From Eledone cirrhosa (lineage: Eukaryota): 64,000 bases of DNA. This document shows, in pieces, positions 1 through 64,000 of this stretch. Positions within the stretch are counted from its first letter, which is position 1. Every line of letters starts with the position of its first letter. The stretch covers positions 24,862,001 through 24,926,000 of the forward strand of contig OZ024740.1 of assembly GCA_964016885.1 (NCBI GenBank), given 5' to 3'. The notes under the pieces were generated by a model. The model did no database searches. It saw only the letters and a list, made by a program, of their open reading frames with translations, and was not told the DNA's origin. The position numbers and the translations under genes are program-made.

Positions 1-2565
1 TTAGATATTATTCTAATTTCTATGTTGTCTATGTTACCGTCATGTTGTTGTCTGGCATGTTTGTATAGCACTGACCCATTTTTTCGTCCTTTTAGTTCCT
101 CCCAGTGTTGGTCTATCCTTTCACCTATGCTACGAGCTGTCTCGCCTATGTATGTTGTTGTCATGTTTCTGCAATTACCCTCTGTACATCTTATGCTATA
201 GACTACGTTTCTAGTTTTACAGTTTATCCGGGGGTTTACCTTACATATGATACATTTCCTATTAGTACAGTGGGTTTTCTTAAAAGGGTAGGTTTTGCTG
301 ATCAGGGATTTTATGGTGGTTCCTGGCTTTTCTACCACCTTAATTTTTAAGTGGGTCTTTCTCAGGGCCTTTCTACACTGGTTAGCTAATTTCCCTCCAG
401 GGGTAGCGTCCACAAACATGACACTCTGGTATCTCTGGTTGTCATACCATGAGGTGGCTTTCCCTATCTTATGTCTAGCCCTATCTAAGCTATTCCATGA
501 TTTTCTCCTGTATAATGGGCAAATTCCTTTCATGTCCAGTTCTATGAGGGTCTTATACTTCTCCATGGCTCCTTCGTATACTCTGACTCTGTCTTTTTGG
601 TTGTAGCCAGAGAACTGCATGCGGTTGATGAAGTGTTTGATGTGTCTTTCCATTTCTGTTGGGTCGCACATGCGGGACACATTCTTCATCACTCGTATCA
701 AATCTGCGATCAGAATATTAAACTTAGCACTACTGGACATTGCTGAGTTTTTGAGTATCAGGTATTTGGAGGCCATGGGTTTAGCATAGTGTGAGTGGAG
801 AATTTGGGCTCTCTCGTCTATAGCATTAATCCAGAGTTCTGTGTCTAATACAGGTAGTCTATTGTTAGGGTGTTTGGAAGGGAAGTCGATAGTTACAGTT
901 ATACTCTGGTGTATGGAATTAGCTATCTGCTGGATGCTTTCCATTGTGCTACGTTCTAAATCAAACTTGTTAGTGCTCTCTAGTGGGGATGTTCTTATAA
1001 CTATATTGATATCGTCTACATAACGAGAGAACATGATGAGGTCTATGGAGCTCTCATTAAGGAGATCTTTAAGTCTCCTTTCCCACCATACCATGAAAAG
1101 GTTGGCAACATCACCAGTTATGATGACGCCAATGGCTGCTCCTTCATTTTGGGTGTAGATCTTCTCGTTGAATTTAAATATGTGGCCCTTGAGGGTAGTT
1201 TTGATACTAGCCTCTATTGCATGTGCGACAATTTTTCTTACCTGATCATTGTTTTGTGGGGTCCGTATAGCTTTGGTCCACCCAATCCACCTTCCCATGG
1301 GAGTCTTTTTTGCCATTGAGGTTATGGTGGGGGGGGGGGGGTCTACCTCTTATTGGTCTACTAGGGCAGAAACGTCTAAGGTCATGGCTGTCTAGGTAGT
1401 CAGTGTCGTAGGTAAGTCTAAGTAGGAGGCCCAGTTCGTCTGTGTCGACGTCGCAGAACTCCACCTCACTCTCAATGATCATCTCCACACATTTTTTCAC
1501 AGCAAAATCAATGTTAATGGATGAGTACAGTGACACTACATCCATGCTGCCTATTATGCAGTTGGATAGGTTCCTGTTTTTGTTGCACTCACTGACTCTG
1601 CTGAGGAGGTCCTCTGTACTGTCACATACATCCGGGGACATCTTGATTATGGGGCGTATAAAATATAGAGAGGAAGTAGGAGATCCTCTAGTAACTAGCT
1701 ATATTAGTTCCGCATACGGGTCTTGTTGGTGGTCCCGTTGTCGGGCCGTCGACTGTCTTGTGGTCTTTGCGGAGCCCATACAAGGGTGGTATGCCATTGT
1801 TAGACGCCTGGAAGTTGTTGACAGTGCGTCTGCTTGGCTTTAGGATATCAGTCCACATCATCATGTGAGCGTTGAGGATTTTCTCTCTCACATCGTGTGT
1901 TTGTTGTGCAATTTCGCTCGTGTTGGTGATGTGGGGTTGCATAGCCTTGATGTAGTTCGGCATGCTATCTATTGACATCCTACCAGACTTATCCGTGGGT
2001 AGACATGCTACCTCACCATCCCTTGTGCGCTGCTTGAGGCTAACCAAGCCTTCTACAGGTTTCCTCACAAGTCGTTGGGCCTCTGGTCTGCTCTGTCTCT
2101 CAGTATACCTGTCTACTATTTGTCTAATCTTATTTCTAGCTATGTGAACTGTGCCTCTGTCTCGTCATCTATTTGTTGTGGTATGCAAACTCTTTTATTA
2201 AAGGGTAACCTCGTAGGATAGATATTACCCATCTTATATGTTTTGTCAGCTGGGTTGAATAATAGTTTCTCTAAGGGTTTGTCATTATATCTATCGCCAT
2301 AGTTGTGTGTGTTGCTGTTATTGTTATCATGGTGGTTGTTGTTGTTCCTATCATTAGCATTATTATTATTGTTATGATTGCTAGATGTATTGTTGTTTAC
2401 TTCACCGTTATTGTTGTTGTTACTGTTATTTCTACCATTGTGGTTGTTACTATTATTATGTTTCTTGTTTTTGTTGTGTCTATCATTAATGTTGCTACAT
2501 GTATTATTTCTATTATTACCACTGTGGTTATTGTTGTTGTTGTTCAAAATAAAATAAACAAACAA
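1..2565 (-). pseudogene. Frameshifted PLE ORF (reverse transcriptase + GIY-YIG endonuclease)
   Basis: ORF pieces 2140-2565, 1688-2068 and 1246-1641, then RT, thumb and GIY-YIG motifs from ~1330 to the window edge. One frameshift sits at the G-run 1328-1341. Confidence 0.88.
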
Positions 2566-2643
2566 GCAAACAAATAAACAAATATATAGACAGACTGAAT
2601 AAAAATGGCGTAGCCATACAATTCAACAGGAGGAAACAATAGA

Positions 2644-2685
2644 ACCACTGACGATGTTGTAGATGTGCAACGAAAGATTTATGAT
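2644..2685 (+). ncRNA. Minimal type I hammerhead ribozyme in PLE1 pLTR (slightly decayed)
   Basis: ACCA-CTGACGA-T-GTTGTA-gatg-TGCAAC-GAAA-GATT-TA-TGAT; stem I has one mismatch. Confidence 0.7.
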
Positions 2686-2941
2686 AAACTATATATATGT
2701 GTTTGTGTCTATATTGTATCTGTATTATTTTTGACCGTCGGTCAGTCAATGGCAACATTGAGGACCGAGTATATTATATTATATTAGATTACCGATATAA
2801 AAGACACAGAAGCGAAAAGCGAAAACCAACCAAACAGTGAGTGTGTTCTGTTATTAATTCTGGCAATATTACACAAATATGACCCTCCCCAAGTATAACA
2901 ATATTTGTTTCGACACACGATTTCATATAAAAAACTCGCAA

Positions 2942-3020
<79 letters not shown>

Positions 3021-3030
3021 TATGAATATA

Positions 3031-3069
<39 letters not shown>

Positions 3070-3278
3070 CGTTTCTGAATTTGTTTAGCAAGATTCTTTA
3101 TCTGAAATCGTGTGTTGAAACCGATATTGTTATACTTTGGGAGGGTCATGTTGCCAATAAGAAACACACGCACCAGTTGCTTTCACTTCAATTTAATTTA
3201 TTAAATATTTATAAATTTACAAATTTATAAATTTCTGGTTGGTTGGTTGGTTCCACAACCAGATAGTTGTTTATATAT

Positions 3279-3323
3279 AGTCATAGTTCTTTCGTCACAC
3301 ACTCTGTGACCTCTTCAGTGACT
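3279..3323 (-). ncRNA. Minimal type I hammerhead ribozyme, PLE2 3' pLTR
   Basis: Reverse complement of 5125-5169. Confidence 0.8.
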
Positions 3324-5124
3324 GGGGATTTCTTTCTTCGTTTCTGTGCCTTTCCTTTCTTCTATCCTACGCCATTTTGTTTGTGTGTGGGTTGCGTGCT
3401 CAGTTTGCGCATGCGCCACATCCGGGTGTCTGTGTGTGTTTGTGTTCATTTTTCTATTTTTCTATTTATATTTTTCTATTTGTTTGTTTATTTATTTATT
3501 TATTGTTGGTTGGTTGTTTGTTCTATGTGTGTGTGTGTTTTCATTTTGTCGTGTGTGTGTTTTCATTTTGTGTGTGTTTTCAATTGTAAGTTGTTTGTTC
3601 TATGTGTGTGTGTGTGTTTTCATTTTGTCCTTAATTGTAAGTTGTGATGTTGCTGTTCCACTCATATTTTCTATTTAATTTTGGTTTTAATTCTTTTATG
3701 CTTACTGCCTCTGTAATTTGCCTAAACATTGCGTCTTTCTTGTGTGTGGATTCTATTTTTATTTCTATGCTCTCTAATTTACCCCTGTGTTCTATCTTAG
3801 CATGTTGGTAGAGCACATATGATTCTTTATTATCTTGGAGGTCTCGCCAGTGTTCATTTATTCGTTCCCCTATACTACGAGCTGTCTCACCTATGTACAC
3901 TACATTTTTGTTTCTACATTGTCCTTCAGTACATCTTATGCTATATACTACATTTCTAGTTTTACAGTTAATATGGGGGCTTATTTTACAGGTTATACAT
4001 TGCTTATCTATACATGAGGGTCTTTGGAACGGGTATGTCTTGCTAATAAGTGTTTATACGGAGGTACCAGGTCTTTCTACTATCTTAATATTGAGATTAT
4101 GTTTCTTTAGGGCCCTTCTAAATTTGTAGGCTAGTTCGCCTCTAGGGGTTGTATTGATGAACATTACACTCTGGTATTTATTGCTATCATACCATGAGTT
4201 TATTCTATTGGCCTTGTTCTTAGTTCTTTCTATTCTATTCCAAAATTTGCTCCTATACAAGGGGCAGGTCCCATTTATGTCATTATTTACCATTTTTTCC
4301 CATTTGGTTCTGGCTCCTTTATACACTCTGATTCTATCTCTCTGATTGTAGCGAGAGAACTGCATACGGTGGATGAAGTGTTGTATGTGTCTCTTTAGTT
4401 CTTCGGGGTTGCACATGCGGGACACATTTCTCATCACCCGTACCAAATCCGCAATCAGTATGTTGATTTTGGTATGGTCCGAAATGGCCGAGTTTCGGTG
4501 GATCAGATGTTTGGAAGTCATGGGTTTGGCATAATGGGAATGGAGGATTTGTTTTTGGTTGTTAATAGTATCTAACCAGAGCTCTGTGTCTAGTACAGGT
4601 AATCGATGGTTGGGGTGTCTACTTGGGTAGTCTATAGTAACTCTAATGCTCTGGTGGATGGAGTTTGCTATTTGCTGGATGCTTTCCAAAAATAGAATCC
4701 ACACACAAGAAAGACGCAATGTTTAGGCAAATTACAGAGGTAGTAAGCATAAAAGAATTAAAACCAAAATTAAATAGAAAATATGAGTGGAACAGCAACA
4801 TCACAACTTACAATTAAGGACAAAATGAAAACACACACACACACATAGAACAAACAACTTACAATTGAAAACACACACAAAATGAAAACACACACACGAC
4901 AAAATGAAAACACACACACACATAGAACAAACAACCAACCAACAATAAATAAATAAATAAACAAACAAATAGAAAAATATAAATAGAAAAATAGAAAAAT
5001 GAACACAAACACACACAGACACCCGGATGTGGCGCATGCGCAAACTGAGCACGCAACCCACACACAAACAAAATGGCGTAGGATAGAAGAAAGGAAAGGC
5101 ACAGAAACGAAGAAAGAAATCCCC

Positions 5125-5169
5125 AGTCACTGAAGAGGTCACAGAGTGTGTGACGAAAGAACTATGACT
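5125..5169 (+). ncRNA. Minimal type I hammerhead ribozyme, PLE2 inverted pLTR
   Basis: AGTCA-CTGAAGA-G-GTCACA-gagtg-TGTGAC-GAAA-GAAC-TA-TGACT, with perfect stems I and II. Confidence 0.82.
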
Positions 5170-5316
5170 ATATATAAACAACTATCTGGTTGTGGAACCA
5201 ACCAACCAACCAGAAATTTATAAATTTGTAAATTTATAAATATTTAATAAATTAAATTGAAGTGAAAGCAACTGGTGCGTGTGTTTCTTATTGGCAACAT
5301 GACCCTCCCAAAGTAT

Positions 5317-5359
<43 letters not shown>

Positions 5360-5360
<1 letters not shown>

Positions 5361-6149
5361 TTTTCGTTGCTTCACCATCTTTGTTTGTTTACACTCTCGC
5401 TTCTCCCTTTATTTACGTGTCCTAACGACTTTCTTTAGCCGTTGCTCGCACCAACCGGAGGGATGGTTGGAAGATCACTGATGAAGGACCAACTTTATTC
5501 ATATGTAACCCATTTACAACCACGCAGCACGTTTATTCTCATATTTACACATATATTTTCCCTCGTTGTGACCCGTCTATTTCGTTCTTACTGCTTCCTC
5601 TTTCTCTGTATCTTTACTCTCTCTAACAGTCACTCTCTTTGTTAGCCTCTTCCTCACCCTTCACTCACTCACTCTCTGTTACTGCCTCTCCTCCTCCTCC
5701 TCCTTCTTCCTGTTTGACCTGTGCGTAATTCTTTTCTTTCGCACGCTTGGCCAGGCCGGTTCCCCTTTATTCTCTTCTCTCTCTCGTCTACGATTTCACA
5801 GAACTTATGTTCACCGAATTCAGGGACTAGACTCCTTCTTCCTCCCGTTTGACCTGTGCGGAATTCCTTCCTTGCTTACATTTCAACCAGGTTTGATGGT
5901 CTTTATTCTCTCTCGTTCACGATTTCACCGAACTTATATTCATGGAAATTTGGGACTTGACTCGTTCTTCCTCATTTTTCGTTGCTTCACAATCTTTGTT
6001 TGTTTACATTCTCGCTGTTCCCTTTATTTACGTGTCCTAACGACTTTTTTTAGTCGTTGCTCGCACCAACCGGAGGTATATGATCTTTAAAGCGAAGTAA
6101 TACCGAGGATGGTTGGAAGATCACTGATGAAGGACCAACTTTATTCATA
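5360..6149 (+). mobile_element. Non-coding ~620-nt element with terminal direct repeats, copy A
   Basis: Direct repeats 5361-5505 and 5976-6149. Homologous to 23501-24193 (minus strand). Flanked by (TA)n. Confidence 0.8.
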
Positions 6150-6223
6150 TATATATATATATATCTATATATATATATATATATATATGAATATATATAT
6201 GAATATATATATATATATATGAG

Positions 6224-6268
<45 letters not shown>

Positions 6269-6407
6269 ATGTGTGTGTGTATGAATGTATATATGTATTT
6301 GTGTATGTATGTGTTGTGTATCTTTCTATATATATCCGTATGTGTCTGTGCGTGTGCATGCTTGAGGTAGGAAGAAAGAATACGTTTACATTCATTTACT
6401 CCCAAAC

Positions 6408-6467
<60 letters not shown>

Positions 6468-8445
6468 ATATATCCACACGTTCCGGTCTTCTTTAGCACC
6501 TCTGCCATTACATTTATAGACATGGTCACGCATAGAAGGCGAACATCCCTGCTGTCGGCCATTGACATATCCCACATGCGTACACTAACTTAAGTATATG
6601 CTCACATAATTTTACATACTATCTAGAGCTGTTTTCACACACACATTCATTTGCACATATATACTCCCCTATGGACGAACTTTCACACGAACTCTGACGT
6701 AGCACGGATATAGTGCTCGAACTTAAACACATATTCATAGACATAAACAGACACACACACACATATATACGCACACAATGCAATTCTATACTAACAGTGA
6801 TCATTTAACCACCGTTGCTTTAGCGCACCATAAATTACAAGTGCAGCCTCGTCTGATATATTGCCGATTTAGTACACGGGTCGCTAATGCCGAGTGAACG
6901 ACTTCAGTGAGTCGGTTTATGGCATGCAAGAGGCACTTACGGCGCTGATATAACGACATTTGTCCGATCACATGACTCATTTTAGGCGCCATCTTGTGAT
7001 TGTGTGAGCATCGATCGATTTTCCCTTTCGCTTTAAACGTTCAGTTTCTAAATGCTTGTTATATTTGCTGGTGATGAATATGAAGTGAGCATTGGTGCTG
7101 GTGATGATCGAGTTATTTTTAATGATGGAGTAGGAATTGGTGTTGGTTGTGAGCCTTTAACAGTATTTAGTAGTCGTGTAGTTGTGATAGCTGTTTCTCT
7201 TGCTAGTGTACATGCTGGTTCAGGATATGGCTGCTGTTGTCACCGTTATATAGGCTGTTGTTGGTACTGTTATAAATGTTGTTTGGAAGTTATTTATGGC
7301 CGTCGCTAGAGATGTTCCTATTTTATGGAAATTTTGTTGGATATGTTAGTATGGCTGCCGTATTAGGTTTAAACATTTATGATTATACTTTTGTCCTTTG
7401 TTGTTCTGAGGACGTTTTTATTGTTGCTGTTGTTAGCTTTGCTGCTGCTATCGTCGTTTCCTTTAAAACTGTCCAGTTAGAGAGCGTCATTGCTCAAAGG
7501 CACTCTAACCTGGACCATATCACATTTTGTCAGGTATTCCTCTCTTAAGAATATTTTATACTCTTTTCGAAGTTAGAATTTCGTTTGAAAAAAATTGGTA
7601 TTTTTTAACAGCGTGAATAAACACTGTCTGTCAGTGATATGTTTGGTGGCGGCGTTGAGCTGGAGTTTGTGATGAAAGAGGAATTTGATTTGATCTTGGT
7701 ATTTAGAACTTTAGATACTTATATAAGAAGAAAATAATCCAACGAGATTTGGTTGGATATTGTTGGTATTTATATGTCGTTGGTAGAATTGATTATCGAG
7801 ATACAACTAAAAATCATAGTCAAACCAAACTGAAATAAAATTGTAATGAAGGACATGGCTAACACAGACAGTATGCAGTTAAACAGTGGCATCTAGGTGA
7901 TTGCTAAAAATAGGAACTATGTCATACTCAAGCATAGGCATGGTGAATATCATAACTTTGTGTCCAATTATCACATGGCAAAGCTATCACTATCACACAA
8001 CAAAACATCCGAACAGGCTCACCACAAACACCAATTCCAACATCACCATAAACAAATATCAAGACCAAGACCAACTTCAATGTTCACCATATATGCATTA
8101 ATGCCAACAGCAAATATGTCATGGGAAAAAAAAACAGGATATTCACCGCTGAGAAGATTAAATGATAGCGTGACGGTTTAGGCTTGAACTTGAGGCAAAT
8201 GACAGAAAGGATAAACAGAAAGAACAATTTAACCAAAAAGTCACGACAAACATGGTTTGCCGTATATACTGACATGTAAAATGGTTTAAACAATTCTAGG
8301 AAGCAATCCGTGATAAGGAGAGAGAGAGAAGCCATTCCAGCGGTTCTTATGTATCGATCTATATCAGCCAGTTGTTTAATATATTGCTATGTACATCTTC
8401 GCCCAGCCTTCTATAACCCATGGCAACGTCATCGAAGATTAGATG

Positions 8446-8536
<91 letters not shown>

Positions 8537-8751
8537 TGAAGGCGTGTGGCTGATTGGTAAGAGAACTGGATTCGCAATCGTGAGGTTGTCAGTTCGATTC
8601 CTGGACCAGCCGATGTGTTATGTCCTTCAGCAAGTCACTTTATTTCACGTTGCTCCTTCTACCTGGAGTTGCGACCGATAGATAGTATTAGCAATTGGAA
8701 AGACCAACGGAAACATTGTTTCCTCGATCCGATTTGACGGAAGTCGATCGA
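8537..8751 (+). mobile_element. tRNA-derived SINE
   Basis: A box TGGCTGATTGG, B box GTTCGATTCC, and central GCAAGTCACTTTATTTCACGTTGCTCC shared with 43815, 49905, 55020, 55449 and 55909. Confidence 0.8.
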
Positions 8752-8752
8752 C

Positions 8753-8785
<33 letters not shown>

Positions 8786-8925
8786 CGTATACATATATAC
8801 ATGTATATGTATATATATTTAGATCCAGTCTTCTTCTCAACAAGAAAGATAATCAAACTTGCCTCACCACTTAATTTTACATCTTTAATTTTTAATTTTC
8901 TTGTTTCTTTTTAATTGTAGTACTC

Positions 8926-8974
8926 AACATTTTGATAAGATGGATTTCGGTGATACATCGAAACCGGTTATATT
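8926..8974 (+). ncRNA. Hammerhead-like motif, U3-A8 core variant
   Basis: TTGATAA-GATG..CATC-GAAA-CCGG-TT; stem I is weak. Confidence 0.55.
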
Positions 8975-9148
8975 TTATATATTTTATGTACATTATAAAA
9001 CTCTTTTTTAAAAGAATTGTCCTTCTCAATTTTTTCAATAATGTCACTGATGGATCAATGAAGGAAAAGAGAGAAAAACAGATCCTTTAATATATTTTCT
9101 GTGCTATTACCAATTTCAACATTTGCTCTCTCTCTCTTTCTCTCTCTA

Positions 9149-9236
<88 letters not shown>

Positions 9237-9238
<2 letters not shown>

Positions 9239-12040
9239 GAATGAAGAATAACATGGGCCGCTAATCGCTCGAAGTTGCATCACTAGATCTTCATTACATT
9301 ATTTACCTCTGACTCAAGATATATTTATAGAGAAATAGCGTATAATCAAACCGATTAAATCAATAATAAAATATATGATACATAGATAAAGAAGTTACAG
9401 ATGTAAAAAGTAAAAGATAAGAAAAAAGATACAGTAAAAAGTAAGAAAATGGAAAAATAAGAAAAATATAAAGAAATAAGGATAAGTGAGAGCATATAAG
9501 AACAGAATATGATAGTGGTGGTGGTGACTAAGTTTCCGTATAAGGATGCTGTGGTGGATTTAGTGCTAACATGAAAAGTCATATTCGAAACATATATAGA
9601 TACGTGTAGAGAGTCTGAGCTAGTGGTAGATGAAAAAAAAGCTTTTGAATTAGAGATTAATTGGGAGATACTAGTATAGGACCAAAGGGCTAAGGGTGGA
9701 TGGTGAAGGGAGGTTTGACAAATGTGTGTGGTAAATGTTTTGCTGATTGTCTTGTCTTAATGGGGTTGATTCCGTTTCAGGGAGAGAGGGTGAAATAGAT
9801 GTTAAGAGATTTATGATCTAGTGACCAGTCGGCTGTTTGACAGCCAATAGTGGTGTGATGGTATATATTCCATATGTTAAAATCCAGATGCTTCAGTTCT
9901 AATTTTGCGATTACTTGCTCGAATCACGGTGGTTTGAAATTTGTGAACTTGGTAGCTATTTTATGCCTACAGAAAATTGATGTTTCTATTTTGCTGTTAA
10001 GCATCTTATCGTACCTTAACATATGGAATAGCTCCATATTGCAAAGTCTGCAATGGGACATTCCATTGTCGTAGGCCCTTTGACCAGCTAATCCTATATT
10101 CCTGGTTTGTGTTTTTAATCTGCCCGATTTTATTGGCGAGCGTCGTAGAGACCTCCAGTCTATGGATCTTCATGGAGTGTCTATGAACGTACCACCTTCT
10201 TTTGAACTCCCCAGCCGTGGAACCTAGGTAGTGCCAAGTAAAGTTGCCTGAATTTACAGTACACAGGTACACCATACTCGAATCCAGGCATCTATTTTGT
10301 AGTGGACACTTATGCGGTAGGTGGCAGTTACATTTGGAGGCTTTTCTGTGTGCAGGTTCTCCGTTGCGGTTTTGTATATTGTTGTGGGTGGGTTGCGATT
10401 TAGGTCTATTAGCGTTTTGTTGTGATGCGCCCTGATGTATGTGTGGTTGCGATGTTGTGTTTGCGTTTTGTACAATGGTGTATGTTGGTAGGTTACTTTC
10501 TTTAGAGATATTTTTGTGTTTGATTTTATGTCTGTGTGATTCTATGTTGGCTGCAGTAGAGTAAGATAGTTGATAGTTCTTCTATTAAATATTCTATGCT
10601 ATTTGTGTAGTTTAGGGAAGTGTTTGTCTATTAGCTTAAAGAATGTAGCAGGTAGTTTGGTTTTTATAGATGATTTGAATATTGGATTTCCTATCTCTGG
10701 ATCTTCTATAGTTCTTTGGGATCCTTATATTAGTGTTCGGTTCAGTTATTTTTGGTGCTCGTTGTCTAATTCTATGTTTAGTCATATGTTTGTTATTTCT
10801 ATAGGTGTGGGTAGTGTAGTTGTCGTTAGGTTTGTTGCTGCTGTCTCTATATGTTATGTATTTTAGCCCCTCCTTATGTCCTGCCTTATGTAAAGATATG
10901 TTATAATAGTCTGCGTGTTCATTGAAAATCTCTAGGTTAGAAGACAGGCTGGATATTCTGAGGGCTATACTATGTGCTATGGAGTTAATTATGGATCGGG
11001 GTGGTTTGAGATATAACTAATGTAGGCTAGATTCTCGTTATTTTTGTGGAAGGGCTCTATTAATCCTGTGTTTAGGTTGAGTGTTACATCTAAGAAGTTT
11101 GCTTTTTTAGAGTTAAGTTCGAAAGTGATACCTAAGCCTAGTTTGTTGAAGAAAACTGATGTTTTTCCGTAATTTTTCCATGTTTTGATTATTTAAGTTT
11201 TTGGCTAAAAGGAGTGTGTCGTCTCTATAAATTCCTCCCTGGAGGATATTGAATTCCTTATGTAAGTTGTGCGCTATATATATTCCCACTAAGTCCGTTA
11301 CCTGTGCTGAGTCGTTAGATCCCATTGTGATATCGAAGCTATTCTGTTTGTTTTTTCGTTCCCAGTAACTAGTTTCAAATCTAATGATAGTTTTCCTAGC
11401 CGCTAGTATTATTTTAATTTCGTCCGAGGTAAGGTCCGAAGTTTTCTGGACAAAAGTTAGCGCTTTATCTAGGGTGACTGGGGATGTGGATGAGTAGTAG
11501 TCATTACTGTCCAACTGTACGAAGTTGTATATTTCTCTACTGTCTATTTTGCTGAACCAGTCTATTGCTTCGTTAGTGTTACCCCATAGCTTAATTAGTA
11601 GTTTGTCCTTGATTTGTGCGATTACTCTATCTAGTATATATACTTGCTAATTCTACCTATAACCAACTTCGATGGGCATATTTATCTAATTGCGGGGTCT
11701 GTTTCGAAATTGTTTTTGTGATCCTTTAGGCTAAATGTGGGTTACAAGGGGTTAGAGGCCCGGTTCTATCAGATATTTTCAGTTTTTTTACTCTGCTAAA
11801 TCCTTCCTTATTAATGCTAGTGAGTGCAGATTCTGTGGTTTTCTTGTATTTTGTTGTGCAGTTCACGGCGTATAAAGTTGTTGTAGGTATTAAGGCTCAT
11901 GGTGTATACATTTGATGTTTTGTCCGCTTCTACTATAATACCGTTGGTGCTACGTAGTTTTTTTAGTAGTGCATTGATGTCGTTTTGCAGTTTGTTGTGA
12001 TGTGTCCGTTTTTTTAATGTGGTTCCTCTTATCATGTTCA
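9237..12040 (-). mobile_element. Penelope-like retroelement 3 (YRDD-type RT, possibly Nematis clade), decayed
   Basis: ADKTSNVY (11817-12041); FDITMGSNDSAQVTDLVGIY and GGIYRDDTL (11113-11514); GIY-YIG VYLCTV..YLGSTAGEFKRRWYVH (10006-10275) with CPL..CL and a C-terminal CRH. Multiple frameshifts; bounded by (TA)n. Confidence 0.9.
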
Positions 12041-12152
12041 TATATATATTAAAAAGTGTCGGGACCTGACGGCTGAGCCTCAGCTAATTCTAGATAAGTA
12101 CTCCTTTGAACGAACCCAAATATCGAATACTGATATATATATATATATATAA

Positions 12153-12210
<58 letters not shown>

Positions 12211-12216
<6 letters not shown>

Positions 12217-12890
12217 GTGAGGTTTTTTTACAAAATGAAAAATAACCGAGGTGTCCTACACGAGTGAAAGTATAAAGAAAAAAAGATGAATTCGAAAATG
12301 AAACTGGAGTCTTATTTTTTAAAAAAATATATATATTTATTTGGTTCCTTCACCGGTTTCACAGTTCTTATGCTTTTCAAAAGTAGAGTTGAGATGGAGG
12401 GTCTGTGGTTTTTCTCACATCTGGTTGGTCTCTGAATGTTACTTGTTTTATATGGAAAAAGTGGCTCGAAATGCCAGGTTTTTAGAGAAGTAATTTGATT
12501 GGTTGGTCAATAATTATAATAAATTTCGCGCCAGTTCACGTTACAAAGTTCTTCAAACAAGGGGGGGGGGTCACAGGTTGTTTTTTCATATATGAGTGTT
12601 TGAATTTCTTTTTACTTAAAAAGGCTCACGAAGGCTTTTTTTTTTAATAAACGTAATTTGATTGGTTATAAATGAAATTATGGCTGTCACGTGAACACGT
12701 TTCATTAAATTTTCGCGCCCTTATTTGGTTATCTATTCTGTAGCCTTTTTAGAGAATTTTATGACAAGTAAAAGATAATGGTCAAGAGAAATTGGATGGG
12801 AGAATTGTTCTGTTTCAGTGAATATGGTTAGTTCGCTGGGGTGTCAGAATTCAGATTTTCTATTGAAGATATGTATGTTTATTTGTGTGA
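12211..12890 (-). mobile_element. Solo PLE pLTR-like element (family also at 30731-31090 and 49565-49680)
   Basis: Near-identical terminus AGAAAGTGAG..AAATGAAAATAACCGAGGTGTCCTACACGAG also at 30734. Carries a U3-A8 HHR motif at 12348-12383. Confidence 0.7.
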
Positions 12891-12902
12891 TTGTGTGTGA
12901 GT

Positions 12903-12945
<43 letters not shown>

Positions 12946-12946
12946 T

Positions 12947-13053
<107 letters not shown>

Positions 13054-13320
13054 TGTGTGTTGAGTATTGTGTGTGTGTGTTGTGTGTGTATGTTTGAATT
13101 TCTTTACATATAATGATATAAATGCATGTTAATAAATATCTAGGTGGCGGAGTATTATCCCCCTGTAAACTAACGCTAAATATACTTGTTGCAACCCGTC
13201 AACACTTATATGTCTTATCTAGAGGAGCACAGATCTTTGTATATTTGATATACAATTGTTGTAAAGACATTTGTATAGTAAATGATCCGTTTTCTCAAGT
13301 AGGAATATACATACATACAT

Positions 13321-13590
13321 GATGATGGCTGCCCCCTCGTTATCGAGGATGACCATTGCACGATATAAAATTTTTAATAATTATTAATTAATTCTATCGT
13401 GCAATGCCTATGCGTGAAGATTGTTTTTAAAGTGAGGAAAGGCTGTACACTGAGCCAATCCCTCTCTCTGTGTGACAGTAGCTATAACCCGGAAAGAAGA
13501 AAAGATCAAGATCATCGGTAACTACTGAGCTGCATGTTTTATGTCGGAGTTATCCCAGTTTCCTGAGTTGCCTGATCCTAAAAGAATGCA
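13321..13590 (-). mobile_element. SINE-like repeat with RTE-type 3' tail (second copy 25955-26280)
   Basis: The two copies align over ~250 bp. The minus-strand 3' end GGTCATCCTCGATAACGAGGGGGCAGCCATCATC is followed by (ATGT)n. The RTE link is from recall only. Confidence 0.6.
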
Positions 13591-13607
13591 TACATACATA
13601 CATACAT

Positions 13608-15394
13608 ACCAGTTCCTGTACACAGCTAAGTATTCTATAAGTCTCTAGCTGTGTCATTCTCGATAAAAGCACTGGATATGTAGTCCTGATGATTTCTAAC
13701 GAGAATGAAACGCGTAGATTACTTCCCTTGCTTTTATCGAGAATCTAATTGTAATACGTGACGTATTCTATTCTATAGCGATTAGGTCTTCAAAATGTTT
13801 ATTATAAACATACAGAATATTTTCGAATATTCTATGTCTATATTCACATATATATCGCTATTTCAGAGCATTTATTCCAATTTCTAATTTCTGCCGGACC
13901 GGCAACCGCTCTTTCAAACCAGTTCCTGTACACAGCTAAGTATTCTATAAGTCTCTAGCTGTGTCATTCTCGATAAAAGCACTGGATATGTAGTCCTGAT
14001 GATTTCTAACGAGAATGAAACGCGTAGATTACTTCCCTTGCTTTTATCGAGAATCTAATTGTAATACGTGACGTATTCTATTCTATAGCGATTAGGTCTT
14101 CAAAATGTTTATTATAAACATACAGAATATTTTCGAATATTCTATGTCTATATTCACATATATATCGCTATTTCAGAGCATTTATTCCAATTTCTAATTT
14201 CTGCCGGACCGGCAACCGCTCTTTCAAACCAGTTCCTGTACACAGCTAAGTATTCTATAAGTCTCTAGCTGTGTCATTCTCGATAAAAGCACTGGATATG
14301 TAGTCCTGATGATTTCTAACGAGAATGAAACGCGTAGATTACTTCCCTTGCTTTTATCGAGAATCTAATTGTAATACGTGACGTATTCTATTCTATAGCG
14401 ATTAGGTCTTCAAAATGTTTATTATAAACATACAGAATATTTTCGAATATTCTATGTCTATATTCACATATATATCGCTATTTCAGAGCATTTATTCCAA
14501 TTTCTAATTTCTGCCGGACCGGCAACCGCTCTTTCAAACCAGTTCCTGTACACAGCTAAGTATTCTATAAGTCTCTAGCTGTGTCATTCTCGATAAAAGC
14601 ACTGGATATGTAGTCCTGATGATTTCTAACGAGAATGAAACGCGTAGATTACTTCCCTTGCTTTTATCGAGAATCTAATTGTAATACGTGACGTATTCTA
14701 TTCTATAGCGATTAGGTCTTCAAAATGTTTATTATAAACATACAGAATATTTTCGAATATTCTATGTCTATATTCACATATATATCGCTATTTCAGAGCA
14801 TTTATTCCAATTTCTAATTTCTGCCGGACCGGCAACCGCTCTTTCAAACCAGTTCCTGTACACAGCTAAGTATTCTATAAGTCTCTAGCTGTGTCATTCT
14901 CGATAAAAGCACTGGATATGTAGTCCTGATGATTTCTAACGAGAATGAAACGCGTAGATTACTTCCCTTGCTTTTATCGAGAATCTAATTGTAATACGTG
15001 ACGTATTCTATTCTATAGCGATTAGGTCTTCAAAATGTTTATTATAAACATACAGAATATTTTCGAATATTCTATGTCTATATTCACATATATATCGCTA
15101 TTTCAGAGCATTTATTCCAATTTCTAATTTCTGCCGGACCGGCAACCGCTCTTTCAAACCAGTTCCTGTACACAGCTAAGTATTCTATAAGTCTCTAGCT
15201 GTGTCATTCTCGATAAAAGCACTGGATATGTAGTCCTGATGATTTCTAACGAGAATGAAACGCGTAGATTACTTCCCTTGCTTTTATCGAGAATCTAATT
15301 GTAATACGTGACGTATTCTATTCTATAGCGATTAGGTCTTCAAAATGTTTATTATAAACATACAGAATATTTTCGAATATTCTATGTCTATATT

Positions 15395-15404
<10 letters not shown>
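13608..15404 (+). repeat. Tandem array of 310-bp hammerhead-containing units (5.8 copies), retrozyme-like
   Basis: AGTTCCTGTA recurs at 13611, 13921, 14231, 14541, 14851 and 15161. Units look identical by eye, and each has one HHR. Confidence 0.95.
13656..13744 (+). ncRNA. Extended type I hammerhead ribozyme, unit 1 (repeated every 310 bp, 6 copies)
   Basis: GTAGTC-CTGATGA-T-TTCT-aacg-AGAA-T-GAAA-CGCG-TA-GATTAC. A perfect 16-bp distal stem pairs ATTCTCGATAAAAGCA with TGCTTTTATCGAGAAT. Predicted cleavage is after A13716. Confidence 0.88.
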
Positions 15405-15431
<27 letters not shown>

Positions 15432-15880
15432 GTGTGTATGTGAGAGAGAGAGCGATAGAGTGAGAAAGAGAGAGTGAGTGAGAGAGAGAGAGAGGGAGAG
15501 AGAGAGAGAGAGAGAGAGAGTGTCTGTGTGTGTGAGAGTGTGTGTGTGCGTGTGTGTGTATTTTGGAAAGTGATATATGTAATAAGGCCAAACAGTACAA
15601 AATGGACGGTAAGGTGAAGAAAACGAAGAAATTAGTTTCCTGGTAATCTTTGTTATAGTTTACTGTTTCTTTCGTCTTAATATTTTGGGACTTAGAACCC
15701 CCTTCTTCGGAGTATAAGGAAGTCTCACATAATTTTTTTTAATAAAGTGAGATTTGGGCTTATATTTAATTTAAGACGAATTCAATTTGTCTAGTTCGAT
15801 AAATTTACATTTAATTCTTCCTAAGTAACGGATTTGCCTATGATCGAAAGTTGAATATTATATAGTTTCTTATATACATT

Positions 15881-16222
15881 GCTATTTCAGAGCACCAATC
15901 CTAATACCTAATGTTTGCTGTACCGGCAATCACATGTATAATCCGCTCCTGATTATTACTGGAATTCTATAAGAATCCATCTTTTATAATTTTCGGCGGA
16001 AGCAAGGGGTTCTTCGCTCTGATGAACGCCAACCAGCGTGAAACAGACTGTCAGCTTCTCTCCCTTCTTTCCCCGAAAATAAGTAAGTAACATAGTCACT
16101 ACTTTAAAACTGATAGCCTATGGTCTTCTAAATGTGTTTAGTTAAACATACAGTATATTGCCAAATATACTATACATACATTCATGTATACATCGCTATT
16201 TCAGAGCACCAATCCTAATACC
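15881..16222 (+). mobile_element. Diverged ~314-nt retrozyme-like monomer with terminal direct repeat
   Basis: GCTATTTCAGAGCACCAATCCTAATACC occurs at 15881 and 16195. Sequence and hairpins are collinear with the 310-bp unit. Confidence 0.82.
15989..16080 (+). ncRNA. Extended type I hammerhead ribozyme
   Basis: GCT-CTGATGA-ACGC-caacca-GCGT-GAAA-CAGACTG-TC-AGC, plus distal stem ATTTTCGG..AAGGGG / CCCTT..CCGAAAAT. Confidence 0.82.
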
Positions 16223-16875
16223 ATACTTTCTTACATTAATTCGATTGTTATGTATTATGCACTTCTGATTGTTTTTTTATATACTGGGATGAGTTCTACT
16301 GGCGCCATCTTCAAATTGTTTGAAATTCAACCCTCAAATGAGATGTAACACTTTACACTAGGTCTGATACACTAGATCCTTTGGAAGTCACGTTACACGG
16401 TGGCTATTATTGACTGCTACCTTGTCAGCTTTAGACCTATTCTATAGGACATTAAGGGGTAAACTCCGATGAAAATTTGCCCCACTTGTCCTAGGTGCAT
16501 ATATTTTTTCTTGATGATTTTGAGAATAACGCGTTGCTACGCGCATGGAGTGCAGCATATGCACACCCCAAGTATGTGGTGCAGTAATGAAACCATGGTC
16601 GTGGTTCCAGAGCAAGATTTATTTCTTTTCCACACAGATCGTTTATACAACAAATTAACGCATTGTGTGCGCTTTGATATATACATGTATTTCACAAATA
16701 CGGATCCACGGACCGAGTGAAAATTCGGCGAGCTAGTTCGATAAATCCCCCCCCCCCCCTCTCTCTCTCTCTCTCTAAGAGATGTAAACATGAATGGACC
16801 TCTTATTTTTATCTAAAGACATTTTTTCCAATTCAAACCCGCCCGTCCCCTCAATCTATCTTATTCCTCATTCTT

Positions 16876-16911
16876 TCTTCTGATGAAGGACTAGCGTCCG
16901 AAACGTTAAGA
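16876..16911 (+). ncRNA. Minimal hammerhead ribozyme in a short pLTR-like element (~16780-17000)
   Basis: TCTT-CTGATGA-A-GGAC-tagc-GTCC-GAAA-CG-TT-AAGA, with palindromic AACGTT at stem III. Confidence 0.8.
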
Positions 16912-17193
16912 CCCTCTTCCTGCTATATCAAGCTTTAACCTAATATATCCCTTCCATATACTGTACCGATTGTGTTGTTATTCTGTTTAACTTTTACATA
17001 TATATATATATATAGGGAAGCAGAAACTTGCTTATTGTAATCCAGGTCGTGATTAAGAAAGCCACTTTCTTGGACGGTTTCAACGTACGGCTATGGGTAA
17101 CTTCACAAGTTTGTAAGAATCACGTTCAATCTTGGAGTATAAAGGATAAAAGAGAAAACACAGGTAAGCATTACAAAAAGTATTTTATCCAGG

Positions 17194-17297
17194 CATTTAC
17201 GACCGTTTCATTGGTAAGTGCAACCTTATATTGCTATACTGCAAATAGCAGCCACTAAATAATAATTGTTGTTCACGTCCAAATTTTCAAAATAATG
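17194..17297 (-). ncRNA. Hammerhead-like motif, U3-A8 core with long stem II
   Basis: Reverse complement reads TTGAAAA-T-TTGG...CCAA-T-GAAA-CGG-TC with an internal TGCTAT/ATAGCA helix; stem I is imperfect. Confidence 0.5.
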
Positions 17298-17499
17298 AAT
17301 AAGTCACTCGTAAAAGTTCTTAATATATAAAAAAACATTTTTTTTAAAATTGTATTTACTAAGAGGAATTAGAAAGGGGAGAGACAGACGGAGTAGTATA
17401 TAGACAGAGGAATATATATATATTTACATTGCGGTAACATTTCGATTTCCTATGAAGTGTTTAGTTACATCTCTTCATATACAGATACACAAGTACAAA

Positions 17500-17555
<56 letters not shown>

Positions 17556-17667
17556 TTTGTATACAGACACGCAAGAGTATATGAATGAGAATGTGGAGTG
17601 TGTGTATCGCAAATGAGTGATGTATATTTAATAGCTAAGAATCTAAATACTTTGACTAAATCATTAG

Positions 17668-17741
<74 letters not shown>

Positions 17742-17919
17742 TCCTACTTGAGAAAAAGGATCATTTACTATACAAATGTCTTTACTACGCTTGCATATCA
17801 AATATAGACATATTTACACTGGTGTAAGAAAGACATATAAGTGCTGACGGGTTACTACATGTGTAGAGTTGGTTTAATGGTGGATACTAACTCTGTCATC
17901 TAGAACGTCGTTAACGTTG

Positions 17920-17978
<59 letters not shown>

Positions 17979-18198
17979 TTATACTTATATGTACACACGA
18001 TCGTTTCGGTATCCAATTTATATCTGTGCAACTTTCAAAAGAACTCACTTCTAGTTTATATTTATATAGATCTACGAAATAAGAATATGAAAAGAACATT
18101 GTATGAAAAAAAGGATTAGTCAGTCTGAAGAGATATATTCTAAGACGGGTCGCTTTTCTATTTATATATCTATATATATAAACATATTTAATTTCCAA

Positions 18199-18271
<73 letters not shown>

Positions 18272-18702
18272 CCAACTCTCATTCATCATTTCCACTGGGA
18301 AACAATAATACCTAGAATTAAGTATATTTACTCTTAGAGGTTGATGGTCAATTCTACTGTCCATGCTTAATATGGGGTGGTATTGAAACCTATTGATACT
18401 CACATTCTCCCAACCCCACTGGATTTCGGCTGACTGCCACTGACGGGGTGGCCAGCAGTAAGCTATATTTTACAGGCCTGAATAGGTCATTATTTAGTTG
18501 GAGGGGGAACGGCCTAGGCGAATTTCGTTGAACTCTGCGGTAGCTAATTGTCAACTTCCTTCGGACCTGCGCCTGCGCAGACCGGTGGGGGTGAATTGGT
18601 ACTCACAAGGGAACGGATGAAGAACCCAATGCACACACTTCGTCCCTTCCCATGTCGATTCAATTTGGATTGCCTCGGAAACATAACCTTATTATGTAAC
18701 AA

Positions 18703-18776
18703 GCTGTCTGACGATGTCGCGGCACTGGCGCACGGAACAGTGTGGCCACTGTCGCCATTGAAATATATATCACAGC
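18703..18776 (+). ncRNA. Hammerhead ribozyme with extended stem II, in a TA-flanked element (~18267-18904)
   Basis: GCTGT-CTGACGA-[GCGGCA/TGTCGC, TGG/CCA, CGCAC/GTGTG]-GAAA-TATATA-TC-ACAGC. Confidence 0.72.
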
Positions 18777-19132
18777 ATTATTATTAAAGGCTTTGAACAT
18801 CTGAAACGGCTTCGCTTTTCCTTATTCGATATTTACTCCGTCACTCCTATGTGGAATAAGTACGTTGAGTGCTTGAATTGAATTGCATCAATATTTACCT
18901 TAAGTATATATATATACTGCAAGGGAGGCAGCCCCTATATCAGGCGAATAAATTCAGTTGTGTATATTTTTGCAAGAATGCAAAAACATCACAAATCGAA
19001 TAGAGTTCTGAACAGAAGGGTTAAAATTAATATAAGCTATTCATCAGTCAATAGAATCAACTAAAAAATCAAGAAAATTAACTGGTCAATAGGTAGAGTC
19101 TGGAGATAAATACAAACATTTATATATATATA

Positions 19133-19636
19133 TATTATTAGAAATGTAAGCTATCGCCGTATTTTGACTAAAGAAATTAAAGAAATTATTTAGTCTGATA
19201 GTGGGGTTAAGAACCCTCGGAGAAATGGAAAAAAAGATGAGTATTGAGGTACATGGGAGTCGAACCCTCATCTTTGGTTATCCGAACCACTGTGATACCA
19301 TTTACACCAACACATCACCCGTTCCTTTCCATTCAAATTAGAAGCTATAAACTTAGCGACTGTAATGTCAAGTAAGAATATTTTCGAATATTTTCTAATT
19401 TGAATGGAAAGAGACGGGTGATGTGTTGGTGTAAATTGTAGCACAGTGGTCCGGATAACCAAAGATGTGGGTTCGACTCCCACGTACGTCAATACTCATC
19501 TTTTTCCATTTCTCCGAGGGTTCTTAACCCCACTATCAGGCTAAATAATTTCTTTAATTTATTTAGTCAAAATACGGCGATAGCTTACATTTCTAATAAT
19601 TTCAAACCCACTCGCTGTTTCGAAAATATTCTTACA
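19133..19636. mobile_element. Inverted pair of tRNA-like-headed elements (arms ~19133-19343 and ~19391-19600)
   Basis: Both arms carry A box TGGTGTAAATGG and B box GGGTTCGA. The ~210-bp inverted repeat is TA-flanked. A partial copy lies at 49732-49872. Confidence 0.75.
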
Positions 19637-19685
19637 TATATATATATATATACATACATATATGTGTACGTTTGTGTGTGTGTGA

Positions 19686-19716
<31 letters not shown>

Positions 19717-21030
19717 CTAGCAGCAGTACCCAGCGTTGCTTGGGTAGGTAAAATAATATCTATTTTGATGAAAAGTTGTTGATCTTAGCGACTGCTTCTC
19801 GATGACTCATCTATGGCCACACACAGGCCATGCGGGGGAGGGTGGTGATGACCTCTATCACTGAGAAACGCGGTTGACTGACGAAGGGGTATGCTGGGGG
19901 AGAGAGGAAACGACCACTAACACTAAGCCAAATTTCCTCACGCTACTTGATTGGAAACCGATGAATTCTCAAATACACATCTAAAAGCTCAGACGACGTC
20001 AGTGGCCATCGTTTTGTCTTTGACCATCTATAAGATGTGCAATGATATTGTAGTATAAAAGTTGAACCAAATAAATTGATTTATGTGTGAGGTGGAGCCG
20101 GAGTTCCGAATTTGAACGAAATCGGTTGAAAAATGTGGGAGCTAATGATAGGTCGCCGTCCCTGAACAAAAAATGCAAAGTGTAGAGCTACTATAAAATG
20201 TGCAATGATAGGTTCTATCGTAGTATACAAGTTGAACCAAATAAATTGATTTATGTGTGAGGTGGAGCCGAAGTTTCGAATTTGAACGAAATCGGTTGAA
20301 AAATGTGGGAGCTAATGATAGGTTCTATCGTAGTATAAAAGTTGAACGAAATAAATTGATTTATGTGTGAGGTGGAGCCGAAGTGTCGAATTTGAACGAA
20401 ATCGGTTGAAATATGTGGGAGCTAGAGCCGAAAAGGCGGAAATTTGAACGAAAAGGTGGTATTTTCCAATATTTAAGCGGCTGCCACTCCGTTCGCGAAC
20501 AAAATATCCAAAATGTGAAGGCACTGTAAGACGTAAAATAATCAGATCTAGCGTAGTGTAAAATTTGATCAAAGTAGGTTGATTAATGTGGGAGGTAGAG
20601 CCGAAAAAGTGGAAATTTGAGTCTAAAAGTGGTATTCTTGAATACCACTGTAAAAGTGGTATTTTTGAATATTTAAACGGCTGCCACGCCGTACCTGAAT
20701 GACAAATGCAAAATATAAAGCCATTACAGGATGTGCAATGATAAGTTCTATTTTGCTTTAAAATATTAACGAAATCGGTGGAAAAATGTAGGAGCTAGAG
20801 CCAAAAATCTTATTTTTCGATACCTAAAAAAAGGTGAGTCCCCTATCGATTTTTATCTGCAGAATGACCCCGGAATAAAAAAAAAACATACGCTGATATA
20901 TAGAAAACATCTCCCCGATGACTAATCTATGAGCCTGTAAAGTTTCCTGAAAATCGGTCGTAAGATGTAGGCCCCTATAGGTAATAAACAGACACAGACA
21001 CACACATACTTAATTTTATATATATACAGA
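19717..21030 (-). mobile_element. Non-autonomous Helitron
   Basis: The minus strand starts TC(TGTATATATATAAAA) after A and ends in hairpin ACCCAAGC-AAC-GCTGGGT plus CTAG before T. Internal ~120-bp tandem repeats lie at 20030-20810. Confidence 0.8.
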
Positions 21031-21049
21031 TATATATATATATATACAG

Positions 21050-21817
<768 letters not shown>

Positions 21818-22525
21818 ATAGATATTAGTGTCCGTACACGCATGTATGTGTACGCCTCTCTCTCATTGCTTATTATGTGTATGTGTATACACACTTACAC
21901 ATACTCACACACAGCTGTCATGTAATCCAAGTAGAACATTATTGGCTGATCTCTAAAGCTGTTTAGAATTTGATGAAGTTTTCTTCTAATACAGTACTCT
22001 ACCCATAGCAGTTATCATGTTTAATCTGACTAGCGGTGAAATCACTGTAAAATGGTGCAATAAGGAATCGAAACTTAATCCATCATTACTAGCATTTGTC
22101 CGGTTTCTTTCTCATGATTAGAAGAAAACTTACTTATTTTACAGAATTTCTTTTCGATTATCAACACAAGACAAATCAGAGAATAAGTGAAAACATAGCA
22201 AAATAAAACATATAGAATGAAAGCTAAATTCTCGTCCGCTTCACCAAAGAATAATATGTGTGAGAATGGAAAACAACAGATATTTGCAGAGGTAACTTTG
22301 GAAACGTAGCTCAATCTCTTGGTTGTTCAACACTTCACACTGCGCATGTTCACTGAGATGAAAATAATATATGATAAAACAGGGTGTGATCCAATATGAT
22401 CAGACGAGGCATATTAAGATATTCTTGGGTAACTATATCTATCTAGGTATTATATATATATATATAAATACGTAGGAAAGTAAGAAATCGGAGAATAGAC
22501 CGTTAAAACATGTTTATTTAAAACA

Positions 22526-22566
22526 GCATCTACGTACGTTTCGCCCAGTTGGGCTTCTCAAGGGCA
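22526..22566 (-). ncRNA. Hammerhead motif, U3-A8 core variant
   Basis: Reverse complement reads TTGAGAA-GCCC-aact-GGGC-GAAA-CGTACG-TA; stem I is weak. Confidence 0.6.
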
Positions 22567-22809
22567 TAAATAAACAAAAGTGTTCCTTACATTGCTCCGA
22601 GCAACATAAATAGCCGTCGAAACGGCTTGAGCTCTGCCGTCGGGGTCATACTATTTCCTATTTCATACTATACTACTCTAAGTATTGAGTACTCTGGTGA
22701 GTTATGGTCCATCTGGTTCCTTACCACAATTCCTTTGTTATATATATATATATGTGTATATATATAAAAATGTATATATATATATGTATACTGATATATA
22801 TATATATGA

Positions 22810-22990
22810 GTTTGTGTCTATATTATAACTGCATTTTTGACCGTTGGTCAGACATGGTAAACATTGAGGACCGAATAAATAACTGATATAAAAGATACAG
22901 AAGCGAAAACCAACCAAACAGTGAGTGTGTTCTGTTATTAATTATGGCAATATTATTACAACAATATGGCCCTCCCCAAATATAACAATA
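22810..22990 (+). mobile_element. Fragment of PLE1-type pLTR
   Basis: Aligns to 2700-2905 (TTTTTGACCGT..CAACCAAACAGTGAGTGTGTTCTG..CCCTCCCCAA). Confidence 0.8.
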
Positions 22991-23077
22991 TATATACTCA
23001 GTATATATATACTCAGTATATATATATACTCAGTATATATATACTCAGCCGTTAATATGCATAAGTTAAGTATATAC

Positions 23078-23161
23078 GTTCAACAATCTGGCAGGAAGGT
23101 ATATGTTGCTGACGATAGCTAATAAGCTTGAAACTAGTACGTTCCTTCGTCAGTGTTGAAC
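23078..23161 (+). ncRNA. Extended type I hammerhead ribozyme within a third retrozyme-like monomer (~23046-23370)
   Basis: TG-CTGACGA-T-AGCT-aata-AGCT-T-GAAA-CTAG-TA-CG, with distal stem GTTCAACA..CTGGC.GGAAGG / CCTTC-GTCAG-TGTTGAAC. Confidence 0.8.
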
Positions 23162-23404
23162 AAACGAGCAACGATGGTTGCTAGACACTACGGCTTAATA
23201 CGGGATGTTTGTTTTCAAACACACCGAGCATTATAATAAATGTTCGGTGAATCCATACGTACATATATATATGTGTGCATGTATGTATATATATATACAT
23301 ACTACTGTACGTCTGTATACATATATGTATGTACGTGTACGTACTTATATTTAAGTAACAGCCGTACTAAGAATGGGAAATGAAATTTCGTTTCATTTTT
23401 TTCC

Positions 23405-23500
<96 letters not shown>

Positions 23501-23503
<3 letters not shown>

Positions 23504-24193
23504 AATATGATAATAATGGAGCTGCGGCGTTGCAAATGGGTTACATATGAAAAAGTTTGTCCTTCATCAGTGATCTTCCAACCATCATAGGCATTTCATC
23601 GCTTTAAAGACCATATACCTCCGGTTGGTGCGAGCAACGGCTAAAAAAAGTCGTTGGGACACGTAAATAAAGGGGACGCGAGGGTAAACAAACAAAATGG
23701 TTTAAGCAACAGAAAGTGATGAAGAAAGAGACATGTCCCAGATTTCTATGAATTTAAATTCGGTGAAATCGTGAACGAGAAAATAAATACCATGAAACCT
23801 GGTTGAAATGTGAGCAAGGAAGGAATTTCGCACAGGTCTAACGGGGGAAGAAGGGGTCTGGTCTGCGAATTCGGTAAACATAAGTTCTGTGAAATCGTAG
23901 ACGAGAGAGAGAAAAAAATTCATACCAGCTTGGCCAGCGTGCGAGAGAAAAGAATCACACACAGGTCAAACGGGAAGAAAGAGGAGGAGGAGAGGTAGTG
24001 ACAGAGAATGAGTGAGTGAAGGGTGAGGAAGAGGCTAACAGAGAGAGAGACTGGTAGAAAGGATAAAGATACAAAGAACGAAACAGACGGGTAGCAGCAG
24101 AGGAAAAAATATATGTGTAAATATGATAATAATGGAGCTGCGGCGTTGCAAATGGGTTACATATGAAAAAGTTTGTCCTTCATCAGTGATCTT
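23501..24193 (-). mobile_element. Non-coding ~620-nt element with terminal direct repeats, copy B (different permutation from copy A)
   Basis: Direct repeats 23501-23577 and 24117-24193 (period 616). Collinear with 5360-6149. Confidence 0.82.
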
Positions 24194-24224
24194 AACCTCG
24201 TTGTATATATATATATATATACAA

Positions 24225-24357
24225 CGAGGTTTATATAGAAATAGCTTCTACAAGACTAGAACTGTTTCATTCGAAGGAAATCACCAGGGCCTTCCTGGGG
24301 ATTTCCTTCGAATGAAACAGTTCTAGTCCTGTAGAAGTAATTTCTATCTAAAACTTG
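24225..24357. repeat. Short fold-back inverted repeat containing HHR remnants
   Basis: About 63-bp arms around GCCTT. The arm reads CTG(G)TGA-T-TTC-cttc-GAA-T-GAAA-CAG-TT. Confidence 0.7.
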
Positions 24358-24423
24358 TGACATATACTCTACTAATATATTGAGTACCTCACTTACTGCG
24401 GTTACGCATATATATATATATAT

Positions 24424-24475
<52 letters not shown>

Positions 24476-24490
24476 AGTGAGAGAATGTGG

Positions 24491-24558
<68 letters not shown>

Positions 24559-25352
24559 CTGTGTGTGTGTATGTATGTATGTGTGGGTGTGTGGGTGTGT
24601 GTGTGTGTGTGTGTATAAGTTTGTAAGTATATTGTTTTACCAAAAGAAAAACGCCCCCCTAGGAACTGCCCCTAATTCAGCGATGAATCTAATGATTACT
24701 TTCTACCTTGTTTTGGATTCATCCGCCCACCAAAATAGTCTATTGTTTACCTCCCCTCATATCGGTTAAATCTTAACTGCAATGTTTTATTGATACTTCG
24801 ACCTCAATAGGTAACAACTATTATGAAAATACACGAGGTCAGATAAGCAACAGATGATAGCAACCATCAAAATATATTACTGATGTAATATAGTTAACAT
24901 CAAATAGCTTTCATGTAATAGTGAGCAACATATAGTGACCATGCATGTCGGAACAGACAAAAGCACCGTTAGCTATTGTACGACGTGTTGGACAAAGGCA
25001 CTGGAATCTCCCCGAAATAAAAGAGACAAATCACATCGGGATTATATTTCCTTCTTCCAAAGACGACAAGAAAAGTAAAAATAAGAAAAAATCAGTGAAG
25101 CACAAATCTCAAATTAATCAATTGCCCCCGTCCTTAATATGGTTGACTTGTTACCGTCATAAAACAACAACGGTATTAACATTGAACATCTTTATTGTAC
25201 TGTTGTTGGGGTTGTAGTTCTATATGAGAGCGGTGATAGTGTCTTTGTTGGTATTGATGTATTGGGTTTTGTTAATAATCGAAGATTATTACTAATGTAG
25301 CAAAAAACGTATTCATATATATATACAGTATATGTATACACACACACACACA

Positions 25353-25832
<480 letters not shown>

Positions 25833-26986
25833 TAAAATAACTGTTTCTACATTAGGAACAAGGCCAGCAATTACCCAGTGCATTACTGGTACTGTATTTT
25901 ATCGACCCCGTAAGGATGAAAGGCAAAGTCAACCTCGGCAACATTGTCGAGTATGGCCATTGCATGATATAACATTATTAATTATTATCAATAAATGTTA
26001 TGGTGCAATGCCTGTGCGTGAAGATATTTTAATGTGAGGAAAAACTGTGCACTGAGCTAATCCTATTCTCTGAGCGACAGTAGCTATAACCCTAAAAGAA
26101 GAAAAGATCAACATCATCGGTAACTACTGAGTCTCAGGTTTTATGTCGGAGTTATACCACTTTCCTGACTTACCTTCTCCTAGAAGAATGCCCTGACAAA
26201 GGCTAGGGGTCCTTCACTTCCTGTGGTTTAATCGCGCGATCGTGTATCCAACCCGATTATTTCTATGCCCCCGTGCATATACATACACATGAATACATGT
26301 ATATACATATATACATATATATATATGTTTATATATATATATTTGTGACTAATCCCAGTTTTTTAAAAAAAACCTGCGATAATATTTCTTTATGCTGAAC
26401 TCCATATTTTTTGTTGTGTTTTTTCGGAATGTTTTGACTGTTGTTCCTTGAAAACAGATTTTCATTTCATCCCGGCATCACTAGCCTGGGTCCACGTGTG
26501 TTTTGTTATTTCAATTCAACACGCTGTTCACTTGCCTGCTTTTAAATTCCCCTCTGGCATCTTAGCAGTGGTTTTAGTTAACGTCTTGAGCACTACTGAT
26601 GAACGACTCCAACCTTGACTAACCCCACTGAAAAGTATCGTGAAATAGTCTTTTTAGATTGTAAAGTGCATTTGCAGATTTCCCCAAATTGACGGTTAAG
26701 TATTTCTTCTTGATTTTATTTTGAGTTAAGATTGTGTTGGTTTTTTTCCCCAGGTTACACAAAGTCTGAGAATAAAATTTTTCTTCTTGACTTGTTTTGA
26801 ATTAAGATTGAATTATTTATACCATATCTTACGTTAAAAATTATTCATCTTGATGTTATAGTCACTTATATGTCTGAATTATTGTCGGCTTTTTACTTAC
26901 ATTAATTTCTCTATTTTCCTTTATATATATATATATATATGGAGAAGAAGTTTATGAAACGGAAATGCAGGTATAAAGAATTTATT

Positions 26987-27103
26987 AGGTAACAATTGTT
27001 TCTATACTGTATGGGTTACCTATACCTCGCTATTTGAATAACATAAAAATATTATCATAAACCGAAGGTACGCTGCAAGCAAACACAACATGTCGTCAGA
27101 CCT
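26987..27103 (-). ncRNA. Hammerhead with ~90-nt stem II, PLE4 3' pLTR
   Basis: Reverse complement reads AGGT-CTGACGA-C-ATGTTGTGT...ATACAGTAT-A-GAAA-CAATTG-TT-ACCT. Confidence 0.68.
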
Positions 27104-28944
27104 TTGTATTGGAATGATATGAAAATATTTTATACACTAGATAAAAGAGAAAGAAGGAGGTAGGAAGAGAAGGGGAAGAGGGAAGTGAGTAAGGTGGAGG
27201 GAGTCCTAGGATTTAAGACTGTCAGACTAGTAGAGATTGTAAGGAGAGAATGTTTTGGCAGCAGTTAGCTTAATGAGGTGTGTTAGGGTTGGCGGGGGAA
27301 GTAAATTCTTCTAGTGGTGTTGTTTGGACAAAATTTAGTTAAAGGGGTCAAAGTGGTACAGAGTTACAGAAAAGTTATTGGGGCTATTATAGTAGCAGGT
27401 TATTTCTAAAGGGGTTCAGAAAACAGTGTTTAGTACTATTATTATAGAAAGTCATATCTTGTGTATAAACATATAAAACAGAAATTTGCAAACGGTGGTG
27501 TAAAAAGGTAACATTACATGCATTTAAAAAAAGAAAAAGTCGTTTTCAAACGATGGTTACAGTACAGTGAACGTTCAATTTTGCTGTTCAAAAGTTTGTT
27601 TACCGACGTTAAAATGTAGTATATCTCCATATTGCATAATTTACAGAATCGATGATTTTGCCCATATGCAGGCGCGCACAATAATTTACCAATCAAGGAA
27701 GAATGCTTGATTGTTCCTCCGGAGCTGCCAGACTTTATCGGCGAGGGTTGTTACGGAGCGCATTTTCTCGTGCCTGATCGAAGATCGATGTTGGTATAGG
27801 CGAGCTTTGAAAGAAGTTGCGGTACATCCGACGTAATACCATTTGTTGGTTCCGGAATTTATTGTACATCGGTAGACAATATTGCGTGCTAGGCACTGGT
27901 TATTCAGTGGGAACGTACCTGGTTTGGTGCAGTTACAATTATTTTTATGTTTTGCAGTAGTATCCTGGATAGTTTGGTGGGGTTGTAGTTGCGTGTTAGT
28001 GCGTTGTATGTTGCTATGCTGGTGCGCTGAGTCATTAGGGATGTACTTATTTAGTATTGCTGAGTTGAGTTTTTTAATTAGTTGTTCTATGTTAGGTGCA
28101 GTGGAATATGAGAGTCTAATGGTGCGCGAGTTAAAGATTTTATAGTATTTATGTGAAGTTGTAAAGTGTTTATTGATTAGTGTATAGAATTGTGAGATAA
28201 TCTTAGTGCTAATAGAAATATTGTACACGAGGTTATACCATATGTACTCTCTACGTCTGACTCTATTTGCTGGTTTGCACCTATTAGTATGCCTATTGAT
28301 GTGTGTGTGTGGTGCAATACTAGTTCGACTTAGATGTGTTTTATTCATAGTACTTATGTGGTTATCGTCTAGATATTCTATTTTCTCAAGTAACCAGCTG
28401 TTCTAAGTGCGTCATTTTAATATTCAGCATGCTCGTTGAAGGTCTGCAAATTCGACGACAGTCGGGAGATCCTTATAGATATATTTTTAGGGATAGATTT
28501 AATAATGGAATGGGGATGGTTCGATTTTACATTAACGTACTTGAGATTCATTAAGTTTGTGAAATGGCTCTATATTACCGTTATTAAGGTTGAAGGTGAC
28601 ATCCAAGAAGTTGACCACCTTAAGATTTCTGGACCCCTTTAGAAATAACCTGCTACTATAATAGCCCCAATAACTTTTCTGTAACTCTGTACCACTTTGA
28701 CCCCTTTAACTAAATTTTGTCCAAACAACACCACTAGAAGAATTTACTTCCCCCGCCAACCCTAACACACCTCATTAAGCTAACTGCTGCCAAAACATTC
28801 TCTCCTTACAATCTCTACTAGTCTGACAGTCTTAAATCCTAGGACTCCCTCCCCCTTACTCACTTCCCTCTTCCCCTTCTCTTCCTACCTCCTTCTTTCT
28901 CTTTTATCTAGTGTATAAAATATTTTCATTTCATTCCAATACAA

Positions 28945-29061
28945 GGGTCTGACGACATGGTATGTTTGCTTGCAGCGTACCTTCGGTTTATGATAATATT
29001 TTTATATTATTCAAATAGCGAGGTATAGGTAACCCATACACTATAGAAACAATTGTTACCT
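28945..29061 (+). ncRNA. Hammerhead with ~90-nt stem II, PLE4 inverted pLTR
   Basis: GGT-CTGACGA...GAAA-CAATTG-TT-ACC. Confidence 0.65.
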
Positions 29062-29217
29062 AATAAATTCTTTATACCCGCATTTCCGTTTCATAAACTT
29101 CTCCATATTTTCTCCGGATTTTAAAACACACTTTATTATACGTTGAGCAATCTCCGACGTCGGTTGACTCCATCCAATGCAACTACTTAGTAACATTGGA
29201 ATACAAATTTACTAATT

Positions 29218-29266
<49 letters not shown>

Positions 29267-29640
29267 CACTTGCATACATGTATATATAAATATTTACACA
29301 TTTTTGGATGGCCGTTGACTCTTATGAGTTCTTCCGCCCTTTTTCAAGTTTTGTTTTTTGTCCTGCAGGGTGTGTAAAATCACCCTCCTCGCGAAGTAAA
29401 CGTCGTGGGGTTGCCGGTTTAGTCGCTGACGACCCGCCCATGCGACAGGTGTACTGGGTAACATGTTACCAGTAGCACTCAAGAGTGAGCCGATATGCAT
29501 ACCATACGTACATACATACATACATACATACATACATACATACATACATACATACATACATACATACATACATACATACATGCATACATAAATACATACA
29601 TATATACATACTGGGGTACACATACTGGGATATACATACA

Positions 29641-29810
29641 CTGTCGTCCTTGGCCCTAGTACCACCTTATTCACCACCATTGGCTCGGAGTTGTGTGCCC
29701 GCAAATGTAAGTCATGCGAGCTGGAATTGTACTTCCAACGCGTCTCCACCACCATTCACCGGAGAAACTTCTTCACTATTCTCTCCGCTGGGGTCGTTGG
29801 GCGGCTAGCA
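29641..29810 (+). mobile_element. CRE-type non-LTR retrotransposon 3' remnant
   Basis: Homologous to 47520-47860 (restriction-like endonuclease C-terminus); preceded by (CATA)n. Confidence 0.7.
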
Positions 29811-30390
29811 ACTGAGCCCCTATTTGCTTATAATGGTGAGAGATGATGAGTGCGAGAGAGACAGAGGCAGTGAGAGAAAGAGAGAGAACATAAACACACA
29901 CACGTACTTGATAAGTTAAGAAGAAACTAACCTCCTACTTGTATCACTAAAATGACACTGTGTATATATATTATTTTACTTACGGTGTAGAAGGAATATA
30001 AATGCTTCAGCTTAAGTGTGAGGGTATGCCTGCGAACCTGTACTTTGGCATGGCCATCTAAGCTGGTGCAAATAGTAGCGCAGATGTCCGGAAAACAAGA
30101 CATCTGCGCTACTATTTGCACCAGCTTAGATGGCCATGCCAAAGTACAGGTTCGCAGGCATACCCTCACACTTAAGCTGAAGCATTTATATTCCTTCTAC
30201 ACCGTAAGTAACATAATATATATACACAGTGTCATTTTAGTGATACAAGTAGGAGGTTAGTTTCTTCTTAACTTATCAAGTACGTGTGTGTGTTTATGTT
30301 CTCTCTCTTTCACTCACTGCCTCTGTCTCTCTCGCACTCATCATCTCTCACTATTATAAGCAAATAGGGGCTCAGTTGCTAGCCGCCCAA
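29797..30390. repeat. Near-perfect 594-bp palindrome (292-bp arms, 10-nt loop 30089-30098)
   Basis: Mirror ORFs 29927-30169(-) and 30018-30260(+). The arms differ at only a few positions. Confidence 0.95.
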
Positions 30391-30401
30391 TATATATATA
30401 A

Positions 30402-30700
30402 GAAAAGGTTCAGCACCCCGAGGGCAGAGCCTCAAGCCCTTTCGACGGCTATTTCTGGACTAAATTCAATTTTTAGCGTGGTAATGAAATAGCCGAGCTT
30501 TTCAAGGGGTAATTTCATGAAAAACTCAGCTATTTCATTACCACGCTAAAAATAAAATTTAGTCGAGAAATAGCCGTCGAAACGGATTGAGCTCTGCCGT
30601 CGGGGTCCTGAAGCTTTTCCTATTACCCACTCTAATACCCAAAGTATCGTGTACTCTGGTGCGTTATGGTCCACCTAGTTCCTTACCATACTTCGTTCAT
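30402..30700. mobile_element. pLTR-like element with terminal inversion (30402-30503 vs 30519-30619) and a long-stem-II HHR-like motif
   Basis: Reverse complement of the left arm reads CCCC-TTGAAAA-G-CTCGGCTATTTC...GAAATAGCCGTC-GAAA-GGGC-TT-GAGG. The tail is shared with 22608-22740 and 53820-53885. Confidence 0.6.
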
Positions 30701-30730
30701 TATATATATATATATTATATATATATATAT

Positions 30731-31090
30731 GTTAGAAAGTGAGTTTTTTTTTACAAAATGAAAAATAACCGAGGTGTCCTACACGAGTGAAAGTATAAAG
30801 AAAAAAAGATGAAATCGAAAATGCAACTGGAGTCTTATTTAAAATATATATATATATATTTATTTGGTTCCTTTACCGGTTTCGCAGTTCTTCTGCTTTT
30901 CAAAAGTAGAGTTGAGATGGAGGGTCTGTGGTTTTTCTCTTCTCACATCTGAGAAAAACCACAGAACCTCCATCTCAACTCTACTTTTGAAAAGCAGAAG
31001 TGCGAACCCAGTAAAGGAACCAAATAGATATATATATTTAAAAAAAAATAAGACTCCAGTTGCATTTTCGATTTCATCTTTTTTTATTTA
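30731..31090. mobile_element. pLTR fragment with terminal inversion (~30797-30940 vs ~30950-31090)
   Basis: Same family as 12211-12890; fold-back visible; TA-flanked. Confidence 0.78.
30871..30906 (-). ncRNA. Minimal hammerhead, intact U3-A8 variant
   Basis: Reverse complement reads CTT-TTGAAAA-GCAG-aagaa-CTGC-GAAA-CCGG-TA-AAG. Confidence 0.72.
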
Positions 31091-31193
<103 letters not shown>

Positions 31194-31565
31194 CATATAG
31201 TATTTACATACCTACACATTATTTACAAGTACTTACCACCTCTTCTATAAAAATATAATATTATTATTGATTAGAAGAAGTTGAAGAAAGACCAAAACTC
31301 TATAAACAGCAACAGAAACTAAAGAAAGTAAAGAAGATTTCGCACGAGGTAACTATTCGTGAACAGGGTTATATAGAAAGAAAACATGATACCACGAAAC
31401 CTACAGCAATATTTTATGATTTATACTCTAAAATCGCCCGGTTATTAGACATATATAAATAGCTTCATTGTTTCGTGTTGATAAGAATACCTCACCAACC
31501 AACTTTCTATCATCTTTAATACATCTCCATCTTTATTTATTTCGTATTTTCTTCATTTTTTTAAT

Positions 31566-31609
<44 letters not shown>

Positions 31610-32073
31610 TCCTTCTCTCTTTCTTTCTTTTTACCTCTTTTCTGTGAGAACTTCTCATTTGAAACGTCTGTGTTTTGATCTGTTTACTCTTGAGACCAAC
31701 ACTGTCTCTAAAGCAAATAATATCATCCGAGCTAAAAATATATACGTATGCATTCCGTGTACACGCACGGACACTGACAAATCTTACATATACAGTGCAC
31801 GTACACGGACATACACACTCTCACATACCTACATACTAACGTATAAACTAACGCAGGTACATAGACAGACACATGTGAATGTATATGAATAATACATACA
31901 TACCCATATATATAGGGAGAGAGAGAGGGAAAGGGAGAGAGAGAGGGAGAGAGAGGGAGAGAGAGAGAGAGAGAGGGAGAGAGAGAGAGAGAAATATGTG
32001 GATGGATAGAGAGAATATATTGATAGATACAGATATAGATACACTGACATATGTATGCGTATATATATATATA

Positions 32074-32104
<31 letters not shown>

Positions 32105-32109
32105 TTATT

Positions 32110-32143
<34 letters not shown>

Positions 32144-32309
32144 TATATATTTATATATATATGTATATATATATATATATATATATACATATATATATTT
32201 ATATATATATATTTATTTATATATATATGTATGTATATGAGTGTGAATATACATGTATGTTATATATATGTATATATATATATATGTGTGTGTGTGTGTG
32301 GATAAGTGT

Positions 32310-32359
<50 letters not shown>

Positions 32360-33239
32360 TGTGTGTCTGTTCAGCATATATGCCTACATATTTCTAAAAT
32401 ATACACTCGCACACAATCACACAAACACACATATATATTACACACACACAACCAAACACACATATATATATTACACACACAACACCACACAACCAATCAC
32501 GCGCGCGATGATGAAATCCCACTTGCTAGATTATTCCCCGTAGTGTCATGAACTGAAATTGCTTTGAAAAATCAGATAAAGAGAAAACTAGCACTTCAGC
32601 AAAGGAACAACGGAGGTGAAAATTAATTTTAGAAAATCAAGATCACGAAACCTTAAGCGAATTTCTATAGGTTAGGTCGAAATATATTTTTACATATCTT
32701 TATTTTATTTAGGTACATATTTATAGAATTTCCGCAACACCATAGATAACAATACAAACGTCAAAAAGATTTTCCCTTAGTCAATGTGGAACGTGGTATC
32801 AATGTATAAATATGTCGTGAATTGGTAGTTTTGTGGTGTAGTTTTGATGTGTTACTACTGGAACAAAAGAAAGCATCACCTAACAATAACATGAACAATA
32901 GTGATTATTTCTAAGATAGGTATGAAGTCTAGAGTTGTTGATTTAATCAACAATCAGTACTTGAATTGTATATAAAGTATCAACTCTGAATAGAATGGGA
33001 GGTGTTGGTGTTATTTTAACACTGCTTCTTAAACATACATTTTTTATTCTCTACACATTCTCCCATTTCTTATTTCACTATATATAGTATTAATTCATAA
33101 CATAGTGAATATTCTCTATATAATATCAGGTAAGGATGGTAACTTTTAAAATCAAACTATGATATAAATGATAGATATAAAGGTATTTTAAGTGATCATT
33201 TCTCGCAATGCTGGTGTGTCACTGTATCCCACTATCACT

Positions 33240-33465
33240 CTCCCAATCTCTCACTATTATAAGCAAATGGGAGACGGTCACCCCGCGGCCCCGGCGAACA
33301 GAATAGAGAAGGTGTTTCCCGGAGGACGGTGAGGGGAGAGGCATTGGCAGATCCAGTCCAGCTGGCGAAGCTCACACTTGCGGGTAGCCAACTTCGTGCC
33401 GATTGGGGTAACTAGGGAGGTGTTCCAAGGACAAAAGACACCCGAAGTCTCCACTGCTATATAGT
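33240..33465 (-). mobile_element. CRE-type non-LTR 3' remnant with 3' UTR
   Basis: IAVETSGV..LDWICQCLS..GNTFSIL. The 3' UTR ATTTGCTTATAATAGTGAGAG is shared with 29823. Confidence 0.72.
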
Positions 33466-34179
33466 ATAGTAGATATAGCTTGGCAACATGGTTCAGAGGT
33501 TTACATAATGAGATACTACGTTCACTCACAACAGTATAGCAACTTGTATTTGGTTTACTTCTAGCCATGTGAATGAAACTGGTTCCATGGAAGTTGTTTG
33601 GAAAGTCCTCAGATAGACTATACATGTAGATCAAACGGCTAGCAGTGTTACACTGAATCTCTCTGAAAATAATATAATGGCATATATGTCTGTGAAATAA
33701 TCAATCATTTACAAGTTAGCTTAACGCATAAGCCGTTCCCTCGATCGAATAATCGGAAAAATTGACGGAGACACCTCTACAAAGACATACCTGGTAGTTA
33801 TCTTTTACAAAGACACTTGGTAGTTATATTTTCCAATTTTGATGGATGAAAATAAAAAGTAGATTTCAACAAAGTTTCAACACAGAAACTAAAACGCTTT
33901 AATTAATTATCGGAACAGTAATTTCCCTCACTTTACCGGTTCTGCAGTTTGGTCATGTGTTCAGATTTCACTAGTCAGCCGTTCATCATATCAGTGGCTT
34001 ATAACACTTATCCAACGCTTATGAGGTAATGCAAACTGCGAGAAAGATCAGGCGAATCTTTCCTTTTCTTTTTCATTACACACAAATATTACACTGTAAT
34101 AGGATCCTTACTGTAGTGAGTCTGAGTTAAAGGCAGAAAGGTCACGACTGGATTGTATTTGATCGTATGTACGGAGAAG

Positions 34180-36105
34180 AAGAGCTGGGTGGAAAAACAT
34201 AGAGAAGTGATTCCCACCAGATTCACAGTGCCATTTATATTAGTCGCAGTCACACTTATTCTGGAAAACAACACATTCTTCTTCAATGGAAAAAATTACA
34301 TTCAAATTAGAGGCACAGCGATGGGAACGAAGTTTGCTCCCGTTTACGCGAACTCTGTAATGGGATACTTAGAACAACAAATCTACCAAGAAATAGAGGA
34401 AAAATATAGCACTGAATTTAGAAAGTACATTGAAAAGTCATGGAAGAGATACCTTGACGACTGTTTCATCATCTGGACAGAATCTCTAGATACTCTGGAT
34501 GAGTTCAATATCCTCCTGAATAACCTACACACATCTGTCCAATTTACAAAAGAGATGAGTAGTACCAAATTACCATTCCTAGATATAATGGTAATCAAAA
34601 ACGACATCACCATTACCACGGATATATAATATAAACACACAGACACCCATCAACATCTGAATTTTAAGTCATGCCATCCACCTCATACAAAACGCAACAT
34701 CCCATACTGCCTAGCCAGAAGAATGTGTACCATTGTAGAAGATACGAATACCAGGAACAAACGACTAACAGAACTGAGAGAATTTTTGCTCAAACAAAAA
34801 TACCCATCTCTACTTATAGAAAATGGCATACAGCGGGCTATAAAAATACCTATGCAGCAACTTAGGACAACCCAAGGAAGAAGAAATCAAGAACTGGTCA
34901 TACCATTTATAATGACACACAAACCCTGTCACCAGAATATCTTCAACACTGCCAAAGCAAACCTACCGATCATTGGTCAACGTAATGAATTAAAAGGCTT
35001 AATCACAGACCGATCTTTGACTCTTAGTAAAAGACAGCCGAAAAATTTGAAGCAATTACTAACGAAGGCAAAGTTTGACCTTAACAACAAAGACCAATTA
35101 TTCACTGTATCTAAATGCAATGATAGTCGATGTGGCACATGTCAATCCATACACACCGGTCAATATATGAACACAAAAACTCGAAAAATATTCCCAAATG
35201 CAAATATGAACTGCAAAAGCAGAAATCTAATTTACTGCATTAAATGCCCGAATTGTGAAGAGCTATATGTCGGTCAAACTGGAAATGCACTATCAGAACG
35301 TGCACGAGTGCATCGACAGCAAATCAGAGACCCCAAATGTCCGTCAGATACCAAATGTCCGTGAGATACCCAAATGTACTGAGTAACCATCTAGCAATAT
35401 GTGGTCAGAAAATATTTATAATATTTCCATTCTACAAACTACACAGCCCAAGTGAAATGAAGAGAAACATTAAAGAAAAGAATGTTCTTGATAAATTCCA
35501 ACCCAAGTTAAATGAACAATAATAATGCTTAGGGGTATTACTCCTACTATGACTACGCCTAAGACCATGTCGGCTACCACCAGTAACAACAACAACAATA
35601 ATAATAATAAAAGTGATGTTGCTGTTGATGATTACTGAAGATTTTTATAAAAAAACATAGAAAACGGTATTTTGATCATTTCTAAAAATAGCAAAACAAA
35701 AGATGCTTTGGATAGGGTCAAATAGAAGTCGTTAGACATGCTCAACCAACCGTGACGCCTAAACCAATCAGCTTTAGTAATCTAGTGAAACCACACACCG
35801 ATTGGTCGAGATAAAGTTTGCAAAACTTAACATTCTGTAGCCCCTTTTTACTGTATATAAGGCACAGATTTTAGCCATCTCACTACAGTTGAACATTGCA
35901 AACTTGACTGTCACCACTGAATATGAACCTGATGATTGCGAAAGCATGAAAGTACTTGTTCAATTAACATTTAACATTTAATATTCTACCATACTATTTC
36001 ATTATAACATCATTAAAATTTTAAAGATTGTAAATAAAACGAGTAAATCAGACAAAGTTGGAATTCCTTTTATTAATATAATCTTCTATACACAATGATA
36101 TACAC
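34180..36105 (+). mobile_element. Penelope-like retroelement 5, 5'-truncated, probably Neptune-type (Cys-rich linker)
   Basis: YIQIRGTAMGTKFAPVYAN, WKRYLDDCFIIW, LPFLDI, KCNDSRCGTC, and GIY-YIG NLIYCIKCPNCEELYVGQTGNALSER. A stop at 34629 and a ~20-bp duplication at ~35330-35375 disrupt the frame. Confidence 0.92.
35924..35962 (+). ncRNA. Minimal type I hammerhead ribozyme in PLE5 pLTR
   Basis: TGAAC-CTGATGA-T-TGC-gaaa-GCA-T-GAAA-GTAC-TT-GTTCA, with a perfect stem I and palindromic stem III. Confidence 0.85.
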
Positions 36106-36110
36106 GCGTG

Positions 36111-36152
<42 letters not shown>

Positions 36153-37465
36153 AACAAACGAGGAAGTTTGCATTTGAAAAATATTTATTGTGTATCAACC
36201 TGTTACACGCGTTTTGCAGAGGATTGTCTCAAGGTGACCCTACACTATATATATATATACGTGTGTATGTGTGTGCGTGCGTGTGTGTGTGTGTGCGATC
36301 TATAAATGAGTGTGTGTATGTATATGTATCTATCTGTGTGTTTGTACCCATGCCTGAGTTTATATTTTGTCTATCTCTGTGTTTATGTCCCAAAACGGAA
36401 ATATATGATATATACCAGGGGTATATATTTTTCTGATATATTCGACTAAATCGATGCGGAGCAGTACCATGGCCGCAGACAAATGACTGAAGCCTATTAA
36501 AAGAAAACACGTTGGATGGTGAATCTCTAGATATATATTGTCTCAATAAATGAGGAGATGGCCACTGCTGGAATGCTTTGCAACATAGATCGTCTGAGTG
36601 AGAACTAATAATCACAAAAGTCTATATAGTGTACTAAAGTTGAACGGATGTTATAAAAATATAATGAAAAGACGAAAATAATGTGAAACCTTCAAGGAAA
36701 ATGGCGTCTATAGAAGATTCTGGCAATGATGTTCAATAAGAAGTGATGAATTACAGAGCAGGCATTAATAATTTTACCTCTTACAGATCCAAAATACATT
36801 AATGTAGAGGGTGGGAAGATGAGATATAGCATGGTTGGGGAAACTAGGAAATGGAGGAGAGGGGAACAAATGTCCAACTATGATAGGAATTGGTAAAAGG
36901 AAAAACATATATATACATATAACATTTTCATAAATTCTACACAAAAATACAAAAAAATGTAGGAAAAATTATACAATAATAACAACAGCATTTTATATTT
37001 TGCGTGTGGTTTGTTGTTGCATCAATTGTGTTTGTGTTTATTAAATCTGCAACTTGCACAGCTGCTGCTGTAGAAGCACATATGGGAATGGAATGATCTG
37101 GATATCGAAGAATATTACGTATCGATTCCTATTAGTTTCTTTAGAATCAATATATTGTATATTCTTAGTGTTCCTACATTCCTAGTATAAGTCTTTTTTT
37201 TTTTTTACTTAAGTCATGCCAACACGTGTCAGCTATTGATTTATATTGGAAAATATATAAGCATGAATAGAAAGTAATATACTTATATATATATATATAT
37301 ATATATAAATACATGCACGCACATACATATTCATATACTTAGACATATACATATATTCACGCACACACACATTCACACACACATATATATATATATACAT
37401 ATATATACACATATATATATACATACAGACACACATAAATACCCACAAATACGCACATACACACG

Positions 37466-37507
<42 letters not shown>

Positions 37508-37675
37508 TATATATATACATATATGTGTGTGTGTGTGTGAAAGTAAACGTATGTGTGTACGTGCGTGTATCTGTGGATGCGTGTGTGAGCATTTATACAT
37601 TTCATAACACATTTATATGTGTGACAGACACAGAGATACTATTGCATACACCCCGGCCCCGCACACATACCCCCT

Positions 37676-37715
<40 letters not shown>

Positions 37716-38076
37716 ATATACCCCACACACATATACCCACAGATATATATTTATAGGTTCCTATTTATAATATATTTTTTCTTATTTCTCTCTGTATTTT
37801 AGTCGTTTTTTTTTTATTAATTTATTATTCCGTGTAATAAAAATCAAAGTTGTTCACATTTGATTGATGCATTAATAAGTTTTTTTTCGTTTCGTTTTTC
37901 GTTTTTTTGTTGTTTTCGTTTCACCTTTCATTTTATGTTCATTCTAATGCCAACGTTCAGTTATTTTCAATCTTGATTAGCTCTTAAAAGTCTTCTTAAA
38001 ATATAACCTCAGGTAAGACGGCAGACATCAGATAGCGCTTGGTTGTAAATAAATATTGTTGTATGTGTATATATGC

Positions 38077-38173
<97 letters not shown>

Positions 38174-38330
38174 ATATAATATATATATATATATATGTAC
38201 ATATATACATATTTATATGTATATACATATATAGATAGATATATATACATATATTTATATACATATTTATATGTATATATATGTATATATATATATATAT
38301 ATGTACATATATGTATATATATATATGCAT

Positions 38331-38411
<81 letters not shown>

Positions 38412-38924
38412 GTGAGAGAGAGAGAGATAGAGATAGATATATATATATAGATATAATCGATGAAGGTAGAAGCAAGAGACATGATACGGAACAGCTTATC
38501 GATAGTGTTGTACTATAAAAACAGAAAATTGCTAATACCTTTTTTTCTATTTGTTTATTAGCAATTTCGTACAATCATCTGATATTCGCTATCTTTCTCA
38601 AGACAGGATGGTTCCCATTATATTGATGTAGCTCTGGAATATTACAAAGATATATTGATATATAGTGATATGATATTTCCTCAGAACCAACCTCTACGCA
38701 TTGGTTCGATATGGAAGAAATAGCTTAAAATATTTCTCAAATAACACCTTAGGAACATAACCAAATGTATTTATATTCAAGATTTGTGTTCATTTTGCAT
38801 GGAAAAATATCAGGACTGTCATTGTTTGAATTTCTTTGATTATATGTATGTTTAATCCGGACAGAACTGTGACTGAATCAACATCTCCGTGACATCTACT
38901 ATTTGATAAACGAGTAAAGTCGGT

Positions 38925-39150
38925 GTCACGAGTACCTTTCTCGGCCCTAAGGCTACCTCCCTACTCACCACCATAGGCGCCGAGCTGGCCAGCCGCAGGT
39001 GTGAGCCTCAAGAGCTGGAATTGCTTTTCCAGCGCGTCTCCCTTGCCGTCCTCTGAGGAAACGCCTTCTCCATTCTTTCCGTCGGGGCTGGGGAGGGGGG
39101 GGGGGGCACCAATATGGTTGACTGACTTGTTATTTCATCAGTCAGATGTT
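38925..39150 (+). mobile_element. CRE-type non-LTR 3' remnant
   Basis: Close match to 47640-47860, including the G-run and 3' tail. Confidence 0.78.
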
Positions 39151-39957
39151 CTAATGATTCTATATATATATATATATATCAACGTAATTGTTGGTGTATA
39201 TTAACCGTAGATGCCAGCTCACCACCGCCACTAGTTTCCCGATCCCATTCATAAACATGCGCAATATACAGTAACTTGCAAACAGCATGGTAACACAGGA
39301 AGAAAGAAAACATAACATTCTTAGTAAAATTGTTGGTCATTGTGTCAGCGACCCGTTATAGTAACGAGTTCCGCGAGGTGGGGGTTGGCTGTGGCAGTGT
39401 GTGTCGCTGGAAAATGCCTTTTGTCTTGCTCGAGGGGCGCAACACCATTACCTCCGCGCCCTAGGCACAAAGCCCGTCACCTTCTCTACCGCTCCCCATT
39501 TGTCTTTGACACTAGAGCCCTTGCCTTTCAAATCCTTTTTCCGTTGTTTTATATTCTCTTATTTTATGTTCCATTCTTTCTTCTCAACCTACTTTACCTT
39601 TGTCTATTAAATTGTGAAGATTAAATAAGAAGCAAGGAATAGTTAGGTCAGGGCTTCATATACTGTCAATAAAACTTCACTAAATTTCCAAACAATCAGA
39701 ATTCCTCGACAAGGTCAACCTATTAGCTACAAATACAAACCTAATATCTCTCAAATAATTGTTTCTACTTTTGGCACAAGACCAGCAATTACTCCAGTGT
39801 ATTACTAGTACTTTATTTTATCGACCCCGTAAGGATGAAAGGCAAAGTTAACCTCGGCCTCAAATAATACCATTGTTTCTTAAGTAGAGGTATAAAACTT
39901 TGGACAACGTCTAAATAAAAGAAGTGGTCATTACTGAAGCGTCATACGTCCAGCCTA

Positions 39958-42900
39958 GGTATGGTATGGTATGGGATGGTATGGGATGGTACTGTATGGT
40001 ATGTTATGGTATGGTATGGTATGGTATGTTATGGTATGGTATGGCATGGTATGGTATGGATGGTATGGTATGATATGGGATGGTACTGTATGGTATGGTA
40101 TGGAATGGTATGGTATGGTTATAGTACGGTATGGGATGGTACGGTATGGCAGGGTATGGTATGGTATGATATGGTGTGGTATGGTACGGTATGGTATGGT
40201 AGCTATGGTATATTAGGTATGGTATGACATGATTATGGTATGGTAAGGTATGGTATGGTATGGTATGGCACGGTATGGTAAGGTATGGTATGGTATGATA
40301 TGGTACGGTATGGTATGGTATGGTACGGTATGGTATGGTATGATATGGTATGGTACGGTATGGTATGGTATGGTATGTTATGGTATGGTATGGTATGGTA
40401 CGGTATGGTATGGTATGGTATGGTACGGTACGGTATGGTATGGTATGATATGGTACGGTACGGTACGGTATGGTATGGTATGGTATGTTATGGTATGGTA
40501 CGGTATGGTATGTTATGTTATGGTACGGTATGGTATGGTATGGTATGTTATGGTATGGTATGGTATGTTATGGTATGGTATGGTATGTTATGTTATGGTA
40601 TGGTATGGTATGGTATGTTATGGTATGGTATGGTATGGTACGGTATGGTATGTTATGTTATGGTACGGTATGGTATGTTATGTTATGTTATGGTACGGTA
40701 TGTTATGGTATGGTATGGTATGGTATGGTATGTTATGGTATGGTATGGTATGTTATGGTATGGTATGGTATGGTATGTTATGGTATGGTATGGTATGGTA
40801 TGTTATGGTATGGTATGGTATCGTACGGTATGGTATGTTATGTTATGGTACGGTATGGTATGTTATGTTATGTTATGGTACGGTATGTTATGGTATGGTA
40901 TGGTATGGTATGGTATGTTATGGTATGGTATGGTATGGTATGGTATGTTATGGTATGGTATGGTATGTTATGGTATGGTACGGTATGTTATGTTATGTTA
41001 TGTTATGGTACGGTATGTTATGGTATGGTATGGTATGGTATGGTATGGCATGGTATGGTATGGTATGGTATGGTATGGTATGGTATTGTACGGTATGGTA
41101 TTTTATGTTATGTTATGGTATGTTATGGTATGGTATGGTATGTTATGGTATGGTATGGTATGGTATGGTATGTTATGGTATGGTATGGTATGGTATGGTA
41201 TGGTATGGTATGGTACGGTACGGTATGGTATGGTACGGTATGGTTTGGTATGTTATGTTATGGTACGGTACGGTACGGTATGGTGTGGTATGGTATGGTA
41301 TGGTATGGTACGGTATGGTATGGTAAGGTCTGGTACGGTATGGTATGGTATGGTGCGGTATGGTATGGTAGATATGGTATATTAGGTATGGTATGACATG
41401 ATTATGGTATGGTAAGGTATGGTATGGTATGGTATGGTATGGTACGGTATGGTATGGTATGGTATGGTATGGTATGGTATGGTATGGTATGGTATGGTAT
41501 GGTATGGTATGGTATGGTATGGTATGGTATGGTATGGTATGGTATGATATGGTACGGTACGGTATGGTATGGTATGGTATGGTATGGTATGGTATGGTAT
41601 GTTATGGTATTGTATGGTATGCTATGTTATGGTATGGTATGGTATGGTATGGTATGGTATGGTATGTTATGGTATGGTATGCTATGTTATGGTATGGTAT
41701 GCTATGTTATGGTATGGTATGGTATGGTATGGTATGTTATGGTATGTTACGGTACGGTATGGTATGGTATGGTATGGTATGGTATGGTATGGTATGGTAT
41801 GGTATGGTATGCTATGTTATGGTATGGTATGGTATGGTATTGTATGGTATGGTATGGTATGGTATGGTATGTTATGGTATGGTACGGTACGGTATGGTAT
41901 GGTATGGTATGTTATGGTATGGTATGGTATGTTATGGTATGGTATGGTATGGTATGTTATGGTATGGTATGGTATGGTATGTTATGGTATGGTATGGTAT
42001 GGTACGGTATGGTATGGTATGTTATGGTACGGTATGGTATGTTATGTTATGTTATGGTACGGTATGTTATGGTATGGTATGGTATGGTATGGTATGTTAT
42101 GGTATGGTATGGTATGGTATGGTATGGTATGGTATGGTATGTTATGGTATGGTATGGTATGGTATGGTATGGTACGGTATGTTATGTTATGTTATGTTAT
42201 GGTACGGTATGTTATGGTATGGTATGGTATGGTATGGTATGGCATGGTATGATATGGTATGGTATGGTATGGTATGGTACGGTATGGTATTTTATGTTAT
42301 GTTATGGTATGTTATGGTATGGTATGGTATGTTATGGTATGGTATGGTATGGTATGTTATGGTATGGTATGGTATGGTATGGTATGGTATGATATGGTAC
42401 GGTACGGTATGGTATGGTACGGTATGGTTTGGTATGTTATGTTATGGTACGGTACGGTACGGTATGGTGTGGTATGGTATGGTATGGTACGGTATGGTAT
42501 GGTAAGGTCTGGTACGGTATGGTATGGTATGGTGCGGTATGGTATGGTAGATATGGTATATTAGGTATGGTATGACATGATTATGGTATGGTAAGGTATG
42601 GTATGGTATGGTATGGTATGGTACGGTATGGTATGGTATGGTATGTTATGGTATGGTATGGTATTGTATGGTATGGTATGGTATGGTATGGTATGGTATG
42701 GTATGATATGGTACGGTACGGTATGGTATGGTATGGTATGGTATGGTATGTTATGGTATGGTATGGTATGCTATGTTATGGTATGGTATGGTATGGTATG
42801 GTATGGTATGTTATGGTATGGTATGCTATGTTATGGTATGGTATGCTATGTTATGGTATGGTATGGTATGGTATGGTATGTTATGGTATGTTACGGTACG

Positions 42901-43485
42901 GTATGGTATGGTATGGTATGGTATGGTATGGTATGGTATGGTATGGTATGGTATGGTATGCTATGTTATGGTATGGTATGGTATGGTATTGTATGGTATG
43001 GTATGGTATGGTATGGTATGTTATGGTATGGTACGGTACGGTATGGTATGGTATGGTATGGTATGGTATGGTATGGTATGGTATGTTATGGTATGGTATG
43101 CTATGTTATGGTATGGTATGGTATTGTATGGTATTGTATGGTATGGTATGGTATGTTATGGTATGGTACGGTACGGTATGGTATGGTATGGTACGGTACG
43201 GTATGGTATGGTATGGTATGGTATGGTATGGTATGTTATGGTATGGTATGCTATGTTATGGTATGGTATGGTATTGTATGGTATTGTATGGTATGGTATG
43301 GTATGTTATGTTATGGTATGGTACGGTACGGTACGGTATGGTATGGTATGGTATGCTATGGTATGTTATGGTATGGTATGCTATGTTATGGTATGGTATG
43401 GTATTGTATGGTATGGTATGGTATGGTATGTTATGGTATGGTACGGTACGGTATGGTATGGTAAGGTATGGCATGATATGGTATG
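39958..43485. repeat. (TATGG)n pentanucleotide satellite with ~1.17-kb higher-order duplication
   Basis: Unit variants TATGT, TACGG and TATTG. Marker TATATTAGGTATGGTATGACATGA occurs at ~40209, ~41378 and ~42557. Confidence 0.97.
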
Positions 43486-43814
43486 GACACATATCACCTG
43501 GTGGGAGCGGTAGGGGCGCCGTTGTGAAATACAGCATTCTTGGGGATTTTAAGCCTGGCGGGCCCATATCTCTTCAGGTTTGAACACAACAGATTTCTTC
43601 CCGAGAAAGAATGTGTGTGTCTGTGTGTGATTATATGTGTGTGTGAGTATATGTGTGTGGGGGGAGAGGGAGAGAGAGAGCGGAAGAATCGACCCCATTA
43701 CAAGATAGGTATTTTTTTATCGTACAAAAAAAAAGGATCGTCGACCTTCGTTAAACCGGACCGAGGAAACAATGTCTCCGTTCGTCTTTCCAGTTGCTAA
43801 GACTATCTATCTGT

Positions 43815-43930
43815 CGCAACTCCATGTAGAAGGAGCAACGTGAAATAAAGCGTCTTGCTCAAGGATATAACGCATCGCCCGGTCCAGGAATCGAACTCAC
43901 ATCCTCACGATTGCGAATCCAATTCTCTAA
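43815..43930 (-). mobile_element. tRNA-derived SINE fragment
   Basis: Reverse complement matches the 8537 family (GTTCGATTCCTGGACC..GCAAGAC.CTTTATTTCACGTTGCTCC). Confidence 0.75.
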
Positions 43931-45389
43931 GGATGAAAGACAAAGTTGACCTCGGTGAGATTTGAACTCTGTGTGGGAAACCAAAACTAACAGTACAAAG
44001 CATTCTATGTGACGTTCTAAGGACTGATAATTCACCAGCTATAAAAAGCACAACCTCAAATCACAACCTCAATGTATAAAAGGATCCGCACGCGGATGAT
44101 TTACGTTGTGATGTGGTAGCTAAGTATTTTTTATGTCTTGATGTGGTAGCTAAGTATATTTTATGTTTATACCATTACTTATTTGTATAGGTAAGTATAT
44201 ATTACCTGTATGTTTTGTGAAGGTACGTATACTTTCTCGTACGTATATTTGCTTGTATTTGTTGGTTTATATTCTCCAATAAATCTGTTATATGTGTTAA
44301 CAATGGGATTGATGACTTAATATCTGTATACAAAAACTGCAACGGTACGCGATGGGGCCTACCCATAGCACCGGCGGACAGAATGGAGAAGGCGTTTCCC
44401 CATTTATTTGTTATACGCATAAATACTATATTATATATACTGGTACATGTGTATATGGTTATGTGTATATGTGTGTTTTGCGTTTGTGTGTGAGTATGCG
44501 GGTTTGCACGATGTAGGGCGTGCGTATATGTGTACTTTGTGTTTTAGTTGACTTGCGTTTAGCGAACATATGTGTATTTACATGTGGGTGTGTGTGTGCG
44601 CGCGTTATATGCGTATTTATGTGTTTATTTATATACGTTTATATAATTATATGTATACGCGCACACACACACTTGTATATATAAATTTTATATATATATG
44701 TATATATATATATATATTTTATATATATATGTATATATATATATATATTTTATATATATGTTTTATGTACATTTGATGTATACGTTGGTATGTGGGCGGG
44801 TACAGGCATTGCGTGGGTTTTTGTATGTGTGCGCGTGGTTTTGTGTACGTGCCTGTATTTGCATACCCATGGCGGGTGTTACCACGTATGCATGTGTATG
44901 TACGTATATAGATGCGTACATCTATATATTTAATTATTGTTGATTTCAATAAACTCTGTAATTTATTTACATTATTCTTAACTCTGAAGCAGAGAATCAT
45001 TTGGTTTCCTAAACAGAATTTTAGTCTACAAACTTCAGTTATACCATAAACGTGGTTTTGTCTTTGCGTGTAATTGTTTTTCACCACTCCAAGTAATGAC
45101 GTATTATCTTTGTTTTTACGCTCATTGCCAGGGAACGTCTCAACGAACCAAAGTATCGTCTTCCTTTCTTCCTTCGGTTGCAACGTTTTTCGAAATATTT
45201 ACTTCTGCGTTCACATATTGATTGTTTTAGTTTCAGAAGTTAAGGGTGAAAGCAGCGATTCTTTTCTTAAACTTTAATCTGTTATTTTAATAAATATTTG
45301 CTCTACGGTTCTTATATATTTGATATATATTTATCCTTATCGAGCCCGCTTTGGATTCTAGTCTTCAAATTTATTATTATTACTATATA

Positions 45390-45445
<56 letters not shown>

Positions 45446-46138
45446 ATCAAAAGATGGTTAAAAGAGTTCCATATGATGAAAACACAAATGTTATTGCATG
45501 ATGATATTTGTTTTTGAAATGCGCATAATAAAATACATGGAACTCTTTTAACCATCTTTTGATCTTATATATTATGTATACTCCAGTCCTACAAACTGTA
45601 GAGTGCTTCTTATCCGATATCATCTGCATTGCTTTATTGTACTACAATACAACTCACCTCCTACATATATATATATATATATATATATATGCAATTCAAA
45701 TTGAGAGTGTGTCCATTTACATAATTCGAATATAAATGTGTACTTATATCGCCTAATTTTTCGATATACCTATTTCTCTGTCTGTCTTTAAACTTCTACA
45801 GCTATTTGCACATACCATATTTAGAATTCGACTCGCTCTAATGTCATCTCACCGATGTCATAGTATATAATTTAAAGAAGCTTCCAAGAAAATCGGAATT
45901 CTTTACCACGAAGACATTCCACAGGAGAAGCTGTGCAACGTGAATCCATTTAAATAGTAATCTCTGCTCGTTATTGAAATCTTCCTTTCGAAATGGAGTT
46001 TCTAGCAATCTAATAGACCTTCAATCGAATGTTCGTATGGAGAAAAACACTTTTAGAGCTTCATATAATTGTTAGGTTCGCACCAAAAATGCCAGTGTAC
46101 TTTCGTCTTCCTTCTTCACCTCCAGCATTGTTTTTCTT

Positions 46139-46341
46139 GTCGTCGTCGTCGTCATCGTTGTTGTTGTTGTTGTTGTTGTTGCTCTTCTTCTTCTTCTTCT
46201 TCTTCTGCTTCTTCTTCTTCTTCTTCTTCTTCTTCTACTACTACTACTACTACTACTACTAGTACTACTACTACTACTGCTGCTGCTGCTACTACTACTA
46301 CTACTACTACTACTACACTACAACTACAACTACTGCTGATG

Positions 46342-46419
<78 letters not shown>

Positions 46420-46420
46420 A
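46139..46420. repeat. Compound trinucleotide microsatellite (TCG)(TTG)(TTC)(CTA)(CTG)(CTA)
   Basis: Direct reading of the sequence. Confidence 0.95.
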
Positions 46421-47519
46421 CCATACAAATGGTCCTTACTGAAGGCTAGTGAAGAATCAAATGTTATCGTTTAGAGAGTTTCCTCCTGGAATTAAGACTG
46501 ATAATGAAACTAAGTAAGACGAAACATTGAACCCTGGCGGAGAAATAAGAAAATGATATTAGTCATTGTGATATATTGCATTTTTCTGTCCTCACCTCAT
46601 TCCTATTTAAATTTACTCCTCCCAGAGTATTACTCTTTCCTTAAGCTAACTGTTACATCTAGAAACCATTGTTTTACATCTATTTAGGGAGACTCCCATC
46701 AGCGGTTCCATTAATTCGGTAGAAAAATTATTTGGCTGAAAAGTCCTTATTAGGTTTATTTTTCAACACAATCCCTACGAAGAAAGAAAGCCAGTTTTAT
46801 ATACCCAAGATACATCGTAACGAATGACGACATCTTTACGTGTCAGGAATGGAGTGCTCATGAAAGTAAGATAATGTCTGTTATATTGGCGATATCACAT
46901 AATATTTTCTAGATACTTCTTGTATCTGCTTCATTACGTCTACTACGGTTAACTTCCTATTTGGAATGTTTTACTTTTCATGTTCACATTCTGCAAGTAT
47001 GTGAATGTTGTCTGGGGTGGATAAATGTTAAGAATATATTACAAATTTGTTTGGGAAAGTAAATGTAGAACAACCAGTGTATTATTTTGGAGTGATATAT
47101 GAAACATGAAATTTTCCGTAGTTCAAAAAAGGAAAAAAAAAAACAAACAAGGTCCATACTAATAAAGTACTCAATAAATATCAAGATGTAGAGTTGGCTT
47201 ATTTCATTAAAACCAATCTGTTTACAATTGCATTTGCGTTAAAGAAATTTCAGATAAATTTCCTTTGTGATTCAACGATAAATATTCTGGTTCAAAAAAA
47301 GAACTCTTGAATTAATTAGTTTGCACACCTGAGTTCAACTGCACCTGCGTATGTAACAGGTAAGGTGAAACTACTAAAAATAGCAGACAAATAATGGGAC
47401 TTGAGGCTAAAGAGCAAGAAGATTGGCAAAAAAGACAATATTAAATCCTTCCAAAGTCTGGCATTTTGCAAAAAAGGGAAAGTCGATTATAAGGACTTCA
47501 GCACTTAATTGGTACTTTC

Positions 47520-47860
47520 TCCAGCTGCAACCTGGTGCAGTCTGCGACTAACCCAGGTTCTGCTGCATGTCGGGCCAAACTCTTCAAATACCGGCCGCTC
47601 TCCGACAGGTTTGCGGTTGTACTCTTGGCAGTAGAGACTTCTGGTATCCTCGGCCTTAGGGCTACCTCCCTACTCACCACCATAGAGGCTGAACTGGCCA
47701 GCCGCAGGTGTGAGCCCCACGAGTTGGAATGGCTTTTCCAGCGCGTCTCCCTTGCCGTCCTCCGGAGAAACGCCTTCTCTATTCTGTCCGCCGGGGCTGT
47801 GTGTGTGGGGGGGGGGGGGACCAATATGATTGACTGACTTGTCATTTTATCAGTCAGGTG
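47520..47860 (+). mobile_element. CRE-type non-LTR retrotransposon 3' fragment (restriction-like endonuclease C-terminus)
   Basis: ORF 47535-47837, AKLFKY..FAVVLLAVETSGILG..ELEWLFQRVSLAVLRRNAFSIL, fits the K..KY / AVETxG / QRxSxAxxRGNA pattern of CRE-clade RLE domains. Confidence 0.78.
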
Positions 47861-48999
47861 TTTTAGACCCGTTGTATGAATATATCGGTTTTTTGTTCAG
47901 TTTCGTAAAATTCTATTTCTCTTTTTTCCATCTATTGGTACTTTATTCTTATTGACCTCGGAAGGGTGAAAGACAATGTTCACCACGGCAATATTTTAAC
48001 GTAGGAAATAAGCTGAAACTAATTCCTGAAAACCTTTTTGTCTGACGCTCTACATCTTTCGTGTTGGTAATCCTGGAATTGTGTTTCGTTGATATATTCT
48101 TACTCTTTGAGATTTGACAATCCTTGATAAACCGACACTTTAATCTTTTAGCAGTTAATTGTTATCAGTTATTGTTCGAATAATGAAAGTTTGGCCTTAC
48201 TTGGAATGTTCCTGTTTGTTGCAATATCTTACCACTGTACCGATTCCGCTAGAAGCCTCTAACATTGTATAACACATGAGGTTTCTTTTGTTGTATAATT
48301 ATGCAGTAAACAGTCCTATCTTATCACCAAATGTCTGGGGATATGGTACGGGATTTAAACGTGGAACACATAAAGTCGAAATTGACAACACAAAGCTCTC
48401 GACCCAATGTTCTCACGATTCCACAAACTCATCTATCACATTTTCTGCATTCTTTACTAACCCAAAATGGCTGAAAGGCAAAACTGATCCGAACGGGTTT
48501 TGAATTCAGAGCACAACAACCAGAGCAGATGCTGAAGGATATTTGATCATCTGCTCTAAGGTCTGTGAATTTGTCGTCTTCCTTGGAAATCCTTCACATT
48601 TTAATAATCTTCCACATGCTGATAGTCCTTGACTTTTTCAGTCATATACTAGAACTGTGGGAAACCCAATCCCTTCTGAGGACTATATAAGTGATATCTA
48701 TTCATAATTATTCTTTAAGAGAAGCCATAATAGATGGACAGGTATTATTGAAGACTGAAACATTAATTACAAGCTGAAGATTGTTTCTTATGTCCTGCGA
48801 TTAATTACATGAAATATTTGAAGTGAGAAAGAGACAGAGAAATAGAGAGAGAGAAGTAGATAGAGAGAGATGAAGGGAGAGATATACATAGATAGATAAA
48901 TAGATAGATAGAGAGAGAGGAAGGGAGAGAAATAGATAGATATAGAGTGATAGAGAGAGAGAGCGTAAGAGATGGATAAAAAGAGAGGGAGAGAAATAG

Positions 49000-49055
<56 letters not shown>

Positions 49056-49063
49056 AAGAACGA

Positions 49064-49123
<60 letters not shown>

Positions 49124-49511
49124 AAAAAAGAGAGATATGTAAGGGTAATTGGAAATTGATTCAAAAGTATTGCTGGTCTCTGAAGGAATCCTGAGAAATT
49201 CCATTTGAATTGCTGGTCTCCAATCAACATCTCTTGAGTAGAGACAATAGAGATGTGTTAGTGTAGTGCAGTGTGCTATGAGTGATGAGATGTATGTAAA
49301 GAGATTTTCATATTCATAATGAAAGGATGTTGGAAGATTTAACGATCTCCTTAAGAAGACAAATGAGAGAAGGCAATAACAACGTTAGGAGGTTGATAAT
49401 GTTTGAAGTAGCTATGAAAGAAATAAAGAAAAAACAACAAAGTATCTGATGTTATTTCGTGAGGCATTCTTAAAAATGGTTCGGGATTAGGCGACAATAA
49501 TTTCATGACGA

Positions 49512-49565
<54 letters not shown>

Positions 49566-49591
49566 CAGAAACACAAACCCTCCATCTCAAT

Positions 49592-49635
49592 TTTACTTTT
49601 GAAAATCATAAGAACTGTGAGACCGGTAAAGTAAA
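49592..49635 (+). ncRNA. Decayed U3-A8 hammerhead
   Basis: TTTACTT-TTGAAAA-..-GAGA-CCGG-TA-AAGTAAA; perfect 7-bp stem I, GAAA mutated. Confidence 0.55.
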
Positions 49636-49904
49636 TAAATAAATATTCTTAAAAGACTCTTGTTTCATTTTCAATTTCTATTATATATAAATATATATTT
49701 ATATATATATATATGTATATATATATATGACAAGTAAGTATGTTTTGAAACAGTGAGCAGGTTTGAAATTAGAAAATAGAATAGCTTTCACCGTATTTTT
49801 TACTAAAGAAATTTTAGCCTGATAATGGGGTTTAGTACCCTCAGATATATGGAAAAAGATGATTATTGACGTATATATATATATAGTAATAATAATAAAT
49901 TTGA

Positions 49905-50116
49905 AGAGGGTTTAGCTGGCATCCTCGTTGAACGTGTCTTGGTTGATTTATTGATAGGGACCCCAGTCCTATCATCTCATTTCTACAGCTGAGTAAACTG
50001 GAGTAACGTGAAATAAAGTGTCTTGCTCAAGGAAACAACACATCACCCTGTCTGAGAATTGAACTCACAACCTTTCGATTGCAAGCCCAATACTCTAAAC
50101 ACTAAGCCATGCGCCT
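49905..50116 (-). mobile_element. tRNA-derived SINE
   Basis: Reverse complement begins AAGGCGCATGGCTTAGTG and carries the family core CCTTGAGCAAGACACTTTATTTCACGTT. Confidence 0.78.
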
Positions 50117-50521
50117 TTATATATATATATGCATGTATGTATACGTGTGTGTGCCAGTGTCCTACTGTTATTAGAATATTATAGTACCTTTATTTGATTG
50201 TCAGCAAAATCGCTAAAATTTTAAGATATTTGCTCAACTTAGAACAATGGAATTCTGGGAATATAGAACCTTAGAGCAATGATTATCTGGCATTATTCCC
50301 TATAGTTTTCAATATTCAACGTAGATGGAATTAAACTCAATAAGAATCAACGTAGTTTTCAGATTTATTCCTTGAAAACTTCTCCTCCAGCAGCAAATTC
50401 AAACTCTGTCCAACATTACATTCCTAGCCGCTTTGTTTATATGCTTCTATATTGATCCGGCGAGGATCATGTAGATTAAAAAAGGATTACTTCAGTGCAA
50501 TAACGATTTCCGAATAACAAT

Positions 50522-50586
<65 letters not shown>

Positions 50587-51628
50587 ACAATGAAACAAAC
50601 TGGATAAATAGCAAAAACGTTAATAGAGGAATACAAGCAAGTTCTGATGTTAAAATCTGCTGCTGGCAGAATGGTGGGTGGGTTTAAATTCTCTTGTGAT
50701 CGATAAAATAGGGATTAAGGGAGTAGTAGAGCAGGACGGTCAATGTTTTTGTAAGATAAACTAGCCAGGTCAAATCTGTTTAAGTCAGAATGGAAGTCAA
50801 TGAAAGGTGCGAGGCATTAAGATGAGTTTGGTGATAAAATTCCCGAGGTTAATTCCCCACTCCCATCTTTCCAATTTAATTCCCCAAATCTACACCAAAT
50901 TAAACTGATACTAGAGGAACAAATTCCCCGCTTTGTTTCTTTTGGAATATTGGAATGCGTAGTTTGAGGCATTGAGTAACGCCATTAACTTGAAGAATAT
51001 AATTACAGCAAATACATTAAAGAAACAGCTAATATAGTAATACATACAGAGCACTAAATAAATATCAGGCAGTGCTGAAAACACAGTTACCTCCTACTTG
51101 GGTATTTCATCCACAAAATGGCAGCTAAACATTCCTTAAATAATATTCATAAACAGGCTGACTTTATTCGTTGCCCAGTTTTTTTTTTTACCACCATCTG
51201 GCAATTTGGGTAGTGTACCCTAGTTAATAAGTGTTGGTGTCTTGATGAATGCGTTGCAGGCATCTGTTGTAGGCATTTAGTACGATCTCTCTGGTTTCTA
51301 GATAACTTTTTTTCCATTTGGCCCTCTGACCATCCTTGGAAGACAAATGGGTTGACAATAAAATAAAAAAAATAATAATGAAGCATCGAAAAATGAAAAC
51401 CTACTTAGTAATCGGAAAAGGTATGAGACTGTCATGGCTGGAAAACGAATTGTCACAGGTCAGAGGCTTAACAAAAACAATAAAAAGCAAATATTTATCG
51501 TCTGTCGTACCAGTGCCCTCCATATTATAAATTCAGATTTCATTCTACGGCCCCGTTTCTCTTTAGCTATCTATCTATATATCTTCTTCTCTCTCTCTCC
51601 CTCTCTCTCCCCCTCTCTCTCTCTTTCT

Positions 51629-51663
<35 letters not shown>

Positions 51664-51752
51664 GCTCACGCACGCACACACACACACCCTATTTCTATTC
51701 CTTCTTTATCCAAACACATATTCACGCGCATACAATTCATTCTTTCTCTCTC

Positions 51753-51857
<105 letters not shown>

Positions 51858-51896
51858 CTGTGTATCTATCTACCTATCCATGTATGAAATCTATCG

Positions 51897-51927
<31 letters not shown>

Positions 51928-52262
51928 AATATATATACACACACTATGTAAACACACGTTCAGCAGCTCCTCGAAAACTTTAATAATGTTTGGGATTAAC
52001 TATTATTGAAGAGCACCCGTGACAAACAATATCTTAAAAACCATCCAATGCTTAGGAATACTACGAAGACATTTCTAGTAGAAGCTGACACCTGAAGTAA
52101 CTTATTTGCTGTTGCCGAGTAAAACATACAAATAAATATATATAGAAAAAATAGGACAGATGGAATAAGCTGAGAGCGTCATTCAAATGCATGTACGTAT
52201 GTATTTATGTATGTATGTGTATGTATATATGTATATTTGCATGTATCTATCAATCTAAATCT

Positions 52263-52344
<82 letters not shown>

Positions 52345-52757
52345 ATATATATATATATGGAGAGAGATAGGGGTGTAGGGGACGAGAGAGAAAGTGTTAG
52401 GGCGGAGATCTGAGTTGAGAATTGTCGGAGAGGGTGTTGGAGAGAATGGTTTGTTGAGTATGGAATCTCTCAAACGCCAGTAGCAACAACTCCAACACCA
52501 CTAGCAGCCATCTCTGGCATATTACAAAATCGATAAGTGTTCAGGCGAGAAGAGGTGCTCCAGGAAAGCCATCCGTCATAATTAGTTCTTGCTAAAAGAA
52601 AGCTGCCTTCCATACTGTTTGTTGGACGTGTCGCCGTAAGGGTTTACCTCTCGCTGTAAATATTCATTTGCTATGACCCTAGAGGGTACGCTTAGAGGCG
52701 AGATAGGGGCAGTATTGAATGGATAGTGTAGCACGGAATATATACATACATATCTAA

Positions 52758-52799
<42 letters not shown>

Positions 52800-52835
52800 G
52801 TCTATCTTTCTATTTCTCTCTCTCTCTCTCTCTTG

Positions 52836-52869
<34 letters not shown>

Positions 52870-52879
52870 ATATATATAT

Positions 52880-52966
<87 letters not shown>

Positions 52967-53314
52967 TGCATATATATGTATGTACATCTGCATTCACATG
53001 AATACACATACAAACTCACACATATATTTACTCACATGCACACATACATTTTTACATTTTTTACAGTGTAGGCAGAAGGTGAAAGAGACGTAGAATAAGG
53101 CAGAATGGGATCTGGTGGTCTCTGAGATTAGAGGTAGACAGGAAGAAAGAAAGAGAGAAAGTTTGAAGGAAAAAAATAACTAGAATAGTGTATGTAGTAA
53201 AGGTGAGAGGATCAGGGAGAGGAGGGGCTGGTGAGTGCGAAAGGGAAATGAGGAGAGAGAGCGGAAGGGAGAGGGGAGATAGCGTAAACAAATAGTATTA
53301 GAGATGAGAATAAT

Positions 53315-53492
53315 TGTCTCTACTTTAGGCACAAGGCCAGCAAATACCCAGTGCATTACTGGTACTTTATTTTATCGACCCTGTAAGGATGAAAGGCAAA
53401 GTCAACCTCGGCGGGATTTGAACTCAGATCGTAAAGGGACGTAAGTATGATGGAAAGCATGGCGTCCGACCCTCTACTGATACTGCCAATCC
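53315..53492 (-). mobile_element. tRNA-derived SINE with Nin/Deu-like central domain (other copies ~25840, 39760, 43930, 47935, 48455, 54787)
   Basis: Reverse complement has B box GTTCAAATCCC followed by GTTGACTTTGCCTTTCATCCTTACAGGGTCGATAAAATAAAGTACCAG. Confidence 0.75.
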
Positions 53493-53738
53493 ACCTCCCT
53501 TTAGAGATGAGAATAATGGTCACATATATATATATATACAATCTTTTCCTGAGTCCTGTATTTTCGTTGCTCTGGTGATGCGGCTGGACTGCCGATCGCT
53601 ATATTTGATTTGCTAAGCTGTCTAAACGTATTGTTATTACTCTGGGTTACTTCTCCCCATCCCAGTGCTAAAGCTACATACCGAATTTGCATTCGTTAGC
53701 TTGGCCGCGATCTAAAGCTTCGTTAATGCTGTACTAAA

Positions 53739-53818
<80 letters not shown>

Positions 53819-53907
53819 AATAAAGAAGGTGTGGTAAGATACCAGGTGGACCATAGCGCACCAGAGTACACGATACTTAGGTAGTAGATATATATATATA
53901 TATATAT

Positions 53908-54115
53908 TAAAATAACAGATAAAATGTAAGCAAAGAATCGTTGCTTTCACCCTTCAGAAGATCCCGTTAAGGGTGAAAGCAGCGATTCTTTGCTTAAACT
54001 TTAATCTGTTATTTTATTGAATATTTACTCTATGGTTTTATATATTTTGATATATATATATTATCCCTATCGGGCCCTCTTCAGATTTTGGTCCTCACAT
54101 TTATTATTATTACTA
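53908..54115. mobile_element. pLTR fragment with terminal inversion (53908-54016); related to 45235-45390
   Basis: The inverted arms are visible. The junction holds HHR remnant GAAGA-T-CCC-gttaa-GGG-T-GAAA. Confidence 0.65.
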
Positions 54116-54158
54116 TATATTATATATATATATACTATTACTATATATATATATATAC

Positions 54159-54244
<86 letters not shown>

Positions 54245-54363
54245 TGGTAGCTAAGATTCTTCCCAGGCGGTATGCCGGTTGAACACTCTATGTTCTTACA
54301 GAGCAGAGTGTGATAGAATAGAAAACGAAAAATCAGTGATGCATCTGAACTCAATTTATTGTG

Positions 54364-54432
54364 TGTTACAATTGTTTCGCATTTCGGAGCATATTCTCTC
54401 ACAAAGAGAATATGCTCCGAAATCATTAGACG
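54364..54432 (-). ncRNA. Hammerhead-like motif with perfect 18-bp stem II and G5A core change
   Basis: Reverse complement reads GT-CTAATGA-TTTCGGAGCATATTCTCT-ttgtg-AGAGAATATGCTCCGAAA-TGC-GAAA-CAATTG-TA-AC. Confidence 0.55.
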
Positions 54433-54786
54433 TCTCCGTCGAACCTGCGGGTCCGGCTTCAGAGTGATCCACACAATGATCGCGTCTCGAGCTGTCCGCC
54501 GGGGAAACAAATGTAACGTCTGTATTTGCGTGTGTAAATAGAGAAATAGACAGATGAAAGATGAATAGATAGAAATAGAGGCTAATTGAAATGCAATGCG
54601 TTTAAGGTGTATGCTTTAATAAAAGCTACAATTGTAGCCTCACTGCTTTTACCGCACATGTTTGCCCTCCCTGGGTAAAAAGTAGAATCGATCTTACAAC
54701 TTTCCAATTTGTTTTCAGTGTTTCATCATATATAGTTAGACCTATCTTATGTCCATAGTGAGACATGTAGATTATAACTAAGTATA

Positions 54787-54963
54787 ATTGTTTCTACTTT
54801 TGGCACAAGGCCAGTAATTACCCAGTACCTTACTGATACTTTATTTTATCGTCCTCGTAAGGACTAAAGGCAAAGTTAACCTCGGGGGGATTTGAACTCA
54901 GTTCGTAAGAGGACATAACTCTTTGCTAAAAAGCATGGCGTCCGACTCTCTACCGATACTGCT
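54787..54963 (-). mobile_element. tRNA-derived SINE (Nin/Deu-like family)
   Basis: Aligns with 53315-53492. Confidence 0.75.
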
Positions 54964-55019
54964 CTAAGCTACTCGTTATAATTTACTTGACAAACTGTCT
55001 TAATCTAAAGTCTGTCTCG

Positions 55020-55275
55020 AACGCAAATACTCAGTAACCGGTATTTCTCCCGGTTACCGTGTTGTTTAAGGACTGAGAGTACGAGGCATCACCTGAACAG
55101 GACGCTAGTCCATCACCGGTTAAATCCCCAGGTACTGCTGGTTCTCATTTTCAACTCAGTATACTGGAGCAACTTAAAACGAAGTGTTTTAATGAAGAAT
55201 ACATCACACAACCCAGTCCAGTAATCGAAACCACGACCTTATGATCGGTAGTCCAACACACTTACCACTAGGCGA
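55020..55275 (-). mobile_element. tRNA-derived SINE
   Basis: Reverse complement reads CGCCTAGTGGTAAGTGTGTTGGAC..GTTTCGATTACTGGAC..GTTGCTCCAGT. Confidence 0.7.
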
Positions 55276-55448
55276 GAGTCTATCTGTAGGCAGATTATTG
55301 TGATTCATCTGATCACTATCTCGACGTCTTTGAACGTCATATTTACAATTATCCCCTAAAACACTCATTAGAGCTCACGCAAAATATTAAATAATCTACG
55401 TTCTCAGTGCGTGTTAGGTTTTGTAAAAATTGGAGTGACTAGTTTAGC

Positions 55449-55680
55449 TGAAGGCGCCTGGCTTAGTGGTTTGAGAGTTGGATTCGCAAACGTTAGATTG
55501 TGAGTTCAATTATGAGATCGTGTGATGCGCTGTGCCCTCGAACAAGTCACTTTATTTCACGTTTCTCTTTCTACCAGGAGTTGCGACCAGTAGATTGTAG
55601 TAATGGAAAGACCAGTGGAAGCATTGTGTCCTTGGTCCGATTCGACGGCAAGCGAATGAACTGGATCACTTCGATCGATC
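55449..55680 (+). mobile_element. tRNA-derived SINE
   Basis: Aligns end to end with 8537-8751. Confidence 0.8.
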
Positions 55681-55908
55681 AGAAAGAGAGAGTTTAGCTA
55701 AGTTCTTAATTCTATACAGTATAAATAGGTACAAGCTATAATCCCGCCATTGAAACAGATTAACCACATTTGTTTTGTCTGCGCACAGACATATGTCCTT
55801 GTCGTCTTATCATATCTTTTCTTTTTACAGGATAATGCAAATTCATGTTTATTAGAATATATAAACATTACAACACAAGTCTTTTTAAATTATCCAAAAA
55901 TGAAAATG

Positions 55909-56290
55909 TGGAGGCGTGCGGCCTAGTAAGGGTGTTGGACTTACAATCATAATGTCGTGGGTTCGATTCCAGAACTGTTTTGTGTGTTGTGTTTTGGAGC
56001 AAAATACTTCATTTCACATTGCTCCAGTATACTCAGCTGAAAATGAGTACCAGCTGAGTTTTTACCTCTGCGATAGTCTGGTGTCATGTCCAGGAGTCTT
56101 GTACTCTCAGTCACTTAACATCAATGAAACTGGGTTAAGCTTTGTCCTGGTGAACCTTGGTGGCTTGGGACTGACATTAACCTTGTGATGTACTGGCGTC
56201 CACTCGAGGTAGGAGTCTTGTACCCTCAGTCGATTAACGCCACAGAACCAGGATAAGCACCGGCCTGGTGAATTTCCGGGTTCGAGACAG
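55909..56290 (+). mobile_element. tRNA-derived SINE with duplicated 3' segment
   Basis: GGAGGCGTGCGGCCTAGT..GGGTTCGATTCC; GGAGTCTTGTAC.CTCAGTC is repeated at ~56093 and ~56213. Confidence 0.72.
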
Positions 56291-56442
56291 AGATCAGACT
56301 TTTAGTTAGAACATGAACATATCAATTAATTAGCCACATTGATCAGTGTACAGATTAAACGCCATTAGTTTCTACGAATACTGATCTAGCTGTTCAATCA
56401 AGGAAACTCGTTAAATCAATGTGTGAGAAGTCGACGGAGACG

Positions 56443-56784
56443 TGCAAGGATCGGCTGAAAGGTGCATAGGCTGAGCAAGATACTCTCATGGAATGTCCAA
56501 ATGAGGTATATTTTTCAGCATAGTCAATGGAACGAAACAATGCAGTTATTAATGGGAAAATTTAAAACGAATGCATGCGAAATTTAATAGCTCTAGCATC
56601 ACTCCATTATAGTTTGACCAAAGACTCATGAATTGACAAAATGAGGTTTATTTTTCAACATAGTTACTGGAACAAAACAAGGCAATTATTAATATGAAAA
56701 ATTGAAATGGATGCATGTAAGATTTCACAGAACTAGCATCAATCCTTCATAGTAAGCCTATCAATTTTTCAGCCGACCTTCATA
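56443..56784. mobile_element. Mariner/Tc1-like MITE
   Basis: Imperfect TIRs AAGGATCGGCTGAAAGGTGCATAGGCT / AGCCTATCAATTTTTCAGCCGACCTT, with an internal ~145-bp duplication. Confidence 0.65.
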
Positions 56785-56814
56785 TATATTTAACGTAAAT
56801 CTCGAGGAGATTCA

Positions 56815-59800
56815 ATGAGACATTGTGTGACATGGACAGAGATTGGAGCTACAGGAAGTTCTAGTGACAATGTGACATGGTCAGCTATTGGAGTTAGAGA
56901 AAGTTGTATTAACATTGTGACATAGTCAGCTATTGGAGTTACAGGAAGTTCTGGTGACATTGTGACATGGTCAGCTATTGGAGTTACAGGAAGTTGTAGT
57001 GACAATGTGACATGGTCAGCTATTGGAGTTACAGGAAGTACTAGTGACAATGTGACATGGTCAGCTATTGGAGTTACAGGAAGTTCTAGAGACATTGTGA
57101 CATGGTCAGATATTGGATTTAGAGGAAGTTCTATTAACATTGTGACATGGTCAGCTATTGGAGTTACAGGAAGTTCTAGTGATAATGTGACATGGTCAGA
57201 TATTGGAGTTACAGGAAGTTCTAGTGACATTGTGACATTGTCAGATATTGGAGTTGCAGGAAGTTCTGGTGACATTGTGACATGGTCAGCTATTGGAGTT
57301 ACAGGAAGTTCTAGTGACAATGTGACATGGTCAGCTATTGGAGTTACAGGAAGTTCTGGTGACAATGTGACATGGTCAGATATTGGAGTTACAGGAAGTT
57401 CTAGTGACATTGTGACATGGTCAGCTATTGGATTTACAGGAAGTTGTAGTGACATTGTGACATGGTCAGCTATTGGAGTTACAGGAAGTTCTAGTGACAT
57501 TGTGACATGGTCAGATATTGGAGTTACAGGAAGTTCTAGTGACAATGTGACATGGTCAGCTATTGGAGTTACAGTAAATTGTAGTGACATAGTGACATGG
57601 TCAGCTATTGGAGTTACAGGAAGTTCTAGTGACAATGTGACATGTTCAGATATTGGAGTTACAGGAAGATCTATTGACATTGTGACATTGTCAGATATTG
57701 GAGCTACAGGAAGTTCTAGTGACAATGTGACATGGTCAGCTATTGGAGTTACAGGAAGGTCTAGTGACATTGTGACATGGTCAGATATTGGAGTTACATG
57801 AAGTTGTAGTGACATCGTGACATGGTCAGATATTGGAGTTACAGGAAGTTTTAGTGACGATGTGACATGGTCAGCTATTGGAGTTACAGGAAGTTCTAGT
57901 GACAATGTGACATGGTCAGCTATTGGAGTTACATGAAGTTGTAGAGACATTGTGTGACATGGTCAGCTATTGGAGTTACAGGAAGTTGTAGTGACATTGT
58001 CACATGGTCAGCTATTGTAGTTACATTAAGTTCTATTGACATTGTGACATGTTCAGATATTGGAGCTACAGGAAGTTCTAGTGACATTGTGACATGGTCA
58101 GATATTGGAGTTACAGGAAGTTCTAGTGACATTGTGACATGGTCAGATATTGGAGTTACAGGAAGTTGTTGTGACATTGTGACACGTTCAGATATTAGAG
58201 TTACAGGAAGTTCTAGTGACATTGTGACATGGTCAGATATTGGAGTTACAGGAAGTTGTAGTGACATTGTGACATGGTCAGCTATTGGAGTTACAGGAAG
58301 TTCTATTGACATTGTGACATGGTCAGCTATAGGAGTTACAGGAAGTTCTGGTGACATTGTGACATGGTCACCTATTGGAGTTACAGGAAGTTGTAGTGAC
58401 AATGTGACATGTTCAGCTATTGGAGTTACAGGAAGTTCTAGTGACAATGTGACATGGTCAGCTATTGGAGTTACAGGAAGTTCTAGTGACATTGTGACAT
58501 GGTCAGATATTGGAGTTACAGGAAGTTGTAGTGACATTGTGACATGGTCAGCTATTGGAGTTACAGGAGGTTCTAGTGACATTGTGACATGGTCAGATAT
58601 TGGAGTTACAGGAAGTTGTAGTGACATTGTGACATGTTCAGATATTGGAGTTACAGGAAGTTCTAGTGATAATGTGACATGGTCAGCTATTGGAGTTACA
58701 GGAAGTTCTAGTGACATTGTGAAATGGTCAGATAGTGGAGTCACAGGAAGTTGTAGTGACATTGTGACATTGTCAGATATTGGAGTTACAGGAAGTTGTA
58801 GTGACATTGTGACATGTTAAGCTATTGGAGTTACAGGAAGTTCTAGAGACATTCTGACATGGTCAGATATTGGAGTTACAGGAAGTTTTAGTGACAATGT
58901 AACATGGTCAGCTATTGGAGTTACAGGAAGTTCTGGTGACAATGCGACATGGTCAGATATTGGAGTTACAGGAAGTTCTAGTGACATTGTGACATGGTCA
59001 GCTATTAGAGTTACAGGAAGTTGTAGTGACATTGTGACATGGTCAGCTATTGGAGTTACAGTAAATTGTAGTGACATGGTGACATGGTCAGCTATTGGAG
59101 TTACAGGAAGTTCTAGTGACAATGTGACATGGTCAGATATTGGAGTTACAGGAAGTTCTAGTGACATTGTGACATGGTCAGATATTGGAGTTACATGAAG
59201 TTGTAGTGACATCGTGACATGGTCAGATATTGGAGTTACAGGAAGTTTTAGTGAAGATGTGACATGGTCTGCTATTGGAGTTACAGGAAGTTCTAGTGAC
59301 AATGTGACATGGTCAGCTATTGGAGTTACAGGAAGTTGTAGAGACATTGTGTGACATGGTCAGCTATTGGAGTTACAGGAAGTTGTAGTGACATTGTCAC
59401 ATGGTCAGCTATTGTAGTTAGAGTAAGTTCTATTGACATTGTGACATGTTCAGATATTGGAGCTACAGGAAGTTCTAGTGACATTGTGACATGGTCAGAT
59501 ATTGGAGTTACAGGAAGTTCTAGTGACATTGTGACATGATCAGATATTGGAGTTACAGGAAGTTGTTGTGACATTGTGACACGTTCAGATATTGGAGTTA
59601 CAGGAAGTTCTAGTGACATTGTGACATGGTCAGATATTGGAGTTACAGGAAGTTGTAGTGACATTGTGACATGGTCAGCTATTGGAGTTACAGGAAGTTC
59701 TAGTGACATTGTGACATGATCAGATATTGGAGTTACAGGAAGTTGTTGTGACATTGTGACACGTTCAGATATTGGAGTTACAGGAAGTTCTAGTGACATT

Positions 59801-62800
59801 GTGACATGGTCAGATATTGGAGTTACAGGAAGTTGTAGTGACATTGTGACATGGTCAGCTATTGGAGTTACAGGAAGTTCTAGTGACAATGTGACATGGT
59901 CAGATATTGGAGTTACAGGAAGTTCTAGTGACATTGTGACATGGTCAGATATTGGAGTTACATGAAGTTGTAGTGACATCGTGACATGGTCAGATATTGG
60001 AGTTACAGGAAGTTTTAGTGAAGATGTGACATGGTCAGCTATTTGAGTTACAGGAAGTTCCAGTGACAATGTGACATGGTCAGCTATTGGAGTTACAGGA
60101 AGTTGTAGAGACATTGTGTGACATGGTCAGCTATTGGAGTTACAGGAAGTTTTAGTGACATTGTCACATGGTCAGCTATTGTAGTTACAGTAAGTTGTAT
60201 TGACATTGTTACATGTTCAGATATTGGAGTTACAGGAAGTTCTAGTGACATTGTGACATGGTCAGATATTGGAGTTACAGGAAGTTCTAGTGACATTGTG
60301 ACATGATTAGATATTGGAGTTACAGGAAGTTGTTGTGACATTGTGACACGTTCAGATATTGGAGTTACAGGAAGTTCTAGTGACATTGTGACATGGTCAG
60401 ATATTGGAGTTACAGGAAGTTGTAGTGACATTGTGACATGGTCAGCTATTGGAGTTACAGGAAGTTCTAGTGACAATGTGACATGGTCAGATATTGGAGT
60501 TACAGGAATTTCTAGTGACATTGTGACATGCTCAGCTATTGGAGTTGCAGGAAGTTCTATTGACATTGTGACATGGTCAGCTATTGGAGTTACAGGAAGT
60601 TATGGTGACATTGTGACATGGTCAGCTATTGGAGTTATGGGAAGTTTTAGTGACAATGTGACATGGTCAGCTATTGGAGTTACAGGAAGTTCTAGTGACA
60701 TTTTGAAATGGTCAGATATTGGAGTCACAGGAAGTTGTAGTGATATTGTGACATTGTCAGATATTGTAGTTACAGGAAGTTGTAGTGACATTGTGACATG
60801 TTAAGCTATTGGAGTTACAGGAAGTTCTAGTGACATTGTGACATGGTCAGATATTGGAGTTACAGGAAGTTCTAGTGACAATGTGACATGGTCAGCTATT
60901 GGAGTTACAGTAAATTGTAGTGACATAGTGACATGGTCAGCTATTGGAGTTACAGGAAGTTCTAGTGACAATGTGACATGTTCAGATATTGGAGTTACAG
61001 GAAGATCTATTGACATTGTGACATTGTCAGATATTGGAGCTATAGGAAGTTCTAGTGACAATGTGACATGGTCAGCTATTGGAGTTACAGGAAGGTCTAG
61101 TGACATTGTGACATGGTCAGATATTGGAGTTACATGAAGTTGTAGTGACATCGTGACATGGTCAGATATTGGAGTTACAGGAAGTTTTAGTGACGATGTG
61201 ACATGGTCAGCTATTGGAGTTACAGGAAGTTCTAGTGACAATGTGACATGGTCAGCTATTGGAGTTACAGGAAGTTGTAGAGACATTGTGTGACATGGTC
61301 AGCTATTGGAGTTACAGGAAGTTGTAGTGACATTGTCACATGGTCAGCTATTGGAGTTACAGGAAGTTCTAGTGACAATGTGACATGGTCAGCTATTGGA
61401 GTTACAGGAAGTTCTGGTGACAATGTGACATGGTCAGCTATTGGATTTACAGGAAGTTGTAGTGACATTGTCACATGTTCAGCTATTGTAGTTACATTAA
61501 GTTCTATTGACATTGTGACATGTTCAGATATTGGAGCTACAGGAAGTTCTAGTGACATTGTGACATGGTCAGATATTGGAGTTACAGGAAGTTCTAGTGA
61601 CATTGTGACATGGTCAGATATTGGAGTTACAGGAAGTTGTTGTGACATTGTGACACGTTCAGATATTAGAGTTACAGGAAGTTCTAGTGACATTGTGACA
61701 TGGTCAGATATTGGAGTTACAGGAAGTTGTAGTGACATTGTGACATGGTCAGCTATTGGAGTTACAGGAAGTTCTATTGACATTGTGACATGGTCAGCTA
61801 TAGGAGTTACAGGAAGTTCTGGTGACATTGTGACATGGTCACCTATTGGAGTTACAGGAAGTTGTAGTGACAATGTGACATGTTCAGCTATTGGAGTTAC
61901 AGGAAGTTCTAGTGACAATGTGACATGGTCAGCTATTGGAGTTACAGGAAGTTCTAGTGACATTGTGACATGGTCAGATATTGGAGTTACAGGAAGTTGT
62001 AGTGACATTGTGACATGGTCAGCTATTGGAGTTACAGGAGGTTCTAGTGACATTGTGACATGGTCATATATTGGAGTTACAGGAAGTTGTCGTGACATTG
62101 TGACATGTTCAGATATTGGAGTTACAGGAAGTTCTAGTGACAATGTGACATGGTCAGCTATTGGAGTTACAGGAAGTTCTAGTGACATTGTGAAATGGTC
62201 AGATAGTGGAGTCACAGGAAGTTGTAGTGACATTGTGACATTGTCAGATATTGGAGTTACAGGAAGTTGTAGTGACATTGTGACATGTTAAGCTATTGGA
62301 GTTACAGGAAGTTCTAGTGACATTCTGACATGGTAAGATATTGGAGTTACAGGAAGTTTTAGTGACAATGTGACATGGTCAGCTATTGGAGTTACAGGAA
62401 GTTCTGGTGACAATGCGACATGGTCAGCTATTGGAGTTACAGGAAGTTGTAGAGACATTGTGTGACATGGTCAGCTATTGGAGTTACAGGAAGTTGTAGT
62501 GACATTGTCACATGGTCAGCTATTGTAGTTAGAGTAAGTTCTATTGACATTGTGACATGTTCAGATATTGGAGCTACAGGAAGTTCTAGTGACATTGTGA
62601 CATGGTCAGATATTGGAGTTACAGGAAGTTCTATTGACATTGTGACATGATCAGATATTGGAGTTACAGGAAGTTGTTGTGACATTGTGACACGTTCAGA
62701 TATTGGAGTTACAGGAAGTTCTAGTGACATTGTGACATGGTCAGATATTGGAGTTACAGGAAGTTGTAGTGACATTGTGACATGGTCAGCTATTGGAGTT

Positions 62801-64000
62801 ACAGGAAGTTCTAGTGACATTGTGACATGATCAGATATTGGAGTTACAGGAAGTTGTTGTGACATTGTGACACGTTCAGATATTGGAGTTACAGGAAGTT
62901 CTAGTGACATTGTGACATGGTCAGATATTGGAGTTACAGGAAGTTGTAGTGACATTGTGACATGGTCAGCTATTGGAGTTACAGGAAGTTCTAGTGACAA
63001 TGTGACATGGTCAGCTATTGGAGTTACAGGAAGGTCTAGTGACATTGTGACATGGTCAGATATTGGAGTTACATGAAGTTGTAGTGACATCGTGACATGG
63101 TCAGATATTGGAGTTACAGGAAGTTTTATTGACGATGTGACATGGTCAGCTATTGGAGTTACAGGAAGTTCTAGTGACAATGTGACATGGTCAGCTATTG
63201 GAGTTACAGGAAGTTGTAGAGACATTGTGTGACATGGTCAGCTATTGGAGTTACAGGAAGTTGTAGTGACATTGTCACATGGTCAGCTATTGGAGTTACA
63301 GGAAGTTCTAGTGACAATGTGACATGGTCAGCTATTGGAGTTACAGGAAGTTCTGGTGACAATGTGACATGGTCAGATATTGGAGTTACAGGAAGTTCTA
63401 GTGACATTGTGACATGGTCAGCTATTGGATTTACAGGAAGTTGTAGTGACATTGTGACATGGTCAGCTATTGGAGTTACAGGAAGTTCTATTGACATTGT
63501 GACATGGTCAGATATTGGAGTTACAGGAAGTTCTAGTGAAAATGTGACATGGTCAGCTATTGGAGTTACAGTAAATTGTAGTGACATAGTGACATGGTCA
63601 GCTATTGGAGTTACAGGAAGTTCTAGTGACAATGTGACATGTTCAGATATTGGAGTTACAGGAAGATCTATTGACATTGTGACATGTCAGATATTGGAGC
63701 TACAGGAAGTTCTAGTGACAATGTGACATGGTCAGCTATTGGAGTTACGGGAAGGTCTAGTGACATTGTGACATGGTCAGATATTGGAGTTACATGAAGT
63801 TGTAGTGACATCGTGACATGGTCAGATATTGGAGTTACAGGAAGTTTTAGTGACGATGTGACATGGTCAGCTATTGGAGTTACAGGAAGTTCTAGTGACA
63901 ATGTGACATGGTCAGCTATTGGAGTTACAGGAAGTTGTAGAGACATTGTGTCACATGGTCAGCTATTGGAGTTACAGGAAGTTGTAGTGACATTGTCACA
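56815..64000. repeat. 45-bp minisatellite array (>7.1 kb, ~160 units, continues past the window)
   Basis: Consensus GACATTGTGACATGGTCAG(C/A)TATTGGAGTTACAGGAAGTTCTAGT, with periodic 47-bp variant units and block duplications. Confidence 0.97.

Follow-up and report, generated by a model that had tools for sequence, protein, structure and literature searches.

The window analysed here is a stretch of 64,000 nucleotides from Eledone cirrhosa, and it holds, at 15873-16222 on the plus strand, an insertion consisting of one 314-nt unit and a 36-nt overlap, a decayed retrozyme copy. The initial annotation had described a monomer of about 314 nt bounded by a 28-nt direct repeat. The exact repeat is indeed present at 15881-15908 and 16195-16222, with a period of 314, and it extends to 36 nt with one mismatch (15873-15908/16187-16222), but it does not bound the element. 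It is no LTR and no target duplication; it arises because an insertion of 1.1 units overlaps itself, and upstream of it other family copies reach variable distances. What had been taken for a boundary is a more informative feature, part of a tail of the kind found in Penelope-like elements (PLEs), copied twice. We place the insertion at 15873-16222, with a likely 11-bp target-site duplication, because an 11-nt near-repeat adjoins the element on both sides (15862-15872 and 16223-16233, matching at 10 of 11 nt with one mismatch) and is rare in the window, where only these 2 of 63,989 11-mers lie within one mismatch of the right-hand copy. A family-wide survey of target duplications gave 33 of 118, compared with 181 of 585 in the control, without gain over the control.

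An independent young insertion of another subfamily lies upstream on the same strand, an array of 5.8 identical 310-nt units at 13608-15405; its end is about 470 bp from the monomer, close to the 480 bp first given. The array unit and the monomer are identical at 207 of 321 alignment columns, and both belong to a family of animal non-LTR retrozymes with at least six subfamilies, the array to subfamily A and the monomer to subfamily B. Units of the family are 310-321 nt long, occur both as arrays and as monomers, and are non-coding, without a coding link. In the host genome (3.0 Gb, rich in (AT)n microsatellites) a 29-mer of the array has 15,099 exact matches and a 25-mer of the monomer has 1,411, the reversed-pattern controls giving 0 in both cases; at least 2,524 candidate relatives of the monomer were found, the best of them 90-92% identical and dispersed. 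Our alignment comprises 93 real units of 300-330 nt, namely the window monomer and a single unit from each locus; before the D set was included, 106 distinct units had been extracted. The groups are A (21), B (32), C0 (4), C1 (4), C2 (15) and D (15), with the diverged rows L208 and L224 excluded from them. Majority states are 64-92% identical between groups, while mean divergence within groups is 0.9% in A, 3.8% in B and 5.5-7.5% in C and D.

Subfamily A, the youngest, sits on a long branch (64-71% identical to the others) with no intermediates in the sample, and its stem II no longer has the basal G-C; the branch may reflect either hidden persistence or horizontal arrival. The same subfamily appears at low depth in three of four sequencing contig sets, under other organism codes, where trace host DNA, transfer and expression are not separable; a 310-nt loop is seen in contigs, and a tandem DNA array would assemble into the same loop. 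One very diverged family member (L185), which stops at a (CT)n tract, is part of a tandem segmental repeat of 1.4 kb. The window itself also carries a (GGTAT)n array of about 706 units (39958-43486), a 45-bp satellite of at least 159 units (56826-64000), and two similar tRNA-like sequences in divergent orientation, at 19245-19316 on the minus strand and 19420-19491 on the plus strand (Rfam 31 and 41 bits), which are possibly SINE heads.

The window monomer is an old, decaying subfamily B copy. It differs from the B majority state at 20 positions (18 substitutions and 2 deletions), with the second highest substitution count among the 32 B copies, and four of the differences break pairs (16015, 16072, 16089 and 16118), those at 16015 and 16072 weakening helix I. 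Against 40 shuffles its folding z is -2.4, while a single typical B copy reaches -5.4 and A reaches -5.5. We rejected an origin of the monomer by local duplication out of the array, as its nearest relatives (about 92%) are dispersed elsewhere. A shared target preference best explains why the monomer lies so close to the A array; locus L197 also has two subfamilies side by side.

The unit carries one type I hammerhead domain with an extended helix I (15991-16078 on the plus strand, distal arms 15991-16005 and 16065-16078). The catalytic core spans 16019-16052, with CUGAUGA at 16019-16025, stem II at 16026-16029/16036-16039, GAAA at 16040-16043 and, as first annotated, GUC at 16050-16052, the predicted cut falling after C16052; stem III of the monomer is 3 bp long, with a near-palindromic loop. 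The assignment is motif-based, the core and three stems being present and covarying in six subfamilies; Rfam gave no hammerhead match at gathering level, and Hammerhead_HH9 scores 21.9 bits on the monomer (E 0.058), below the gathering score of 52. The core pair C3-G8 is kept as C-G in 21 of 21 A copies and 28 of 32 B copies, and is replaced by U3-A8 in 14 of 15 C2 and 14 of 15 D copies, a swap also reported for a PLE hammerhead (PMC4209133). Palindrome correction cannot yield this swap, which argues that an active ribozyme has been kept in the source lineages. Three other plus-strand hammerhead motifs occur in the window, at 16770-17010, 19860-19950 and 22985-23420 (cores 16880, 19878 and 23109); the elements with cores 16880 and 23109 end at (AT)n, and 23091-23272 gives a weak match to the family profile (E 3e-4). 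These three are probably other PLE ends or retrozyme families.

The covariation was assessed in two ways. An all-pairs G-test with APC compared 48,516 pairs with 30 tree-based null alignments. None fell under E 0.05, and the best pair, 16001-16068 (E 0.65), is in helix I; with about six lineages this test was underpowered. We also examined 12 helices that had each been predicted in a single subfamily, taking as a baseline random pairs canonical in that subfamily, of which about 3.5% of the variable ones keep pairing everywhere with a double change. In distal helix I, 10 of 14 pairs vary; pairing is kept in 9 of these, in 8 of them through double changes (binomial p about 1e-10). The double changes occur on various branches, and the helix has retained bulges and G-U pairs. 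This is the strongest covariation in the unit, and it bears out, far above chance, the earlier remark that the distal stem of the hammerhead is replaced in sequence yet still pairs. The helix p-values assume independent pairs, and as the subfamilies are related they are safe for distal helix I only. The 8-bp hairpin at 16152-16171, the counterpart of the array hairpin at 13814-13833, has 3 of 8 pairs varying, all 3 of which stay paired, 2 by double change (p 0.004, or about 0.04 after 12 tests). The change between array and monomer that had been called compensatory is a true double change, A-U to U-A, and a second and independent one (A-U to G-C) is found in C1/C2.

The remaining structure fares less well. 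The TGCTG-TAC-CGGCA hairpin at 15916-15928 had also been offered as a compensatory case (TGCCG/CGGCA to TGCTG/CGGCA), but the change is one-sided, C-G to U-G with an invariant 3' arm; the sequence is conserved, none of the 5 pairs of TGCYG/CGGCA shows a double change, and 8 of the 32 copies aligned have lost the innermost pair. Eight other helices likewise have no double change, making 9 of the 12. The GTGAC-type hairpin (16086-16100) is borderline, with 2 double changes in 8 pairs (p 0.03, uncorrected); it is broken in the window copy at 16089 and takes another register in A. Hairpins in 15938-15989 do not maintain their register between subfamilies, and a long-range helix of GACC/GGTC and CGCT/AGCG was rejected, with a pairing probability of at most 0.07 and no double change. 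In a 32-row subset there are 156 double-change cells compared with 11-34 in slid registers, for a structure drawn partly from the same alignment. The data support selection on structure outside the catalytic core at two elements only, extended helix I and the hairpin at 16152-16171; the broader suggestion that the whole monomer is so selected does not extend to the nine helices without a double change.

The most invariant block of the unit is the tail, which is conserved as primary sequence. Within and around it we noted two further features. ATAGCG at 16113-16118 and CGCTAT at 16194-16199 are invariant in all six majority states, with the former broken at 16118 in the window copy; pairing between them could enclose the hairpin and the second 3' end, but being invariant it could show no covariation. 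GTAAGT at 16083-16088, directly after helix I, resembles a splice donor and is kept in B, C and D but not in A, and the invariant TTTCAG at 16199-16204 in the tail resembles a splice acceptor. The 5' regions of PLEs can contain an intron. If the putative intron here were real, the second end and the hairpin would lie inside it.

Insertions of the family have two fixed 3' ends about 35 nt apart, with the tail (16185-16222) between them: end 2 lies near 16184, 13 nt downstream of the hairpin, and end 1 at 16219-16222. The window copy uses end 1, whereas the A array uses end 2, inside an (AT)n tract at 15398-15425. We classified 298 arms from 185 loci: 154 stop at site 1, which lies 18-36 nt beyond the tail anchor, 104 at site 2, 0-22 nt short of it, and 40 elsewhere, and 204 of the 258 fixed-site arms lie beside (AT)4. 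Ninety-seven arm pairs are head-to-head: 68 have one arm at each site, 2 are site 1/site 1, 2 are site 2/site 2 and 25 include an unclassified arm, so that 68 of 72 fully classified pairs have one of each end. Sampling by a tail-containing pattern misses some site 2/site 2 pairs, though not site 1/site 1 pairs, and this bias is small in multi-unit A arrays, where 16 of 16 two-armed arrays (18 examined) have one of each end. The 5' ends, by comparison, are scattered, with 5 of 298 falling within 3 nt of the ribozyme cut; no excess at the cut would be expected if the template were a circle or a multimer. Truncation at the 5' side, an inverted 5' arm, partial tandems and an AT-rich target are all PLE-type traits, and the fixed ends with one site per arm are a Penelope tail signature.

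The identity of units within insertions speaks to the template. In subfamily A, 386 of 424 unit pairs within an insertion and 173 of 185 pairs across its arms are identical, compared with 7 of 136 pairs between insertions; one array (locus L125) is an exception, being a mosaic of unit types. Identity within insertions and difference between them fits rolling-circle reverse transcription. A linear multimeric transcript of a homogeneous array would be able to yield similar insertions, which counts against a circle, but because 13 unit types occur across 17 A insertions, each of them nearly homogeneous, we favour a circular template over a linear multimer.

The genome encodes candidate enzymes. 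Protein searches found two intact PLE-type families in it, one of them very young, with a 775-aa ORF (RT and C-terminal GIY-YIG) in 4.2-kb tandems, the other with an 808-aa ORF. The C-x4-C-x2-C motif of the 775-aa element tentatively fits the Neptune/Nematis groups of PMC8557442. In its hammerhead, as in that of subfamily A, stem II has a basal U-U and stem III is palindromic. The element ends 123 and 177 nt after the hammerhead cut, where A and B end 130-132 and 165-167 nt after it; its tail is about 54 nt long versus about 35 nt in the retrozyme. It has (AT)n flanks, and each of its 3 two-armed copies combines a short end with a long one. A second long frame of 496 codons, stop to stop, is present in the 4.2-kb unit (L247:847-3171 and L247:3654-5141), upstream of the RT frame and starting just past the tail. 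The window itself holds broken RT/GIY-YIG remnants of at least three PLE types, at 1246-5180 (with an inverted terminal repeat), 10006-11646, 27686-28402 and 34126-35364, two of which have intact young relatives elsewhere in the genome, the 775-aa and 808-aa families. No DNA similarity to the retrozyme unit was detectable in the 775-aa and 808-aa families or in the window remnants (three of many PLE types), which, like the difference in tail length, counts against the PLE model. Across 185 loci no consistent RT/GIY-YIG coding sequence is found in the neighbourhood of the unit. By its signature the mobiliser is likely PLE-type.

Taken together, the window element is very probably a decayed single-unit copy of a non-coding hammerhead tandem-repeat retroelement, likely inserted in trans by a PLE RT/GIY-YIG protein. 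A tandem source copy would be transcribed, and the hammerhead would excise monomers, probably as a dimer because stem III is short and palindromic, after which a host ligase would circularise them; transcription, self-cleavage and ligation to circles have their basis in PMC7229834. The PLE protein, probably itself a dimer, would then bind the hairpin-plus-tail region and nick both strands of an AT-rich target, and cDNA would be primed at two tail sites, one per strand, reverse transcription then following the circle for as long as it lasts. The window copy with its 28-nt repeat would correspond to about 1.1 rounds and the neighbouring array to about 5.8. The invariant tail and the covarying hairpin, which lies 13 nt before site 2 and is likely part of the reverse transcriptase signal, would together form the binding signal, and selection would act on source lineages rather than on dead copies such as the window one. 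PMC11167929 offers biochemical precedents. Reverse transcription in vitro starts at two internal sites, and the PLE tail is what lies between them; each strand of the target is nicked and then extended; and the protein is a predicted dimer. Hammerhead cleavage is, however, dispensable for insertion in vitro, which counts against the model. That one dimeric Penelope-type enzyme grips a single RNA circle at hairpin and tail and fires both reverse transcriptions in one event, priming both arms from one template, is a more tentative proposal, to which we would give slightly less than an even chance.

Other readings of the locus deserve consideration. The initial annotation pointed to a replicating structured RNA, which holds in the retrotransposon sense of RNA copied to DNA; the stronger version, that the whole monomer is one conserved, selected fold replicating from RNA to RNA in the manner of a viroid, we regard as unlikely. 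Intact copies do beat shuffles on the plus strand (z -4.7 to -8.3), two helices covary, and pairing of the invariant GCTAT with ATAGC, whose probability is 0.27-0.76 depending on the subfamily, may delimit a domain that contains the hairpin. Such a fold is nevertheless hard to square with the three-quarters of tested helices lacking a double change, with several hairpins limited to the register of one subfamily and with the lack of any covarying long-range helix; moreover, no CTGANGA...GAAAC core occurs on the minus strand of the 64-kb window, although viroid-like RNAs often have ribozymes in both polarities, and reverse transcription accounts for the insertion anatomy. We saw no sign that RNA is copied into RNA. 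A purely mutational origin of the compensatory changes seems hardly credible; on this view, reverse transcription or DNA replication would switch templates at inverted repeats and so correct imperfect palindromes without selection. Fold-back junctions are common in the insertions, some of them near the hairpin and distal stem, and template switching may explain both double changes of the short hairpin, but C3-G8 is a tertiary pair and not an inverted repeat, and it is swapped in 28 of 30 copies of two subfamilies, while the double changes of helix I fall on different branches as its bulges and G-U pairs persist.

The remaining alternative, which we consider very unlikely, concerns the origin of the arrays: the units might be orphaned pLTRs of 5'-truncated autonomous PLEs, amplified in place by unequal crossover, an in-place satellite route discussed in the Xenopus preprint (bioRxiv 10.64898/2026.07.22.740005). 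The ends and the hammerhead type are the same as in PLE pLTRs, several PLE remnants lie in the window, and an ancient pLTR origin is still plausible. For recent copies the reading is largely refuted. PLE-coding matches occur at only 15 of 185 retrozyme loci, at distances of 54-1208 nt and in mixed families and orientations; tandem copies return to the unit rather than enter an ORF; and both inverted arms can be multi-unit, with locus-specific variants in common and defined ends, unlike the products of in-place crossover.

If one dimeric enzyme does prime both arms from a single circle, the 310-nt retrozyme would represent a minimal template, provided by nature, for rolling-circle integration at two ends. 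Its insertions would then prove directly, from their anatomy, that animal retrozymes are mobilised by PLEs, and would explain why the tail is found at one end only. Thousands of young, ORF-free insertions make PLE start sites countable, display a strict one-site-per-arm rule and record unit identity insertion by insertion. The six subfamilies amount to a natural mutagenesis series, which points to selection on helix I, on the C3-G8 pair and on one hairpin. A 310-nt RNA makes it possible to test which enzyme moves animal retrozymes and how PLEs build inverted, tailed insertions.

Among known systems, the closest are the metazoan non-LTR retrozymes (Cervera and de la Pena 2020, PMC7229834), which are likewise non-coding tandem units of 170-400 nt with one type I hammerhead per unit and low GC, and for which PLEs have been proposed as mobilisers. 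Subfamily A resembles the axolotl HHR_Amex2 in that work in having U-U at the base of helix II and a 2-bp helix III. Those retrozymes have no LTR, PBS or PPT and have longer target duplications (>4 bp), while here the terminal repeat is unit overlap and the likely duplication at the window copy is 11 bp. Circular RNA and cleavage have been shown for them and are predicted for the Eledone family; two fixed ends, a tail and head-to-head arms are features of the Eledone family that the available text of PMC7229834 does not describe for retrozymes.

Endonuclease-containing PLEs (Craig 2021, PMC8557442; Arkhipova 2013, PMC3846280; Frangieh 2024, PMC11167929) supply that anatomy: they have a tail of 30-40 bp at one end only, already known for autonomous PLEs, inverted 5'-truncated arms, partial tandems, AT-rich or (TA)n targets, target duplications of 8-10 bp and a hammerhead upstream of the RT starts. 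Unlike them, the retrozyme has no ORF, is 310-320 nt long, often carries many full units per arm and has a long extended helix I in place of their minimal one. Chlamys MRC1 (PMC8557442) is similarly non-coding and PLE-dependent, with multicopy head-to-tail insertions, but it belongs to a clade without canonical hammerheads and its 3' end resembles that of its autonomous partner.

PLE dependence has also been concluded for Xenopus retrozymes, which occur as monomers, dimers and multimers and of which most tested copies cleave poorly (bioRxiv 10.64898/2026.07.22.740005). Tails and covariation go unmentioned in the main text of that preprint, and none of the papers listed in literature searches refers, in its title or the opening of its abstract, to retrozyme tails or a one-site-per-arm rule; the supplements of PMC7229834 and of the preprint may include the family. 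The Eledone family is new to the known class of retrozymes, and retrozymes and their likely PLE dependence are already in print. The Xenopus conclusion rests on co-occurrence and pLTR homology, with growth of arrays in place discussed; in the Eledone family the conclusion draws on the anatomy of insertions, searches having turned up no pLTR homologue, and the arrays appear to have been inserted ready-made.

Follow-up and report, generated by a model that had tools for sequence, protein, structure and literature searches.

The locus at 23042-23410 and its ribozyme

We found that positions 23042-23410 of the window (the whole 64,000-nt stretch of Eledone cirrhosa DNA that was analysed) hold one 5'-truncated copy of a non-coding hammerhead repeat of ~420 nt, here called family C (Table 1). 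With positions counted from the cut site on a circular 420-nt unit, the copy runs from position 323 round to position 273, is 96% identical to a reference array unit, and lacks ~50 nt of the unit at its 5' side; at about 23407-23410 it meets a (TA)n run. The preliminary description had placed a complete monomer of ~310 nt at 23046..23370, and on both counts our results differ: the copy is a 0.88-mer, and the unit is ~420 nt long, with an expanded CA/TA hairpin and tail. No stop-to-stop frame of at least 110 aa lies over the locus. The GC content of family C is about 0.4, and, apart from laps of the unit, its copies lack terminal repeats.

The 5' junction of the window copy was found at eleven other places, eight of which end at the long 3' site defined below, two at the short site (315-nt pieces), and one elsewhere; the stutter of short copies that precedes the window copy was absent from the 60 nt upstream of all eleven. 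Judging from its upstream sequence, the window copy likely sits in a TA run that follows the end of an older Penelope-like element (PLE). Just downstream, a ~75-nt segment is duplicated ~615 nt apart (23503-23575 and 24117-24193). A short element at 22600-22740, with GCCGTCGAAACGGC and a CCAGATGGACCATAAC end, recurs beside family C copies (L005:1370-1490 and the flanks of L176, L179 and L192) and is probably another (TA)n-targeting element.

Table 1. Coordinates of the features discussed, numbered from the first base of the window.
Feature	Position	Strand	Remarks
Penelope-like insertion	3068-5324		637-nt perfect inverted arms; GIY-YIG fragment; hammerheads at 3318(-) and 5130(+)
Family A insertion	13608..15405	+	5.8 identical 310-nt units; ends at the family A short site
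Family B insertion	15873..16222	+	1.1-mer of a ~316-nt unit; ends at the family B long site
Match (30 nt) to the 3' end of the element at 3068-5324	22962..22991	+	local score 40, against a shuffle mean of 19 and maximum of 30
5' junction	22988..23041	+	(TA)n; first bases of the element repeated in three additional short copies (stutter of 15-17 nt)
Truncated family C copy	23042..23410	+	single arm, 0.88-mer; ends at the 'long' 3' site
Type I hammerhead domain	23078..23161	+	extended stem I; U-U at stem II base; one-pair helix III with palindromic CUAG cap
Distal stem strands	23078 / 23154	+	GTTCAACA / TGTTGAAC
Hammerhead core	23109; 23130; 23134-23137; 23139	+	CTGACGA; GAAA; palindromic CTAG; end of cleavage triplet
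Private 3-nt deletion	23139..23140	+	follows the cleavage triplet immediately on its 3' side; half of the proximal stem I 3' strand is lost
Hairpin H1	23167..23182	+	equivalent place in all three families (covariance alignment)
Hairpins H2 and H3	23206..23248	+
H2 (TGTTT..AAACA)	23206-23221	+
H3 strands	23223 / 23239	+	ACCGAGCATT / AATGTTCGGT
H4, long CA/TA-rich hairpin	23256..23350	+	~95 nt; fold -38.7 kcal/mol; longer than in the sister families
Penelope-type 'tail'	23351..23407	+	~56 nt, between the two fixed ends
(TA)n target run, 3' junction	23408..23508	.
P1-type PLE copy	34126-36110		abundant family, many identical copies, often inverted pairs; U-U/palindromic hammerhead at 35929

All of the motifs named in the preliminary description (a hammerhead at 23078-23161, a CTAG stem III, a distal stem, the order of the hairpins, and a CA/TA-rich tract, at about 23256-23345) are present. 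In family C, an internal loop separates the six proximal pairs of stem I from its extension of 18 pairs, stem II comprises four pairs with a U-U at its base, and helix III is one pair under the palindromic CUAG; helices III of this one-pair, palindromic type are described in the relevant parts of PMC4209133 and PMC7229834 as requiring a dimer. The Rfam hammerhead models gave nothing at gathering score in the window and nothing at E<=5 in the intact copy L005. Rfam microRNA matches on the CA/TA hairpin were far below their gathering scores and were taken as composition effects. The segment 23046-23260 folds more stably than any of 200 shuffles (z = -5.7), and the circular unit of the intact copy L015 has a minimum free energy of -140 kcal/mol (z = -8.8 against 60 shuffles) with 69% of its bases paired.

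CAGCCGT does occur at both 23046 and 23359, as had been pointed out, but the 313 nt between them is not the period of the repeat: array units measure 418-435 nt, and a repeated 7-mer with at least four G+C appeared in 208 of 1000 shuffled versions of the window copy, which leaves the recurrence within shuffle expectation. Either copy (23046-23052 or 23359-23365) can pair with a TACGGCT strand at 23189-23195; pairing with one closes the hammerhead domain, and the other lies in the tail. A conformational switch is thus possible, with the CAGCCGT repeat itself within chance.

The predicted cut falls after 23139. Next to it, the window copy alone among 84 complete hammerhead stretches carries the 3-nt deletion (86 anchored stretches were aligned, several from one array, and two truncated ones were set aside), and the 18-mer across the deletion junction occurs once in the 3.0-Gb assembly; as far as these sequences indicate, the deletion is private and did not spread in the family. 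Pair probabilities for the family stem I were 0.00 in the window copy as compared to 0.45-0.94 in L015. However, the intact copy L003, with the same stem I C-to-T change, also had near-zero stem I probabilities, so the fold test alone cannot isolate the effect of the deletion. Because the family stem I is predicted not to form and no second hammerhead adjoins that of the window copy, its ribozyme is likely inactive. The locus itself is a degraded, dead-looking fragment, and its value lies in comparison with its family.

Family C and its sister families A and B

The exact 31-nt hammerhead core of family C occurs 10,046 times in the genome (0 times for the reversed control), and by this exact-match search the core is invariant across those copies. 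A DNA search returned 2,156 candidates, and the 40 that were scored include full-length matches at 95-97% identity. Tandem versions, for which a genome search had been suggested, were found as head-to-tail and permuted units: arrays are present at many loci, and on contig C28 the matches span 109.96-110.07 Mb. The repeat unit measured 418-435 nt in each of five arrays, within which neighbouring units differ by 1-8%. The C28 array contains higher-order repeats, which point to its growth at the DNA level.

Pairing in the hammerhead domain appears to have been kept as the family diverged. Across eight family C copies, 91% of stem I cells were paired, and in older subfamilies four cells showed double changes, a count attained in 1 of 500 shuffles; since the covariation falls on only three pairs, this is modest evidence. 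Hairpin H1 likewise shows double changes at two pairs. As a possible trace of RNA editing, A>G changes, counted per locus, outnumbered T>C changes (52 vs 25), but a single polymorphic site supplied 14 of the 52. Parts of the family C unit also occur on contigs of three other organisms, where letters on both sides of stem I differ; at L015:1565 and 1601, relatives of family C from two other organisms differ at both positions of a stem I pair. A hammerhead motif is nevertheless no proof of activity, as 8 of 9 predicted Xenopus retrozyme dimers showed no cleavage in vitro in the data given in 10.64898/2026.07.22.740005.

Two related repeats lie nearby in the window. Family A (4,226 exact cores genome-wide by pattern search) aligns clearly with family B in sequence. 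Alignments of family C with A and with B were not significant locally (32/200 and 56/200 shuffles as good, respectively) and weakly significant globally (0/200 and 1/200). A covariance model built from ten B copies alone gave 98 bits for A and 42.2 bits for the window copy, whose alignment to it covered all 205 positions collinearly and kept the hammerhead and H1-H3 in register. When A and B were combined in one model, as had been proposed for the units at 13608 and 15881, the window copy scored 51.6 bits and was the top non-training match in the 64 kb; the next score, 37.2 bits, belonged to a stretch whose alignment with the B-only model was (TA)n-driven. Among 22 loci scored with the A+B model, out of 29 originally selected, eight complete family C copies in L015 and L005 reached 47.5-59.9 bits and 20 PLE loci at most 36.7. 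Because (TA)n inflates the covariance E-values and junk reaches 37 bits, we relied on the 14-bit margin and the collinearity of the alignment alone. The rank of the window copy as first among non-training matches argues that A, B and C are real structural relatives in these models, if by a modest margin.

Relative to its sisters, family C has an expanded CA/TA hairpin and tail. The earlier picture of three ~310-nt variants of one diverse family was right in that the three are structure-conserved, sequence-divergent, retrozyme-like relatives; they are, however, separate high-copy families rather than variants that arose locally, and their proximity in this stretch reflects the insertion of all three into (TA)n. 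Two head-to-head tRNA-like sequences at 19245-19491 (31 and 41 bits), likely heads of tRNA-derived SINEs, have in their spacer an 18-nt exact match to family A hairpin H3 (19375-19392).

Insertion anatomy and the Penelope-like elements of the genome

Insertion ends were surveyed at 59 family C loci (60 were fetched and one duplicate was dropped), with pieces shorter than 100 nt discarded. Most closed 3' ends (55 of 63) fell at two sites 56 nt apart: a long site at unit positions 263-277 (32 ends; near 23407 in the window copy) and a short site at unit positions 213-222 (23 ends), which is the 3' foot of H4, near 23350. Half of the loci (L001-L030) had been picked by likeness to the window copy, which favours long ends; at 12 loci taken in genome order, 13 of 18 ends lay at the two sites. 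After 49 of the 55 fixed ends the sequence runs into a TA-type run. The 5' ends, by contrast, were scattered round the unit with no pile-up at the cut site in the 59 loci, the two ends at position 1 being alignment breaks. The same loci contained 20 head-to-head pairs, and, with one open-ended pair aside, 18 of the other 19 combined one long with one short end. The window copy has one arm only, its inverted second arm being absent. As the targets are (TA)n runs, target-site duplications are unreadable.

The sister families end at positions equivalent to those of family C. All nine family A loci fetched, from the first listed multi-copy places, were two-armed with a short end at 139 and a long end at 163-170, and their arms reach 14.4 laps at 99.2-100% identity; in family B, 8 of 13 pairs had ends at 134-142 and 169-173. 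The short end coincides in all three families with the 3' foot of the CA/TA hairpin, and a CCGG motif follows 12-18 nt past the long end. We infer that the H4 foot and the long end of family C are two start sites for reverse transcription (RT), and the fixed ends of A, B and C likely mark where a Penelope-type enzyme begins copying.

This anatomy is that of the EN+ PLEs Poseidon PAc (Frangieh et al. 2024, PMC11167929) and Neptune/Naiad (Craig et al. 2021, 10.1101/2021.04.23.441226), for which those papers describe two internal RT starts downstream of the hammerhead, a one-sided tail, an inverted 5'-truncated copy, and an AT-rich or (TA)n target. In experiments reported in PMC11167929, purified PAc cut and extended both strands of AT-rich DNA in vitro, the tail lay between the two internal RT starts, and one start site lay inside a stem-loop that is AC-rich. 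Family C differs from these elements in having no ORF, in a unit that closes on itself, and in a canonical extended rather than minimal hammerhead; its tail is ~56 nt as compared to the usual 30-40 nt of PLEs, and the PLEs of the window likewise have longer tails. With its one-sided tail, inverted 5'-truncated arms and (TA)n bias, family C, on sequence grounds, works like a non-autonomous PLE. The non-autonomous Chlamys PLEs of 10.1101/2021.04.23.441226, such as MRC1, are by contrast green algal, most lack hammerheads according to that account, and they share 3' sequence with autonomous partners; no such partner was found for family C among the PLEs sampled. Our literature searches turned up no description of two-armed insertions or PLE tails for retrozymes.

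A possible enzyme source is present in the window. PLE family P1 encodes a 775-aa ORF with GIY-YIG, has short and longer ends on (TA)n, and carries the same U-U/palindromic type of hammerhead; its linker contains a CxxxxCxxC motif of the Neptune/Nematis kind (by motif only). The family, represented by the copy at 34126-36110, is apparently active and is a candidate helper for family C. The insertion at 3068-5324 has a ~60-nt tail on one arm only. Degenerate PLE fragments at 10006-11646 and 26946-29102, the latter region with 477-nt inverted arms at 26946/28626, are on their motifs presumably Hydra-like. Minimal hammerhead-like cores at 2648(+), 16880(+), 19878(+), 25768(-) and 26596(+), and by eye at about 22530-22565(-), are likely remnants of PLE pLTRs. 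Arms of 292 nt that are 99% complementary and 10 nt apart lie at 29797-30390, and two tandem arrays were seen: a (GGTAT)n array of about 700 copies at 39958-43486 and, at 56826-64000, a 45-bp minisatellite of about 160 copies with long open frames. Elsewhere in the genome, a two-armed family C insertion lies at the centre of an inverted PLE pair (L184:788-4265).

Shared sequence between family C and a PLE was sought in several ways. Comparison with the P1 and P2 pLTRs gave no significant similarity (9 of 300 shuffles as good for the best), and blastn gave no match in 60 PLE loci, a small part of the PLEs of the genome. Hydra-type PLE matches occurred in 9 of 59 family C flanks as compared to 4 of 24 and 4 of 29 controls; chimeras of these elements with family C were rejected because the pieces came from different families and at control rates. 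An apparent match between family A and P1 recurred in only two of five P1 copies and was not used. On the 5' side of family C copies there is no consistent RT/GIY-YIG ORF, the neighbour being another lap, an inverted arm or unrelated flank. We rejected family C as the pLTR of an autonomous PLE, given the lack of a consistent adjoining ORF and the extended, not minimal, stem I of its hammerhead. The alternative raised in the preliminary description, a PLE pLTR that never occurs in tandem, fails because tandem and permuted units occur and none of the 60 PLE loci has a matching pLTR.

Template and origin of the insertions

On its sequence, family C is an animal non-LTR retrozyme, with the features readable at that level present and cleavage and circles predicted. 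It agrees with the metazoan non-LTR retrozymes (Cervera and de la Pena 2020, PMC7229834), characterized there as 150-450-bp tandem repeats with one type I hammerhead per unit, GC below 50%, no LTR, PBS or PPT, a self-paired predicted circle, and coexistence with PLEs. Axolotl HHR_Amex1 has a similar palindromic tetraloop on a one-pair helix III, and HHR_Amex2 a similar U-U at the helix II base (PMC7229834). It differs from the retrozymes treated there in a unit size close to the top of the range, the ~95-nt CA/TA hairpin and the (TA)n targets, and its two fixed ends and two-armed insertions are not among the features described in the sections of that paper on which we draw; circles and cleavage are, for family C, predictions. 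The vertebrate non-LTR retrozymes (Li, Clavereau and Pollet 2026, 10.64898/2026.07.22.740005) similarly exist as monomer, dimer and multimer copies and co-occur with PLEs. Their authors propose that retrozymes hijack PLE enzymes, with co-distribution and pLTR homology as the evidence presented, and discuss local amplification; for family C, in contrast, the evidence comes from the anatomy of its insertions, and the PLEs sampled yielded no pLTR homologue.

What was copied was examined at 36 dispersed loci, with 24 array or duplicate loci, the CA/TA tract, CpG and site 47 excluded. Laps within one insertion shared 12.9% of non-majority letters, as compared to 1.3% (maximum 3.9%) in 1000 label permutations, and sharing was about equal between opposite arms (14.7%) and within the same arm (12.1%). 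Both arms would therefore derive from one template or one homogeneous source. A common variant at site 47 was concordant in 21 of 24 multi-lap loci and mixed in three. Because 5' ends do not pile up at the cut site, the template would be a circle or an uncut multimer rather than a cut linear monomer. A circular template is plausible; the lap sequences fit a circle and an uncut multimer alike.

We consider it probable that the window copy is a retrozyme fragment written into (TA)n by a PLE reverse transcriptase and GIY-YIG endonuclease, which probably copied an RNA circle. Tandem arrays would be transcribed and the hammerheads would cut the transcripts, likely in dimeric form, as helix III consists of one pair and a palindrome; the monomers would then be ligated into circles, as may be expected from the retrozymes of coral, mussel and axolotl. 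A PLE protein would nick both strands of a (TA)n run, with cDNA starting at the CA/TA hairpin foot and at a second site ~56 nt beyond it. Reverse transcription would pass the ribozyme cut site and stop variably, leaving one arm or two head-to-head arms with the tail on one side, and some copies would later expand at the DNA level into the long satellite arrays that are observed. For the window copy, this would mean a single arm primed at the long site and stopped after 0.88 lap.

The same PLE-driven insertion could instead have copied an uncut linear multimer from a homogeneous source array, with no circle and with the hammerhead as a passenger or serving another step. PLE insertion in vitro was unaffected by hammerhead mutants in the assays described in PMC11167929, and non-autonomous Chlamys elements insert as multi-copy units (10.1101/2021.04.23.441226); these two observations keep the linear route in consideration, and the long arrays as possible sources and the loci with a mixed site 47 speak for it as well. 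However, adjacent units in family C arrays are less alike than the near-identical laps of family A arms, and private variants are common to both arms as often as to laps of one arm. Related animal retrozymes also accumulate as circles, and the hammerhead core has stayed invariant with stem I pairing kept through double changes. We regard a linear multimer as the less likely template.

It is much less probable that, by a route discussed in 10.64898/2026.07.22.740005, unequal crossover following PLE insertion made a tandem repeat of a detached pLTR or satellite, the unit itself not being mobilised in trans. Xenopus retrozymes are related to pLTRs (10.64898/2026.07.22.740005), and the higher-order repeats of the C28 array suggest growth at the DNA level, but this route does not account for the dispersed copies, thousands in number, whose 3' ends are fixed, whose second arms are inverted and whose tails are one-sided, no PLE ORF is shared 5' of the units, and Hydra-type pieces occur at control rates. 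For the dispersed copies it is largely refuted. LINE twin priming also gives 5' inversions, a point in favour of mobilisation by a LINE or another non-PLE reverse transcriptase. Although the discussion in PMC7229834 leaves LINEs open, we give that origin the least credence, because neither fixed end has poly(A) or a LINE-like 3' end and the arms share overlapping sequence, with their ends at two fixed internal positions, a signature specific to PLEs in the accounts of PMC11167929 and 10.1101/2021.04.23.441226.

Within the favoured reading of a PLE-written retrozyme, we advance a further proposal more tentatively: the architecture common to A, B and C (hammerhead, H1-H4, tail and CCGG) may be a signal read by structure, such that a Penelope protein uses both strands of a cut in (TA)n to prime at two fixed sites on one RNA circle and copies the circle bidirectionally. 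If this is true, A, B and C would provide the first natural substrates for which the start sites of rolling-circle retrotransposition of animal ribozyme circles are defined to the base. For the priming and insertion of such circles, PLEs were only a strong candidate in the discussion of PMC7229834, and the mechanism is stated in 10.64898/2026.07.22.740005 to await elucidation. Family C offers putative start sites, resolved to the base, in agreement with the biochemistry of a purified PLE, and makes the long-suspected partnership of retrozymes and PLEs testable; because these sites are structurally equivalent in three diverged families, both the recognition signal and the choice between circular and linear templates can be tested directly.
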